A stretch of DNA of 64,000 nucleotides, from positions 62,101 to 126,100 of the forward strand of contig CAWEFA010000124.1 of assembly GCA_963808135.1 (NCBI GenBank), given 5' to 3'. A model generated the notes under the pieces. That model saw only the letters and a list, made by a program, of their open reading frames with translations. It was not told the DNA's origin and searched no databases. This document shows, piece after piece, positions 1 to 64,000 of this stretch. The stretch is from an uncultured Bacteroidota bacterium (GTDB lineage: Bacteria > Bacteroidota > Bacteroidia > Bacteroidales > DTGW01). The first letter of the stretch is position 1. Every line of letters starts with the position of its first letter. Position numbers and translations under genes: made by a program.

Positions 1-858
1 GGAGCCCAGGTCTTTTCTTATCTTTCTGATTACTCTTTTTTGCGCTTCGGTAAGCTCGAACTTCAGGTTGTTTTTATAAAATGTGTTAAGATATTCGCCA
101 ACTTTAGTAAATGTAAAACCTTTACGGGTTGTTTCGCGTGTAATTTTTTGCTTTAGCAGGCTAAGCTGGATTACAAACAATTCTTCAAATTTCAACCTGT
201 ATTCGGCTTTACGAAGTAATTCAATGCTTTGCGGATAATGAATGTTTAACAAAGCATCGCGTAATGGAATAAGGCTGCACGTTTTTAATAAATGCCGGGG
301 CAAGGTTTCATTTACATCACCCAGATAATTTTTTAAAACCACGCCTATTAAACGATGGATTACCCTCGAAGTAAGGTAAGCCTCCTTCATCCGTTCGGAA
401 GTATTATAAAACGGTTGAAGCGCCAATTTAAAGGATTGCTCCTGCTTATCAGCTTCTTCTATTTCGGGATGCGGAATATTAAACCGTAATCCGAAAATAC
501 CGGGTTTACCATATATTATATAGTTTATTCCCGGTTTATAGGTTTGTTGTATCCATTTCGTGCCTTTGAACCAAACCAGTTCTATTTCCCCGGTACCATC
601 AGTAAACCGTGCTGTAAGCCGCTTCTTATAACCTGTCCCGGCTTCGGCAAAACCTTTAATTTGGCCTGTTAATTGAATATAAGGTAAATCGGGAGTGAGT
701 TCTGAAATTTTATAAAAATGCGTCCGGTCAGTATGTTTATAAGGAAAATAATGAAGCAAATCCTCCAAAGTATAAACCGAAATATCGTTGTTAAGCATTT
801 CCGCCCTTTTAGGCCCAACGCCGGGCAAATACTTAACATCCTGAAGAAGCTTGTTCAT
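1..858 (-). CDS. recG: ATP-dependent DNA helicase RecG, 5' part (gene runs off the left edge)
   Basis: Own translation of the reverse strand from the ATG at 856-858 gives MNKLLQDVKYLPGVGPKRAEMLNNDISVYTLEDLLHYFPYKHTDRT...GEIELVWFKG...FELTEAQKRVIRKIRKDLGS. The frame is open to position 1. It is absent from the ORF track because no stop lies in the window. Confidence 0.8.
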   Translation of the reverse strand, partial: MNKLLQDVKYLPGVGPKRAEMLNNDISVYTLEDLLHYFPYKHTDRTHFYKISELTPDLPYIQLTGQIKGFAEAGTGYKKRLTARFTDGTGEIELVWFKGTKWIQQTYKPGINYIIYGKPGIFGLRFNIPHPEIEEADKQEQSFKLALQPFYNTSERMKEAYLTSRVIHRLIGVVLKNYLGDVNETLPRHLLKTCSLIPLRDALLNIHYPQSIELLRKAEYRLKFEELFVIQLSLLKQKITRETTRKGFTFTKVGEYLNTFYKNNLKFELTEAQKRVIRKIRKDLGS

Positions 859-904
859 TTACATTTTCTTATTGGGTTAAATCCACATTGATTAGGTTGT
901 ATAA

Positions 905-1165
905 AAAGTCTTTGCGGAGCTTTGGGCTTGCTTAGCGTGGCTTTGCGTGATAATTACAAATAGCTGTTACGCAGAGTTTCGCAAAGCAGACGCAAAGTTA
1001 CGGATTAAGAGGAAAAGTTGGGGGCTAAAAATTTGAATTTATGTTTATCAACCACCCCTACCCCTCCTTAAAAAGGAGGGGAAACTGCTGCACTGCGCTG
1101 TTATAGCCCCTTTTTAAGGGGTTGGGGTTAGAATTTCATTTAATCAATCCTCCCCAACTTTTCCG
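905..1165. repeat. Intergenic nested inverted-repeat element
   Basis: CTTTGCG at 910-916 and 941-947 is mirrored by CGCAAAG at 980-986 and 991-997. GGAAAAGTTGGGG at 1011-1023 is mirrored by CCCCAACTTTTCC at 1152-1164. Inside lie the mini-hairpins CCCCTCCTT/AAGGAGGGG (1061-1081) and CCCCTT/AAGGGG (1107-1121). Confidence 0.5.
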
Positions 1166-1325
1166 ATTGTTCCATAGCTACCCAAAGAATTTTTTTATTT
1201 ATTGTATATATTATTACTTTTTTGGACAACCTCATCAGTAATCAGCCAGATTTATTCGCTAAAACCGAGTTTAATTATTATCAGGAAAGTTTAATAATTT
1301 TTCAAATATTTATACTTATCTCTTT

Positions 1326-2087
1326 TTATTGGTGAACGAAGCGGTCGGTTCCAGATTCAATAGTATCGCCAGTGTTATAATTAATCAAGAAATAATTAAC
1401 AGTTATTGTTCCATTGCATAAACTATAATATCCTTTGCCATTTGCTATGACTAATTCACCATTATACACATATGGCGGATTATTGACTAACATTGTAATG
1501 ATTTCATTCTTATCTTTGCTAATAGCATACATTTGATTCCAACCATTAAGGTGAAAATCATCGATTATAAATATATCTCCGCCCACATATGAAAAATTGG
1601 CAATGTAAGGGACTAAACTGGTACCATCCGTTAAATTTGTTTCGTAACATTTATATTTTCCAACAAACAGGGCAGTGTCAAAAGCTTTATAACATGCCAC
1701 TTTCTTTATTACAAATGTATCGATTATTCCTGAATCGCCTGCCCATGTGATTTCGCGCACTGCTATGGCAGCGCTTGTATCGGATTTGGAATTTGCAGTA
1801 ACTTCAATTCTATATGGATGGTAATGCAAGGGATCCTTATTAATTGTATCCTGACTGATAGTAATCGGCCCCCTTAATATTCTCCAAATGTACTTTGAAC
1901 CTCCCCTCGGGATAGCAAGATATTGATAGCTTGTACTGTCATTTCCCTTAACGGAATCGGGGCCGGTTATTCGTTGTATACCTGCTTCAATGTTTTGCCA
2001 ATTGTAAGCTTTTTCTTTTTTGCACGAAGAAACAACGGCAATTATGAAAGCTCCGGTAATTATCAAATATAAAATATATTTCTTCAT
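1326..2087 (-). CDS. Hypothetical lipoprotein (last gene of the SusC/SusD-like locus)
   Basis: 253-aa ORF with a signal peptide ending in the lipobox-like VVSSC. No catalytic motif recognised. Confidence 0.6.
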   Translation of the reverse strand: MKKYILYLIITGAFIIAVVSSCKKEKAYNWQNIEAGIQRITGPDSVKGNDSTSYQYLAIPRGGSKYIWRILRGPITISQDTINKDPLHYHPYRIEVTANSKSDTSAAIAVREITWAGDSGIIDTFVIKKVACYKAFDTALFVGKYKCYETNLTDGTSLVPYIANFSYVGGDIFIIDDFHLNGWNQMYAISKDKNEIITMLVNNPPYVYNGELVIANGKGYYSLCNGTITVNYFLINYNTGDTIESGTDRFVHQ

Positions 2088-2095
2088 ATTTTAAT

Positions 2096-2824
2096 TTATA
2101 TTTTCTTTTTACTTATAACATTATTCATTCTAAATTTCATCCCATCGCTACCTTTGCGTTTAATTACACATTTTTTTGTTCCTGATGCGACCACTTTATA
2201 TGGAATGTCAAATTGCATTGCTGCAATTCTCATATATAAATATCCTGCACCCATACTTAGTTCTTCGCTGCCATAAGCGCCGCCGTCTTCAAATGCAAGG
2301 ACTGCTTTGTAACTGCCAGTTATACTGTCAACCGTAAAACTGTTTGTAAAATAATATTCCAGGTTACTTTTTAAAGGCAGCGAGGAAGTTGTATAAATAT
2401 ATTGTTTATTGCTTTCCGCAGTGAAACTTAAATTCAGCGTCCAAACGAGATTGCTTTGCATGTCTAATTCGGTTTTTGAATAATTGCAGCTTTCATCATA
2501 ACAAAATTCTTTGTAATTAAGCTTAATTATTCCTGTAAAGGTAGCTGTATCATTAGGCAAATATTTAGGTGTGTCTGCGGATAAATGTGTGCTTTTATCG
2601 AGGTAGTAAATTAGCTGTCCTATGCAAATTTCGCTAATCTTTCCATAGGAATTGGTATCTTTCCAGCAAAGGTTCACGGTAGTCGATTTTGAAGTATCAA
2701 CTTTAAATGACGATGTATCGCTTGGCAAAGTTGCAATTGCTTTGTTATTGTCGGTGTTTTTTGTACAAGCGTTGATTCCTAACAACATCAGGAAATAAAT
2801 TATAATTGGTACATAATTATTCAT
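2096..2824 (-). CDS. Hypothetical lipoprotein preceded by the conserved leader
   Basis: 242-aa ORF with a signal peptide and a GINAC lipobox. It ends 8 nt upstream of the next ORF. Confidence 0.6.
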   Translation of the reverse strand: MNNYVPIIIYFLMLLGINACTKNTDNNKAIATLPSDTSSFKVDTSKSTTVNLCWKDTNSYGKISEICIGQLIYYLDKSTHLSADTPKYLPNDTATFTGIIKLNYKEFCYDESCNYSKTELDMQSNLVWTLNLSFTAESNKQYIYTTSSLPLKSNLEYYFTNSFTVDSITGSYKAVLAFEDGGAYGSEELSMGAGYLYMRIAAMQFDIPYKVVASGTKKCVIKRKGSDGMKFRMNNVISKKKI

Positions 2825-2915
2825 ACGTAAATAATTTTATTTTTTATGGTCGTATGGAACACCCATATTATCTTCATTCGTGTTTGCGAATAACAGAACC
2901 GTGGGTGTTTCATAT
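2825..2915 (-). promoter_or_regulatory. Conserved ~91-nt leader, copy A (paralogous copy at 51790-51880)
   Basis: Roughly 94 percent identical to copy B by eye (5 substitutions and 1 indel). Both copies abut the ATG of a minus-strand outer-membrane gene. Contains the inverted repeat ATGGAACACCCA (2854-2865) / TGGGTGTTTCAT (2902-2913). Confidence 0.6.
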
Positions 2916-2979
2916 TATATTTCCTCAAATTTTATTAAGTCTTTTAAATGTCCCGTTACAGTATATTAAATAATAAACC

Positions 2980-4576
2980 TTACTTTGATAATTCACACCA
3001 TCCTAAATTTGCACAGGCTGCTGGATCGATACCGTTGGAAGTGCCATCTTCGCCGGCATGCGAAACACCTCCAAAAGTATAATATGGAAATTGAAGTGTT
3101 TCCAATTCCCTTCCCGGTATAGGATAATGAAGAAACGTGCCTTTTTGTAACATATTCCTGCGGCGCATATCGCAAAAGCCAACCATAAAACCTTGTGCCA
3201 ATAGCTCTATTTCCCTTTCATAAAATATTGCATTAAGAACATCCGTTTCTGTAGCGGTACTGGGAATGACACTTAAGCGGCCCCTATTAAGTCTTGGATT
3301 ATTATTATCGTTAAGAATAGCTAAAGCTTTATCTTTTTGTCCAGTCATAATATAAGCTTCGGCCATATATAAATCGTTTTCATATTTTCTGTAATCATAT
3401 AACTGGCCAATGCCATTTCCATTTACCGATAAATAAGGATACCTGACATACTGGTAGTGTGAGAAATAATAGTATCCCCTTGATGCATAAAACCCATTGG
3501 AAGAAAAATATTTAAAATCTGTTGTGAGCCTGTAATCATTCGATTTTGCTTCACCAGCTTGTAAACCGGAATGTACCTGCCTGGGTATCCCATCGCTCCA
3601 ATAACGCGAAGGATAATCAGGGTCCATCAGATGGATAAGGCGGCAATCGACAAAAGCATAAGCATAAGCATTATTCATTGGATAATTGAGCCCTAAAAAA
3701 TTATTATCGTACCACCTTCCGCCATCAATAGATAATGCATCCCCGATTGGCCCGAAATCTTCAGTTATCCCATTTTGAGCATGATATAGAACTGTATCCC
3801 AGTTAACGTTTTTGTTCTCTATCTCTGTTCTGGGAGTTAAAGCGAGAAAACGCGCGATATACGAGTGTGATAAACGCCCCAATTTAGTATTTGATAAAAC
3901 AACGCCATTTACAACTGTAGAATTACCGAATTGGAAATTAGCTGTGTCGCAAATGAAAATTACTTTTTCCAATGATTCAATAGCAGCGCTCATTACTTCA
4001 GGGTAATTCGAATAATTGGGCAATTTCACTGAACCTAAATCAGTATTTTCTTTCAAAATAATAGCCCTGTCGAAGCATAACCCCAACTGGCCCAGTATAA
4101 CACCCTGCAAATAATAACATAAAGCCAGTATGGCAGCGTTGTCTTTTCCATTCGTCCCAAGTTTCATGTTTTTATAAATAATTTCAGAGATTATAGGATT
4201 TACCGTTCCGCTCAATACGCTATACATCCCATAATAAAAATTCTCCGTAACATGATCATTATCAGCGCTAATTGTATTGTCCCATGGTATGCGGGGTTCC
4301 ATGCCAACATATCCCCATGCATAATTGTACCAGCTTGAATGTGTACTGATTGGCAGCTACAAGCGATGTAGCATAAAGATTGGCTTTAACATTTACACCA
4401 TTTATCAAATTACCATGTGTAACCTGCCAATATGATAAAAATGCATTTTTCGCAAGCGTTTCTATTTTAATCGGATTTGAAAACACGCTGCTTCTGTCAG
4501 GATTATTTGTGTCAACAACATTGAGGTTGCATGAGTAAATAGTTAGAAGGAATATTATGCAAAAATATTTTCCCAT
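2980..4576 (-). pseudogene. SusD/RagB-family lipoprotein with one frame disruption (fragments 4268-4576 and 2980-4302)
   Basis: The N-terminal ORF has a lipoprotein signal (LTIYSC). The second frame continues ...SSWYNYAWGYVGMEPRIPWDN... to a SusD-like C-terminus. It lies directly downstream of the SusC-like gene. Total length is 1 mod 3. Confidence 0.75.
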
Positions 4577-4589
4577 ATATAATAATTTA

Positions 4590-7500
4590 TTAAAATTTTA
4601 ATTCCAATGATACTGTAATTGTCCTGTAATTAGGATAATTAAATATATCAATAACATAATTTGTAAGATCGTTGCCTGATGAAACTTCAGGGTCCCACCC
4701 GGTATATTTTGTAAAGGTAAGAAGGTTACGGCCTAAAATTCCAATCTTCCCTTCCTTAATAAACCCGAAACGGGTGTTTGACAAAAACTTTCCGCCAAAA
4801 TCGTAATATAAACCCAATTCCCTTAGTTTTAGAAATGATGCGTCTTCAACAAAATAAGTATTTGCCTGCCTGGCATCATAAAATACAGAATAATAATCAA
4901 TAGTTTTCTTTTCATATTCAGGCTTCCCGTATTGATCGCATACGCCTGCCTTTTGGTCCAAAAATAAATATTGCTTTGTCATATTGTAAATATTCCCGCC
5001 ATTTTTCCAGTTCCACAGCATATTTAACGATAAATGTTTCCATGTTATAGTAGTTGAAAACGACATATTAAATCTCGGGTTCATATCGGCGATTTTAACA
5101 AAGTCAGGAGAATTGTCATTATTTTGGTCTAACGCAATAGGGGCTTCAAATTGAGTGCCTTCCGTACCTTTAAGAATAACATAGCCGTCAGAATTAACCT
5201 TATAATCGTTAATGCTTTTTCCCTGGGGAAGCTGATGTTCCATCTGTTGTAACGATTTTACCCAATCGTAACCATACATAATTCCAAAAGGCTCTCCTGC
5301 TTTTATATAAAAATAAGGCGCTTCTTCCGGGCCAGTTTGAAAAGGAGGAACATTTAATGCATCAACAATTTGGCTCATTTTATCAAAACTTACATTTATA
5401 TTCCAATTCAAGTCTTTTGATTTGATAGCCTGCACGCCCAATGTACACTCGAATGAAGTACTTTTTAAAGAAGCGGCATTTTGCCATTGGTATTCAAAAC
5501 TTGTAACCGCCGGAAGAGGAACTGGTACGAAAGCCCTCGTAGTTTTGTTATTTGATAATATAACTTCTGCTTCGAAACGGTCAAAAAAATCAGAACTTAT
5601 AGCAAATTCCGTTTCCTGTGTTTCAGATGGTTTTAAATTTTTATTCCCTGAAGTAGCAGGTACCAGAGAGCCAACAGAAGATATAGCATATGTCTCATAC
5701 TGGTATTCGAATTCAGGTCTTTGACCTGAAGTGCCTACAGATGCCCTGAGTTTTAATTCCTGTACATTTGGTATTTTTAAATCGTCGCCAATCCTGTATG
5801 CGCCTGATATCCTGTAATATGGGTTCCAACGGCTGTTAGAGCCAAACAATGAAGAACCATCGTACCTGTAAAGCATCGAAGTCATTAGTTTTCCTTTGTA
5901 ATCAAGATCCAAAATTCCAAAATAGTTCTCTGCAATAGTTTTAATATATTGAGAACCAAGCGTTTTATTTCCAGTAATAGCATTAAGGGCCGATACACCT
6001 GAAGAAGCAAAATCGAGCCCACTAGCATAAAACGGGTCTGATGAATAATTCTCTAAAAGGTAGCAAAATTTAGCCTTAGTTGTAAAATTTCCAAATATCT
6101 GGTTTATATTTAAGGTTGTTTGAATTGTTTGGCTTAAACTTCCACCACTTTCTCTTTCTTCAAACCCATTCTGTTCGCTTCCGCCATTGCCCATATAACC
6201 TACGCTATCGAAATCGGTATACGAAATATACGTTTTTTCAAAACTATAGTCTGCATCCGCTTCCATCCACTTTAACATATTATACTTAACCGAAATATTC
6301 TGCATTATTTCGTCCCTATCTGTTGTTCGCTGATCATAATATAATGAATGTTTAGGGTTTCCTGCTAATGCCCAATTATCAGGTTTAAAATAATATTTTT
6401 TTAACAGCATGGTATCCGGGGCATTCATGTTTAAATTAACATCGGGGTTCATAAACAACACATCTGAAAAAGCGCTTGAAGCGCCCCCGCCATCATTTAC
6501 CGTTTCGCCTCCATTAGGTAAATCAAGTTGTGTTTGCGAAATAAAAGTACTGGTCGATAATTTAACATTACTATATACATTGCAATCGATGTTAAAGCGG
6601 AAATTTTGCTTGTCTAAACCTTTTTTGCTGAAAACAATCCCGGAATTATGGTTGTTTTCAAACGAGGCCATAATACTTGTTTTATTGTTATTATTGGCAA
6701 TTGAAACAAAATTGGTATAAAAATTCCCATTTGGGAATATCTCTTTTTGCAGGTCATTATTAAAAGAATAAGGATTATCGGCATAATGATCGTAATCAAG
6801 TTTTCTGGATCCCTGAATCCTGGGATCTCCACCCCCATGATAATCTGCCGGATAAATTACTCCGTCGACAGATCCGTCAGGAAGAATTTGCCCATAGTAT
6901 TTAGTATAATCTTTCTGTTTGTAATCATCGGCAAGCATATAAGGATGGTGTTCTGCAAGGTTAATTTCTTTAATCAGGCTCGAAACACCATATTCGTTTC
7001 TTACTTTAATTTCAGTATTGCCCTCAGAAACTGAACCTCCCCTTTTAGTTGTAATAACTATAACGCCGCTGCCAGCACGGGAGCCATAAAGCGCTGATGC
7101 AGCGGCGCCTTTAACTACCTGCATATCGGCAATATCATCGACATTTATATCGGAAAGTTCGCCTTCCATCATTACGCCATCTACGATTATTAAAGGACTT
7201 TGTGTACTAAGAAGTGAAGTAGAACCTCTTAACCGTATCCCGGCAGTTTGCCCCGGATTTCCGCTCGCGTTAACGACAACAAGCCCTGCTACTTTTCCCT
7301 GAAGGGCAGTTGCAGCAGATGTAGCCGGAACTTTTTCAAGTTCATCGGAACCAACTTTGCTTACTGAAACACTTAGCTTGCGTTTTGGCGTAGCGCTGGC
7401 TACACCGGCTACCACAACTTCTTCCATTTTAAATACATCTGCGCCCAGTGTAACATTTATTGTTGTTTGATCCGATATAACAAATTCCTGTGGTTTCATT

Positions 7501-7724
7501 CCAACAAAACTAAAAACCAGGGTAGCGCCCTTATTTACGTTAATTTTGTATTTTCCGTCAATATCGGTCATTGTGCCGGTTGTAGTGCCTTTTATTATAA
7601 CGGCAGCCCCCGGTAATCCTAAGTTGTCATCGGAGCTTATAACAGTTCCTGTAATTGTAATTTGCGCTATAGCTAAACTTTTTAGGATAATTATAAATAA
7701 GAGTAGTAGTCCTGATTTTTTCAT
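4590..7724 (-). CDS. SusC/RagA-family TonB-dependent outer-membrane receptor
   Basis: 1044 aa. Signal peptide, CarboxypepD_reg-like N-terminus (ITITGTVISSDDNLGLPGAAVIIKGTTTGTMTDIDGKYKINV), plug region and a C-terminal ...SLELKF. Confidence 0.9.
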   Translation of the reverse strand: MKKSGLLLLFIIILKSLAIAQITITGTVISSDDNLGLPGAAVIIKGTTTGTMTDIDGKYKINVNKGATLVFSFVGMKPQEFVISDQTTINVTLGADVFKMEEVVVAGVASATPKRKLSVSVSKVGSDELEKVPATSAATALQGKVAGLVVVNASGNPGQTAGIRLRGSTSLLSTQSPLIIVDGVMMEGELSDINVDDIADMQVVKGAAASALYGSRAGSGVIVITTKRGGSVSEGNTEIKVRNEYGVSSLIKEINLAEHHPYMLADDYKQKDYTKYYGQILPDGSVDGVIYPADYHGGGDPRIQGSRKLDYDHYADNPYSFNNDLQKEIFPNGNFYTNFVSIANNNNKTSIMASFENNHNSGIVFSKKGLDKQNFRFNIDCNVYSNVKLSTSTFISQTQLDLPNGGETVNDGGGASSAFSDVLFMNPDVNLNMNAPDTMLLKKYYFKPDNWALAGNPKHSLYYDQRTTDRDEIMQNISVKYNMLKWMEADADYSFEKTYISYTDFDSVGYMGNGGSEQNGFEERESGGSLSQTIQTTLNINQIFGNFTTKAKFCYLLENYSSDPFYASGLDFASSGVSALNAITGNKTLGSQYIKTIAENYFGILDLDYKGKLMTSMLYRYDGSSLFGSNSRWNPYYRISGAYRIGDDLKIPNVQELKLRASVGTSGQRPEFEYQYETYAISSVGSLVPATSGNKNLKPSETQETEFAISSDFFDRFEAEVILSNNKTTRAFVPVPLPAVTSFEYQWQNAASLKSTSFECTLGVQAIKSKDLNWNINVSFDKMSQIVDALNVPPFQTGPEEAPYFYIKAGEPFGIMYGYDWVKSLQQMEHQLPQGKSINDYKVNSDGYVILKGTEGTQFEAPIALDQNNDNSPDFVKIADMNPRFNMSFSTTITWKHLSLNMLWNWKNGGNIYNMTKQYLFLDQKAGVCDQYGKPEYEKKTIDYYSVFYDARQANTYFVEDASFLKLRELGLYYDFGGKFLSNTRFGFIKEGKIGILGRNLLTFTKYTGWDPEVSSGNDLTNYVIDIFNYPNYRTITVSLELKF

Positions 7725-7937
7725 ATTAAGTATTCTTAAAATATGTTAATACAATATTAAGGATATTTTTTCATCCATGCAAAAATGAATAAACTGGTTT
7801 TATTGAATTTGTATAATATTATCGATTTAGAATTTTATATTATGAAAAAGCAAATTCCTGAATCACTGAAATGTTCTTGAAAGTACTATTTATATTGATA
7901 TTTTGAATTTATTTGGGCAATAAGATTATTAAAGTAA

Positions 7938-9107
7938 TTAATATTCAAACTCTCCAAACTCACTTTTAATTATTAAGCTTTTACCGTCGGAAATTTCACA
8001 ATGGCCTACAATCTTTGCTTCGATATTAAATTTTTCTGAAATTTTAATTATTTCTTCTGCAGTTGCAATGTCGGTATAAATTTCAAAACGGTGTCCCATG
8101 TTAAATACCCTGAACATTTCTTTCCATTCAGTATGGCTCTGTTCGCGGATAATATGGAATAAAGGCGGCAAAGGAAACATATTGTTTTTTACTACCCTGA
8201 TATTGTCAATGAAATTTAGAATTTTTGTTTGCGCCCCTCCCGAGCAATGAACCATTCCGTGTATTCTGGAACGATAATCCCGCAACACTTCCAATATTAC
8301 CGGGGCGTATGTCCGCGTTGGGGAAAGCGCCAATTTACCTGCATCGATACCAATTTCTTCAATTTTATCTGTGAGTTTAAATTGACCGGAATAAACCAAA
8401 TTACCCGGTATCGTTGGATCGAAGCTTTCAGGATATTTTGTGGCCAAATAATTTGCAAACACATCGTGGCGGGCAGAAGTAAGCCCATTGCTTCCGATGC
8501 CGCTATTATATTCTTTCTCATACGAAGCTTTGCCGGTGGACGATAACCCAACTATAACATCGCCCGGCCTGATATTGCCATTATCAATAACTTCGTTTCT
8601 TTTCAACCGGCATACCATTGTTGAATCGACAATGATTGTGCGCACCAGGTCTCCGACATCGGCAGTTTCGCCGCCGCTAAAATGAATATCGATGCCAAGA
8701 TTTCCCAATTCAGTAATAAATTCTTCCGTACCATTGATGATAGCTGAAATTACTTCACCGGGAACCATGTTTTTATTACGACCAATGGTAGAAGACAATA
8801 AAAAATTGCCGGTTGCGCCAACACAAATAAGGTCATCGAGGTTCATAACAATGGCATCCTGGGCTATGCCTTTCCATACGGATATATCGCCGGTTTCTTT
8901 CCAATAAATATATGCAAGGGACGATTTTGTCCCCGCGCCATCGGCATGCATGATATTGCAGTATTCAGGGTTGTTGCCGAGAATATCGAGGATAATTTTG
9001 CAAAAAGCTTTAGGGTAAAGGCCTTTATCAATATGCTTTATTGCATTATGAACATCTTCTTTCGAAGCCGATACACCACGCAAGTTGTAACGCGAGTTTA
9101 CAGACAT
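7938..9107 (-). CDS. purM: AIR-synthase-family protein (phosphoribosylformylglycinamidine cyclo-ligase-like)
   Basis: 389 aa. PurM-like motifs DGAGTK, GGETA and SNGLTS. Confidence 0.65.
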   Translation of the reverse strand: MSVNSRYNLRGVSASKEDVHNAIKHIDKGLYPKAFCKIILDILGNNPEYCNIMHADGAGTKSSLAYIYWKETGDISVWKGIAQDAIVMNLDDLICVGATGNFLLSSTIGRNKNMVPGEVISAIINGTEEFITELGNLGIDIHFSGGETADVGDLVRTIIVDSTMVCRLKRNEVIDNGNIRPGDVIVGLSSTGKASYEKEYNSGIGSNGLTSARHDVFANYLATKYPESFDPTIPGNLVYSGQFKLTDKIEEIGIDAGKLALSPTRTYAPVILEVLRDYRSRIHGMVHCSGGAQTKILNFIDNIRVVKNNMFPLPPLFHIIREQSHTEWKEMFRVFNMGHRFEIYTDIATAEEIIKISEKFNIEAKIVGHCEISDGKSLIIKSEFGEFEY

Positions 9108-9192
9108 TTCTATTTTTATGGTTGAAATTCATGTAAAGATACTCACAGAAATTTGAGCCTTATTTTTTATTTGAAGAAATTTTACAAATATT

Positions 9193-10437
9193 TTAACTAT
9201 ACCTTATGGTTTCAGCCGGGCTGAATTTTGAAATAATGTATGAGGGGATAATAAGCATAAGCACGGTTAGCAAAATGCTTCCGAAGTTTAACGCCACAAT
9301 TTGCCAAAGGTTTAGGGCAATCGGGATATGGCCGATATAATAAGTGGCAGGGTCGAGTTTGAAAAAACCCGAATATTTTTGAAACAGGCAAATACCAATA
9401 CCAATGAGGTTACCCCAAAACAGCCCTTTTAGCACAAGAAACCCCGATTCAAATATAAACACTTCGCGAACACTTTTATTTTTTGCCCCCAAAGCCTTGA
9501 GTATGCCTATCATGTTTGTCCTGTCGAGTATAAGTATCAGTTGTCCCGAGATCATATTAAAACCGCTGACAGCAATCATAAGAATTAATATAATCAGCAC
9601 GTTAATATCCTGAAGGTTTAGCCAGTCGAAAATCTGGGGATATTTCTCTTTGATACTCATAACTCGCAGCGATTCGCCTTCTTCAGTGTAGCTATACCCG
9701 ACTATGTCGCTGACACGAATTGCCATTTCGTCGATTTTTTCAAATTCGCCTACATTTACCTCAAAACCGCTTATCTGATCATTATCCCAGTTATTAAGTT
9801 TACGGATATGCCCAATATCACAAAGAATAAATATTTTATCCATTTCCTCCACGCTTGTTTCGTAAATTCCACAAATGTTGAATTTTCGGGTTCTCGGAGG
9901 ATCCTGTACAAAATACATTACAAATGAATCGCCAAGCTTCAATTTAAGAAGTTTTGCTATATATTTTGAAATAACTACATTATTGGTTTTTACAGAATCC
10001 GTAACTTTAAATGTAGTTCCCTGGATAAGATTTTTTTTGAAAAAAGTCCAGTCAAAATCGCTGCCTACGCCTTTTAAAACTACACCCTGCATATCGGTTG
10101 CAGTTTTAATAATACCGGCTTTTGTGGCAAACTCCTGTACATGTTGTACGCCGGGCAATTTAATCAGCTCGGGCAAAAATTCCTGTTTGCAACTTATAGG
10201 TTTTGTTTCATAAGAAGTATTGGAATCGTAATTTACTATTTGAATATGCGATCCGAAACCCACAATTTTATTACGTATTTCCTTTTTAAAGCCAAACAAA
10301 ATAGCAATGGAAATAATCATAACCGCAATACAAAGCGCTATACCAAACACCGCAACACTTACAAGCGAATTTGATATATTGCGCGTGCCCTCCTTGAACG
10401 CCATCTGCCTGCGGGCTATAAAAAATTCTAATCTCAC
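9193..10437 (-). CDS. FtsX/LolC-LolE-family ABC transporter permease
   Basis: 414 aa. N-terminal TM segment, large periplasmic MacB-like domain and a C-terminal FtsX-type 3-TM bundle. Confidence 0.75.
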   Translation of the reverse strand: MRLEFFIARRQMAFKEGTRNISNSLVSVAVFGIALCIAVMIISIAILFGFKKEIRNKIVGFGSHIQIVNYDSNTSYETKPISCKQEFLPELIKLPGVQHVQEFATKAGIIKTATDMQGVVLKGVGSDFDWTFFKKNLIQGTTFKVTDSVKTNNVVISKYIAKLLKLKLGDSFVMYFVQDPPRTRKFNICGIYETSVEEMDKIFILCDIGHIRKLNNWDNDQISGFEVNVGEFEKIDEMAIRVSDIVGYSYTEEGESLRVMSIKEKYPQIFDWLNLQDINVLIILILMIAVSGFNMISGQLILILDRTNMIGILKALGAKNKSVREVFIFESGFLVLKGLFWGNLIGIGICLFQKYSGFFKLDPATYYIGHIPIALNLWQIVALNFGSILLTVLMLIIPSYIISKFSPAETIRYS

Positions 10438-10459
10438 AAACTATAATTTTGAATAGCTG

Positions 10460-10467
10460 CAAATGTA
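10460..10467 (-). promoter_or_regulatory. Candidate -7 box TACATTTG for the lolE-like gene
   Basis: Matches the Bacteroidota sigma-A -7 consensus TAnnTTTG. Lies 23 nt upstream of the ATG at 10437. Confidence 0.4.
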
Positions 10468-10500
10468 ACAAAAGAACCAATCTCTCTTTTTTAATTTTGT

Positions 10501-10508
10501 TATTTTTG
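10501..10508 (+). promoter_or_regulatory. Candidate -7 box TATTTTTG for the DUF1343 gene
   Basis: TAnnTTTG match 52 nt upstream of the predicted start at 10560. Confidence 0.4.
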
Positions 10509-10559
10509 TAAAATTTATAAAATTAAAATTGGTTCAATAATTCTTTTTATTTTTATTAC

Positions 10560-11762
10560 TTGAACAACCCTATTATTAATATAAAACACAAAAAATATTT
10601 CCGTTTTGAGAAGTTTATAATCTTAGCAGTAAGTTTTATTTTTTTTGTGCAAGCTTTTGAGTCTGTCAAATCTCAAAATATAATTCCGGCTGCATACAGG
10701 ACTGAAGAATATTTCCCTCTATTAATGGGCAGATCAATAGCGTTGGTGGGCAACCAGGCTTCAAAATTAGGTCGAATACATATTTTAGATACATTAATTA
10801 AAAGCGGGATAACCATTCGAAAAATTTTTTGTCCCGAACATGGGTTTCGTGGAAATATTGGCGCGGGTGAAAAAGTAAAATCAACGACAGATTCTTTAAC
10901 TGGTATCCGCATTATTTCGCTTTATGGCAAGCATATAAAGCCAAAAGCAGATGAACTGGCCGATGTAGACGTTGTGTTATTTGATATCCAGGATGTGGGT
11001 GTTCGTTTTTATACATATATTTCCACCCTTCACTATATAATGGAAGCCTGCGCTGAAAACAAGAAAAAACTTGTATTGCTGGATAGGCCTAATCCGAATG
11101 GGTTTTATATTGACGGCCCAGTTTTAGACATGAAATACAAATCATTTGCTGGCATCCATCCTGTGCCGGTTGTTTATGGTATGACAATCGGGGAATATGC
11201 CCTTATGATAAACGGAGAAAAATGGCTGAAGAATAAAATGCAATGCAACCTTACAGTTATTGCATGTTTAAATTATAACCATAACAGCCGGTATATTCTT
11301 CCTGAGCGCCCTTCCCCAAATTTGCCAAACATGCAGGCTGTATACCTGTACCCTTCGCTGGCTTTGTTCGAAGGGACTTGCATAAATGTTGGCCGGGGAA
11401 CTTCTTTCCCTTTCCAGGTTTTCGGTCACCCGCAATTGCAACATTGCAATTTTGCTTATATTCCCCTCAGCATGCCTGAATCGCGAAAACCGCTCCATCA
11501 AAACGAATTATGTAACGGATTTGATTTAAGGCAAACCATTTTGCCCGATTCAGATAAATTCACAATTAAGTGGCTGATTTTCGCATACAAGAATTCGCCT
11601 GAGAACCAGAACTTTTTTAATAATTATTTCTACAACTTATGTGGAAACCGGGAACTTGAAAAACAAATAATAAATGGCTTAAGCGAGGAAGAAATTAAAG
11701 ATAGCTGGAAAGCAGATATTAAAAAATTTATAGCCATTAGGGCTAAGTATCTGATATATTAA
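10560..11762 (+). CDS. DUF1343-family protein (NamZ/YbbC-like exo-muramidase family)
   Basis: 400 aa with a TTG start in the track. N-terminal signal-like segment and family-typical IALVGNQAS...CPEHGFRG. Confidence 0.7.
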   Translation: MNNPIINIKHKKYFRFEKFIILAVSFIFFVQAFESVKSQNIIPAAYRTEEYFPLLMGRSIALVGNQASKLGRIHILDTLIKSGITIRKIFCPEHGFRGNIGAGEKVKSTTDSLTGIRIISLYGKHIKPKADELADVDVVLFDIQDVGVRFYTYISTLHYIMEACAENKKKLVLLDRPNPNGFYIDGPVLDMKYKSFAGIHPVPVVYGMTIGEYALMINGEKWLKNKMQCNLTVIACLNYNHNSRYILPERPSPNLPNMQAVYLYPSLALFEGTCINVGRGTSFPFQVFGHPQLQHCNFAYIPLSMPESRKPLHQNELCNGFDLRQTILPDSDKFTIKWLIFAYKNSPENQNFFNNYFYNLCGNRELEKQIINGLSEEEIKDSWKADIKKFIAIRAKYLIY

Positions 11763-11924
11763 ATTCATTCTAAATTATTAAATATCTGGCTATTTGTTAT
11801 ATATTGTTATCTCGAACATTGTTTAAACTTGCCCCATCCTTCATCTTCAATTTATTTTAAATTTAAGCTTAAAATCATAGTTCAAGACAATTAAATAAAA
11901 ACTTGATTTTTAAATAAATATTTT

Positions 11925-11932
11925 TACTTTTG
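11925..11932 (+). promoter_or_regulatory. Candidate -7 box TACTTTTG with CTTG 19 nt upstream
   Basis: TAnnTTTG match. It would give a leader of about 210 nt ahead of trpB2. Confidence 0.3.
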
Positions 11933-12150
11933 AAAGGCAGTGGTTTCTTTTAATTAAAATATCTGTAGTTAGATAAAACTGTTGGATTTAAAGGCATTAT
12001 AAGTGAATTATTAGAAACATTAAATTAAATTATTTTCATTTGCATGGTACGTTAGAAGAATTTATTGCCAATTTTATTTTTTTTGAATTTAAATATTATA
12101 AATACTAAATTAAACTAAATAAATTGTTGTTAAACCATTATTAATTAACT

Positions 12151-13545
12151 ATGAGCAAGATTAACAAAGTAAATCTCGAAATTAAAGATATACCAAAACA
12201 ATGGTATAATCTTGCAGCTGATCTGCCTTCGCCAATGCAGCCGCCTTTGGGTCCTGATGGCAAGCCTGTAACACCCGACATGTTGGCTCCGGTATTTCCG
12301 ATGAATCTTATTGAACAAGAAGTAAGCACCAAACGATGGATTGATATTCCAGAAGGTGTTTTGGATCTGCTTTATCGATGGAGGCCTTCCCCACTGCATA
12401 GGGCTGTTCACTTGGAAAAAGCGTTAGGTACGCCCGCTAAAATTTATTATAAAAATGAAAGTTTATCTCCGGCAGGCAGCCATAAGCCAAATACTGCAGT
12501 TGCACAGGCATGGTATAATAAAGAATTTGGCATTAAAAAGATAGTAACTGAAACAGGAGCCGGACAATGGGGAAGCGCCCTTGCTTTTGCATGTGCCCTG
12601 TTAAACCTTGAATGTAAGGTTTATATGGTTCGTATAAGCTTTGACCAAAAGCCATTTAGAAAGCTGATGATGCAAACCTGGGGAGCTACCTGTATTGCAA
12701 GCCCAAGCACTATGACAAATGCCGGGCGCGCTATTCTTGAAAAAGACCCTGACACTCCAGGCAGCTTAGGAATTGCTATCAGCGAGGCTATTGAAGAAGC
12801 TGTAACTGATCCGGGTGGAAAAACCAGGTATGCATTAGGCAGTGTATTGAACCATGTAATGCTACATCAGACAATTATTGGCCTCGAAGCAAAAATTCAA
12901 TTAAAAAAATTTGGTGAAAAAAAGGTAGATGTAGTTATAGGATGTGCCGGCGGCGGTAGCAATTTTGCTGGCCTGTCATTTCCATTTGTTTGCGATAAAA
13001 TACATGGTGCTAAAATTGATATTATCCCGGTTGAGCCATCCTCTTGTCCTACAATGACAAAAGCGCCGTTTATGTACGACCATGGCGATACGGCAAAAAT
13101 GACGCCATTGTTACCAATGCACAGTTTAGGCCATACATTTATTCCAGCCCCTATTCATGCTGGAGGCTTACGCTATCATGGCATGTCGCCATTAGTAAGC
13201 CAGGCTATTGTTGAAGGCCTGGTAACTCCTTTAGCCATTAATCAAACAGAATGTTACGAATCAGCTTTACTCTTTGCCAAAACCGAAGGTATCATTCCTG
13301 CTCCTGAAACCAGCCATGCTATTGCCGCTACAATCAGGGAAGCTAAAAAAGCAAAGGAAGAAGGCAAAGAAAAAGTGATTTTATTTAATTTCTCAGGACA
13401 CGGATTAATGGATTTAGTCGGATACGACAAGTTTTTGCGTGGCGAATTAACTGACTACGAACTGCCGCAAAACGAAATAAACCGTTTCCTCGAACCGCTT
13501 AAAAATTTGCCTAAACCGGAAGTTCATAAAACCGGCAAGTGGTAA
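12151..13545 (+). CDS. trpB2: TrpB-like PLP-dependent enzyme (tryptophan synthase beta chain 2 family)
   Basis: 464 aa. PLP-lysine context SPAGSHKPNTA, GGGSNFAG and the long N-terminal extension typical of TrpB2. Confidence 0.8.
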   Translation: MSKINKVNLEIKDIPKQWYNLAADLPSPMQPPLGPDGKPVTPDMLAPVFPMNLIEQEVSTKRWIDIPEGVLDLLYRWRPSPLHRAVHLEKALGTPAKIYYKNESLSPAGSHKPNTAVAQAWYNKEFGIKKIVTETGAGQWGSALAFACALLNLECKVYMVRISFDQKPFRKLMMQTWGATCIASPSTMTNAGRAILEKDPDTPGSLGIAISEAIEEAVTDPGGKTRYALGSVLNHVMLHQTIIGLEAKIQLKKFGEKKVDVVIGCAGGGSNFAGLSFPFVCDKIHGAKIDIIPVEPSSCPTMTKAPFMYDHGDTAKMTPLLPMHSLGHTFIPAPIHAGGLRYHGMSPLVSQAIVEGLVTPLAINQTECYESALLFAKTEGIIPAPETSHAIAATIREAKKAKEEGKEKVILFNFSGHGLMDLVGYDKFLRGELTDYELPQNEINRFLEPLKNLPKPEVHKTGKW

Positions 13546-13563
13546 GAATAACCTTAATAATTC

Positions 13564-13601
13564 AAAACCCGGAATAAATATTAAATTTTTCCGGGTTTTT
13601 T
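13564..13601 (+). terminator. Intrinsic terminator after trpB2 (possibly bidirectional)
   Basis: ACCCGGAA / TTCCGGGT stem followed by a T-run. Confidence 0.7.
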
Positions 13602-13637
13602 ATGGTAATTACAAATTACCACTTTAAAATATTGAAT

Positions 13638-14006
13638 TTAATTTGTGATAACCGGTTCATCTTCTTTCAAATAAAGCGCTTCGGGAACTTTTTCGCCTGT
13701 CCTGATTCGTATAACATCTCCTATGTCTGAAACAAAAATTTTGCCATCACCAATAATGCCTGTTTGTGCAGCTCTTATGATTGCGTCAATTGTTTTCTGT
13801 GCATTCTGGTCGCGCACTATAATAGATAACATTCTTCTTTGTATACGGTTAGCTTCAAACACTGCTCCTCTATAAATATGTCCTTCGGTTTCTTTTCCAA
13901 CTCCCGTAACATCCCAATACGTAAAAAACTGTATATCCACATCATGCAAAGCTATTTTCACATCTTCAAATTTTGCTTTACGAATAATTGCTTCAATTTT
14001 TTTCAT
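13638..14006 (-). CDS. P-II family nitrogen regulator (copy 1, stand-alone)
   Basis: 122 aa. MKKIEAIIR..., T-loop-like GVGKETEGHIYRGA and B-loop TGIIGDGKIFV. Confidence 0.85.
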   Translation of the reverse strand: MKKIEAIIRKAKFEDVKIALHDVDIQFFTYWDVTGVGKETEGHIYRGAVFEANRIQRRMLSIIVRDQNAQKTIDAIIRAAQTGIIGDGKIFVSDIGDVIRIRTGEKVPEALYLKEDEPVITN

Positions 14007-14056
14007 TTTAATAAACTATTAATTTAAAATTGTTACTAATCCACATTTTATAAATG

Positions 14057-14064
14057 CAAATTTA
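14057..14064 (-). promoter_or_regulatory. Candidate -7 box TAAATTTG for P-II copy 1
   Basis: TAnnTTTG match 51 nt upstream of the ATG at 14006. Confidence 0.35.
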
Positions 14065-14254
14065 AGATAAATTTTTAAATTTTAAAGATTCTGCTGATTA
14101 TTATTTATTGATTTACAATTAGATATGAAGTATAAAAATGGGTAATAAAAATGAATTTCTATGTTTTTAGCTGTTATAGCACATATTTACATAAGGTATA
14201 AAGTCAAAATAATATATTTGAATTTTACACCTTATGTAAATTTAGGGGATAATT

Positions 14255-14292
14255 AAAAAAAACGGAAAATTATTAATTCTCCGTTTTTTTTT
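14255..14292 (-). terminator. Intrinsic terminator after ammonium transporter 1
   Basis: AACGGA / TCCGTT stem flanked by an A-run and a T-run. Confidence 0.55.
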
Positions 14293-14371
14293 CTTTATTT
14301 CTTTTTTATTAGAAATACCATAAAAAATTGTCAATAATAATCATTAATTGCTTATTACTATTTTTAAATTA

Positions 14372-15749
14372 TCATTCAGCTTCGGTATAGGCAATTTCTT
14401 CATGCTGGCTAATGTCCAAACCATCATTTTCCTCTGAAACACTTGCTCTGATGCCAAATAATTTATCTACAATTTTATAAAGTATAAAAGTCAGCAACAA
14501 GCAATAAATAGCTGAAACACCGACTGCCAATGCCTGAATACCAAATTGTCTGGGATTTCCATATAATACTCCGCTATAAGCTTTTTGAATTGCAGGATTA
14601 GCAAATACACCAACCAATAACGAGCCTAATATACCTGCAACTCCGTGCACACCAAAAACATCTAATGAATCGTCATATTTAAATTTAATTTTTACAGTTC
14701 CTACCATTATATAACAAGTTATAGCGCTTACAATGCTTATAACAAAAGCAGCCTGAAGATTAACAAAGCCTGCAGTTGGTGTTATAGCAGCCAGCCCTGC
14801 AACAGCACCTGTACAAAATCCCACAGTAGTTGGCTTTTTATTAATTATCCAGTCTAAAATAACCCATGTCATTGCGGCAGTAGATGCTGCAATGTGTGTT
14901 ACAAGAAAAGCATTAGCCGCTACCCCGTCAGCAGCTAGTCCCACTTCCTGCATTAAATCCAAACCAACCGACCCACAATAATCCTGTTCCAATAACTACA
15001 AAGGGAATATTATGTGGTGAAACAGAAAATCCATCTTCATAATATTTTCTTCTTCCAATCATTATTGCCATAACGAGAGCCGATAAGCCTGCTGACAAAT
15101 GAACAACAATACCGCCTGCAAAATCCAAAACGCCCATCTTATTGAGCCAGCCGTCGGAGGACCAAATCCAATGTGCTAAAGGATTGTAAACCAATATGGC
15201 CCATAATAAACTAAATACTAAAAACCCTTTGAATTTAATGCGTTCAGCAAATGCGCCTATTATTAATGCAGGAGTAATTACTGCAAACATGCACTGGTAT
15301 AATACAAATACCAAATGAGGTATCGGTTGTTGAGGCATTGAAACCATATATGGACTGGCATCGTTCACCCCGATACCATTAAGAAAAGCCCATTTAAACC
15401 CTCCAATATACGGAGATAATAGCCCGTTTGATGAACCAAATGCATTACTATACCCAAAAATCACCCATTCAATGCTTATTGCCGCTGTTAAAATGAAACA
15501 TTGCATTAATATATTCAATACGTTTTTTCTACGTACAAGACCACCATAAAATAAAGCTAATCCCGGAATTGTCATCATCAGCACAAAGGCAGTTGAAACC
15601 AACATCCATGCCGTATTTCCAATATTAATTGAGGGCGAAGCTGTACTTACATTTCCGTTTTGAGCTAAAATACTTGTTAAAATTGAAGGTATAAATAGCA
15701 GAATTAAACATAATAAAACCTTTTTGAACAGAATTTTATTCATGACCAT
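14372..15749 (-). pseudogene. amt: AmtB-type ammonium transporter 1 with one frame disruption (fragments 14928-15749 and 14372-14992)
   Basis: The fragments align end to end with the intact paralogue at 16023-17453 (GWFGFNAGSG / LAADGVAANAFLVTH). Deleting one base near 14936-14942 restores the frame. Confidence 0.85.
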
Positions 15750-15802
15750 ATCCTTTCCAATAATTAGTTAATAAACTTTCCTTAATTTTTCCTTTCCGGC
15801 GA

Positions 15803-15810
15803 CAAAAATA
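15803..15810 (-). promoter_or_regulatory. Candidate -7 box TATTTTTG(TC) for ammonium transporter 1
   Basis: TAnnTTTG match 54 nt upstream of the ATG at 15749. Confidence 0.4.
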
Positions 15811-15944
15811 AAATCTTTTTTAAATAAAATTCAGTATATTTTAATTTATTTAATCATATTTCAATTTTAACCATACATATTAGGTATTTGATTTTATATT
15901 TTAATATTGTTTTTATTGTGAATATATATTTTAAAGGGGTATAA

Positions 15945-15980
15945 TAAAAAACGGAGATATTTATAAAAATATCTCCGTTA
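15945..15980 (-). terminator. Intrinsic terminator after ammonium transporter 2
   Basis: Perfect 13-bp stem AACGGAGATATTT (15950-15962) / AAATATCTCCGTT (15967-15979), a 4-nt loop, then a T-run on the minus strand. Confidence 0.8.
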
Positions 15981-16022
15981 ACCGAACTGCGTTGAAAACT
16001 AATTATTGGAAAGGATCAAGGA

Positions 16023-17453
16023 TTACTCAGCTTCGGTATATGCAATTTCATTATGCTGTGAAATATCAAGACCTGTGGCTTCTTCATCAGCAGTAGCCCT
16101 AACCCCTAACGTTAAATCAACTATTTTAAACAAAATGGCAGTTATCACTGAAGTATATATAATTGTAGCAACAACAGCGATTACCTGTATCCCGAATTGT
16201 TTTGGGTTGCCATAAAACGCGCCGCTACAAGCGCTTTGCACTGTAGCAGTAGCAAATAATCCGGTTGCAAGCGCACCCCACAAACCGCCTATACCATGAA
16301 CGCCAAATGCATCAAGAGAATCATCATAACCAAATTTTGGTTTTACAATACCTACCATAATAAAACAAAATACTGAAACCAATAAACCTATTACTAAAGC
16401 TCCGGTGACATCAACAAAACCAGATGCAGGTGTAATGGCAACCAAACCTGCAACAGCTCCGGTGCAGATTCCAACAATGGTAGGTTTTTTATTTATAAAC
16501 CAATCTAACAACGCCCACGATAATGCAGCCGCAGCAGTTGCAACGTGTGTTACAAGAAAAGCGCTTGCTGCAAGGCCATCAGAAGCCAATCCGCTCCCTG
16601 CATTAAAACCAAACCATCCTACCCACAAAAGTGCAGCACCGATTAATACAAGGGGTATACTATGCGGCTGTGTTCCGTGTCCGTTAACATATCTTCGTTT
16701 ACCAATCATTAATGCAGTAACAAGCGCAGCAAAGCCTGCATTGATATGAACAACCGTACCACCTGCAAAATCGAGCGCACCTAATTTTAATAGCCAACCA
16801 TCAGATGACCAAACCCAGTGGGCAACAGGGTTGTAAACAAAAAGCGCCCATAAAATAGTAAAAATCAGAAAGCCGCGAAACTTAATCCGTTCTGCAAATG
16901 CACCTATAATTAACGCGGGTGTAATTACTGCAAACATACATTGAAACAGAATAAAAACTAAATGAGGTATTGTGCCGATTGTTCCTCCTCCCGGAGCCGC
17001 TTGTGAATGCGAAACAAAGTATGGGCTTAAATCGGTAATTTTAATCCCTTTCAGAAAAGCCCAATCAAATCCACCGATATATGGAGCAAGAAAACCCTTT
17101 GACGATCCAAAAGCCATGCTGTAACCTATAATTACCCATTCTAAAGTAATTACAGCCGTTATAATGAAACACTGCATAAGAACGTTGAGAACATTTTTAC
17201 GACGCACCAGACCGCCATAAAACAAGGCAAGGCCAGGAATTGTCATTAGTAATACTAAAACTGTAGCCACAATCATCCAGGCTGTATCACCTGAATCGAC
17301 TTTGGGAGCAACTATCGTTGTAACATTAGTTGCTATAGGTTTAATCATTGTACCTGCTGTTTTTGTTGTATCCTGGGCATAAATATTGTTCCCAATAAAG
17401 CAAAAGATTAACATTGAGCAGACACTTATATATTTTAATATTCTTGTTTTCAT
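16023..17453 (-). CDS. amt: AmtB-type ammonium transporter 2
   Basis: 476 aa with a signal peptide. LMTIPGLALFYGGLVRRKN, GWFGFNAGS and HGIGG motifs. Confidence 0.9.
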   Translation of the reverse strand: MKTRILKYISVCSMLIFCFIGNNIYAQDTTKTAGTMIKPIATNVTTIVAPKVDSGDTAWMIVATVLVLLMTIPGLALFYGGLVRRKNVLNVLMQCFIITAVITLEWVIIGYSMAFGSSKGFLAPYIGGFDWAFLKGIKITDLSPYFVSHSQAAPGGGTIGTIPHLVFILFQCMFAVITPALIIGAFAERIKFRGFLIFTILWALFVYNPVAHWVWSSDGWLLKLGALDFAGGTVVHINAGFAALVTALMIGKRRYVNGHGTQPHSIPLVLIGAALLWVGWFGFNAGSGLASDGLAASAFLVTHVATAAAALSWALLDWFINKKPTIVGICTGAVAGLVAITPASGFVDVTGALVIGLLVSVFCFIMVGIVKPKFGYDDSLDAFGVHGIGGLWGALATGLFATATVQSACSGAFYGNPKQFGIQVIAVVATIIYTSVITAILFKIVDLTLGVRATADEEATGLDISQHNEIAYTEAE

Positions 17454-17499
17454 GATTTTTACTTTTTTAAATTCAAAATTATTTTTAACGAATTGGCAT

Positions 17500-17856
17500 T
17501 TATGATTCTTCTCCTTTTAAAAACAAAGCTTCAGGCCCTTTCTCGCCATTTCTTATGCGATATACCTCAAGTATGTCTGAAATAAAAATCTTTCCATCAC
17601 CCAATTCGCCTGTCTTGGCTGAATTAACAATTGCATTTACTGTTTTTTCTAAATTTTGATCCCTAACGATAATAGACAGATTCAAACGTTGGATTTTACT
17701 GGTATCGTAGGATTTGCCTCTAAAAATAATTTTTTCGGTTTCTTTTCCAATACCTGTCGCATCCCAATAAGTAAAAAAATGGATATCGATGTCTTGTAAT
17801 GCTTTTTTTACATCCTCGAACTTCGATTTGCGAATAATTGCTTCAATTTTTTTCAT
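17500..17856 (-). CDS. glnK: P-II family nitrogen regulator (copy 2, directly upstream of amt 2)
   Basis: 118 aa. Same fold signature as copy 1, with Phe in place of the T-loop Tyr (IIFRGKS). Confidence 0.85.
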   Translation of the reverse strand: MKKIEAIIRKSKFEDVKKALQDIDIHFFTYWDATGIGKETEKIIFRGKSYDTSKIQRLNLSIIVRDQNLEKTVNAIVNSAKTGELGDGKIFISDILEVYRIRNGEKGPEALFLKGEES

Positions 17857-17907
17857 ACCCTCTTTATTAATTAATAATTATAGTTTAAAAATCTTCCGTT
17901 TAAAAGT

Positions 17908-17937
17908 AAAAAACAATATCGATCGATATTGTTTTTT
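17908..17937. promoter_or_regulatory. Perfect 30-bp palindrome AAAAAACAATATCGA|TCGATATTGTTTTTT
   Basis: Exact reverse-complement symmetry checked base by base. It starts 7 nt downstream of the candidate -7 box and ends 52 nt upstream of the P-II copy 2 ATG. Confidence 0.6.
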
Positions 17938-17943
17938 ATCTGA

Positions 17944-17951
17944 CAAAAATA
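17944..17951 (-). promoter_or_regulatory. Candidate -7 box TATTTTTG(TC) for the P-II 2 / amt 2 operon
   Basis: TAnnTTTG match. The extended form is the same as upstream of amt 1 and the porin-like gene. Confidence 0.4.
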
Positions 17952-18577
17952 TATATTTTTTCTTTTATTGCCTACTTTTTTGTATTTATTTTATATATAT
18001 TTTTATTCTTTATAATTTTTTTGTATTTTTATTAGGGGTAAATATATGTTTTTATATATTATTTTAATTATGCACCTTTTTTTTGTAATTGTTTCCTATT
18101 TTATAAATTGATTTGTAAATGTTTATAAATAATCATAATAATATTTAATATTGTTATCTTTTTATCTATAATAATTTCAAATTAAAATTAAAAAATGATT
18201 AATAGATTAAATTTTATATTTTTTCTCTTTTTAGATTGTTTTTTAATCCATTATCCAATTAACTAACCATGCAATTATAAATTTTTGTTTCTAAATTTAA
18301 ATTGAATACTTTTTTGTATAATCACAGAATCATATTTTCATTCTTTCTGAATTTGTTTAGCACTTAATTTTAAGAAATTTGATTTAGCATTATGATAATT
18401 TGATTGCCAACCTATTATTGAAAGCATTGCAAAAAAAATATTAACATAGATTATTGTTCCATTCCTTGATTTTTTAACTCTACACTAAGATCATCAAAAA
18501 AGGGATAAAATTTTATTTATTTTTATCAGCGCTCGTATTATTGTTCTTTGCCTCTATTTAAAAAATTAGATTGCTTT

Positions 18578-19945
18578 TTAACGGATAAATAAGAATTGAA
18601 CAAAAATAAATATAGGTAACAGGATTAAAAGAGACAATGCCATGTAGCCAAAAAACGATGGCATTTTAATATTATTCTCTTCGGCAATTGCCTTAATCAT
18701 CATGTTTGGAGCGTTGCCAATATAAGTAATTGCCCCCATAAATGATGTGCCTGCAGTTATTGCGATAAGTGTTGTTGGTATAACATTGGTCATAAATAAA
18801 TTTGGCGCCATATGTAAGGCAGAAGCAGGAGTGGCAGCAGTTTTAAAAAAAACCAGGTATGCAGGAGCACTGTCGAGGAAGGCCGATAATCCGCCGGAAA
18901 GCCAATAATACATGCCGTTTGCCGGATGACCTTCTTTATTTGTCAAGCTATTAATAATAAAACTCATCGTCCCTTCTTTTCCGGCGCTCAGCATGGCAAT
19001 AAGCGGAGCCATACATATAAAAATTGCCATAAATAATTTTCCTACTTCTATAATCGGGCGCCAGGTAAAATTATTCAGCGACCTTATTTCTTTAGTGGTT
19101 ATATTTACAGAGACAAAAGTAATAGTAAGCAATAATAATATTTCTATTAGTTCGCTTAAAGGAATAGGTACATGGTAAAGAATAAACGCTGTGCCAAAAT
19201 CAAAACTCGAAAGAACTACCACAAATATTGTAAAAACCAGCAATATTATATTCCATATACCGTCAATACGTATTTTACTTTTAACCTTGTATATTGGTTT
19301 AACAGGTTCTTTTTTATAATATATTAAATCGATAATATAGTAAATGACAATAAGCAAGATTGTAACCAGGGCAGTGGGAACAAGCAATTTACTTATTGGC
19401 CAGAAAAAAGGGACTTTGTTTATGAAACCCATTAGTAATGGTGGGTTTCCAAAGGGAGTAAGTGAACCTCCAATGTTGCCAACAATAAATATAAAAAATA
19501 CAATTGTATGAACTTTATATTTTCTCCATGAATTTGCCTGGATAATCATCCTTATTAGTAGAACAGCTGTACCTATAGTTCCCAGCCAACTAGAAATGAT
19601 TGCCCCGATAAATAATAATATTACATTAACTTTTGGGGTTCCATCATGTTCGCCTTCAAGAGCAATACCGCCAGTTATTGTAAATACTGCAAGTAATAAA
19701 AAAATAAATGGAAAAAATTGATCGAACATGACCGAAAGAAAAGTAATAAAGCTTGTGCCTGGCCCTTGTGAAATTCCGATACCTGTTAATACAATGACAC
19801 TCCAGAACAAGGCGACTTTTCCATAATGTTTTCTCCAGAAATCAGGCAGCAATAATGGAAACAACGCAATTGACAAGATAATACCCAAAAATGGCAAACC
19901 CCAAAACGGTGACAAGATTGAACCATTTAATCCGGTATTTATCAT
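18578..19945 (-). CDS. Ion-transporter-superfamily permease (ArsB/NhaD-like, sodium:proton antiporter-like)
   Basis: 455 aa, polytopic with more than 10 TM segments. N-terminus ...LPFLGIILSIALFPLLLPDFWRKHYGK is typical of this family. Confidence 0.6.
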   Translation of the reverse strand: MINTGLNGSILSPFWGLPFLGIILSIALFPLLLPDFWRKHYGKVALFWSVIVLTGIGISQGPGTSFITFLSVMFDQFFPFIFLLLAVFTITGGIALEGEHDGTPKVNVILLFIGAIISSWLGTIGTAVLLIRMIIQANSWRKYKVHTIVFFIFIVGNIGGSLTPFGNPPLLMGFINKVPFFWPISKLLVPTALVTILLIVIYYIIDLIYYKKEPVKPIYKVKSKIRIDGIWNIILLVFTIFVVVLSSFDFGTAFILYHVPIPLSELIEILLLLTITFVSVNITTKEIRSLNNFTWRPIIEVGKLFMAIFICMAPLIAMLSAGKEGTMSFIINSLTNKEGHPANGMYYWLSGGLSAFLDSAPAYLVFFKTAATPASALHMAPNLFMTNVIPTTLIAITAGTSFMGAITYIGNAPNMMIKAIAEENNIKMPSFFGYMALSLLILLPIFIFVQFLFIR

Positions 19946-20173
19946 TTCTGTTGAATTAATCTCTTTACAAAAAACAGGTCGGGTTAGCCCGAGAATAAAA
20001 TTAAAAATAATATTAAATAAATTCTTTTCATTTTAAATATTTAAAAAACAAGGTAACAGTTGAAGCCAACTATTCGCATTGTTGTTTTTTCTGTTACCTT
20101 GGAACTCTATAAAATAGAGTTTTAAAAACACACTTTAAAAATATGATTTAATAATCAAATTAAGTTTTTTCAA

Positions 20174-20209
20174 ACAAAAGCCGTTAATCCTTTAATTAAC
20201 GGCTTTTGT
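20174..20209 (-). terminator. Hairpin terminator after ammonium transporter 3
   Basis: 15-bp stem ACAAAAGCCGTTAAT (20174-20188) / ATTAACGGCTTTTGT (20195-20209). Confidence 0.6.
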
Positions 20210-20255
20210 TATTTGATTAAAAACTACCATGATATTAAAGAACCGTCTTTTTATA

Positions 20256-21806
20256 TTATCTTGAAAGAGGCGTTTCTGCAGCTTTATCCATTTTGATACC
20301 GGCATAACCTTCAACACCCATTTCAGGAATGTCAAGACCTTCCATTTCCGTATTAGCAGAAACCCTGTTGCCAACACCAGCGCCAATGAGCTTAAATATT
20401 ATATAACTTACTGCGCCAATTACGATAAAGTTTGTTGTAACCCCAATTAATTCTGCTGTAAACTGGGAAGCATCGCCAAAGAATAATCCTCTTACGGTAC
20501 CCGCAACACCATTCCAACCATCGCCGTAGGTTCCATCTGCAAATAAGCCTAAAGCCAAACATCCCCATGCACCGTTTATACCATGCACTGCAACAGCTCC
20601 AACAGGATCGTCTACTTTTAGCTTTCTTTCTACAAAGAAAGCTCCTTCAACTGCTAGCAAACCGGAAACAAGACCAATCAAGCCTGCACACTGTACATTT
20701 ACAAATGCGCAAGGCGCTGTAATTGCAACCAAACCAGCAAGCAAACCGTTAACCATCATTGTTGGGTCAGGTTTTTTACTGCGATAAATCCACATCCAAA
20801 GCGTTGCAGCAATTGCACCCATTATTGAAGCGATTAGTGTATTTACAGCAACAACGGAAATTCTTAAATCAGTTCCTGCCAATGTTGAGCCGGGGTTAAA
20901 CCCAAACCATCCGAATGCAAGAATAATTGCGCCAACAACGGCCATTGGGATATTGTGTCCAGGAATGGCATTGGGCGAACCGTTCTTGTTATATTTACCA
21001 ATACGTGGGCCTAATATCCATGCGCCAACAAGCGCTATTACACCACCTGTCATGTGTACAACTGATGAACCGGCAAAATCAACATGACCATGGCCTAAGT
21101 GGAAATTTGAGCCTAACTGGGACAACCAGCCGCCGCCCCATACCCAGTTTCCAAAAAGCGGGTAGATTATTGCCCCAACAACTACGCCATAAATTGTGAA
21201 AGAAAGAAATTTCCATCTTTCCGACATAGCTCCTGTTGGTATAGTAGCGGCGGTATCCATAAATACAACCTGGAACAGGAAAAGGGTGAAAACACCAACA
21301 TCATAAACGCCTGAAAGAAAAAACCCTTTGGTGCCGATCAATCCGAATGCATGACCGAACAAGTGTATCGTAAATTCCTGGTTTAAACCGTCAAAGCCAC
21401 CCAATGTTCCTAAAGGGCCAACCCCTCCAAACATGATAGCAAATCCGCAAACCCAGAATCCAAAAACGCCAAGCCCGTAAACAAATAAGTTCATTGCCAT
21501 CGTATGGGCAGCATTTTTAGCTCGGGTCAACCCTGTTTCAACCATTGCAAAACCAGCTTGCATAAAGAAAACAAGGAACCCGGTAATTAATGTCCATACA
21601 ATGTTAATAGCAATTTTGTTATGTCCAATTTGATTTGCTAATTCCGCTATTGTTGGTTCACCAGCTTTTGCAGCCTGAACATCACTTGTATTGCCTGTTA
21701 CCGTACCACTGGGGTCGGGCTTCTTCTCCGCCATCGCTGTGCTTAATACTGAAGAGCATACAAACGCGGCGATCAGGCAAAATAATAATATATGTATTTT
21801 TTTCAT
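20256..21806 (-). CDS. amt: Ammonium transporter 3 (a different Amt clade, FMQAGFAMVETG type)
   Basis: 516 aa with a signal peptide, Amt motifs and a long C-terminal tail. Confidence 0.9.
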   Translation of the reverse strand: MKKIHILLFCLIAAFVCSSVLSTAMAEKKPDPSGTVTGNTSDVQAAKAGEPTIAELANQIGHNKIAINIVWTLITGFLVFFMQAGFAMVETGLTRAKNAAHTMAMNLFVYGLGVFGFWVCGFAIMFGGVGPLGTLGGFDGLNQEFTIHLFGHAFGLIGTKGFFLSGVYDVGVFTLFLFQVVFMDTAATIPTGAMSERWKFLSFTIYGVVVGAIIYPLFGNWVWGGGWLSQLGSNFHLGHGHVDFAGSSVVHMTGGVIALVGAWILGPRIGKYNKNGSPNAIPGHNIPMAVVGAIILAFGWFGFNPGSTLAGTDLRISVVAVNTLIASIMGAIAATLWMWIYRSKKPDPTMMVNGLLAGLVAITAPCAFVNVQCAGLIGLVSGLLAVEGAFFVERKLKVDDPVGAVAVHGINGAWGCLALGLFADGTYGDGWNGVAGTVRGLFFGDASQFTAELIGVTTNFIVIGAVSYIIFKLIGAGVGNRVSANTEMEGLDIPEMGVEGYAGIKMDKAAETPLSR

Positions 21807-21846
21807 AATCTTATATTTTTATTTGTTAAATACTATTTAAACTGAC

Positions 21847-22206
21847 TTATTTTTCGTAATCCCCTTTTAAGGATTCATCACCGCTTTGTTTCGTCCTGAT
21901 TTTCCAAGCCTCGTCCACAGGGGTAACAAAAATTCTTCCATCGCCCACCTCTCCGGTATATGCAACCTGAAGTATGCAATCGACGGTTTTTTTCACATTC
22001 TGATCGCGAACGATAATTTCTAATGTTCTTCGTGAAATATAAGCAGTGTCCAAGTTAGTACCTCTGTACATTTGATTAGACTTTTTCTTCTCATTGCCCA
22101 CGCCAATCGAATCCCAGTATGAAAAGAAATCGATGTCGATATCATGCAATGCTTGTTTAACTTCTTCGAACTTAGAAGTTCTAATAATTGCTTCAATTTT
22201 CTTCAT
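21847..22206 (-). CDS. glnK: P-II family nitrogen regulator (copy 3)
   Basis: 119 aa. T-loop two residues longer (GVGNEKKKSNQMYRG) and B-loop TGEVGDGRIFV. Confidence 0.85.
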   Translation of the reverse strand: MKKIEAIIRTSKFEEVKQALHDIDIDFFSYWDSIGVGNEKKKSNQMYRGTNLDTAYISRRTLEIIVRDQNVKKTVDCILQVAYTGEVGDGRIFVTPVDEAWKIRTKQSGDESLKGDYEK

Positions 22207-22236
22207 AACGTTCTATTTTAAAGGTTATTAATATGT

Positions 22237-23013
22237 TCAGAAATTTATATCTAATTGCGTTGAAAAGCTGTTTGCATTAAAATCGTTTGTATTATATGTT
22301 ACTTTTTTATTATTCCATATATCATATGCGAAAATAACCGATACATTTTTCGAGAAAGCCCAGGAAAACCCAAAACTTGTTCCACCAAGAAAACTTCTGC
22401 CTCCCTGATAATCGACAGCAAACCATAGTTTATCCGAAATTTCTGTCATGGTCCTGTCCCATGACAATAAAAGGCCACTATTGGCTTTGTTGTTATTTTC
22501 ATCTATAAGGATTTTTTTATTCCCCGAGTAGTAGCCAACAGAGATACGTCCTACAACAGGAAGCGTTTTGGCAATAAGACCATAAATAATATTATAATTT
22601 GTAAAATTATTTTTTAGGCCTACATTCCAAATCCCGACCGCAACGGCAGGACAAAATTTAAAAAGCGAATCTTCAGGCGTTCCTATTTTAGCATTAAAAT
22701 AAAACGGGTAATCATCGTAAACGCTATCGCCCATTGATAAAAAATCGACCCCGACCTCGCCTTGTAATTTGCCAAAGGGCAAGAATCCTGCGGTTAAGCC
22801 TGCATCGTAAATGCCAGCTCCCCGCACTCCATTAATCTTTTCTGTTCTGATATAATTATCCAAACCGAGGTGAAAAGTTTTAAATCCCTGGATATTTGTC
22901 GAAGGTATCCAAATTTGAGTTGAAGGTGTAGCTTTTACTACACTAACCGATAACGTCAATCCGAATGCCGTCACAAGGACAATCATTCCGAAAAATTTTG
23001 TTAATGTTCTCAT
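22237..23013 (-). CDS. Outer-membrane beta-barrel (porin-like) protein, first gene of the P-II 3 / amt 3 operon
   Basis: 258 aa. Signal peptide, alternating amphipathic strands and a C-terminal ...QLDINF. 30 nt upstream of the P-II gene. Confidence 0.6.
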   Translation of the reverse strand: MRTLTKFFGMIVLVTAFGLTLSVSVVKATPSTQIWIPSTNIQGFKTFHLGLDNYIRTEKINGVRGAGIYDAGLTAGFLPFGKLQGEVGVDFLSMGDSVYDDYPFYFNAKIGTPEDSLFKFCPAVAVGIWNVGLKNNFTNYNIIYGLIAKTLPVVGRISVGYYSGNKKILIDENNNKANSGLLLSWDRTMTEISDKLWFAVDYQGGRSFLGGTSFGFSWAFSKNVSVIFAYDIWNNKKVTYNTNDFNANSFSTQLDINF

Positions 23014-23055
23014 CTTTTTGATTCTTTTTAGTAATTATTAATTTTAATTTCTCGA

Positions 23056-23063
23056 CAAATATA
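23056..23063 (-). promoter_or_regulatory. Candidate -7 box TATATTTG(TC) for the porin/P-II/amt operon
   Basis: TAnnTTTG match 43 nt upstream of the ATG at 23013. Confidence 0.4.
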
Positions 23064-23697
23064 TTAAATATTTTTATTACCCCCACTATTTTATATATTT
23101 ATTTTTATTTTTATTGTTTATTTTGTTTCTAATAATTGTTTTTATGAGTTAAAATTTATTTTAATATTTAATTTTTAATTGTAACCTTATTTTTATGATT
23201 TTATTAGATATTTTAATTGTTGTATTACATTTAGTTATAAATAATCATTTATTTGTTTTAATTTATAGTTATTTTAACTTATTTAATTTCATATCATAAT
23301 TAAAATGTCATTATTGGTTACAATTAGTAATTTATAATAATTAGATGAGTAATGTTTTTTTTTAAACGGTTCAATTGCTTAAATCATAAAATAAACATAA
23401 TGTTATTAAAGTTAAATTTAAGGTTTTGACAATTATTAAGCATCATGGGTCGTAATAACAATCTTTTCTCAAAAATTATTAGTTATAACAAAATGCACTT
23501 CAAGTTGCTGAAATATTAATAATTTCAGGTGTATTTGTTACCTTTGATAATTAATTAATACTATAAATTAAATTTAAAAAATTTACAGTATTGGAAAACT
23601 CACACCGAAAGAATGGATATTAAAGGCAGTTTGTAATGATATTTCAATTAATCCAATACTGAATTCTGTTGATGATGCGCTTAATAAAATAGTAGAA

Positions 23698-24810
23698 ATG
23701 AAATATTACATAATTGCCGGTGAAGCATCGGGTGATCTGCACGGATCGAACCTAATGAAATCTTTAAAAATGGTTGACCCCGTTTCAGAATTCCGTTTCA
23801 TGGGTGGTGATTTGATGACGGCACAGGGAGGCAAACTTGTAATGCATTACCGCAATATGGCATATATGGGCTTAGATGCCATATTTCACCTAAAAACAGT
23901 ATTGCAGCGGATGAAGTTCTGCAAAAATGATATTATTTCATGGCGTCCTGATGTAATTATTTTAATCGATTTTGCGGGATTTAACCTTCCAATCGCCGAA
24001 TTTGCCCACAACAAAGGAATTAAAACTTTCTATTATATTTCTCCAAAGGTATGGGCATGGAAGGAATCGAGGGTGAAAAAACTCAAAAAATTTGTCGATA
24101 AAATTTTTGTTATTTTACCATTTGAAGTTGGATATTTCAAAAAGTTTCAGATAGATGTCGAATATCATGGCAATCCTTTGGTTGATGCCATTCATGAGTT
24201 TCAAGCAAAAAAATCCGACTTTAATACTTTTATCAAAAATAACAATCTCGATGAACGTCCCATCATTGCAATTGTAGCCGGAAGCCGGTTTGGTGAAATC
24301 AAGCGATTGCTGCCCGAAATGATTAAAGCCATTGGGGATAAAATAGAATATCAACTTGTAATAGCAGGCGCACCCGCAATTCCCTTGGATTTTTACAAAA
24401 AATTTATTGCCGGGCATAATATTAAAATTGTATTTGGACAAACTTATGAACTTATATCCAACTCAACCCTTGCAATTGTAACATCAGGTACTGCAACCCT
24501 CGAAACAGCTATGCTTAAAACGCCTGAAGTAGTTGTTTTTAAAACACACCCGATTACTTATTTTATAGGCAGATCGCTTGTAAAAATTGAATTTTTTTCA
24601 TTAGTGAACCTTATTATGCAACGCCAGGTAGTTAAAGAACTTCTCCAATTTCATTTAGCAGATAACATACTCAAAGAAGTTGATAAAATTATAACCAACG
24701 ACTTGTACCGAGAAAAAATGTTACATGATTTTGACACGATAGAACGAATGTTAGGAAAACAAGGCGTTTCGGACAGAATAGCACAAAAAATGGCAACTTT
24801 ACTCAGATAA
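23698..24810 (+). CDS. lpxB: Lipid-A-disaccharide synthase
   Basis: 370 aa. N-terminal YYIIAGEASGDLHGSNLM is diagnostic. Confidence 0.9.
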   Translation: MKYYIIAGEASGDLHGSNLMKSLKMVDPVSEFRFMGGDLMTAQGGKLVMHYRNMAYMGLDAIFHLKTVLQRMKFCKNDIISWRPDVIILIDFAGFNLPIAEFAHNKGIKTFYYISPKVWAWKESRVKKLKKFVDKIFVILPFEVGYFKKFQIDVEYHGNPLVDAIHEFQAKKSDFNTFIKNNNLDERPIIAIVAGSRFGEIKRLLPEMIKAIGDKIEYQLVIAGAPAIPLDFYKKFIAGHNIKIVFGQTYELISNSTLAIVTSGTATLETAMLKTPEVVVFKTHPITYFIGRSLVKIEFFSLVNLIMQRQVVKELLQFHLADNILKEVDKIITNDLYREKMLHDFDTIERMLGKQGVSDRIAQKMATLLR

Positions 24811-24836
24811 TCGTTTATCTTAAAAATTTAAAAACT

Positions 24837-25670
24837 ATGGACATAACAGATATATCGGGGTTCACGCTTTTATACAATAATGTAAGAATGCCGTACTTTG
24901 GTTTGGGCGTATTCCAAACCAGCGAAGGAAAAGAAGTTATTGATTCTGTTTCTTATGCACTAAAAGTCGGTTACAGGCATATTGATACCGCCTCGGCTTA
25001 TGGAAACGAAAAAGGCGTTGGTATAGCAATTGCCAATAGCGGGATTAATCGTGAAGAAATTTTTGTTACAAGCAAGGTTTGGAATTCCGACCAGGGTTAT
25101 GATTCAACTTTAAAAGCTTACGATAATAGCCTTAAAAGGTTGGGGTTTGATTATCTCGATCTTTTCCTTGTTCATTGGCCTGTAAAAGGCAAATATAAAG
25201 AAACCTGGCATGCGCTGGAAACTTTATACAAACAAGGCCGGGTTAAGGCAATCGGGATAAGTAATTTTCTTAAGCATCATCTTGAAGACTTGTTAAATTC
25301 CGCTGAAATTGTACCAATGGTGAATCAAATGGAGTTTCATCCTTATCTTATTCAACAGGAATTGGTGGATTTTTGTAAAGCTCACAAAATCCAATATGAG
25401 GCTTGGAGCCCATTAATTCAGGGTGAAATTTTCAATGTCGAATTAATTAACCGGTTGGCTCAAAAATATAATAAGAATGCAGCGCAAATTGTATTGCGAT
25501 GGGATTTGCAAAAGGGGGTTGTTACAATTCCAAAATCGGTTAAACCTGAAAGGATTTTATCAAATTCCAAAATTTTCGATTTTGAACTTACGGGAGATGA
25601 TATGAGGGCAATTGATTCGCTCAATAGCAATAAAAGATTTGGCGCGGATCCTGATAATTTTCATTTCTGA
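24837..25670 (+). CDS. Aldo-keto reductase (DkgA/YvgN-like)
   Basis: 277 aa. AKR catalytic contexts IDTASAYGNE, SKVW and LVHWP. Confidence 0.85.
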   Translation: MDITDISGFTLLYNNVRMPYFGLGVFQTSEGKEVIDSVSYALKVGYRHIDTASAYGNEKGVGIAIANSGINREEIFVTSKVWNSDQGYDSTLKAYDNSLKRLGFDYLDLFLVHWPVKGKYKETWHALETLYKQGRVKAIGISNFLKHHLEDLLNSAEIVPMVNQMEFHPYLIQQELVDFCKAHKIQYEAWSPLIQGEIFNVELINRLAQKYNKNAAQIVLRWDLQKGVVTIPKSVKPERILSNSKIFDFELTGDDMRAIDSLNSNKRFGADPDNFHF

Positions 25671-25738
25671 TTTTATTTTTTTCAATTAGCTGAACAAACA
25701 ATTAAATTGAAGCCAGAAATATTGTTGAATATAAAAAG

Positions 25739-27574
25739 ATGTATAAGATGAAAATAACCGGAATAGTCAGTTTCTTAATGTTAAGCGTTTTATGTAATGC
25801 TAATAATAAAGGGTTTGAGAACTTTATAACAACTTCAGGATATAAATTAATGGATGGTAAAAATGAATTCCGTTTTTTGTCATTTAATGTGCCAAACCTT
25901 AATTATGTTGAAGACGAACTAAGCTTCACAACTGTTTATCCATACAGGTTGCCAGATGAATTTGAAATCAGGGACGCAATTACAAGTGTTAAAGAAATGG
26001 GCGGCCAGGTTGTTAGAATTTATACATTGGCTGTCAAAAATCCTGAATATCCCGACACAATTTCCTTTTATGTCAATTCGCCGGGTAATTTTAACGAAGA
26101 AGCTTTTAAGATAACCGACCTGATGTTAAGCATAGCCAATGAAATGGGAATAAGAATAATTTTCCCATTGTTAAATAATTGGCAATGGATGGGAGGCCGT
26201 CCACAATACGCTGCTTTCAGGGGAAAAGAAGCAGACGCATTTTGGACCGACCCACAACTGATTGCCGATTTCAAAAAAACAATATATTACGCTTTAAACA
26301 GGACAAATACAATTACTGGGGTTAAATATAAAAACGACAAGGCAATTTTATGCTGGGAAACAGGAAATGAGCTGGTTTGCCCTCAAAGCTGGACATCGGA
26401 AATAACACGTTATATAAAAAGCATCGACAAAAATCACCTGATAATGGATGGATATTATGCCATAGATGAGCGGCCTGTCAGGACAGAATCGGTTCTTGAA
26501 CCTTCAATCGACATTCTTTCATCGCACCATTATGAAGAAAATCCCTCAGAGCTTCGTGAAAATATTGAAAAAAATGTTGCAATAATTAATGGTCGTAAAC
26601 CTTATATTATCGGAGAATTTGGTTTTGAAAGCACATCGGCGCTGGATCAATCGCTTGATAAAATAATTGCGAATAATCAAATATCGGGGGCGCTTGTTTG
26701 GAGCTTACGATACCACAGAAGCGAAGGCGGTTTTTATTATCATACCGAACCAATGGGCATGGGTATTTATAAAGCTTATCACTGGCCGGGTTTTTCTTCA
26801 GGCAATGGGTATGATGAAATTAATTTTCTTAACATGTTCAGGAATAAAGCCTTTTTAATCCAACATAAAGAGCCTGCCGAAATAGCTGTACCAAAAAGTC
26901 CGATACTATTAAATATTGCCAATGTATATGATATAAACTGGAAAGGTTCTTCAGGAGCATCTGGTTACAACATAGAACGCTCAGGTTCGCCTGACGGGCC
27001 ATGGATTCAAGTAGGTTTTAATATTAGCGATGCTGAACATCCTTACTTCCCATTATTTCATGATAATACTGCTCAAATTGGAAGCACCTATTATTACAGG
27101 GTTTTAGCGACAAATTGCGCCGGAACCTCACTTCCATCAAATATAGCCGGGCCTGTTTTAGTTCAAAAACAAGCAATTATTGATAACATGGAAAACTTTG
27201 GGAGTTTGTTCGACAGCAAAAATGTATCAATAACTTCCGGCGATGATAGGAGTTTTAAGGAAGCCCCGGTTCGCATGTCGGGAAAACAAGGCAGTGAAAT
27301 TATTTACAATGTGCCGGGAAACATTGTCGGGATTAAGGTTTATTCGTTTGAAGACACCATACAACCAAGCCTTTCAATCTACGTTTCCAGCGATGGTAAA
27401 AATTATAGCAAACCCAAAATTCATATTAACGAGTATTCACAAGGAAGTGAAAACTATAATTACCGCATTCCTGTGCTCTATTCTTTTGATAACTTAATCG
27501 AAAAAGAATCATTTTTAAAAATAATTTTCGAAAATAAGGCACAAATAGCGAGGGTTGAAGTATATTATAAATAA
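25739..27574 (+). CDS. Secreted glycoside hydrolase family 5-like enzyme with C-terminal beta-sandwich domains
   Basis: 611 aa with a signal peptide. WETGNEL (acid/base) and IIGEFG (nucleophile) contexts. FN3-like segment (YYYRVLATN). Confidence 0.7.
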   Translation: MYKMKITGIVSFLMLSVLCNANNKGFENFITTSGYKLMDGKNEFRFLSFNVPNLNYVEDELSFTTVYPYRLPDEFEIRDAITSVKEMGGQVVRIYTLAVKNPEYPDTISFYVNSPGNFNEEAFKITDLMLSIANEMGIRIIFPLLNNWQWMGGRPQYAAFRGKEADAFWTDPQLIADFKKTIYYALNRTNTITGVKYKNDKAILCWETGNELVCPQSWTSEITRYIKSIDKNHLIMDGYYAIDERPVRTESVLEPSIDILSSHHYEENPSELRENIEKNVAIINGRKPYIIGEFGFESTSALDQSLDKIIANNQISGALVWSLRYHRSEGGFYYHTEPMGMGIYKAYHWPGFSSGNGYDEINFLNMFRNKAFLIQHKEPAEIAVPKSPILLNIANVYDINWKGSSGASGYNIERSGSPDGPWIQVGFNISDAEHPYFPLFHDNTAQIGSTYYYRVLATNCAGTSLPSNIAGPVLVQKQAIIDNMENFGSLFDSKNVSITSGDDRSFKEAPVRMSGKQGSEIIYNVPGNIVGIKVYSFEDTIQPSLSIYVSSDGKNYSKPKIHINEYSQGSENYNYRIPVLYSFDNLIEKESFLKIIFENKAQIARVEVYYK

Positions 27575-27580
27575 AATAAC

Positions 27581-27616
27581 AAAAACGCCGGATATAATCT
27601 ATTATCCGGCGTTTTT
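27581..27616. terminator. Bidirectional terminator between GH5 and dnaK
   Basis: AAAAACGCCGGATA / TATCCGGCGTTTTT stem with flanking A and T runs. Confidence 0.8.
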
Positions 27617-27635
27617 GTTATTTTCTCTCTAAAGT

Positions 27636-29564
27636 TTATTTAACTTCTTCAAAATCGACATCCGTTGCTTCAGAATCTTTTGACTGTGCCGATGAACTTT
27701 CTCCTGTGCCGGCATTAGTTTGACTGGGGCCAGGTTGGGCATTTCCACTGCCTTGCTGGCTTGAAGCAGCTTTATACATTTCTTCAGAAGCTGCCTGCCA
27801 TAGAGTGTTTAATTCTGTTGTTGCTTTTTCAATTGCGCTAATATCCTGACTTTTATGAGCATCCTTTAATTTATTAAGAGCGCTTTCAATTGGCGCTTTT
27901 TTGTCAGCAGGAAGTTTATCCCCAAATTCCTTTAGCTGTTTCTCTGTTTGGAATATAAGGCTATCTGCAGTATTGAGCTTATCAATTTTTTCCCTGGCTT
28001 GCTTGTCGGTCTCTTCATTTGCTTTTGCTTCATCGCGCATGCGCTTGATTTCATCGTCAGTTAAGCCCGACGATGCTTCAATTCGAATACTTTGGGTTTT
28101 GCCCGTTGCTTTATCTTTTGCCGAAACATGCAAAATTCCGTTAGCGTCAATGTCAAAACTTACTTCAATTTGAGGAACCCCGCGTGGAGCAGGTGGCAAA
28201 CCATCGAGATGAAAACGGCCGATTGTTTTATTTCCGTTTGCCATTGGCCGCTCGCCCTGTAAAACATGTATTTCCACCGATGACTGGTTATCAGCTGCTG
28301 TTGTGAATGTTTCAGATTTTCTTGTAGGAATTGTGGTATTGGATTCGATAAGCTTGGTCATCACTCCGCCTAAAGTTTCAATACCAAGTGATAATGGAGT
28401 AACATCGAGCAATAAAACATCTTTTACTTCACCCGTCAAAACGCCGCCTTGTATTGCAGCGCCAACAGCAACAACTTCATCAGGGTTAACGCCTTTTGAC
28501 GGAACGCGCCCAAAGAAATCTTCAACGAGTTTTTGAACAGCCGGGATACGAGTCGATCCTCCTACCAAAATAACTTCGTTAACATCAGACGCTTTTAAAT
28601 TGGCGTCGGCTAAAGCTTTGCGGCAAGGTTCAATAGTAGCCTGGAAAAGATGATCGCAAAGTTTTTCAAACTGGGCGCGGGTAAGCGTTTTAACAAGATG
28701 CTTTGGAATACCGTCTACCGGCATAATGTAAGGTAAATTTATTTCGGTAGTTGTTGAACTGGAAAGTTCAATCTTTGCCTTTTCGGCAGCTTCTTTCAAA
28801 CGTTGTAATGCCATTGGGTCTTTCCGCAAATCAATGCCTTCATCTTTTTTAAATCCATCTGCTAACCAATCCACAAGAATATGATCCAGATCGTCTCCTC
28901 CAAGATGTGTATCGCCGTTTGTGGATTTAACTTCAAAAACTCCATCGCCAAGTTCAAGTATCGATATATCAAATGTGCCGCCTCCAAGATCGAATACAGC
29001 AACTTTCATGTCCTTCGATTTCTTATCTAAGCCATATGCCAAAGCCGCTGCTGTAGGTTCATTAATAATCCTGCGCACATTTAACCCGGCAATTTCACCT
29101 GCTTCTTTGGTTGCCTGGCGTTGTGAATCGCTAAAATACGCTGGCACCGTTATAACAGCTTCACTAATTTCCTGACCAAGAAAATCTTCTGCGGTTTTTT
29201 TCATTTTCTGAAGCACCATTGCAGAAATTTCCTGAGGGGAATATTTTCGGTCGTCAATTTTTACACGTGGGGTATTATTTTCGCCTCTTATAACATCGTA
29301 AGGTACGCGTTCAATTTCTTTTGATAAACGGTCGTATGTTTCACCCATAAACCTTTTGATTGAATATACCGTTTTCTTAGGATTTGTGATTGCCTGACGT
29401 TTAGCCGGGTCTCCGACTTTTCGTTCGCCATTTTCAACAAATGCTACAATCGAAGGGGTTGTTCTTTTCCCTTCACTGTTAGCAATAACAACAGGTTCGT
29501 TTCCCTCCATCACTGCTACGCATGAATTTGTAGTTCCTAAATCGATTCCAATTATTTTGCCCAT
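27636..29564 (-). CDS. dnaK: Molecular chaperone DnaK (Hsp70)
   Basis: 642 aa. [17 protein letters not shown] and other Hsp70 signatures. Confidence 0.98.
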
Positions 29565-29780
29565 ATATTTAATAGTATTAGTTTGTTACTTTTTTTATTT
29601 AGGGAACAATCATTATGCCATCAGGAAATTTTCATTTTTTAATATGAAATTCTGGCATAAAAGAAAATAATTATAGAATTGACAGCTATTGACACTGACA
29701 AAAAGACATCTGACAAGGCATATATTTTAAACAATTTTCAGATTATATCATGAATCAGATTAATAATTTATCATATTACA

Positions 29781-29820
29781 AAAAAGAGGCGCACTAAAAT
29801 ATATAGTACACCTCTTTTTA
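29781..29820 (-). terminator. Terminator after the ECF sigma gene
   Basis: AAAAGAGG / CCTCTTTT stem followed by a T-run on the minus strand. The loop is large (about 21 nt). Confidence 0.5.
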
Positions 29821-29950
29821 CACTCAATTATTAAAAACTATAAAAACTGAAAACTCAACTGTTTTTTAATACTAATTTATTTAAAATTATCAACTAAACA
29901 ACTAACTTAATTATGATTTATTCAATTATATATTTATACTATTCAAAACC

Positions 29951-30457
29951 TTATGCTGCATAATCTTTAAGCATTTCCATTAATTTTTTACGTGAAAAAA
30001 AAATCCTGCTTTTTACAGTTCCAATATTAAGATTTAATTTCTCAGCTATTTCTTTATACTTGTAACCATCGTGGTGCATTTTAAGTGGAACACGAAAATC
30101 ATCTTCCAACTGTTCAATGTTTTTGTTCAGTTCAACCGTAGTAAATGATGAATCAGGGTCGTCTGTTCCAGTTGCTTTTGGATAATTCAGATAAAAATTT
30201 TCTTTTGTAAGATCGCGATGGGTATTCTGGCGGACATTTCTCCTATAGTTATTAATGAATGTGTTTTTCATTATTGTATATGTCCAGGCCTTGAAATTAT
30301 CATTATGTATAAATTTATCCTTATAAATAAGAGCTTTCAGGAATGTTTCCTGTACTAAGTCTTTCGCATCTTCTTTGTTTAAAGTCAAGCTGTAAGCGAA
30401 TCTATCGAGATTGCCTTCCAGGCTTATGAGTTTGTGTTGAAATTCTATAGCTGTCAT
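29951..30457 (-). CDS. ECF-type RNA polymerase sigma-70 family factor (no adjacent anti-sigma)
   Basis: 168 aa. Region 2 (DLVQETFLKA...FKAWTYTIMKN) and region 4 HTH (YKEIAEKLNLNIGTVKSRI). Confidence 0.85.
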   Translation of the reverse strand: MTAIEFQHKLISLEGNLDRFAYSLTLNKEDAKDLVQETFLKALIYKDKFIHNDNFKAWTYTIMKNTFINNYRRNVRQNTHRDLTKENFYLNYPKATGTDDPDSSFTTVELNKNIEQLEDDFRVPLKMHHDGYKYKEIAEKLNLNIGTVKSRIFFSRKKLMEMLKDYAA

Positions 30458-30485
30458 AGTATATTAATTTTTTGTTTTTACGATT

Positions 30486-30493
30486 CAAAAGTA
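30486..30493 (-). promoter_or_regulatory. Candidate -7 box TACTTTTG for the ECF sigma gene
   Basis: TAnnTTTG match 29 nt upstream of the ATG at 30457. Confidence 0.4.
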
Positions 30494-30698
30494 ATTAAAT
30501 TTTATTGGATATTAATATATTTTTATCTTAATTTATGTTAATCTTCAAGTAATTAGAAATGAGAATTATAACGTATAACGCTTAGGATCAATTAATAAAA
30601 TAAAAAAGGACTAAATGAACTTTTACAGTAGCAGAAGATATTTTTTATGAATTTAGCATTAAGAGATTTAGCCTGTTTTTAAAATCCTAATCAAAATT

Positions 30699-31340
30699 TC
30701 ACTGTTTAAAGCGGGCAATCATTAACCCATCCCGAACAGGAACAATTACATTTTCAACACGGTCATCCTGCTTTATTATGTTGTTGAATTCCCGAATAGC
30801 TAAAGTAGCCGGATCATTAAAAAAATTATTTTCAACAACTTTCCCATCCCATAAAATATTATCAGCAATTAAATATCCGCCAGGGTTTATAAATTCAGCG
30901 CATGTTTTATAATATTCGGGATATTCCTTTTTTTCACCGTCAATGTATATTAGGTCGAACTTTAAATTTAAAGCCGGAACTATAGCTGTTGCATTGCCAA
31001 CATGAACGTTTATCTGCTTTTCAAGTTTAGCTTCTTTAAAATAACTTTTTGCTACATCAATTAATTCATCGTTAATTTCAACAGTGTGAAGCACGCCTCC
31101 CGATGCAAGGCCTTTTGCCAGGCAAATAGTCGAATATCCGGTATAGGTGCCAATTTCCAATACCAGGTTAGGCTTTAACATTTTTGAAATAAAGGTCAGA
31201 AATAAACCCTGGATATGCCCTGAAACCATTCGCGGATTGAGCATCCGGATGTTAGTTTCCCTGTATATTTTTTTCAGTAACGGGTCTTCAGAAGTTGAAT
31301 GATTCTCAATATATTGTTCTAACTCGTGAGATATTTTCAT
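30699..31340 (-). CDS. Class I SAM-dependent O-methyltransferase (family 3, caffeoyl-CoA OMT/YrrM-like)
   Basis: 213 aa. SAM motif LEIGTYTGYS and DLIYIDGEK. Confidence 0.8.
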   Translation of the reverse strand: MKISHELEQYIENHSTSEDPLLKKIYRETNIRMLNPRMVSGHIQGLFLTFISKMLKPNLVLEIGTYTGYSTICLAKGLASGGVLHTVEINDELIDVAKSYFKEAKLEKQINVHVGNATAIVPALNLKFDLIYIDGEKKEYPEYYKTCAEFINPGGYLIADNILWDGKVVENNFFNDPATLAIREFNNIIKQDDRVENVIVPVRDGLMIARFKQ

Positions 31341-31347
31341 TATCAGA

Positions 31348-32568
31348 TTATTTATAAATTATAACCGATAGCCTGTTGCGGTCAAAAATTTCATTTGCAA
31401 CATCCAACAATTCCAATGCTGAAATTTTTTCTATCTGATTGCATATTTCTTCAAGACTGTCAACTTTTCCATAAACCAGGTAGCTTTTGCCCATACTTAT
31501 CATTATATTTTCATTATTTTCAGAAGCGATTGATAATTGACCGATAAGTTGTTTTTTTGCTTTTGACAATTGTATGTCGCCTAATTTTTTATTTCGTAAT
31601 AAATCCAATTCTTTATACACCAGCTTAATGCTTTTGTCTAATTTTTCTTTATCAGTGCCGAAATAAACCCCAAAAACACCGGTATCTAAATAAGGGTTGT
31701 AATTCGATTCGATATTATAAGTATAACCGCTGCGCTCCCTCAGCGAAAGGTTGAGCCGCGAATTCATACCGGGTCCGCCCAAAATATTGTTAAGCAAATG
31801 AAGGTTTATTCTCTTCATATCAACAAAGCTATAGGCTATTGTGCCTATTATGCAATGAGCCTGAAAAGTTTTTTTTATAACTTCCCTGGAATCAGATGAA
31901 TATTTTGCTTCCAGTTTTCTGCTTCTCTGTCTGAAGTTCTTTTCAATGGGACTGAAATATTTGTTGAAAATTTTTATCAGTTTTGATTTTTCTATATCGC
32001 CAACAACGGATAAAACCATTTGATCGGTATTATAATTTCTCGCGATAAATTTCAGCAGGTCGTCCCGCTTAAACTTTTTGAGGTTTCCAGGTTTACCAAG
32101 AATATTTCGTCCCAAAGGGTCTTTAGGAAAAAGAATCATCTCGAAATCGTCGAATATTTCTTCAGAAGGATTATCCTTATAAGAATTAATCTCGTCGATA
32201 ATAATTTCCTTTTCTTTTTCCAGTTCTTTATCGGGAAACAAGGAATGAAAAGTTATGTCGCTAATAAGTTTAAGCGCCCTTTCAATGTCTTCCTTCATGA
32301 ACGATGCATGGATACAGGTTTCTTCTTTGGTAGTGTAGGCGTTAAGTTCGCCTCCCACATCTTCCAAACGGGAATTTATGTGATAGGCTTTGCGCTTTTT
32401 TGTTCCCTTGAAAAGAACATGCTCGATAAAATGCGCCAGGCCATGTTCCTTTTTTGTCTCATCCCTCGAACCGGCATTAATAAAAAAACCGACATGGGCA
32501 ATCGGCGACGATACCGGTTTATGTATAAGCCTTATTCCATTTTTAAGCGTATATGTATAATATTCCAT
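31348..32568 (-). CDS. M16 (pitrilysin/insulinase) family zinc peptidase
   Basis: 406 aa with the inverted zinc motif HFIEH. Confidence 0.85.
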   Translation of the reverse strand: MEYYTYTLKNGIRLIHKPVSSPIAHVGFFINAGSRDETKKEHGLAHFIEHVLFKGTKKRKAYHINSRLEDVGGELNAYTTKEETCIHASFMKEDIERALKLISDITFHSLFPDKELEKEKEIIIDEINSYKDNPSEEIFDDFEMILFPKDPLGRNILGKPGNLKKFKRDDLLKFIARNYNTDQMVLSVVGDIEKSKLIKIFNKYFSPIEKNFRQRSRKLEAKYSSDSREVIKKTFQAHCIIGTIAYSFVDMKRINLHLLNNILGGPGMNSRLNLSLRERSGYTYNIESNYNPYLDTGVFGVYFGTDKEKLDKSIKLVYKELDLLRNKKLGDIQLSKAKKQLIGQLSIASENNENIMISMGKSYLVYGKVDSLEEICNQIEKISALELLDVANEIFDRNRLSVIIYK

Positions 32569-32587
32569 TAATTTTTAATGAATTTTA

Positions 32588-32595
32588 CAAATGTA
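32588..32595 (-). promoter_or_regulatory. Candidate -7 box TACATTTG for the M16/OMT operon
   Basis: TAnnTTTG match 20 nt upstream of the ATG at 32568. Confidence 0.35.
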
Positions 32596-32884
32596 TAAAA
32601 ACGCAACAGGTATTCCTTTGAAATTTTTATTACACAAAAGTATTTTTAAACTTACACAAACCTTGCTTTAAAATGAAAAATAAAATGTTTTGTTATAAAG
32701 CTTATAAAATTTATCTTAAGTTATTACTTCATAAAGAGAGAAAAATTCATTGATTTATTGACAGACTCATTTATACAAACTTTTGCTGAAATATATAAGT
32801 TGAAGAACAAGACAATGCACTTCTTTTTAACAAAATATTTTGTACAAAAAATTTTTTGGTTAGATTTGCACGCAAATTTAAAAA

Positions 32885-32957
<73 letters not shown>

Positions 32958-32965
32958 CTTAATTG

Positions 32966-33027
32966 AACACAGGGACACAGAAACACAGGGTTTATATTTT
33001 CAATATTTTCTCTGTGTCTCTGTGTTT
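32966..33027. terminator. Long ACACAG/CTGTGT hairpin between tRNA-Phe and the fibre gene
   Basis: AACACAGGGACACAGAA (32966-32982) pairs with CTCTGTGTCTCTGTGTT (33010-33026), 15 of 17 positions. Confidence 0.55.
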
Positions 33028-33034
33028 AGTCGTT

Positions 33035-36000
33035 TTATTTATTATTTAAGCCCTCAAGTTTCTTATTAATTTCTTCAATTTGTTTTTTCAAATCCAAAAC
33101 TTCGTTTTGTAAGGTAGTATCTTCCTTTTGTAATGCAGCATTTTCATTTTTATAATCTTCAATCATTTTTTGCTGCTCCTGCATGGCTTTGGTAAGCACT
33201 GCCGTAATTTGGCCATACGACAAAGTCATTTCGCCTTCTTTGCCATAAACCAGTTCGGGTAAAATTAACTTAACTTCCTGTGCCAGAAAACCAATATCCT
33301 TGTATCCCGAACCTTTCATTTTGTAAGTAACAGGCCTTAATTCCAGCACTTCTTTAAGGCCATATTCAATAGGCTGGATATTATATTTCTTGGTGCTATC
33401 CGAGGCATTTGTCCAAACTCGGGCGAATGTTAACATAGCCCCATTCCCATTGCTTGTTGTTGTGCCTACTGTAATAGCCGCCCCACCCGGTTGAGCGCCG
33501 AAGCCCCAACCAACCACGCTTGAGTTTCCGAAAACCATAGTGTTACTGGCTCCTACAAGTGCTTGATAGCCTATGGCAACTGCATTGGTTAAATTTCCTG
33601 AAGTAACATCTGCATTATATCCGATAGCAGTATTGTAAGTGCCTGTTGTGTTGGAATATAGCGCTTGATAACCATTGGCTGTATTAGCAGTACCTGTTGT
33701 GTTGATATTAAGCGCGTTAAAACCATTTGCTGTATTCTCGTAACCTGTTGTGTTATTAGCAAGCGCAGCATAACCATTTGCTGTATTATAGTAACCTGTT
33801 GTGTTGTAATAAAGCGCTTTAAAACCAATGGCTGTATTAGCGTTACCACCTGTATTAGTAAAAAGTGCATCAACACCATTGGCTACATTTAAGTAACCTG
33901 TTGTGTTATTTAAAAGCGCATCAGTACCATTTGCTGTATTATTGTAACCTGTTGTGTTGTAATAAAGCGCATTAGTACCACATGTTGTATTTTGGTAACC
34001 TGTTGTATTGGATTTAAGCGCTGAATTACCAATTGCTACATTTGTTGAAATAGCGCCACCTCCCAAACCAACTGTAAGACCATTAATTACGGCATCGCTG
34101 GTAGTTGTTAAAGTTGTAAATGTAGCTGCCGCAGACGTTGTGCCGCCTATAACAGTATTGTTTATAGTACCACCGAGAATGGTTGGGGTATTAATAGCCG
34201 GCGAAGTAAGGGTTTTATTTGTAAAGGTTTCAGCTCCCGCCAACGTAGCCAAAACGCCTGTTGTTGGTAAGGTAATATTGGTTGCAGCGGTTGAGGTAAG
34301 GGTCGTACTGTAAGCCCCGGCAGTTATAAAGGATGAATTATTTGCCAAAGTTAATGTTGCAGCAGTGGCCGGGGGTGTTAATGTAATATTGTTTAAAGTT
34401 TTTAGAAGCGCTAATGCACCTCCAATTGTTATAACAGATGTACCTGCCGAACTGCCCAAAGTAATATTGGTAGTTGAACCTGCCGCTCCCGAAGTACCTA
34501 TATTAATAGCTTTTGTATTGCCGCTTGCAGTAACGCCGTTCCCGAGGTTAATGGTTTGTGCTGCGGTAGAAGTATTAAAAAGGTTAACCGTTGCCCCGGT
34601 ACTGATAACATCGGTTGTTGTAATGCTGGTTGCCGATGCAACACCCAAAATTGGGGTAACCAGCATAGGACTGGTAGCAAATACCAGGCTTCCGGTTCCG
34701 GTTGTCCCTGTAGCTCCATTCAGGTAATTCAGTTGTGCGCCAGTGGTTGTTACGGAAGTTGAGCCAATTGTAAACGGAGAAGGTATGGTTACCATGCCGG
34801 TAAATATTGGAGAAGCAACTGGGGCAAATGTAGTGCTTGTAAACGCGTTTGCGCCCAGCGGCCCTCCGCTGCCAATATTCAATATAGCGCCATCATTGCC
34901 ACTCAGCACAACCGAATTGGCAATGGTAAGCGTTTTACTTGTTGTGCCCCCCGCAATGGTAAAACCTGTAGTCTGAGACGTCGGGGTTAGCCCGTTGATG
35001 GTTTTATTGGTCAGGTTCTCTGCACCTGCCAATGTAGCCAAAGTGCCAACTGTGGGAAGCGTTACATTGGTAGTATTGGTTGCGGTAAGTGTGGTTGCAT
35101 AAGCGCCCGAAGTAGCAAAATTGCCTCCAAGCGTTATTGTATTGCCCGAATTGTTTACGCCTGTACCGCCAAATTGGCTTGCAATAACAGCTCCGTTCCA
35201 TATACCTGAAGCAATAATGCCGGTTGATAATGTTCCGTTTATTGTTAATGAAGAAGCGCCTGTAGTACTGCCTAAAGTAATATTTGTTGTTGAACCCGAA
35301 GCCCCCGAAGTGCCAATTCTGATATTTTTTGCCGACCCGCTTACGGTAACACCGTTTCCAATATTGATGTTTTGTGCCGAAGTAGCAGTATTAAAAAGGT
35401 TAACCGTTGCCCCGGTATTGATAACATCGGTTGTTGTAATGCTGGTGGCTAATGCAACACCTAAAGTTGGGGTAACCAGCGTGGGACTGGTAGCATACAC
35501 TAAACTTCCTGTGCCGGTTGTCCCAGTAGCGCCATTCAGGTAATTCAGTTGTGCGCCTGTGGTTGTTACAGGAGTTGAACCTATTGTAAATGGGGAAGGC
35601 ATGGTTACTGTACCGGTAAATGTTGGAGATGCAATCGGGGCAAATGCAGTGCTTGTAAACGCGTTTGTTCCCAGTGTGCCTCCAATGCCTATGTTCAATG
35701 TTGAACCGTCAGTACCGGAAAATGTCAGCGTGTTCGAAGCTGTAAGGGTTTTGCCGGCCCCTAAAGTTAAAGTTCCTGTGCCAGATGTTATGGTGTTTCC
35801 ATTGATGCTGGTTGCTGTGGCTGCACCTATATTTGGGGTAACCAGCGTGGGACTGGAAGCAAATACCAGATTTCCTATGCCGGTTGTCCCGGTTGCGCCG
35901 TTCAGGTAATTCAGTTGTGCGCCTGTGGTTGTTACGGAAGTTGACCCTATTGTAAACGGGGAAGGCATGATTACTGTGCCGGTAAATGTTGGAGATGCAA

Positions 36001-38101
36001 TTGGGGCAAATGCAGTACTTGTATAAGCGTTTGTTCCCAATGTTCCTCCGCTGCCTATGTTCAATGTTGAACCGTCAGTGCCGGTGAATGTCAGAGTATT
36101 CGAGGCTGTCAGGGTTTTGCCTGCCCCTAAAGTTAAAGTGCCCGTGCCTGATGTTATGGTGTTGCCATTGATGCTAGTTGCTGTAGCTGCTCCTAAAACC
36201 GGGGTTACCAAAGTAGGGCTTGTATTAAATACGGCCAAACCGGCGCCAGTTTCATCGGATAGTACACCGGCCAGTTGAGCAGATGTAGTAGATGCAAATT
36301 GGCTTAAATTGCCTGTTGTGGCCAAAGTACCTGATGTCGGCAAAGTAATATTGGTGGCAGCAGTCGAGGTTAGGGTTGTACTGTATGCCCCGGAAGTTAT
36401 AAAGGATGAATTATCTGCCAAAGTTAAGGTAGCAGTAGTTGCCGGTGATGTGAGCGTAAGTTTGTTTATAGGGCCCGAAGTTGATAACGTTCCGTTTATA
36501 ACTACATAAGATGAACCTGCTGAACTGCCTAAAATAATATTGGTTGTTGAACCTGCCGCCCCCAGAGTGCCAATATTAATGGATTTTAATAAGCCGCTTG
36601 CTGTAAATCCGTTTCCAATGTTAATGGTTTGTGCAGTAGTAGCGGTATTAAAAAGATTAACCGTTGCCCCGGTATTGATAACATCGGTAGTTGTAATGCT
36701 GGTGGCTGTGGCAACACCCAAAGTTGGGGTAACCAGCGTGGGACTGTTGGCAAATACTATGCTTCCAGCGCCTGTCTTTCCGGCAGCGCCATTCAGGTAA
36801 TTTAGTTGTGCGCCTGTGGTTGTAACGGAAGTTGAGCCTAACGTAAACGGAGAAGGTATAGTTACTGTTCCGGTAAATGTTGGAGATGCAATTGGAGCAT
36901 AGGCGGTTCCCGTAAACGCATTAGCGCCCAGTGTGCCTCCATTGCCTATGTTCAATGTTGAACCGTCACTGCCGGAAAATGTAAGTGTATTCGAGGCTGT
37001 CAGGGTTTTACCGGCCCCTAATGCTAAAGTTCCTGTTCCTGTTGTTATGGTGTTGCCATTGATACTGGCGGCTGTGAGGGCTGCTCCGTTTATATTACCC
37101 GTGGTAACTATATTCTGTGAGCCAAAGTCGGAAGATACCTTTGTACCGGCAATAGCAGCTGTACCGTTAATATCGGCATCGACAATTGAACCGTCGGCAA
37201 TTTTTGCCGATGTTACGGAATTGTCGGCAAGGGTAACAACGCCGGTATTGCTTATGGTTGCATTACCGCTCATGGTAACGGCTGTGGCAACGCCTGAAGC
37301 ATTGCCCACAATTATGTTGCCGCTTGCAAGCAAATTTGATAAAGCATCCGTAATTCCATATCCTGAAATGGTAGCAGGTTTACCGGTTAAGCTTGCCCAG
37401 GAACCATCAAACAAAGTGGGCAGGTTTGCTAAGTCGTTATAACTGCCGCTTGTAGCCACGGTTGCAAAAGCAGGTTTACCTGTCAGGCTTGCCCATGTTC
37501 CGTTGAAAGCATCGGTAATTCCATATCCTGCAATGGTTGTGGGTTTCCCTGTAATACTGTCCCAATTATCAACCATTATTGCAGGTTTATCTTTCAAATC
37601 ATTGTAGCTGCCGGTTGTAGCAACAGTTGCAAAAGAAGGCTTTCCCGATATGCTGTCCCAATTGTCAACCGTTATTGCAGGTTTATCGCTTAAATCGTTA
37701 TAGCTGCCGCTTGTGGCTACTTTTGCAAGATTTGGCTTGCCGGTTAAATCAAAATAAGCCCCGCTAAAGTTGCTTTTTGCATCCCATTTTGCGGTATCGT
37801 TTGATGTAATACCTTTTGCAATAGAAGCGTTAAATACTGGATCGGTTTCGGTTTTTAAATATTTTGAAGTATCGGATAAATTGGGTTTGTTTTTCAGATC
37901 GGTATAGTTGCCGCTGAAATTGCTTTTGGCGTTCCAGTTGGCGGTATCGCTCTGCTTAATCCCTTTTGCGAGAGAAGCATTAAAAGCTGGTTCAGTTTCG
38001 GTTTTTAAATATTTTGAAGTATCGGATAAATTGGGTTTGTTTTTCAGATCGCTATAATTGCCGCTGAAATTGCTTTTGGCGTTCCAATTGGCGGTATCAC
38101 T
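33035..38101 (-). CDS. Fibre protein resembling a phage tail fibre, main part. The frame is open from the TAG at 38102-38104 and the first ATG is at 37597.
   Basis: The 1520-aa track ORF plus 168 upstream in-frame codons with no stop (checked codon by codon). Contains GYGITDA motifs, repeated APIASPTFTGTVTxPSPF modules, NTxxGxxAL head-like repeats and a C-terminal S74-type chaperone domain. Confidence 0.8.
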   Translation of the reverse strand, partial: SDTANWNAKSNFSGNYSDLKNKPNLSDTSKYLKTETEPAFNASLAKGIKQSDTANWNAKSNFSGNYTDLKNKPNLSDTSKYLKTETDPVFNASIAKGITSNDTAKWDAKSNFSGAYFDLTGKPNLAKVATSGSYNDLSDKPAITVDNWDSISGKPSFATVATTGSYNDLKDKPAIMVDNWDSITGKPTTIAGYGITDAFNGTWASLTGKPAFATVATSGSYNDLANLPTLFDGSWASLTGKPATISGYGITDALSNLLASGNIIVGNASGVATAVTMSGNATISNTGVVTLADNSVTSAKIADGSIVDADINGTAAIAGTKVSSDFGSQNIVTTGNINGAALTAASINGNTITTGTGTLALGAGKTLTASNTLTFSGSDGSTLNIGNGGTLGANAFTGTAYAPIASPTFTGTVTIPSPFTLGSTSVTTTGAQLNYLNGAAGKTGAGSIVFANSPTLVTPTLGVATATSITTTDVINTGATVNLFNTATTAQTINIGNGFTASGLLKSINIGTLGAAGSTTNIILGSSAGSSYVVINGTLSTSGPINKLTLTSPATTATLTLADNSSFITSGAYSTTLTSTAATNITLPTSGTLATTGNLSQFASTTSAQLAGVLSDETGAGLAVFNTSPTLVTPVLGAATATSINGNTITSGTGTLTLGAGKTLTASNTLTFTGTDGSTLNIGSGGTLGTNAYTSTAFAPIASPTFTGTVIMPSPFTIGSTSVTTTGAQLNYLNGATGTTGIGNLVFASSPTLVTPNIGAATATSINGNTITSGTGTLTLGAGKTLTASNTLTFSGTDGSTLNIGIGGTLGTNAFTSTAFAPIASPTFTGTVTMPSPFTIGSTPVTTTGAQLNYLNGATGTTGTGSLVYATSPTLVTPTLGVALATSITTTDVINTGATVNLFNTATSAQNINIGNGVTVSGSAKNIRIGTSGASGSTTNITLGSTTGASSLTINGTLSTGIIASGIWNGAVIASQFGGTGVNNSGNTITLGGNFATSGAYATTLTATNTTNVTLPTVGTLATLAGAENLTNKTINGLTPTSQTTGFTIAGGTTSKTLTIANSVVLSGNDGAILNIGSGGPLGANAFTSTTFAPVASPIFTGMVTIPSPFTIGSTSVTTTGAQLNYLNGATGTTGTGSLVFATSPMLVTPILGVASATSITTTDVISTGATVNLFNTSTAAQTINLGNGVTASGNTKAINIGTSGAAGSTTNITLGSSAGTSVITIGGALALLKTLNNITLTPPATAATLTLANNSSFITAGAYSTTLTSTAATNITLPTTGVLATLAGAETFTNKTLTSPAINTPTILGGTINNTVIGGTTSAAATFTTLTTTSDAVINGLTVGLGGGAISTNVAIGNSALKSNTTGYQNTTCGTNALYYNTTGYNNTANGTDALLNNTTGYLNVANGVDALFTNTGGNANTAIGFKALYYNTTGYYNTANGYAALANNTTGYENTANGFNALNINTTGTANTANGYQALYSNTTGTYNTAIGYNADVTSGNLTNAVAIGYQALVGASNTMVFGNSSVVGWGFGAQPGGAAITVGTTTSNGNGAMLTFARVWTNASDSTKKYNIQPIEYGLKEVLELRPVTYKMKGSGYKDIGFLAQEVKLILPELVYGKEGEMTLSYGQITAVLTKAMQEQQKMIEDYKNENAALQKEDTTLQNEVLDLKKQIEEINKKLEGLNNK
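33038..33403 (-). other. Predicted intramolecular chaperone auto-processing (peptidase S74-like) domain plus terminal coiled coil
   Basis: ...WTNA|SDSTKKYNIQPIEYGLKEVLELRPVTYKMK...GFLAQEV.... Ser then Lys at +5 matches the Ser/Lys dyad spacing of tail-spike chaperone domains. The Ser codon is at 33401-33403. Confidence 0.65.
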
Positions 38102-38368
38102 CTATTTAATGCCTTTCGCAAGAGAAGCATTAAAAGCAGGTTCAGTTTCGGTTTTTAAATATTTTGAAGTGTCAGATAAATTGGGTTTGTTTTTCAAATC
38201 AGCGTAATTGCCGCTAAAGTTGCTTTTGGCGTCCCAATTGGCGGTATCGCTCTTTTTAATCCCTTTTGCAATAGAAGAATTAAAAGCAGGTTCGGTTTCA
38301 ATTTTTAAATAATTAACCGTATCCGATAAATCGGGTTTGTTGGTTAAATCAGCATAATTGCCACTAAA
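37720..38368 (-). repeat. Tandem 150-bp (50-aa) coding repeats, 4 full units plus 1 partial
   Basis: GTTTTTAAAT recurs at 37851, 38001 and 38151, and ATTTTTAAAT at 38301. The unit is FSGNYADLxNKPxLSDTxxYLKTETEPAFNxSxAKGIKxSDTANWxAKSN. Confidence 0.85.
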
Positions 38369-38797
38369 ACCGTTTTCGGCTGTTTTAGCATATAAGGCAT
38401 AAGGCACGCTTAACAATTGGCTTACTCCGGTAATAGTGTAGTTTGTGCCACCGGTAGGGTCGGTTTCTGTTTTGAGGAAATATGGCCCTTCAGCCCAGTT
38501 AATTGCCGTAAAAGCGCCGCTAACGGATATGCCCACGCCAATTTCAACGGTTAACAATCCGTTGCTATTGGTTTGTGGGTTAGGGTTGTAAATTTCCTCG
38601 TACACCAATGTTCCATTAACATCGCCTTGCAAAATACTAATACGCATGCCCACGCTAGTGTTGGCTACCAATTTACCGATGCTGTTGCGTATCACAGCCT
38701 GATAACTCAAACCCTGCGGTACCTGAGCACCTGCCTTTGGCAGGAATATACTTGCAGTTAAAATTACTGCTGCCAATAATGTAAATATTCTCTTCAT
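38102..38797 (-). CDS. N-terminal part of the fibre protein (signal peptide plus head domain), ended by an in-frame TAG
   Basis: 231 aa. MKRIFTLLAAVILTASIFLPKAGAQ signal and ...QLLSVPYALYA domain. Same frame as 33035-38101. Confidence 0.8.
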   Translation of the reverse strand: MKRIFTLLAAVILTASIFLPKAGAQVPQGLSYQAVIRNSIGKLVANTSVGMRISILQGDVNGTLVYEEIYNPNPQTNSNGLLTVEIGVGISVSGAFTAINWAEGPYFLKTETDPTGGTNYTITGVSQLLSVPYALYAKTAENGFSGNYADLTNKPDLSDTVNYLKIETEPAFNSSIAKGIKKSDTANWDAKSNFSGNYADLKNKPNLSDTSKYLKTETEPAFNASLAKGIK

Positions 38798-38803
38798 AGT
38801 ATT

Positions 38804-39292
38804 TTAGTTTTTAATAATTTTAAATGTTTTAATTTCTTTGTCGCCTTCTGTAACTTTCAGAAAATAAGTTGCAGGCATAAGATTGCCCATTGGGATGGTT
38901 GTCTCATTGTCGCCAACTTTTTTGGCCAGGATAAGTTTTCCGTTGATGTTGTATAAAGACGCAATATATTTCGTTTCTACGGTGCCTTCGATTTTAAGTG
39001 TCAAAAAATCGGTTGCCGGATTTGGATAAACAGAGAAGAAAAGATTTATATCTTTGGCTACTTCAATTCCTGTTACAACCGAAATTTCATAAGGTTGTTG
39101 TACTCCCTGAGCTGCCGAACCGTTGGTTCCTGTATTGGTAGTGTAAACAACCTGCCCAACGGAATAGCTGGCCGAGCCTCCGTTACCTGTGGCATTACCG
39201 CCCGAAGCGGGTATGGCTTCCTGTGCTTGTAGCCTTGTCAATCCAAGTCCTAACAAGAGTACGGCACATAGTTTTATTTTTTTGTGACGCAT
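38804..39292 (-). CDS. Small secreted protein with a T9SS C-terminal sorting domain
   Basis: 162 aa. Signal peptide, GGNATGNGGSASYSVGQVVY...GVQQPYEI module and the CTD ...FSVYPNPATDFLTLKIEG...ATYFLKV.... Confidence 0.8.
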   Translation of the reverse strand: MRHKKIKLCAVLLLGLGLTRLQAQEAIPASGGNATGNGGSASYSVGQVVYTTNTGTNGSAAQGVQQPYEISVVTGIEVAKDINLFFSVYPNPATDFLTLKIEGTVETKYIASLYNINGKLILAKKVGDNETTIPMGNLMPATYFLKVTEGDKEIKTFKIIKN

Positions 39293-39505
39293 ATGTAATT
39301 TTCTTTATAATTTAAACTTTATAATAATTTCATTTAATGGCAAGTAATCTCTATTCTAAATTTAAATCCAATGCAGCTTTTTAGCTTAATTTTCACGGTT
39401 TAAAAGTAATATTTTTTTTCAATTTGTGTTAAAAAAGTTAAAATTATAACTTATGCCTATTAAATATAGCACAAGTCAAAGACTTGCGATTAAGAAGCCA
39501 ATAAT

Positions 39506-39539
39506 AAAAAACCCCGCTTATATTTTAGCGGGGTTTTTT
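39506..39539 (-). terminator. Intrinsic terminator after the PKD adhesin gene
   Basis: AAAAAACCCCGCT / AGCGGGGTTTTTT. Confidence 0.85.
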
Positions 39540-39558
39540 ATTGATACACACCATAAAT

Positions 39559-42500
39559 TTACTTCTTCAAAATTATCTGCCTGTCTATAGATCCGGCGGA
39601 AGTTTTTAACTGAATTATGTAGCTGCCACTTTCGAGCATTGACGCATCATAAGTCTGGGTGTAATAACCGGACTGCTGATTTTTCGTGTTGACAGTAACT
39701 AATGGTTCGCCAACAAGGTTAAGAATAGTCATTTCAACATTACATGTTACAGGCAACTGGTATGAAATGGACAGTTTGTCGCCAAACGGGTTGGGGAATA
39801 CTTTCATAAGCAACGAACCGTAATATTCCTTATCCTTAATACCCGTTAGAACTGTTACTATTGACGAGCAGGTGTCCTTATGATTGTTGTAGTCGGTAAC
39901 AATCAGGTGTACCAATTGATAACCGGTTGAAGTGAATACACTATTGTCAATGTAATAATCGTAGATAGCGCAATTATCATAACTTCCATTATTAATATCC
40001 TGCGGTTTAATGGTCGCTGTGCCGCCATTCAACGTAACAATTGTATCTTTACAAATTGCAACGGGCGAGATAGAGTCATTCTGGCAAGTGCTGATAGTAT
40101 CGCAAGCTTTAGCTTTCTGGTTTGTAACAGTATCGGCATATGTTAAGCATACATAGTAAAAACCGGCAGTATCGTAATAGTGCGTTGGCGTATTGCTTGT
40201 GCTGTCAGTTCCTCCATCGCCGAAGCTCCACCTCAACCTGCCCTGGTCGCCCAATCCGGCTCCGACAAAATCAACCGGGTACCCGCCTGCTTTTTGCGAA
40301 TAATCCTTAGCATCGTACCCAAACATTGCATAAAGACCAAAAGGCCGTTTAATATTTACAACCTGGTAGCTTCTGCTTGTGCAACCGCCAGGGGTTGAAA
40401 TATCCATAGAAACCAGATAAAATCCGCCTTTTGCATATTTATGGACTGCACTGTCAGATGAGTAAGAAATTGTGCTATCGCCAAAATTCCATTTAAACTT
40501 GTCAGGCTGTCCGAGCGATTGGCTTACAAATGAAACTTTTTTATGTAAAGTATCCACAGTGTAATTGAATTTGGCAAGGCAATTTGTCTTGGCATCGGCA
40601 TTTACATCAACCCATTTGCAATTAATGTTAGACACGCCTAAATTATTTGTAACCGACAAGCAAACATTGTAATATCCGACTTTTTTATAAGCATAAGTAG
40701 GATTTGTGTCGGATGAAAATGCGCAATTATTCAGTTTATCGCAATCATTAAAGTCCCATAGATACCTTTTAATATTGCCTTTTGAATTATCAAAGAACTT
40801 TACTGTATTGTCGGACGACGTATCAACCTGGTAGAAGAAATCGGCCAAACAATCGATACCTTCGGAACCTACAAGAACGGTAGTTTGGTAATAATCCATG
40901 CACCAGTTCTGGGAGTTAAACGTGTTCAAACCTATGGTGTAATAACCGGGATACTGGAATGTATGAACCGGGTTAACATCGGAGCTTAAAGTGCCATCGC
41001 CGAAGTACCAGTAATATTCGGTAGCTGCTCCTAATGCCTGGTTTTTACACGACACGGTCAGCGTATCGACAAAATAACTGAACTGGGCGCTGCAATTTAC
41101 GTTGCCCACCTGGATTTTCTGACTTGTGTAATTCGAACACAAACCTCCTGAATCGGAAACTGTAAGGGAAACATAATGTATGCCCTCGCTGCTGAAAGTA
41201 TGTGCCGGGTTTTGGTCAGTAGAGAAACTGCCATCGTCAAAACTCCAATAATAATTGGTTAAATTCCCGGTTGAAGTACTGGTGAACTGAACAGAATCAT
41301 TAGATACAACATAACTGAAACCGGCCTTACAGTCAACCTGTCCTATTTGCAGGAATTCGGAAGCATAATCGATACAATTAGTGCCGGATTTTTGTACTGA
41401 CAAGGTAATTAAATAAAATCCGGGATTGGTATAAGTTACAATAGGGGCCGAATCGGAAGAAGCGTTTCCGTTTCCGAATGTCCAGTAGTATTTATCATAA
41501 TCGCCTGTAGATTTATCGGCAAAATGCACCTCGTTGTTAACATTGTCTATTATATAACCTATCCCTGCCGTAATATTGCAAGCTTCTTCACCTACCAATA
41601 TTGACTGGCATTTCTTGTCGCTAACCCCGGTACTCCCGTTAAAAGCAGTCAAACAAACATTATATAAACCCGGGTTAGAATATCCTTTTATCGGGTTTAC
41701 AGTAGGTTTGAAAGAACCATCGCCGAATGTCCAGTAGTACGTTGAAGCATTGGCCGATTTGTTGGTAAATAAAACCGTATCCGTTCCTTGTTTTACGAAA
41801 TAAACAAAATCGGCTGTTGTTATTACTTCATTTTTGATTGAAACAGTTATCGCTTTGCTGATTTCGCTATAACATAAGGTAGTTTGGTCCCAGATAGACA
41901 TCAGGACTGTATAAATCCCCGATTTACTATAAGTGTGCGATGTATCCCTGGTAAAGCCAGAACTGCCGTCTCCAAAATCCCAGTAATAACTGCTCGCAGA
42001 TGACGATAAATTATTAAATGTTACATTACCGGTTGCAGTATCAACAAAATATGCAAAATCTGCATTACAGCGGATTTGTCCTACCGATACCTGGTTGCAA
42101 TAATTTTGAGTGCATGTTCCAGTGCTATCGGTTATAGTCTAGGCAAACATTGTAAACTCCGGCTTTATTATATGTCTTGGCCGGGGGATTTTGGATGTTT
42201 GATACTGTTCCATCGCCAAAAGTCCAGAAATAACTTGCTGCGTGAGAAGATTTATTATAAAAATCAACTGTAGAACCGCCATTGGTTGTATCGGAAGTAA
42301 AATATGCATAGCATCCGACGGAACCAATTAAAACAGTTGTATCGAGCTTTAATTTACACCCGGTAATCGGATCGAACATGGTTACATACATGTAATAAAC
42401 GCCGCCCTGCTTAAAGACATGGGAACCTGGATCGACAGCGCTTGAAGTTGTACCGTCGCCATAATACCAGAACCAAATTAAGTTGTCTTTATTGGGCGTA

Positions 42501-45500
42501 TTGTTGACAATAGAAACGCTATCGGAGCCGATATTTAAAATTAAATCCGGCTGGGGACAGGTAGCTTTTATCTGTATCCATTGTGATGACGTGCTTGTGC
42601 AATTTAGCAATGTTGTTGCCGTAAGCGTAACCTGATACCAGCCAGGGTTAGTGTATGAATGGCTGACATTTGATGACTGCGTAGTTACCTTAGCGCCGTC
42701 TCCAAAATCCCAGGCATATAACCCGCTCATCTCTGAAGCGCTTGTAAATTGTACATCCGAGCCATTATAAGTATAATAGAAATTAGCAACACATTGCTGC
42801 ATATTTCCAACAAAAATTTGCTGGCACGAAGTACAGGTTGTGTCTCCGCTATTTATGGCATTTAAACATACCAAATAATCGCCCATATTCGAATAGCTGT
42901 GAACAGGGTTCCTATTTGATGAAACGGTACTATCTCCAAAATTCCATAACAAATTAGTCCCGGCAACATCGGTGAGGTTATAAAACTCAACCGTAGCGCC
43001 TGATGATAAATATGCAAATTCAGCTCCGCACGATGGAGTGAATTTCCCGTTTATATGAATTTCCATGTTGGAAGTGTCGGCGCCGCAGCCGTTCGAGACA
43101 ATCAACATAACATTATAATCGCCGGGTTTCAGGTACACGTGCGACGGGGCAGATAAATTCGATGTATCGCCGTCGCCAAATTTCCATAAACTCTTATATC
43201 CGGTAGTATCGCCATACCAAGTTGAAGTTTGGAACTGAACCGGCAACCCGACCACATTTGTTGAACCACCGTTATTAACATTAATCTGGGCCGAAGGCAC
43301 AGAATACACTGAAATAACAACAGGGGTATGAATTGTATCCTTCCTGCCGCAGCTATTCTTAACTATTGCATAAGCATCATAATTTCCAGCTATCGAATAG
43401 GCATGGTATGCAACATTTTTATTTAGAGTATCTGAACCGCCATCTCCAAAATACCATTTTAAACTATTGCCTCCCACTGCAGTAAATTTAACAGGCGTTT
43501 CCGGGCATGCTGCAACTGAATTGTTAAATATATCCTTAACCTTGAAAATCCCGCTCATTAAGAAATTTATCCTATTTTGGCAAGGATCAGAAATAGGCGA
43601 AAACGAAATATGCTTCAGGGTATCGTACATATAATAATATTTACCTAACGTGGTTGAACAATTCGGATCATAAAAGTACAAATTCATTGAAGAGCTGTCT
43701 TCGAAAACAGAGCCGCTGCTAACCTCATTGCCGCTCAATGCGCCCTTCATTTTGGTTAATTCATAACTTCCAAAGTATTTGTAAGGAGGCAGCGTGGGAA
43801 TATCCATGCTGCTGCTATTGTTACTATTGTTTTGGATGCTTAAATTATAAAAAATACCGGCTCCCGCATCATATTCCCACTCGCCGTAATATGGCCGCGC
43901 CAAAGTGCAAACAGTAGAATCGGCAGGCTGAAGCGTAATGGTATCGGGTAGAGTAGTTGTACCGTTCCTTGGAACATAATATTTGGTTATGGTTTTTCCT
44001 GTAGCTTTATTTACAGGTATGGCATAAATATCGGGTTTGCCTGAAGTAATGGACTGGCTGTAACAATAATGCCCCAAAGCAATCCCACTGAATCGGAGCC
44101 GGCCTGATAAGGAACAAATGCTTTCACAATCTGCCCGGTATTTATAGTTGTTGCCTTAAATGTAACAACGCCTGAGGGATCCTGGTTTCCGCCCTGGTTC
44201 AGTCCTCCATTAAAGAAAAACAGGTAGAATGTGCTGTCCAGTGAACCATCGAAGCTTGGCCACTTTACAGGAATATCCAGTTCAGCGTCTCCCGGCAAAT
44301 GTCTGGCGCTCCAGTCCGATGTTTTTTTATCGTTGCTTTGTGTTGAATTTGAAATATAATACATGGGCGCGTGCGCTGCCGACGTTACCAGTATGCTGCC
44401 CGTATCGGTCAAGACATTGTTGCAGGCATTTGTTGCAGTAAACACATATTTGTATGTCTTTGTCAAATAATATGGGTGGCTTGCCAATGTGTTCAGATTT
44501 TTATCCGTTACGGTATCCTGATCAATAACTTTCGTGCTGTCGCCAAAGTCAATGGAGTATTTGAGGTTGCTGGACGTTGAATTATTATTATTCCCGTCAT
44601 AAAAGAATACTTTTTCACCCGGGCAAATTTCCTGGGGAACAACATCCAATACAGCATTTGGTTTTATGGTATCGCTTACAATAACATAACTATAATATAT
44701 TCCAGTGCCACCGCAACTGTTAACCGCTGTTAAAGTTACCCTGTAATTTCCGCTGTCTGTTGAATGATAAGAGTAAACCGGGTTTACTTCGCTTGATGTA
44801 TCGCCATTTCCAAAATTCCACCGGAACAACATGGATTCATTATTGCTTTGCCAACCGGAATTATTTATAAATTGAACAGGCTGGTTGGGGCAAACAGTTG
44901 TGGCTTGTTCGGTTTGATCTTTGTTGTTGTTATTATTGTTATTTTCCGAAGGTATATAAAACGATACATCGTAAATGGTACTGTTAGAAGTGTTTTGGCT
45001 TGACATAACCTTTTGACTGCTGTCAGCTTTTGAACTACATGCGTTGGTTACCGTGAGCTTTACGTTGTACTGCCCTACACTATTATATACTTTTACCGGG
45101 TCGGGAACTGAATCATAAGTTCCATCGCCGAAATCCCATTGGTATTTGCCGGCGCTTTGTGCCATAAACTGGATTGGGTTATTGCGGCATGCATCTCCAT
45201 TGTAATAGTTGTAATTAACATTAAAATTCGCATTGGCAATAATTCCATTAATAATATGAACAGTATCAGTAACCGTATTGGAATGCCCGCAAATATTGGT
45301 AACTGTCAAACTTATTATCTTGTCTCCCAAAGAGCCAAATGCAAATTGCGGGTTGGTTTCTGTGGATGTTGAAATGCTATCGAACGACCAATTGTAAGTT
45401 TTGTAATTTCCGTTCGTCCTGAATTGTATTAAATCGCCGGGGCAGAATGAATTGCCGAAATCGGTTGAAATTGATGGCTGCGGAGTTGCATCGGACGTTA

Positions 45501-47244
45501 CGTTAATAATACTTGTTAATATAGTATCTCCACCACATTCATTCAGTTGTACAAAAGCTTGCACGGTATCGATGCCAGGGTTGTTAAACTGGAAATTATT
45601 ATTGCCATACTCATCAATACCATTATTAACATAATGATCTACAAAATAAGAACCTTGCCCCTGCACCTGGAACCCAAGCCAATCGCCAGGACAAACCTCG
45701 TTCCCGCCGTATGGCACCAGTTGCAACATTGACTTGTCCTGATTAATATATGGATATTGATACGCTTGACCTACAATCGAATCATTTGATTTTTGATATA
45801 CGGTAAGCTGAATCTGATAATTCCCGCCATGAACCATGTAACCCATAGGATTAAATCCTGACAGGCTAACACTATCTTTCAACATGCCCATATTATCATA
45901 ATGTTTAATTGTCCAAACATTCAGATATGAACTTGTATCCGAATAGGAATATGAATTATTAACGACTATAACGCTTATATCAAAAGGGGCGCACTGTCCA
46001 GAGTAGTTTATATTAAAACTAACCCCTCCGCCGCCTTCGTTTGGCATAACATAAATTTGCTGGGAGGTTGAATCAAGATGTACTCCGGCAGAGGCAACCA
46101 ATTTGATTATATAAGATCCTGTCGCCATGAAATAATAAGGAGGTAAGGGTTGGTTTAAATAATCTGTCTTTCCGGCCCAAATACCATTCACATACCAATT
46201 ATATGTGGGAGATGCAGTATCAGGGAAAGTGCTTATATTTGAGGCAACATTCTGCAAACTATCACCCACGTAAATATTCGGTTTAAAAATATTTATATTT
46301 GCTTTATATTGTGTGCCTCCGCCGCTTTGCACAATAATTGGTACGGAGATTGAATCAAGATGTACACCGGCAGACGCAATCAATTTGATTATATAAGGTC
46401 CTGGCGCCATGAAAGGATAAGGTGGCAGAGATTGACTTAAAGAATACGTATAACCAGCCAAAATACCATTCACATACCAACTGTATGTGGGAGATGCAGT
46501 ATCAGGGAAGGTGCTTATATTTGAGGCAACATTCTGCAAACTATCACCCACGTAAATATTCGGTTTAAAAATATATATATTCGCTTTATATTGTGTTCCT
46601 CCACCGCTTTGCACATTAATTGTTGCAAAGGCTGAATCAGTATGTACAACGTCAGACGCAATTAATTTAATTGTATAAGGTCCTATCGAATCAAAACGAT
46701 AAGGAGGCAAGGGTTGGTTTAAATAACTTGTTGTGCCAATAGGAGAATTATTCACATACCAATTGAATACAAGAGTTGAAGTATCATGAAAGGTGCTTGA
46801 ATTTGAAGCAACATTCTGTAAACTATCGCCCACATAAATATTCGGCTTAAAAATATTTATATTCGCTTTATATTGTGTGCCGCCGCCGCTTTGCACAGTA
46901 ATTGGTACGGAGATTGAATCAAGATGTACTCCGGCAGAGGCAACCAATTTGATTATATAAGGTCCTGGCGCCATGAAAGGATAAGGTGGCAGAGATTGAC
47001 TTAAAGAATATGTATAACCAGTCAAAATACCATTCACATACCAACTGTATGTGGGAGATGCAGTATCAGGGAAGGTGCTTATATTTTTTACAACATCCAT
47101 CAAACTATCGCCCACGAAAGGACTGGGGTTGATAATTTCGATCTTCGCAGTATCCTGTGCTTTTGTATTGGTATTTAAAACAAGAATACCAAAACTTACC
47201 AACAGAGTAAGAATCCATATCCGGCTTTTCATAAAATTTTTCAT
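39559..47244 (-). pseudogene. Giant PKD-repeat T9SS adhesin (about 2560 codons) in three ORFs (44011-47244, 42125-44077, 39559-41901)
   Basis: Signal peptide only on the first ORF. W(D/N)FGDG PKD repeats throughout. T9SS CTD only on the last ORF (...VFPNPFGDKLSISYQL...). PKD sequence reads across both junctions after 1-nt corrections. Confidence 0.8.
46030..47155 (-). repeat. Four tandem 282-bp (94-aa) coding repeats at the adhesin N-terminus
   Basis: YKANI(N/Y)IFKPNIYVGDSLQNVASN... recurs at aa 125, 219 and 313. Near-identical DNA at 46221 and 46503, offset by 282. Confidence 0.85.
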
Positions 47245-47553
47245 AAGGTTTGGTTTTAATATTATTTTTTTTGTTTATTGTCTTTAAATAAAAATTACAC
47301 TCATTAACTTTTTCTATCTACCAAATCATTTTATTTATTTGGTTATCAAATAAATAAATAAATTACAACAGAAACTTCCATATAAAATAAATTTAAGCTA
47401 TTTAAATATAATATGCCAGCAAAACAGGTAAAATAATTATTAAAAAATATGTTTTATGGCAATAGTATCTTGAAAATACACCCAGATAGCCTATTCATCA
47501 AATTTTGCAAAATATATAACGCAGCCATGTTAATACTTTTGATTAAGTATAAT

Positions 47554-48426
47554 TTATTTATAAACTAACGACTTACGCTTAACCGAATAGGCTGCAAAAA
47601 ACCCGACAGCTTTATCCTTCGGATTAATATTGGTTGAAACATTGGCTGAAGGGCCGCTGAGAATTGGAATCTTTGGTTGAATTTCCTGTTTATATCCATC
47701 AATAAAGTTGTAATAATCTTCTGTAATCCCATCCAGCTCTAAAGTTATTGTGTCTCCTGTTTTTAGTCTTTCGTCCGGTTTGTTTTCATTAAGAAAATAT
47801 ACTGGCAGCCCTGAATAATATTTACCTTCAAAACCTACATTAGATGAAATGCTATACTCCTTTAAACTGTCTGTCAGCAGAACACTGTTTTTATAAACTT
47901 TTATACAATAAAAGTTTCGTCCACCAATATCTTGTGAATACAAAAGAATTAACCAACCTTTATTTTGGGAATTGTATTTTTGATAAACTATTTTGAATGA
48001 ATCGATAGGATTAATGCTTTTAATGGATGAAGAGGCAGTATACGTTTCCAAAACGCCATCGCCGTTAACATCCACATTTGAAATGTTAAGTTTATATGTT
48101 TTACCAGGGAGCCCAAACACATTGGGTTTTGTTTTATAAACGCCTTTCTTTACGGTATCTTCAGTAAGTTTAAAAGTATCGGCGCCATCGGTTATTGAAA
48201 CAATAGCATTGGAAACATACCTTAATGGTTGCGTATTTAAAGGATCGCCCGATTTCAATAGAGTAACCTTATGCTCAGTTGTATCGGTATTTATTGAACC
48301 GTCAACAACCAGCCTTGTATATGTGCTATCGAAGGAAAGATTAATATCCTCAGTGCATGCCCCGAATATTAAGGGAAATAATGTAATTACTGCCAGATTA
48401 ATTTTGTTGTTCATATAATATTTCAT
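47554..48426 (-). CDS. DUF4249-family lipoprotein
   Basis: 290 aa with a FGAC lipobox. The position downstream of a CarboxypepD_reg-type TonB receptor is typical. Confidence 0.7.
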   Translation of the reverse strand: MKYYMNNKINLAVITLFPLIFGACTEDINLSFDSTYTRLVVDGSINTDTTEHKVTLLKSGDPLNTQPLRYVSNAIVSITDGADTFKLTEDTVKKGVYKTKPNVFGLPGKTYKLNISNVDVNGDGVLETYTASSSIKSINPIDSFKIVYQKYNSQNKGWLILLYSQDIGGRNFYCIKVYKNSVLLTDSLKEYSISSNVGFEGKYYSGLPVYFLNENKPDERLKTGDTITLELDGITEDYYNFIDGYKQEIQPKIPILSGPSANVSTNINPKDKAVGFFAAYSVKRKSLVYK

Positions 48427-49260
48427 TTATTTTTAATTTTTAATATTTAGAAACTGAAATTGTAAGTAATTCCCGGGAAAAAGAGGAATGGCAAATAAGT
48501 TCGCTCGGCTTTATGTTTTTCAAGATCGAAATTTATCATCCAATCATTATGGCGACCATAAGCGTTATATAGCGAAAAAACCCATTCTCCCTGCCATATT
48601 CTTCCGGGAACTTCTTTCCCTTTTATAGTAAATGACAAGTCCAACCTGTGATAATACCTCATCTGGTATTCATTGCGGGCAGAATAGATAGGTACCGCAG
48701 TGTTCCCGACAACTTCGGAACCCACAGGAAAGGTAATAGGCGTGCCGGATGCAAATATCCAATTTGCGGAAAATGTCGCCCTCGCAGATATTTCATAATT
48801 AATAATAACTTTTATGTTGTTTGGTTTATCATAGGGCGCCGGATATGGTTTGCCATCATTTATTTCTGGAATTTTACGAATAGCTTTTGAAAGCGTATAA
48901 CTGATCCACCCGTTAATTTTCCCATCATCCTTTTTTATCAAAAATTCAACACCGTAACTTTTTGCAGTACCCGTGCGAACATCGCCATCGAGCAAAGAAT
49001 TGAAAAGCGGTTGCGTATGATCCCTGAAATCAATTACATCATACATTTGTTTATAGAAAGTTTCAATGGATGCTTCTATTTTATTGTTATCAAAATTTCT
49101 GAAATATCCTATAGCATATTGATTGGCTTTTTGAGGTTTGATATTCGGGTTTGCCGGAAACCAATAATCAAGAGGCATACCTCCGTTTGAAACAGATGCT
49201 AATTGTAAATATTGTATGGTACGGGAATAGCTTGCTTTTATTGATGAAATTTCGTTTAAT

Positions 49261-50257
49261 AGATATTATATAGATTAAAAAATTAATAAGTTCTTTTACA
49301 TATATTTGTAACCCATAGACACAATAACTATGGGATTAAAAGTTGACAAAGTAAGAAGGAATCCCGTTCAATTTCTTAGCCTCACAGGGTTTAATCCAGA
49401 TGAGTTTGATGAATTGGCATTAGAATTCCGAAATGAATGGGAACAATATTCCAATCATTTCACTTTAGAAGGAAAACCTCGACAACGAATAGCATTACCT
49501 AAATCAACAAGTGTTTTACCGGGCGTTCAGGACAAATTATTGTTTATATTAGTGTACCTAAAAACGTTTCCTTTACAAGAACTTCAGGCTGCTACTTTTT
49601 CGATGAACCAACCTCTAAGCCAATTTTTGGGTACATCTTTTAAGCCCAATTCTTGGCAAAACTCTTAAAAGGCTTAAAGAAATACCTGAACGAAACAATC
49701 AAAAGCTGGAACAGCTATTGAAAGATTGCCCTGACATATTGCTTGATGGAGTAGAAAGGAGTATTCAACGGCCACTAAATGCTGAGCAGCAACAAGACTG
49801 CTACAGTGGTAAAAAAAACTCATAGTGTCAAGAACAACATTCTTTCACTGCCCGATCGCCGAATTTTGTTCCTGAGCCGAACCTACAATGGTAGCGTACA
49901 CGATAAGAAAATTTGTAACGACCAGCCGCTAACCTTTCCAAAAGGAATAAACTTGTGGCAAGATACTGGCTTTGTAGGTCACTATCCTGAAGGAGTCAAT
50001 ATCCGAATGCCAAGCAAAAAGCCCAAAGGCAAGGAGTTGTCTAAAGAACAAAAACAGAAGAACCGGGAAATATTCAGGTTTAGGGTACTTGTCGAACACG
50101 CTATATGCGGAGCTAAGCGTTGCCGAATTATCAAAGAACGTTTACGTTGTCACAAGTTTGAATTCGATGATCTGATAATGGAACTCGCTTGTGGGTTACA
50201 TAATTTTAGAATAACTATGAAATGTGTCGCATAAATCAATTAATCTATATAATGTCT
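49261..50257 (+). mobile_element. 997-bp insertion sequence (IS5-superfamily, DDE_Tnp_4/Harbinger-like)
   Basis: 18-bp terminal inverted repeats AGATATTATATAGATTAA (49261-49278) and TTAATCTATATAATGTCT (50240-50257) with 1 mismatch. Flanking 3-bp direct repeat AAT (49258-49260 and 50258-50260). Confidence 0.8.
49330..50234 (+). pseudogene. IS transposase broken by two frameshifts
   Basis: HTH_Tnp_4-like N-terminus. Middle frame WVHLLSPILGKTLKRL...LLDGVERSIQRP...YSGKK. DDE part KTHSVKNN...QDTGFVGH...VEHAICGAKR. The shifts fall at the T5 run (49624-49628) and the A8 run (49811-49818). Confidence 0.75.
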
Positions 50258-51789
50258 AATGAATAAGCCAATCCCAACCGGGGTTCAAATCCATCGTATG
50301 TATTGAATATTTCCCCGCTTTTATAAGTGACAGTTTTTATATATTCATGGTTTGAATCGAAGATATTTAAATTCGACTTACCTATATTTTGAAATACAGA
50401 ATACCTTATCCCGTAATTGAATGTGAGTTTACCGCCGATTTTTTGCTGGTCCGAAATATAAATTGCATGTTCAAGTTCATAATTCTTCAGATTTGGAAAT
50501 ACCAATAAAGAATCTGATTGAATCCAGGCGTCAATAGGATTTAGCGTATGCAATATTGTGGAAACCCCAAATTTAACCTCATTATCTGGATTTGGATAAT
50601 AGTTGAAATCGGCCTTTAAGCAATAATCAAGCAAACTCGAATTCCACACATAATCCGCTCCACCTTGTTTCATTTCCAGGTTATAACCGTAATTTGAAAC
50701 AATTGCTGTTAGGTTTGAAAACAATTGACTTGAAAACTGATGGTTCCACCGTAAGGTAGCTGTTTTATTTCCAAATCCTGCACGCGACATACCTTTTTCT
50801 CCAAAAATATCCCTTCCCAAATATGCCGATAAAAAAAGCCGGTTGTTTTCGTTAAACTGGTGATTGATTTTCAAATTTAAATCATAAAAATACAGAATAG
50901 ACTTTTTAGCATTTGTATCAGTTAAGAACGGGAAAAAAATATCGGCATACGTTCTTCTCCCGGAAATAAGAAATGATGTTTTCTCGTTTACAATTGGGCC
51001 TTCAACTGTAAGGCGACTTGAAATTAAACCAACTCCGCCTGTTACAGCAAGCTTTTTTGCATTCCCTTCTTTCATCCGAACATCGAGCACTGATGATAAC
51101 CTTCCGCCATAGCAAGCCGGAATATCGCCTTTATATAACTTAATATCGCGAATTGCATCGTTATTAAAAACCGAGAAAAATCCCATGAGATGCGAAGCAT
51201 TATAAACTGTGGCTTCATCAAGCAGAATAAGATTTTGGTCAATACCTCCGCCACGTACACTGAATCCTGATGTGCCTTCGTTTGTAGGCAAAACACCCGG
51301 CAACATCTGAATCGCTTTTATTACATCAACCTCTCCCATTAATGCTGGAATTTGTTTTATATTTTTCATTTCCAGTTTGGAGACACTCATTTCAGGACTT
51401 TTAATTTTATCTTCAGGACGCTCGGCTTTTATAACAACCTCGTTCAATAAATTAATTTCTTCAGCAAGTTCAATATTTAAAACCAGGCTTTTGGTAAGGG
51501 TAACATTTTTTTTCTGGCCCTCGTACCCAACATATGAAAACTCAAATGTGTAATTACCGGGCAGCAGGCTGATTGAATAAAAGCCATACTGGTTTGTCAA
51601 TGAGCCGTTATTTATTTCTTTAACATACACCGTGGCTCCGGTGAGCGCTTCGCCGGTTTTTGCATCTTTAACATACCCGCTGACCGAAGTATGCATTTCG
51701 GCAGGGTTTGATGCAAATAAAAAATTCAGCGACCCGATAATAAAAAGTAATATTATCGTTAATATAAGCTTAGGGTAGTTTATTTTCAT

Positions 51790-51880
51790 ACGTAGATAAT
51801 TTTATTTTTTTATGGTCGTATGGAACACCCACATTATCTTCATTCGTGTTTGCGAATAGCAGAATCATGGGTGTTTCATA
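51790..51880 (-). promoter_or_regulatory. Conserved ~91-nt leader, copy B
   Basis: See copy A at 2825-2915. It abuts the ATG of the TonB-dependent receptor. Confidence 0.6.
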
Positions 51881-52164
51881 ATTTATTTGAACTTGTTAAT
51901 TTATGCACATTAATTTATTAAAGTGTTCCCAAAAGCAAAATAATAGTTGAATTTGCATACCATGTCCCATACATTTTGCAGATTTTAGCTATAATTGAAT
52001 TTTAATTATTTTATAAAAATAGCAGTATTGAATATCGTATAAGATACTTTTTCGGCAAACGGGAGAATAAAGCAGGTGAAAAATTAAAAAAAAATGAAAA
52101 TACTTCAGCCAAATAAATGGTTTTGCTATAATTTATTATTTTACAAATTACTAAGATGAGTTTC

Positions 52165-53826
52165 TCAATTTTCTGTATCTTGTTCCCTAATTTGTACCCT
52201 TCTTATTTTGCCGCTTATGGTTTTGGGAAGCTCGCTTACAAATTCAACTATGCGGGGATATTTATAAGGCGCTGTAACTTTTTTTACATGCTCCTGTAAT
52301 TCTTTGGCCAGTTCATCGCTTGGGTGATAATTTTTTGCAGTAACAATAGTGGCTTTTACAACCTGTCCCCTGTCGGGATCGGGTACAGCGGTAATTGCAC
52401 ATTCAAGCACAGCCGGATGTTCCAAGAGGGCGCTTTCAACTTCAAACGGGCCAATCCGGTATCCGGAACTTTTTATAACATCATCGGCCCTGCCCACAAA
52501 CCAATAATAATCGTCTTCGTCGCGCCAGGCCATATCGCCGGTATGATAAACCCCATTTTGCCATACGCTTTTGGTAAGCTGTTCATCACGGTAATAACCG
52601 TTAAACATGCCTAAAGGTTTTCTTTTATCGGTATAAATAACAATCTGGCCTTCTTCGCCCACTTCGCACGATTTGCCGTTTTCATTAACAATATCTATAT
52701 CATAGCCGGGCGAAGGTTTTCCCATTGAACCGGGCTTGGGCTCCATCCATGAATATGTTGCTACGGCCACCGTACACTCTGTTTGTCCGAAGCCTTCCAT
52801 TAATTTAATCCCCGTGGCGTCAAAAAATTGTTTGTAAACCTCGGGATTAAGAGGCTCACCCGCTACAACGCAATATTTTAAATGAGTTAAATTATATTTA
52901 GACAAATCTTCTTTTATTAAAAACCTGTAAATAGTTGGCGGCGCACAAAACGTGGTTACTTTGTACTTTTCAATAACTTCCATTATGTTTTTTGGAACAA
53001 ATTTGTCATAATCGTAAGTCATAACGGCGCTACCGGAAAGCCATTGGCCGTATATTTTGCCCCATGCCGATTTTGCCCATCCGGTATCGGCAATGGTAAA
53101 GTGCAGGCCGTTGTCCTGAACATTCTGCCAATATCTTGCGGTTGAAATATGTCCCAGAGGATAGGTGAAATTGTGGTTTACCATTTTGGGCATCCCGGTT
53201 GTGCCCGAAGTAAAATACAAAAGCATGATATCATCGTTTTGTGCAGCTTCGTTTAAAACCGGTTTAATAAAATTTTCAGGGCTCTTTTCAATTCCTTCGC
53301 TTATATTTAACCAGCCTTCGCGGTTTTCATTAATCAACGCTTTAAATTTCGATGTAGGCGATTTTTCTATCGCTTCCTCAACATGCTTAATTACCTCAGG
53401 TTCCGGCACGCATACGATCATTTTTATGTCGGCTGCATTATTTCTGTAAATAATATCCTTGGTGCTCAACAAATGCGTTGCAGGTATTGTAATTGCCCCG
53501 ATTTTATTTAATGCCAGCGTACAAAACCAGTATTCATAGCGCCTTTTTAAGATTAGCATAACCGGATCGCCTTTTCTAATTCCAATTGATTTGAAAAAAT
53601 TGGCTGCCTTATCGGTATAATATTTCATTTGTTTAAAAGTGAAAACTGCTTCTGCGCCTTTTTCGTCGCACCATACCATAGCAATTTTGTCCGGCGTTTT
53701 TAAGGCAATTTCGTCAACTACATCATAAGCAAAATTGAAGTTATCGGGGATTTTAATCTTATAATTATCAATAAAATCCTGATAAGAATTAAATTCAGTT
53801 TTGGACAGATATTTTTCCAGTAACAT
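52165..53826 (-). CDS. AMP-forming acyl-CoA synthetase/ligase (medium-chain type)
   Basis: 553 aa. AMP-binding motif [11 protein letters not shown], and [20 protein letters not shown]. Confidence 0.85.
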
Positions 53827-53906
53827 TTTTCTCCTGATTTATTTATAATTACTCAATTTTTTTGAAATATGATAATTTAAATACTTCTTATTTGTTTGAA
53901 GGCAGG

Positions 53907-54461
53907 TTATAAAACAACTACAAGCAACCTGGCGGCTTTGTTGTTTAAAGCTTTCATGCAATGTTTGTATCCCGAATCGAAATATAAAGAATCGCCTTCA
54001 TTGAGGGTTATTTCATGAACATCAATTATTACTTTCAAAGTACCTTCCATTACAAAATGGAACTCCTGACCTGGATGCGAGTTAAATTCGACAGTTGAAT
54101 TTTCCGCTTCAGGTTCAACCGTAACAATAAACGGTTCTGCTTTTTTATGGATAAAATTATAGGCCAGGCTTTCATATTTATATTGTTTTCTTCTTTCAGC
54201 GCTTAGCCCTTCACCTTTTCTTACCACGCAATAAACATGAAGGCGCGGATTTTCACCACCCAATAATGCCGAAAGTTCAATATTGAATTTATGGGAAATT
54301 TCATACAGCAAGCCTATTGGAATATCAATTTTACCACTTTCGTACTGCAAATATAAATCCATTGCAACCCCAAATTCGACAGCCAGTGATTCTGCCGATA
54401 TTCCGGAAATTTCCCTTAAACCTTTAATCCTTTCAGCAATTTGTTTTATATGCTCTGTCAT
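53907..54461 (-). CDS. XRE-family HTH regulator with a C-terminal cupin domain
   Basis: 184 aa. N-terminal HTH_3-like segment and a cupin segment (GQEFHFVMEGTL...GDSLYFDS). Confidence 0.8.
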   Translation of the reverse strand: MTEHIKQIAERIKGLREISGISAESLAVEFGVAMDLYLQYESGKIDIPIGLLYEISHKFNIELSALLGGENPRLHVYCVVRKGEGLSAERRKQYKYESLAYNFIHKKAEPFIVTVEPEAENSTVEFNSHPGQEFHFVMEGTLKVIIDVHEITLNEGDSLYFDSGYKHCMKALNNKAARLLVVVL

Positions 54462-54538
54462 AATAATGATATTTTAAATTTGAAAGAACGAATGCAAGAA
54501 TTTATAAATTTCTTGTAGTTTGAAAATGCTCTATATTT

Positions 54539-55489
54539 TTATTCCAGCGCATAACTTTCAGTCATCTGGTTATAAAACTTAACAAAATTGTTTTTTTCTT
54601 CAGAATCCATCCATTCCATAGCGCTTTTGGGATGTTCGTTAAGCATGCCGGTGATAAGGTAAGGAATATGATAACCCCATTCAATCTGTTGTTTCATAGA
54701 AATAAGATGATCCTGGATAATTTTAATTACAGGCCTGAGTTTGTATTTGGGGTTTTTCAGGAATGCCAGCAGGACTTCCGTATGGCAATTCCCGGCTCCA
54801 CTGCCGAAACCAAGTAGCGTGCAGTCAGCCATATTACAGTTTTCAATTATTGCCGTAACAGTATTTGAAAATGCAAGTTGCATATTATTGTGGGCATGAA
54901 TGCCAATAGTTTTACCGGGCATGGCTTTAAAATATTTACGCACTAAAAGCTCTATCTGCTCGCAATACAAACTTCCAAAGCTATCGACAAGATAAAAAAT
55001 AGGAACGCGTGATTTTGCAACATCATTTAAAGCTTCGTCTAAATCGCGTTCGTTAACTTTCGAAACTGCCATTAAATTTATTGTTGCTTCGTAGCCTTTA
55101 TCCATACAATGTTCAGCCAGGGCAATAGCTTTATCCATCTGGTGCACATAACATGCCACGCGGATCATATCAATAACGCTGTCTTTTTTCTGTGGAATAT
55201 CATCGTTGTCAATACGCCCAATATCAGCCATACATGAAAGTTTAAGCCCGGTTTTGTTACTTCCGACAATACGGCGCAAATCTTTTTCGTCGCAAAATTT
55301 CCACGGGCCGTTTTCTGTACGCGAATATGCTTTTTCGCTGCTTTTATAACCTATTTCCATATAATCGATGCCGGAAGCCACAAGCGCATCGTAAACGGCT
55401 TTCACAAATTCATCGCTGAATTTCCAATTATTCATCAACCCACCATCCCTGATAGTGCAATCTATAACTTTAATTTCCTTTCTGTACAT
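54539..55489 (-). CDS. HMGL-like / DmpG-like aldolase catalytic domain protein
   Basis: 316 aa. DCTIRDGG, GIHAHNNMQLAFSN and GFGSGAGNCHTE motifs of the pyruvate carboxyltransferase TIM-barrel family. Confidence 0.75.
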   Translation of the reverse strand: MYRKEIKVIDCTIRDGGLMNNWKFSDEFVKAVYDALVASGIDYMEIGYKSSEKAYSRTENGPWKFCDEKDLRRIVGSNKTGLKLSCMADIGRIDNDDIPQKKDSVIDMIRVACYVHQMDKAIALAEHCMDKGYEATINLMAVSKVNERDLDEALNDVAKSRVPIFYLVDSFGSLYCEQIELLVRKYFKAMPGKTIGIHAHNNMQLAFSNTVTAIIENCNMADCTLLGFGSGAGNCHTEVLLAFLKNPKYKLRPVIKIIQDHLISMKQQIEWGYHIPYLITGMLNEHPKSAMEWMDSEEKNNFVKFYNQMTESYALE

Positions 55490-55499
55490 ATTATTCCGG

Positions 55500-55865
55500 T
55501 TAACTTTTTTTAATTAGTTTGGCTATCTTCAGTTCTTCTTTAATAAAATAATCCAATAATAATTTATAAACCTTTTTAATCACTATTGAGTTTAATCCAA
55601 GCGCTTCTGCCCATTCCCCACGTTCCTTGATAACGCTTTTATATCTCTTCCTGGCCGTGATGCTTTCTTTGCTGTGATCTTTAAATTTTACAACTTCTTT
55701 AACAAATTGAAACCTTTCATTTAGCAAATCAACTATTTTCTTATCAATACGATCAATTTCCAGCCTTATATCATCTAAGGATTTACATTCTGAAGGTGGT
55801 TTGCTAAGTTCTTTCATTAATTTACTTTTTTGTTCCAATATTATTGAATAATTATTTTCATCCAA
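55500..55865 (-). CDS. AroQ-class chorismate mutase-like protein
   Basis: 121 aa. LDDIRLEIDRIDKKIVDLLNERFQFVKEVVKFK matches the CM type II helix 1. Confidence 0.7.
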   Translation of the reverse strand: MDENNYSIILEQKSKLMKELSKPPSECKSLDDIRLEIDRIDKKIVDLLNERFQFVKEVVKFKDHSKESITARKRYKSVIKERGEWAEALGLNSIVIKKVYKLLLDYFIKEELKIAKLIKKS

Positions 55866-55893
55866 CTGTTAATTTTCTTTTTCAACAGTCAGG

Positions 55894-55901
55894 CAAAAAT
55901 A
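55894..55901 (-). promoter_or_regulatory. Candidate -7 box TATTTTTG for the chorismate-mutase-like operon
   Basis: TAnnTTTG match 29 nt upstream of the ATG at 55865. Confidence 0.4.
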
Positions 55902-55910
55902 GACAAAAGG

Positions 55911-55922
55911 CAAATATATTTG
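55911..55922. promoter_or_regulatory. Palindromic CAAATATATTTG giving a TATATTTG -7 box on both strands
   Basis: Perfect 12-bp palindrome in the divergent spacer between the CM-like operon and aconitase. Confidence 0.35.
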
Positions 55923-56057
55923 AATTTTTTGATAACAAAATCAAATAAATTCTGTTTCAATCATTTTTCATTGCTGTTCAACAGTAAATGAAATATATTT
56001 TTTTAATTTGCAGTTTTAAAATTGGACAAAGAGTTTATTCCTTAAAATGAATTAAAT

Positions 56058-58332
56058 ATGCTTTTCGATTTCGACATGATTGATAATGTTTATTCGAAAA
56101 TTGATAAACAAATTAGCGAAGCGAGGAAAATTTTAAACAGGCCGCTAACATTGACCGAAAAGATTTTGTTTTCGCACCTTGCTTTGAAAACAGCTAAGAA
56201 TACTTGCAAACGCGGCATCGACTATGTTGAATTTAATCCCGACAGGGTAGCAATGCAGGATGCCACCGCCCAAATGGCTTTGCTCCAGTTTATGAATGCA
56301 GGCAAAAATAAAGTAGCTGTTCCCACTACCGTGCACTGCGACCACCTGGTTATTGCAAAATCCGGCAGCAAAACGAGATATCGAAACATCGAAGGTTAAA
56401 AATGGCGAAATTTATAATTTCCTTTCATCAATTTCGAATAAATACGGAATAGGTTTTTGGAAGCCGGGTTCGGGAATCATCCATCAAATAATTTTAGAAA
56501 ATTATGCATTTCCAGGCGGCATGATAATTGGCACCGACTCGCACACGGTCAATGCCGGCGGGCTTGGCATGATTGCAATTGGTGTTGGCGGCGCCGATGC
56601 TGTTGACGTTATGGCAGGAATGCCATGGGAATTGAAATTGCCGGAAATAATTGGCGTACGGTTAACCGGAAAGCTTTCAGGATGGGCATCACCTAAGGAT
56701 TTGATTTTAAAACTTGCCGGTATGCTCACGGTAAAAGGAGGGACTGGAAAAATTATCGAATATTTTGGCGATGGCGCTAAAACTATTTCCTGTACAGGCA
56801 AAGCTACCATTTGCAACATGGGGGCTGAAGTAGGCGCAACAACAAGCATTTTCGGCTATGATACAAAAATGCGCGATTACTTAGTTTCGACAGGTCGGGC
56901 TGAAGTTGCCGATGCCGCCGGTAAAATAGATGGCAATCTTACCGCCGACCCTGAAGCATATTCCATGCCTGAAAAGTATTTCGATAAGGTTATTGAAATT
57001 AATTTATCTAATGTTGAACCTCAAATAAACGGGCCTTTTACTCCTGACAAAGCATGGCCTTTATCGGATTTTGCAAAGGCAGTTAAAGAAAATGGCTATC
57101 CTGAAAAACTTGAAGCCGGCTTAATAGGCTCATGTACAAATTCATCGTATGAAGATATTGGCCGTTCCGCTTCCCTTGTAAAACAGGTGCTGGACAAGAA
57201 TCTTAAGATTAAAAGCGAATACATTATAACGCCGGGCTCGGAATCAGTTAAATTAACCGTTGAACGCGATGGTTTACTTGAAATTTTTTCTAAAGTCGGG
57301 GGCAAAGTATTGGCTAACGCTTGCGGGCCTTGTATTGGCCAATGGATTCGGACTGATAACACAGAAGGGAAAAAAAATTCCATTATCACTTCGTTTAACC
57401 GCAATTTTGCAAAAAGAAACGATGGCAACCCAGACACTCATACATTTCTTGCGTCGCCTGAAATTGTTACTGCCCTTGCAATCGGAGGCAAACTCACATT
57501 CAATCCCATGACAGATTATCTTATTAATGAAGAAGGGGAAAAAGTAATGCTTGATGAACCCGAAGGCCGGGAACTTCCATCGGGGAATTTTTTAATTGAT
57601 GAAACAGGCTACCAGGCCCCGACAAAAAATGGAAATGATATAGAAATTATTGTCGACCCGAATTCCGAACGGATACAACTTTTACAGCCTTTTGGCGCTT
57701 GGGATGGGAAAGACCTGAAAGGCCTGCGTTTGCTTATTAAAGTTAAAGGCAAATGCACAACCGACCATATTTCAATGGCAGGCACATGGCTCAAATATCG
57801 AGGCCATCTCGATAATATTTCAAATAACTTGTTGATTGGCGCAATAAATTATTTTAACGATAAAACAAACTGCATTAAAAACCAACTCAACGGAAATTAC
57901 CTTACAGTTCCTGAAGTTGCGAGGGCTTATAAAAATATTGGTTTGGGCAGCATAATAGTTGGCGACGAAAATTATGGCGAAGGTTCATCGCGCGAGCATG
58001 CGGCCATGGAACCCAGGCATATGGGCGTAAGAGTCGTGCTTGTGCGCTCATTCGCGCGCATACATGAAACAAATTTAAAGAAGCAGGGAATTCTTGCGCT
58101 TACATTTAGCAACAAAGAGGATTATGAAAAAATCAGGGAAGACGACACAATCGATATTACCGGTTTAACTTCCTTTGCACCTGGAAAATTGTTAACAGGT
58201 GTACTAAACCACTCCGATGGTACCAAAGAAGAAATTACCCTTAATCATTCTTATAACGAAAACCAATTCGGATGGTTCAAAGCAGGTTCGGCGCTAAATT
58301 TGATTAAACAACAGAACAAAATTATAAATTGA
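56058..58332 (+). pseudogene. acn: Aconitate hydratase (mitochondrial-type) with one frame disruption (ORFs 56058-56399 and 56353-58332)
   Basis: ...[12 protein letters not shown] then [20 protein letters not shown]...GTDSHT...CGPCIGQW. Deleting one base near 56360-56375 fuses the frames. Length is 1 mod 3. Confidence 0.9.
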
Positions 58333-58518
58333 AGTTCTGAATTTCTGAAGTTTTGAATTTCTGAATGTTATCTAAATTCTTAATATTATTTGGTTTAATT
58401 GATGAATATGATATTTATAATATTTTCCAATTGCCCAAAGATAAATATATTTGCATTGATAAAGCAGTACATATAATTTAACTGCAAGATTTATAATTAA
58501 CTTAATCTCACGGTTTAC

Positions 58519-58556
58519 AAAGCCCGATAATATAAAGTTTCGGGCTTTTATTTTTT
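58519..58556 (+). terminator. Plus-strand intrinsic terminator 186 nt after the aconitase stop
   Basis: AAAGCCCGA (58519-58527) / TCGGGCTTT (58540-58548), followed by TATTTTTT. Confidence 0.75.
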
Positions 58557-58664
58557 CAATTTAAAAATTACCAAGTTTCCTGTTCCTGAAAGTCTCTTTG
58601 GATTAATCTTATTTTGAGGTGAAAAATAAAAAAAGAGTTGAGCAAAAATGGGGAAAGCTAAATC

Positions 58665-59207
58665 TTATTGGTTTGAAAGCTCTGAAATACTAATGGATTT
58701 CACTGTTTTAAACGTAAAATGCTTTTGTGAAAAATAGCTGTAAACAACTACCAAAACTGTTGTAAGCATTTTTGAAGGGGTAGGATAAAGTTTACAATAC
58801 TCCACAAAAAACTTCAGTAAAATATAATTCAAAAATATACAAACCATAACTGTTAAGCCATACCTGAAAACCTGTACGCGCCGGCGAAGATTTGAATTAG
58901 AAAAAGTAATGTGTTTCATTAAAAGGAATCCTGTAATGAAAGTAATAGGGAAAACAAAAATAAATGAAGCTATGTAAGGACTAATTGAAATAATATGTAA
59001 ATGGATGATTCTCTTTTTTAATATAAAATTGTAAGTGATGAAATACAAGAAAGTATCGAGCATTAAATTTGAACCGCCGCAAATCGCGTAACTGAACGTG
59101 TCAACAGGGATAATTTTTTTAAATGGAATATAAGCCCAGCAAATAAATAGTTGAATAAGCTCTTTTATTTTTCTCAAAAATACCATTTGTAATTTTTTGA
59201 GAAACAA
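58665..59207 (-). CDS. GtrA-family membrane protein
   Basis: 180 aa with four TM segments and a GtrA-like FSYAICGGSNLMLDTFLYF. Confidence 0.6.
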   Translation of the reverse strand: MFLKKLQMVFLRKIKELIQLFICWAYIPFKKIIPVDTFSYAICGGSNLMLDTFLYFITYNFILKKRIIHLHIISISPYIASFIFVFPITFITGFLLMKHITFSNSNLRRRVQVFRYGLTVMVCIFLNYILLKFFVEYCKLYPTPSKMLTTVLVVVYSYFSQKHFTFKTVKSISISELSNQ

Positions 59208-59299
59208 AAATAAGTTTCTTTTGGAAAAATCCTAATCAGAAAAAAAAAATTTAATGAAAAAATTGGGAAAATTAAAGCACAATTATGTTTATGAACTTA

Positions 59300-61490
59300 T
59301 TAATTACCCATTTCAGAAAGAAATTTTATACGCATCAACCGTATTTCTTCTTCAGTAAATTCATCTTCGCTTAGTTCTTCTAATGCATCCGCAACAGCCT
59401 CGCTTTCAGCTTCACGAAAATAATCGTACACGATTCTGTTGACGCTCATCATCTAAAATTTCATCAATATAATAATCGATATTTAGTTTGGTGCCGCTAT
59501 TCACAATAGCTTCTATTTCGGTAAGCAATTCGTTCATATCTAAACCTTTTGCTAAAGCAACATCTTCAAGAGACATTTTGCGGTCGATACTTTGAATGAT
59601 AAATACTTTTAACCCCGATTTGTTGACGACCGATTTTACAACCATATCCTGCGGCCTTATTATGTCTTTTTCATCAACATATGCTTTTATAAGTTCAATG
59701 AATTCTTTTCCATAACGCTGTGCCTTACCGGTTCCAACCCCCATAGTATTTTGGAGTTCTTCCAACGTAATAGGATATTGGATGGCCATATCTTCAAGCG
59801 ATGGGTCCTGGAATATAACAAATGGCGGCAAGTTTTTTTGCTTGGCTATTTGCTTCCTTAAATCTTTTAAAATATGCAATAATTCTTCGTCAACGGTTGT
59901 TGTTTTTGACATTGAAACAGTTTGGTCTTCATCAGTTTCAACATCGTAATCATGATCTTCTGTAAGCATAAATGATTCAGGATGATCCATATATTTATAT
60001 CCTACTTCAGTAACTTTTAATAAACCATAATTTTCAATATCTTTTTGCAATAGCAGGCCAACAAGCATTTGACGGATAACTGCATTCCAAAACTTTATGT
60101 TTTTCTCTCCTCCCGAACCGAAAATTTCAAGCTTATGATGTTTGTATGCTTTAACCGCTGAAGTAGGGTTTCCGGAAAGGACGTTGGCAATATGCTCCGA
60201 TTTAAATTTTTCTTTAACTGCAAGCACACAATCGAGAACCTGCAATATGTATTCCTGTCCTTCAAACTGGGTTTTAGGATGGAGGCAATTATCGCAATTT
60301 TCGCAATTGTCTTTTTCATAAACTTCACCAAAGTAGTGCAGGAGAAATTTGCGCCGGCAAACTGAAGTTTCGGCATAAGAAACAGTTTCCATTAAAAGCT
60401 GTTTGCCAATTTCCTGTTCAGCTACCGGTTTGCCCTGCATAAATTTTTCAAGTTTTTGAATATCCTGGTACCGGTAAAAAGTAATACATTGCCCTTCGCC
60501 GCCATCACGGCCTGCACGACCGGTTTCCTGGTAGTAACCTTCCAAACTTTTTGGAATATCATAATGGATTACAAAGCGAACGTCGGGCTTGTCAATACCC
60601 ATACCAAATGCAATTGTAGCAACAATCACATCAGCTTCTTCCATTAAAAATTTGTCCTGGTTGAGCGTGCGGTTGGCAGCATCCATGCCTGCATGATATT
60701 GTAAAGCCTTAATGCCATTGACCTGTAAAAGTTCCGTCATTTCTTCGACTTTCTTACGGCTCAAACAATAAACTATTCCGGATTTACCGCTATTATTTTT
60801 AATAAATTTAATAACCTGTTTAGAAGCTTCTATTTTAGGTCGTATTTCATAATAAAGGTTGGGCCTGTTAAATGATGATTTGAAAATTGTAGCCTCCATC
60901 ATTTCAAGATTTTTCTGAATATCGTTTTGTACTTTTGGCGTTGCCGTTGCAGTAAGGGCAATAATAGGGGCATTGCCGATTTGATTAATTATTGGCCTGA
61001 TGCGCCTGTACTCAGGCCTGAAATCGTGTCCCCATTCCGATATGCAATGAGCCTCATCAACGGCATAAAATGAAACTGTAACCTGCTTTAAAAATAAAAC
61101 ATTTTCTTCTTTTGTAAGAGATTCAGGAGCAACATAAAGCAATTTTGTTTTTTCTGAAATCACATCTTCCTTAACTTTATGAATTTGAGTTTTTGTAAGT
61201 GATGAGTTTAAAAAATGTGCTACACCATCATCTTCGCTAAAGCTGCGCATTGAATCGACCTGATTTTTCATTAAAGCAATTAACGGAGAAATTACAATAG
61301 CAGTGCCTTTTAATAATAGTGCGGGTAACTGGTAGCAAAGCGATTTGCCACCCCCTGTAGGCATAAGAACAAATGTGTCTTTTCCTTCCAACACGTTACA
61401 AATTATTGCTTCCTGGTTTCCCTTGAACTTTTCAAATCCAAAGTACTTCTTCAAATTATTAAGTAACGACTGTTCCTCAAGTATTGACAT
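59300..61490 (-). pseudogene. recQ: ATP-dependent DNA helicase RecQ with a frame disruption near the C-terminus (track ORF 59412-61490)
   Basis: DEAH box VDEAHCISEWGHDFRPEY and an HRDC region. After ...DDERQQ a second frame continues IVYDYFREAESEAVADALEELSEDEFTEEEIRLMRIKFLSEMGN to a TAA at 59300-59302. Confidence 0.9.
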
Positions 61491-61892
61491 AATATATTTA
61501 CTCCAATTCTATAATTTCCTCTTACCAGAAAGCTAAAATGTTTTTTATTAAATATAATGAAATAATATCAATAATTAATACTTTTCTAAATATTGAATAA
61601 ATCAATAAATTTAATTGCTTTACTCAAATTTAATGATTTTTTACCAAATATCATAGTAATTAAAAGCTCCATTTAATTGTCGAAGGGTTAATTTAACTAT
61701 AAATTAAGTTATTTTTTCAACTCCAAAAATTTAATTTTAAAATACTGCATATAAATGAAAAAGATTAAGCAGTTTTAGTTGTAAAATTCATTTTGTGGTA
61801 TAAAAAAATAAATATCTATAATTTTTTGTTAAATGAAAAAAGATATCGTGTTTTTTATTTTTTAACGATACTAAGATTTTCATTTATTATTT

Positions 61893-61900
61893 TATCTTTG
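61893..61900 (+). promoter_or_regulatory. Candidate -7 box TATCTTTG for rpsP-rimM
   Basis: TAnnTTTG match 45 nt upstream of the ATG at 61945. Confidence 0.4.
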
Positions 61901-61944
61901 CACCCTCAAAAATAAAGTAGGTTAAATTATTAAAGCGTTTAGTT

Positions 61945-62448
61945 ATGCCTGTAAAAATCAGATTGTCACGTCAGGGTCGTAAAAAGATCCCTTTCTACCA
62001 CATAGTGGTAGCTGATAGCAGGGCGCCACGGGATGGCAAATACATAGAACGTTTGGGTAAATATTATCCAAAGACTAATCCTGCTACTATTGAATTAAAT
62101 TTTGATAGGGCATTGTATTGGCTGCAAACTGGCGCTCAACCTTCCGACACTTGTCGCAGTATTCTTTCCGACAGAGGGGTTTTATATAAAAATCACCTTC
62201 TTAATGGAGTGAAGAAAAATGCTTTGACCGTTGAACAAGTTGAAACAAAATTTCAAACCTGGGTAGAAGACAAGAAAAGCAAACATCAGCAGAAAGTCGA
62301 TTCATTAAAAAGCGTTTATGAAGATGAAAGAAAACAACGATTAGATGCTGAAAGTAAAGTTCGTGAAAAGAAAGCTGCTGAAATTGCACAAAAAAATGTT
62401 CCAGCTGAAGTTAATGTTGAAGTCAACCCGGAAAGCGAAAGTTCCTGA
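61945..62448 (+). CDS. rpsP: 30S ribosomal protein S16 (with a charged C-terminal extension)
   Basis: [38 protein letters not shown]. Confidence 0.95.
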
Positions 62449-62466
62449 ACAATCTAACTAAGCAAC

Positions 62467-63003
62467 TTGCTAACTGCAATGCTTGCTGAAAATTTATTTC
62501 ATATCGGCAAACTCGCCAAGCTTCATGGTGTAAATGGAGAAGTTTTGCTTATTGCTGATAATATCTTTCCAAAAAAAATCAGCAGTACAGAATGGGTTTT
62601 TTTATTGATAGACGGATTACCTGTTCCCTTTTATATTTCGCATTTAGAAGCAAGTGACGAAAAAAGTGCAATTATTAAATTTGCCGATATTGAAACTGCC
62701 GGGGAAATGGAAGAGTACGTGGGTGTGGAAGTAATGATTGAAAAATCCGATAAAAGCAAGCCGTTAAAGAATCCTCCAATTTCAGGCAATGTACAGGGTT
62801 ACCAGGTGATTGATTTACATTATGGGAATATTGGCTATGCCGGTACATTGTTTAATTATAGCGGGAACAATGTACTTCAGATATTAATGGGAGAAAAAGA
62901 ACTTTTAATACCCTTAAATGAAACCACTATCGTTAAAATTGACAAAAAGTCAAAAATTATATCCGTAAATTGTCCTGATGGATTAATTAACCTATATTTA
63001 TAA
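62467..63003 (+). CDS. rimM: 16S rRNA processing protein RimM
   Basis: 178 aa. [14 protein letters not shown] and a PRC-barrel C-terminus. Conserved rpsP-rimM order. Confidence 0.85.
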
Positions 63004-63564
63004 TTCTTTTTTCGCTCTAATTGTAATGAATATTTTGTAAACAGAATACGAAGTCATAAGAATTCCAAGAGCTCCGACCATTATAGCGCTGGCTAAGTAA
63101 TTTGAATCAATATCGTTATAATTTATTGCAAATTGACGCCAAGTTCCTAAAGCAGCCCCTATAAATACAAGAATACCTAATAATAATGTTCCAATGCTGA
63201 GGGAATAATTAAGTATTTCCGTTGTTTTGTATAATTTGGTTTTCTTAAACTCGCGAAATTTCATGCTTGCATGCATGCTTGCCCTTGCCCTGATACGTTC
63301 CCTCTCTTGTTTCAGCCAGGCATTAATTATATTCTGGGCTGTGTCTTCGTAAGCAATAGTTTTTCTGTTCAGCAGTTCCTTTTCCAGCTTCAATTTATTT
63401 ATAACAAATTCGTATGCTTCATTTAATTCAATAAAGAGATCGCGTGCGCCGGGTAATTTGCTTACATCCGGATGATATTCATAAGCAAGTTTCCTGTATG
63501 CGTGTTTTACATCATCAATTGTTGCTCCTTCTGGAATTCTCAATATTTTATAATAGTCCGACAA
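62998..63564 (-). CDS. J-domain (DnaJ-like) membrane protein
   Basis: 188 aa. [12 protein letters not shown]...YHPD motif and two C-terminal TM segments. Confidence 0.8.
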
Positions 63565-63630
63565 TTAAAATTATATCTAAAAACTATTTTTAATTAAACT
63601 ACTGAAAGAAATAACGATAATGAATATTAT

Positions 63631-63757
63631 ACTAAACCGCTAACAAGATATTGATAATGCATCTTGTTAGCTGGTTTAGTTAATGCCGACCTGCTAACTG
63701 TTTCAAAACAAAAGCGAAGCGAATTGTTTTGATTATCATGTTAGCGGTTCGGTATTA
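63631..63757. repeat. Two adjacent long imperfect palindromes sharing a GCTAAC/GTTAGC core
   Basis: H1: ACTAAACCGCTAACAAGAT (63631-63649) / ATCTTGTTAGCTGGTTTAGT (63661-63680). H2: TAATGCCGACCTGCTAAC (63681-63698) / GTTAGCGGTTCGGTATTA (63740-63757), with inner stem CAAAACAA/TTGTTTTG. Confidence 0.55.
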
Positions 63758-64000
63758 ATAGTTAAACCATTAAACCTTGAAATAAACATCATAAACAAAG
63801 TTAGTATAACTTTAATTTTATGTCTTATAATTATCTGTATTAATGAAATTAAATATTAAAATATTGGGTTCAATTTAGAATATAATAAGAAAAGGCGTTT
63901 TATGAAATGATTAAGGAAAAATTAACCTAAATGTATTTAAATATATTTGGCATATTTATTTGTTTTTGTATAATTTAGCATAATCCTTTTCATATATAAA

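Follow-up and report, generated by a model that had tools for sequence, protein, structure and literature searches.

Correia repeats of Neisseria and ERIC/IRU sequences of enterobacteria are dispersed repeats of ~100-150 nt that are co-transcribed, fold in mRNA and can alter expression or stability. They have terminal inverted repeats, insert with TA duplication or without a fixed target, and are not positioned precisely relative to start codons. Mycobacterial MIRUs lie between cistrons, frequently in tandem; they follow the orientation of the adjacent genes and keep register with starts and stops. They are 46-101-bp minisatellite units whose small ORFs overlap the neighbouring stop and start codons. 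At integron attC sites and the attP site of CTX phage, the recombination site is a hairpin of single-stranded DNA in which certain bases are conserved as unpaired or mismatched. Integration is orientation-specific, a short core is present at both junctions and the circular form carries the complete site. Each attC site closes the 3' end of a gene cassette, and the cassette arrays adjoin an integrase gene; CTX phage uses dif. REP, BIME and REPIN sequences are described as short, structured, repeated extragenic sequences, often within operons, which are thought to be non-autonomous and to be mobilised as hairpins by RAYT (TnpA-REP) (PMC3333891, PMC8266576). For IS200/IS605 elements, target and cleavage sites are reported to be recognised by pairing with a short internal 'guide' and not by protein (PMC3201880, PMC5934647). 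In Borrelia, stem-loops of IS605 transposon ends stand free beside lipoprotein genes as RNA-type structures with G·U pairs (PMC2775950). No start-codon-associated repeat described for Bacteroidota, Mariniphaga or Prolixibacteraceae was found in the literature searched. The repeat analysed here is likely to represent a family of small (~89 bp), non-coding, non-autonomous mobile elements of Prolixibacteraceae-like Bacteroidales, targeted to ATGAA(A).

The source genome was viewed through a 64-kb window (the whole stretch of DNA analysed), in which two copies, A and B, lie on the minus strand. Their likeness, reported in the initial annotation for 2825-2915 and 51790-51880, was borne out: 2825-2913(-) and 51790-51879(-) are ~93% identical, with five substitutions and one A indel over the 89/90-nt body. 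A repeat finder grouped them as family D15 (91% identity over 88 nt), and a 68-nt pattern matched solely these two copies (0 expected in 100 shuffles). Scanning the window with CM R1 returned both copies and no others (copy A, 2819-2913, minus strand, 101.9 bits, E 6.7e-21; copy B, 51784-51879, minus strand, 104.8 bits, E 1.5e-21). The body of copy A (89 nt) runs from 5' ATGAAAC to the base preceding the ATG of the gene; that of copy B (90 nt) has one additional A in its A-run. Similarity had been described as beginning at the base after the ATG; in fact it covers the start codon and two further bases (ATGAA), and this shared ATGAA at the start codon is the key feature of the element.

At copy A the right-hand hexamer ATGAAT (2819..2824, minus strand) repeats the first five bases of the element and supplies the start codon and codon 2 of a 242-aa orphan lipoprotein (2096..2824, minus strand), encoded downstream of a SusC (4590-7724)/SusD (2980-4302) pair. 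An in-frame stop lies 15 nt upstream of the lipoprotein ATG, which is therefore the earliest possible start. The database version of this lipoprotein is called 12 residues short. At copy B the hexamer is ATGAAA (51784..51789, minus strand), the start codon and Lys codon of the 5' part of a TonB-dependent receptor (514 aa; 50245..51789, minus strand); this gene is split by an IS, and the rest lies at 48447-49178. The two proteins are unrelated, as first stated, the lipoprotein having no Pfam match and the receptor matching CarboxypepD_reg/Plug.

Both copies contain the previously noted 12-bp inverted repeat (ATGAAACACCCA / TGGGTGTTCCAT, with one A·C on the sense strand, read as G·T on the plus strand) and the inner ATTCG/CGAAT hairpin, and both fold more stably than shuffles (z -3.9 and -5.3, the latter for copy B). 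In copy A, hairpin 1 occupies 2854..2913 on the minus strand (outer stem 2902-2913 / 2854-2865 with the A·C mismatch at 2910/2857, inner hairpin 2876-2891), as seen in RNA and DNA folds and in family-wide pair counts. Helix 2 of the fold (2822..2856, minus strand) pairs CATACG at 2851-2856 with CGTATG at 2822-2827, start codon included, across an A-rich spacer. In copy B, hairpin 1 occupies 51820..51879 (outer stem 51868-51879 / 51820-51831) and helix 2 occupies 51787..51822, both on the minus strand; CATACG at 51817-51822 pairs with CGTATG at 51787-51792, and the start codon is paired in the MFE structure.

The inner-hairpin 19-mer was found at 53 genome loci, nearly all in two Mariniphaga MAGs, and at six true loci in metagenomes, representing four distinct sites. 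Each of the two Mariniphaga MAGs carries at least 25 copies, upstream of diverse genes. Further copies are present in other Bacteroidales MAGs and metagenomes, and dozens of copies with the same boundaries are spread over at least five other genomes or metagenome populations. CM R1 produced 61 matches below E 1e-8 in 414 kb. Genome and metagenome collections (the source genome not among these) gave no exact match to the 3'-arm 20-mer GGGTGTTCCATACGACCATA, and viral contig, phage and plasmid collections contained no copies. Many copies lie at contig ends. The repeat family disrupts short-read assemblies.

Every copy has ATGAAAC as its left boundary and is followed directly by ATGAA(A); beyond these hexamers no flanking position is strongly conserved. 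The unit is 89 nt long and asymmetric, with a G+C of 0.33-0.39 and no ORF conserved across copies. It lacks terminal inverted repeats: the ends ATGAAACACCC... and ...AAATTATCTTCTG have no inverted similarity, and the sole inverted repeat is that of the 5' terminus paired with an internal site. Tandem head-to-tail arrays share the ATGAAA hexamer and have a period of 89 (3.1 copies with 98% matches in one array; another lies in L006). Extended flank duplications at L028, L034, L044 and L005 were considered as longer target duplications, a reading that was rejected; they are better explained as decayed tandems in which part of an older copy survives upstream.

Two presence/absence polymorphisms and one empty orthologous site placed insertion exactly at ATGA(A)-type sites. 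L056 and L059 have flanks that are 94-97% identical; L056 has in addition a 137-nt sister element, whose insertion point is precisely the ATGAAA that starts a patatin-like gene. For the copy found in L050, L035 and L033, L009 provides the empty site, shorter by exactly 89 nt. The orthologue of the copy B TonB receptor in L065 (75% identical) has an ATGAAA start without the element. Filled sites have ATGAA(A) at both ends and empty sites a single ATGA(A/C), a pattern that, in sequence alone, is the same for a target duplication as for a target plus an identical element end. We infer mobility from these polymorphisms rather than from an identified mechanism.

Placement relative to genes and orientation was not random. 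The right-hand hexamer is exactly the native start codon of a gene in ~72% of distinct sites, where the element lies in sense orientation; an ORF that is 80 aa or longer, or that runs off the contig end, begins at 32 of 45 distinct sites. The suggestion in the initial annotation of a dispersed repeat supplying 5' UTRs was essentially right, whereas its description of a leader common to two outer-membrane genes was not supported. Downstream genes in relatives include thyA, ilvD, gmk (guanylate kinase) and many encoding signal-peptide proteins, and the family precedes genes of all classes; the outer-membrane genes after copies A and B are incidental. At the thyA copy, residue 1 aligns to residue 1 of E. 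coli ThyA. About one quarter of sites are not at genes, and copies there keep the same sequence. The gene-start share was 73% for elements versus 40% for free non-genic ATGAAA sites (binomial p 1.4e-5, from crude gene calls); judged from this excess, a simple model of target plus purifying selection may be incomplete.

In the 5' hairpin, ATGAAA pairs with TTCCAT and the A·C mismatch is always kept. The CAG/CUG helix adjoining the start codon covaries. This triplet is ACG/CGU in the window copies versus CAG/CUG in Mariniphaga, all three of its pairs show double compensatory changes (ACG/CGU, UAG/CUA, CAC/GUG), and a CUG/CGG variant includes a wobble; 0 of 500 shuffles reached its covariation score. 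A sister subfamily keeps ATGAAA...TTCCAT with a stem interior that is entirely different yet complementary. The strong hairpin lies at the 5' end of the element, and the 3' end forms a 6-bp helix closing a ~23-nt loop. In a circularised or tandem copy the 5' hairpin and the CAG/CUG helix fuse into one 14-position stem, and this junction form adopts a single-hairpin fold (-22.8 kcal/mol, z -4.55, versus -19.0 kcal/mol, z -2.3, for the linear form). Single-copy compensatory changes were seen in L013 and L034, and one-sided departures from pairing on the sense strand gave ~7 distinct G·U events versus 2 A·C; both could reflect selection on RNA structure at individual loci.

A middle 4-bp helix (positions 16-19/41-44) derived from the consensus was rejected, being mismatched in many copies. 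A hammerhead, considered for CUGAUGA...GAAAC at tandem junctions, was also rejected: the boxes have no helix II between them, the sequence in the window copies is ACGUAUGAA and no Rfam ribozyme matched. Rfam 15 at the gathering threshold identified only a tRNA in the whole window, and at a relaxed E-value the best sub-threshold hit for copy A and a tandem array, junctions included, had E >= 0.65.

The element is probably non-autonomous, dependent on its hairpin and specific for ATGAAA targets. It would integrate in one fixed orientation at ATGAA(A), leaving the hexamer at both junctions. Genes in these AT-rich genomes very commonly start with ATG-AAA (Met-Lys), and 89-nt insertions within genes would shift the frame, so that surviving copies would build up on start codons, the right-hand hexamer acting as the gene's own. 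Exact insertion at ATGAAA would thus leave unrelated genes with an identical 'leader' up to the ATG. The start would also be preceded by ~25 nt from the element, A-rich and mostly open, and the gene would therefore remain translatable. For the host a nearly neutral effect is expected, initiation being dampened mildly at most. Predicted openness from -20 to +15 was unchanged (0.556 with the element versus 0.523 without), and that of the start codon was slightly lower with the element (0.40 versus 0.48, p 0.04).

The conserved structure would be a cis-acting signal for the mobilising enzyme, consisting of the ATGAAA/TTCCAT pairing with its invariant A·C, extended by the covarying CAG/CUG triplet. 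The internal 'anti-target' TTCCAT(CAG) would pick ATGAAA sites by base pairing, and the circle junction of an excised copy would read ...ATCTTCTG joined directly to ATGAAACACC..., without flanks. Neither the window nor 415 kb of related loci yielded a transposase or recombinase with matching ends, and the window contained no integrase. The 415 kb of loci also yielded no autonomous parent, sought as ATGAAA+stem...stem+TTCCAT without the short 3' module and as multi-copy ORFs. A more specific version of the mobile-element explanation, which we regard as speculative and rather improbable, is a new hairpin-guided, start-codon-homing element. The excised copy, circular or single-stranded, would fold into one stem displaying ATGAAA opposite TTCCAT with the fixed A·C mismatch, and a recombinase would use the anti-target to find (T-N-)ATGAAA sites. 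The element would then ride on Met-Lys starts genome-wide, re-creating the start codon and bringing its own initiation region. Tuning of translation, in bacteria without Shine-Dalgarno recognition, would be a by-product, the mobile 5' leader carrying a decoy AUG and an AUG-pairing helix.

Control by RNA can also be considered as the main role of the copies, namely an exapted cis-regulatory leader that spread as mobile DNA and acts in mRNA as a translational control module. TTCCAUCAG would have two alternative pairing partners, a decoy AUGAAA lying upstream (hairpin 1) and the genuine start codon (helix 2), and a 4-codon decoy ORF (MKHP-stop), temperature or both would shift the balance. Such a function is compatible with the mobile-element explanation as an addition to it. 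The earlier proposal of a cis-regulatory RNA is supported by the covarying start-codon helix. One-sided changes yielding mainly sense-strand G·U, the AUG lying in a helix in RNA folds and the sense orientation of most copies within 5' UTRs or intercistronic spacers also agree with it. Initiation in Bacteroidota is reported to be tuned by mRNA structure, and additional AUGs near starts to be avoided (PMC6847099), which would suit such a leader. However, no Rfam family matched, the predicted change in start-codon accessibility is small with the wider initiation region unaffected, and the downstream genes have no common function. Sites away from genes keep the same sequence, and the decoy ORFs differ between copies A and B. 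The kept A·C, and termini conserved despite unrelated subfamily interiors, fit a signal at the DNA level better. We consider the RNA leader unlikely as the explanation of the family.

The remaining alternatives are weaker still. The initial annotation also proposed a mobile ECF-sigma promoter cassette, in which TGAAAC-N17-TCGC would be a -35/-10 pair read by an alternative sigma, for example that encoded at 29951-30457. The motif is present, as reported, in both window copies and also in the Mariniphaga consensus, a TGAAAC-N17-CGAA variant occurs in a type-2 element, and the ORF in the window does encode an ECF-type sigma factor. However, the ATGAAAC terminus/target accounts for TGAAAC, the stem of the inner hairpin accounts for TCGC, and the '-10' is absent from the sister subfamily (L011 1833). 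The sigma gene has no anti-sigma partner (its neighbours are dnaK, an O-methyltransferase gene and an M16 peptidase gene), copy A lies within a SusC/SusD operon-like run, and the downstream genes, among them housekeeping genes (thyA, ilvD), form no coherent regulon. No positive evidence for the cassette was obtained, and we regard it as very improbable. RNA-guided transcription of the dCas12f-sigmaE type, in which an rpoE-dcas12f locus acts with a guide RNA that matches a susCD upstream site (PMC13472631), was rejected: no Cas12f/TnpB-like gene lies beside the sigma gene, and the repeat precedes many non-sus genes. No exact sense-strand TAnnTTTG box lies upstream of copies A and B, in agreement with the earlier reading, and 5 of 49 family members have one within 120 nt upstream, approximately the chance rate. 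Even less credit is given to a conserved small ORF or leader peptide translationally coupled to the gene, as proposed for mycobacterial MIRUs. Copy A does hold a 30-codon ORF whose GTA TGA overlaps the lipoprotein ATG, and in L056 the type-2 element has an ORF of 46 codons with an ATGA overlap at its end. However, the additional A shifts the frame in copy B, which stops after 4 codons (ATG AAA CAC CCA TGA), the Mariniphaga consensus likewise has 4 codons and a stop, and frames and lengths vary among subfamilies. Finally, local duplication or gene conversion between two immobile loci, ending at start codons by chance, would fit two copies alone in the 64-kb window; it is already refuted by the dozens of same-boundary copies elsewhere and by the insertion polymorphisms, and we give it practically no weight.

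If the mobile-element explanation is correct, the family clearly exemplifies a bacterial mobile repeat that effectively targets the start codon. It would reach high copy number at little damage through the re-created start codon and the open, A-rich initiation region. Bacteroidota do not use Shine-Dalgarno pairing, and such a region would suit them. Identical 'leaders' up to the ATG should not be read as regulons, riboswitches or promoters, and the family can mislead gene-start calling, as for the lipoprotein after copy A. The complementarity between the internal hexamer and the target, together with the single junction hairpin, points to integration guided by base pairing and carried out by some enzyme. 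If true, this would be relevant to mobile-DNA biology and perhaps to programmable insertion.

Compared with known systems, the element resembles classical MITEs in being small, non-coding, multi-copy and dispersed, but it is not one, because it has no terminal inverted repeats matching a parent IS. Correia and ERIC sequences are dispersed repeats of similar kind; the element differs in lacking their terminal inverted repeats and in keeping start-codon register. It resembles MIRUs in its orientation with the genes and its register with start codons, and differs from them in having no conserved ORF and mainly single copies. Like REP sequences and REPINs as described, it is short, structured, highly repeated and extragenic; REPs, however, are G+C-rich palindromes of 20-40 nt, often in inverted doublets and without a link to start codons, whereas the element is 89 nt, asymmetric and tied to ATGAAA. 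The IS605 stem-loops of Borrelia lie at the 3' ends of genes and have an identified IS605 parent (PMC2775950), whereas the element lies at the start codon. With IS200/IS605 and PATEs it shares the lack of terminal inverted repeats, a hairpin at the 5' end and a fixed orientation beside a short specific target, and its TTCCAT(CAG), complementary to (CTG)ATGAAA, resembles the guide pairing reported for IS200/IS605. It differs from them in its target (5-6 nt, identical to its own right end), in forming an ordinary antiparallel helix where IS608 uses non-canonical interactions, and in having one strong hairpin where they have two subterminal ones; the window and 415 kb of loci yielded no Y1 (HUH) TnpA partner with the same ends. 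It shares with the attC and attP sites a hairpin with a conserved mismatch, orientation-specific integration and a short core at each junction, and its junction form, one continuous stem, is like the circular form of those sites. Its units differ from attC cassettes in being gene-less, dispersed, located at start codons and without a linked integrase.

The two window copies, A (2825-2913, minus strand) and B (51790-51879, minus strand), were aligned on the minus strand and are ~93% identical, with 5 substitutions and one single-A indel; similarity is lost abruptly on both flanks. They were recovered by the repeat finder as family D15, and a 68-nt degenerate pattern matched them and nothing else in the window (0 expected in shuffles). 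Each copy folds into a long irregular hairpin, stabler than its shuffles (z -3.9 and -5.3), with an outer 12-bp stem (ATGAAACACCCA / TGGGTGTTCCAT, one A·C mismatch) and an inner hairpin, ATTCG-CAAACA-CGAAT. Copy A lies in the short spacer just after susD, and the gene 3' of it, which follows the SusC/SusD pair, encodes a 242-aa lipoprotein without a Pfam domain. The gene 3' of copy B encodes a CarboxypepD_reg/Plug TonB-dependent receptor. The shared sequence upstream of two unrelated genes that the initial annotation had described is therefore real, and its near-identity over ~89/90 nt holds, but the similarity does not stop before the ATG: it extends through ATGAA, including the start codon. 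The lipoprotein (2096-2824, minus strand) is an orphan whose sole match among 5.8 billion proteins was itself; its database start lies 12 residues further downstream and would lose the signal peptide.

Relatives were sought with short probes and a covariance model. A 20-mer from the 3' arm gave no match in public genome and metagenome collections, from which the source genome is absent. A 19-mer from the inner hairpin matched 53 loci in the public genome collection, ~25 in each of two Mariniphaga sp. MAGs (JBAXOA01 and CAYHDA01) and a single locus each in a third Mariniphaga MAG and a 'Bacteroidales bacterium' MAG; one match in a Pirellulaceae genome was discarded as a chance match. Many of these matches are no more than 35 nt from a contig end, as is usual for a repeat that interrupts assemblies. 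Metagenomes yielded 10 matching loci, of which 6 were true copies representing 4 distinct sites. When aligned on the 19-mer, all true copies have identical boundaries, and the Mariniphaga consensus is ATGAAACACCCATGAATCTGCGCTTCGCAAACACGAATGAAGATAACTCAGGTGTTCCATCAGGCAATTAAAAAACAAATTATCTTCTG, followed by ATGAAA. The covariance model, built on 36 distinct copies, found only copies A and B in the window (102 and 105 bits, respectively) and 61 matches at E < 1e-8 in 414 kb of related loci; it additionally recovered two diverged copies without the 19-mer. Viral contigs and phage and plasmid records yielded no copies. Two sets of loci (L003, L008, L025, L028, L037, L041 and L048; L024, L032, L033 and L052) carry between them a sub-variant in which a 22-nt nested hairpin (CTCCCGATAAATCGGGACAGGCT) replaces CCAT, and a further derivative that seems to have lost the 3' arm of the 5' hairpin by deletion between two CAGG repeats.

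To relate the element to genes, de-duplicated sites whose 3' end is intact were counted (45 sites). At 32 of them the right-hand ATG begins an ORF of 80 codons or more, or one cut off by the contig end; at 12 it begins no such ORF, and at one a further unit follows. Downstream products include thymidylate synthase, dihydroxy-acid dehydratase-like, guanylate-kinase-like and deoxynucleoside-kinase-like enzymes, proteins with TAT and Sec signal peptides, and lipoproteins. Since family copies precede genes of all kinds, the outer-membrane character of the two window genes, to which the initial annotation had tied the leader, is incidental. Signal peptides tend to begin with Met-Lys. Residues 1-263 of the thyA product downstream of one copy align to residues 1-263 of E. 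coli ThyA, and the ATG at the right edge of the element is therefore the native start codon. Free ATGAAA hexamers in the same loci fall at called gene starts (82), elsewhere in non-genic sequence (121) and in genes (622). The element is enriched at gene starts (73% against 40% expected from free non-genic sites, p 1.4e-5, with crude gene calls made from the first ATG and at least 100 aa). No copy was seen inside a gene in the related loci, which fits purging of an 89-nt frame-shifting insertion. Many copies lie in short spacers shortly after the upstream gene. Exact TAnnTTTG upstream of the copies is no more frequent than chance.

The left end of every copy is ATGAAAC and the right side continues ATGAA(A); beyond these hexamers the flanks hold no strongly conserved base. 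A T stands two bases upstream of the left ATGAAAC in about 50-58% of cases, against 31% at free ATGAAA gene starts, a preference that weakens to a suggestion when tandem and decayed flanks are left out; within the internal CAG triplet, the A would be a matching partner for such a T. In head-to-tail arrays adjacent units have one hexamer in common. The array at L027 comprises 3.1 units (period 89, 98% identity), and L006 has two units, its orthologue L018 one. L056/L061 and L059 are one locus from different metagenomes, with flanks 94-97% identical. In L059 a patatin-like gene (ATGAAAAAGGTC...) follows the element directly; in L056 a 137-nt sister element (ATGAAACGAGCATGG ... GTTCCAT ... ATATACGA, then ATGAAA) is placed exactly at the hexamer of that gene. 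This second family (type 2; L056 5745-5886, L011 from 1925 onward) has the termini of the 89-nt family (ATGAAAC...GTTCCAT...ACGA + ATGAAA) around an unrelated body, stands in tandem after a type-1 copy, and differs in presence between L056 and L059. L009 lacks exactly the 89 nt found in its paralogues L050, L035 and L033 (empty, CACTA-ATGAC-TAGG; filled, CACTA-[ATGAAAC...CTG]-ATGAA-TAGG). A long-variant element in L009 is itself interrupted by a different repeat of ~430 nt, the same repeat that hosts the element in L050, L035 and L033, so that nesting occurs in both directions; this repeat family occurs in the CAYHDA01 Mariniphaga MAG (L009, about 880-1215). The closest homologue of the window TonB receptor, P0003 (75% identical, on a partly syntenic JGI contig), has the gene start ATGAAAAAA, where no element was detectable by the covariance model.

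Base pairs were counted in the 36-sequence alignment. The outer stem, ATGAAA against TTCCAT, is nearly invariant, its A·C mismatch being kept in 35 of 36 copies, and the inner 4-bp hairpin is invariant. The CAG triplet after TTCCAT forms a three-pair helix with the CUG triplet just before the start codon, and double compensatory changes occur at all three pairs (ACG/CGU in copies A and B, UAG/CUA in L013, CAC/GUG in L034, and CUG/CGG, with wobble, in L056/L059). None of 500 column shuffles and none of the slid controls reached this level of covariation, and RNAalifold extended the helix across the start codon (CAUCAG/CUGAUG). A diverged subfamily (L011 1833-1930) retains the family termini, TTCCAT and the A-rich spacer around a wholly different but complementary stem interior (ATGAAATAGCCATGA / TCATGGCTATTCCAT), with the triplet pair CUG/CAG; type 2 likewise retains ATGAAAC ... 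GTTCCAT and the ATGAAA ends. Across subfamilies, conservation thus covers the termini, the 'anti-target' TTCCAT, the surrounding pairing and the spacer but leaves out the body, a pattern typical of cis-acting ends in mobile DNA. Either ATGAAA copy can be the partner of TTCCAT. In a circularly permuted form, equivalent to a tandem or circle junction, both helices are predicted to fuse (UCUGAUG-A-AACACC / GGUGUU-C-CAUCAGG) into one continuous stem of -22.8 kcal/mol (z -4.55), compared with -19.0 (z -2.3) for the linear form. Folding with DNA parameters reproduced this architecture for both strands.

Multi-copy dispersal, fixed orientation, the double hexamer, hexamer-sharing tandems, insertion polymorphisms and reuse of native starts are best explained by a target-specific, non-autonomous mobile element. 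Folded hairpins serve as recombination sites in integron attC and CTX-phage attP. By analogy, the hairpin would be a recognition or recombination structure, and TTCCAT(CAG) would pick (CTG)ATGAAA-like targets via base pairing, much as target choice is directed by the transposon in IS608 (PMC3201880, PMC5934647). That this amounts to a genuinely new mechanism of base-pairing-guided integration is doubtful. Neither a candidate parent element nor an ORF in multiple copies turned up in 415 kb of related loci, and the only transposase in the window belongs to an unrelated DDE_Tnp_4 IS interrupting the TonB receptor gene; the rest of the window consists of ordinary chromosomal genes.

That IS (~1 kb, plus strand, ~49255-50263) has 33-nt imperfect inverted repeats (49255-49287 / 50231-50263) and a transposase split into 49330-49668 (weak HTH_Tnp_4) and 49779-50234 (DDE_Tnp_4, 4.5e-21). 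It splits the receptor gene (48447-51789) into ORFs of 514 and 243 aa; intact homologues have about 781-789 aa. Three ammonium-transporter paralogues lie in 13867-22209 (14372-15749, 16023-17453 and 20256-21806), the first of them divided between two ORFs (206 and 273 aa) that overlap, which may reflect a frameshift. A ~140-nt repeated unit covering a conserved gene start (families D8/D17) stands in front of every paralogue, and the first also has, on its upstream side, an imperfect palindrome (I1, 14163-14263; 49-nt arms, 71% complementary, 3-nt spacer). Large repetitive surface-protein genes follow one another in 33035-47244. Among them are a 1520-aa ORF that contains 51-nt tandem repeats (33561-34070) as well as 300-nt repeats, and several genes for PKD-domain proteins that carry T9SS C-terminal sorting domains (38804-39292, 39559-41901, 42125-44077 and 44011-47244).

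Insertion gives the host gene an 89-nt structured leader with extra AUGs and brings an A-rich spacer (…AAAAAACAAATTAT…) 5' of the start codon. In PMC6847099, initiation in Bacteroidota is attributed to low structure and upstream adenines, not Shine-Dalgarno pairing, and AUGs near starts are described as normally avoided. Accessibility was estimated by partition-function folding of 31 element-bearing starts and their reconstructed empty sites. The -20 to +15 region is predicted to be unchanged (unpaired, 0.556 with the element and 0.523 empty) and the start codon slightly less open (0.40 against 0.48, p 0.04), which suggests that insertion is tolerated and at most mildly dampening.

An exapted RNA regulator would have TTCCAUCAG pair alternately with a decoy or the true AUG, with the decoy opening a 4-codon ORF. 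The covarying helix speaks for such a role, as do sense-strand G·U departures, which outnumber A·C ones (~7 against 2 distinct events), and it could coexist with mobility. As the primary cause of conservation it is unlikely, because downstream genes are functionally diverse, some copies lie away from genes, the A·C mismatch is invariant and the predicted effect is small. Leader peptides were excluded, as reading frames are not conserved among copies, and a ribozyme or known RNA family was excluded by an Rfam search without a match. The ECF-type promoter that the initial annotation offered as one candidate from TGAAAC-N17-TCGC, with a tentative link to a sigma gene in the window, is very improbable: TGAAAC is the element terminus and TCGC part of the inner stem, the motif is absent from the subfamily at L011 1833-1930, and neither an anti-sigma gene nor dCas12f accompanies the sigma gene (compare PMC13472631). 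That gene (29951-30457, minus strand), next to which no anti-sigma gene was found, neighbours dnaK (27636-29564), an O-methyltransferase (30699-31340) and an M16 peptidase (31348-32568) gene. What stands of the initial annotation is its candidate role of a dispersed repeat that provides 5' leaders; a leader specific to outer-membrane genes is not supported.

As a mobile repeat, the element differs from MITEs and Correia elements in having no TIRs, from REPs in not being a short G+C-rich palindrome, and from attC sites in not lying in cassette arrays; a Y1 partner, as PATEs would have, was not found in the window or in 415 kb of related loci. Its unusual property is that the target is in effect a Met-Lys start codon, and the searchable literature, whose coverage is incomplete, yielded no account of a comparable start-codon-associated repeat. 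The element belongs among the non-autonomous structured mobile repeats, a known kind: it acts most like IS200/IS605-type or REP-type hairpin elements, and its consequences resemble those of Correia/ERIC/MIRU-type intergenic repeats.
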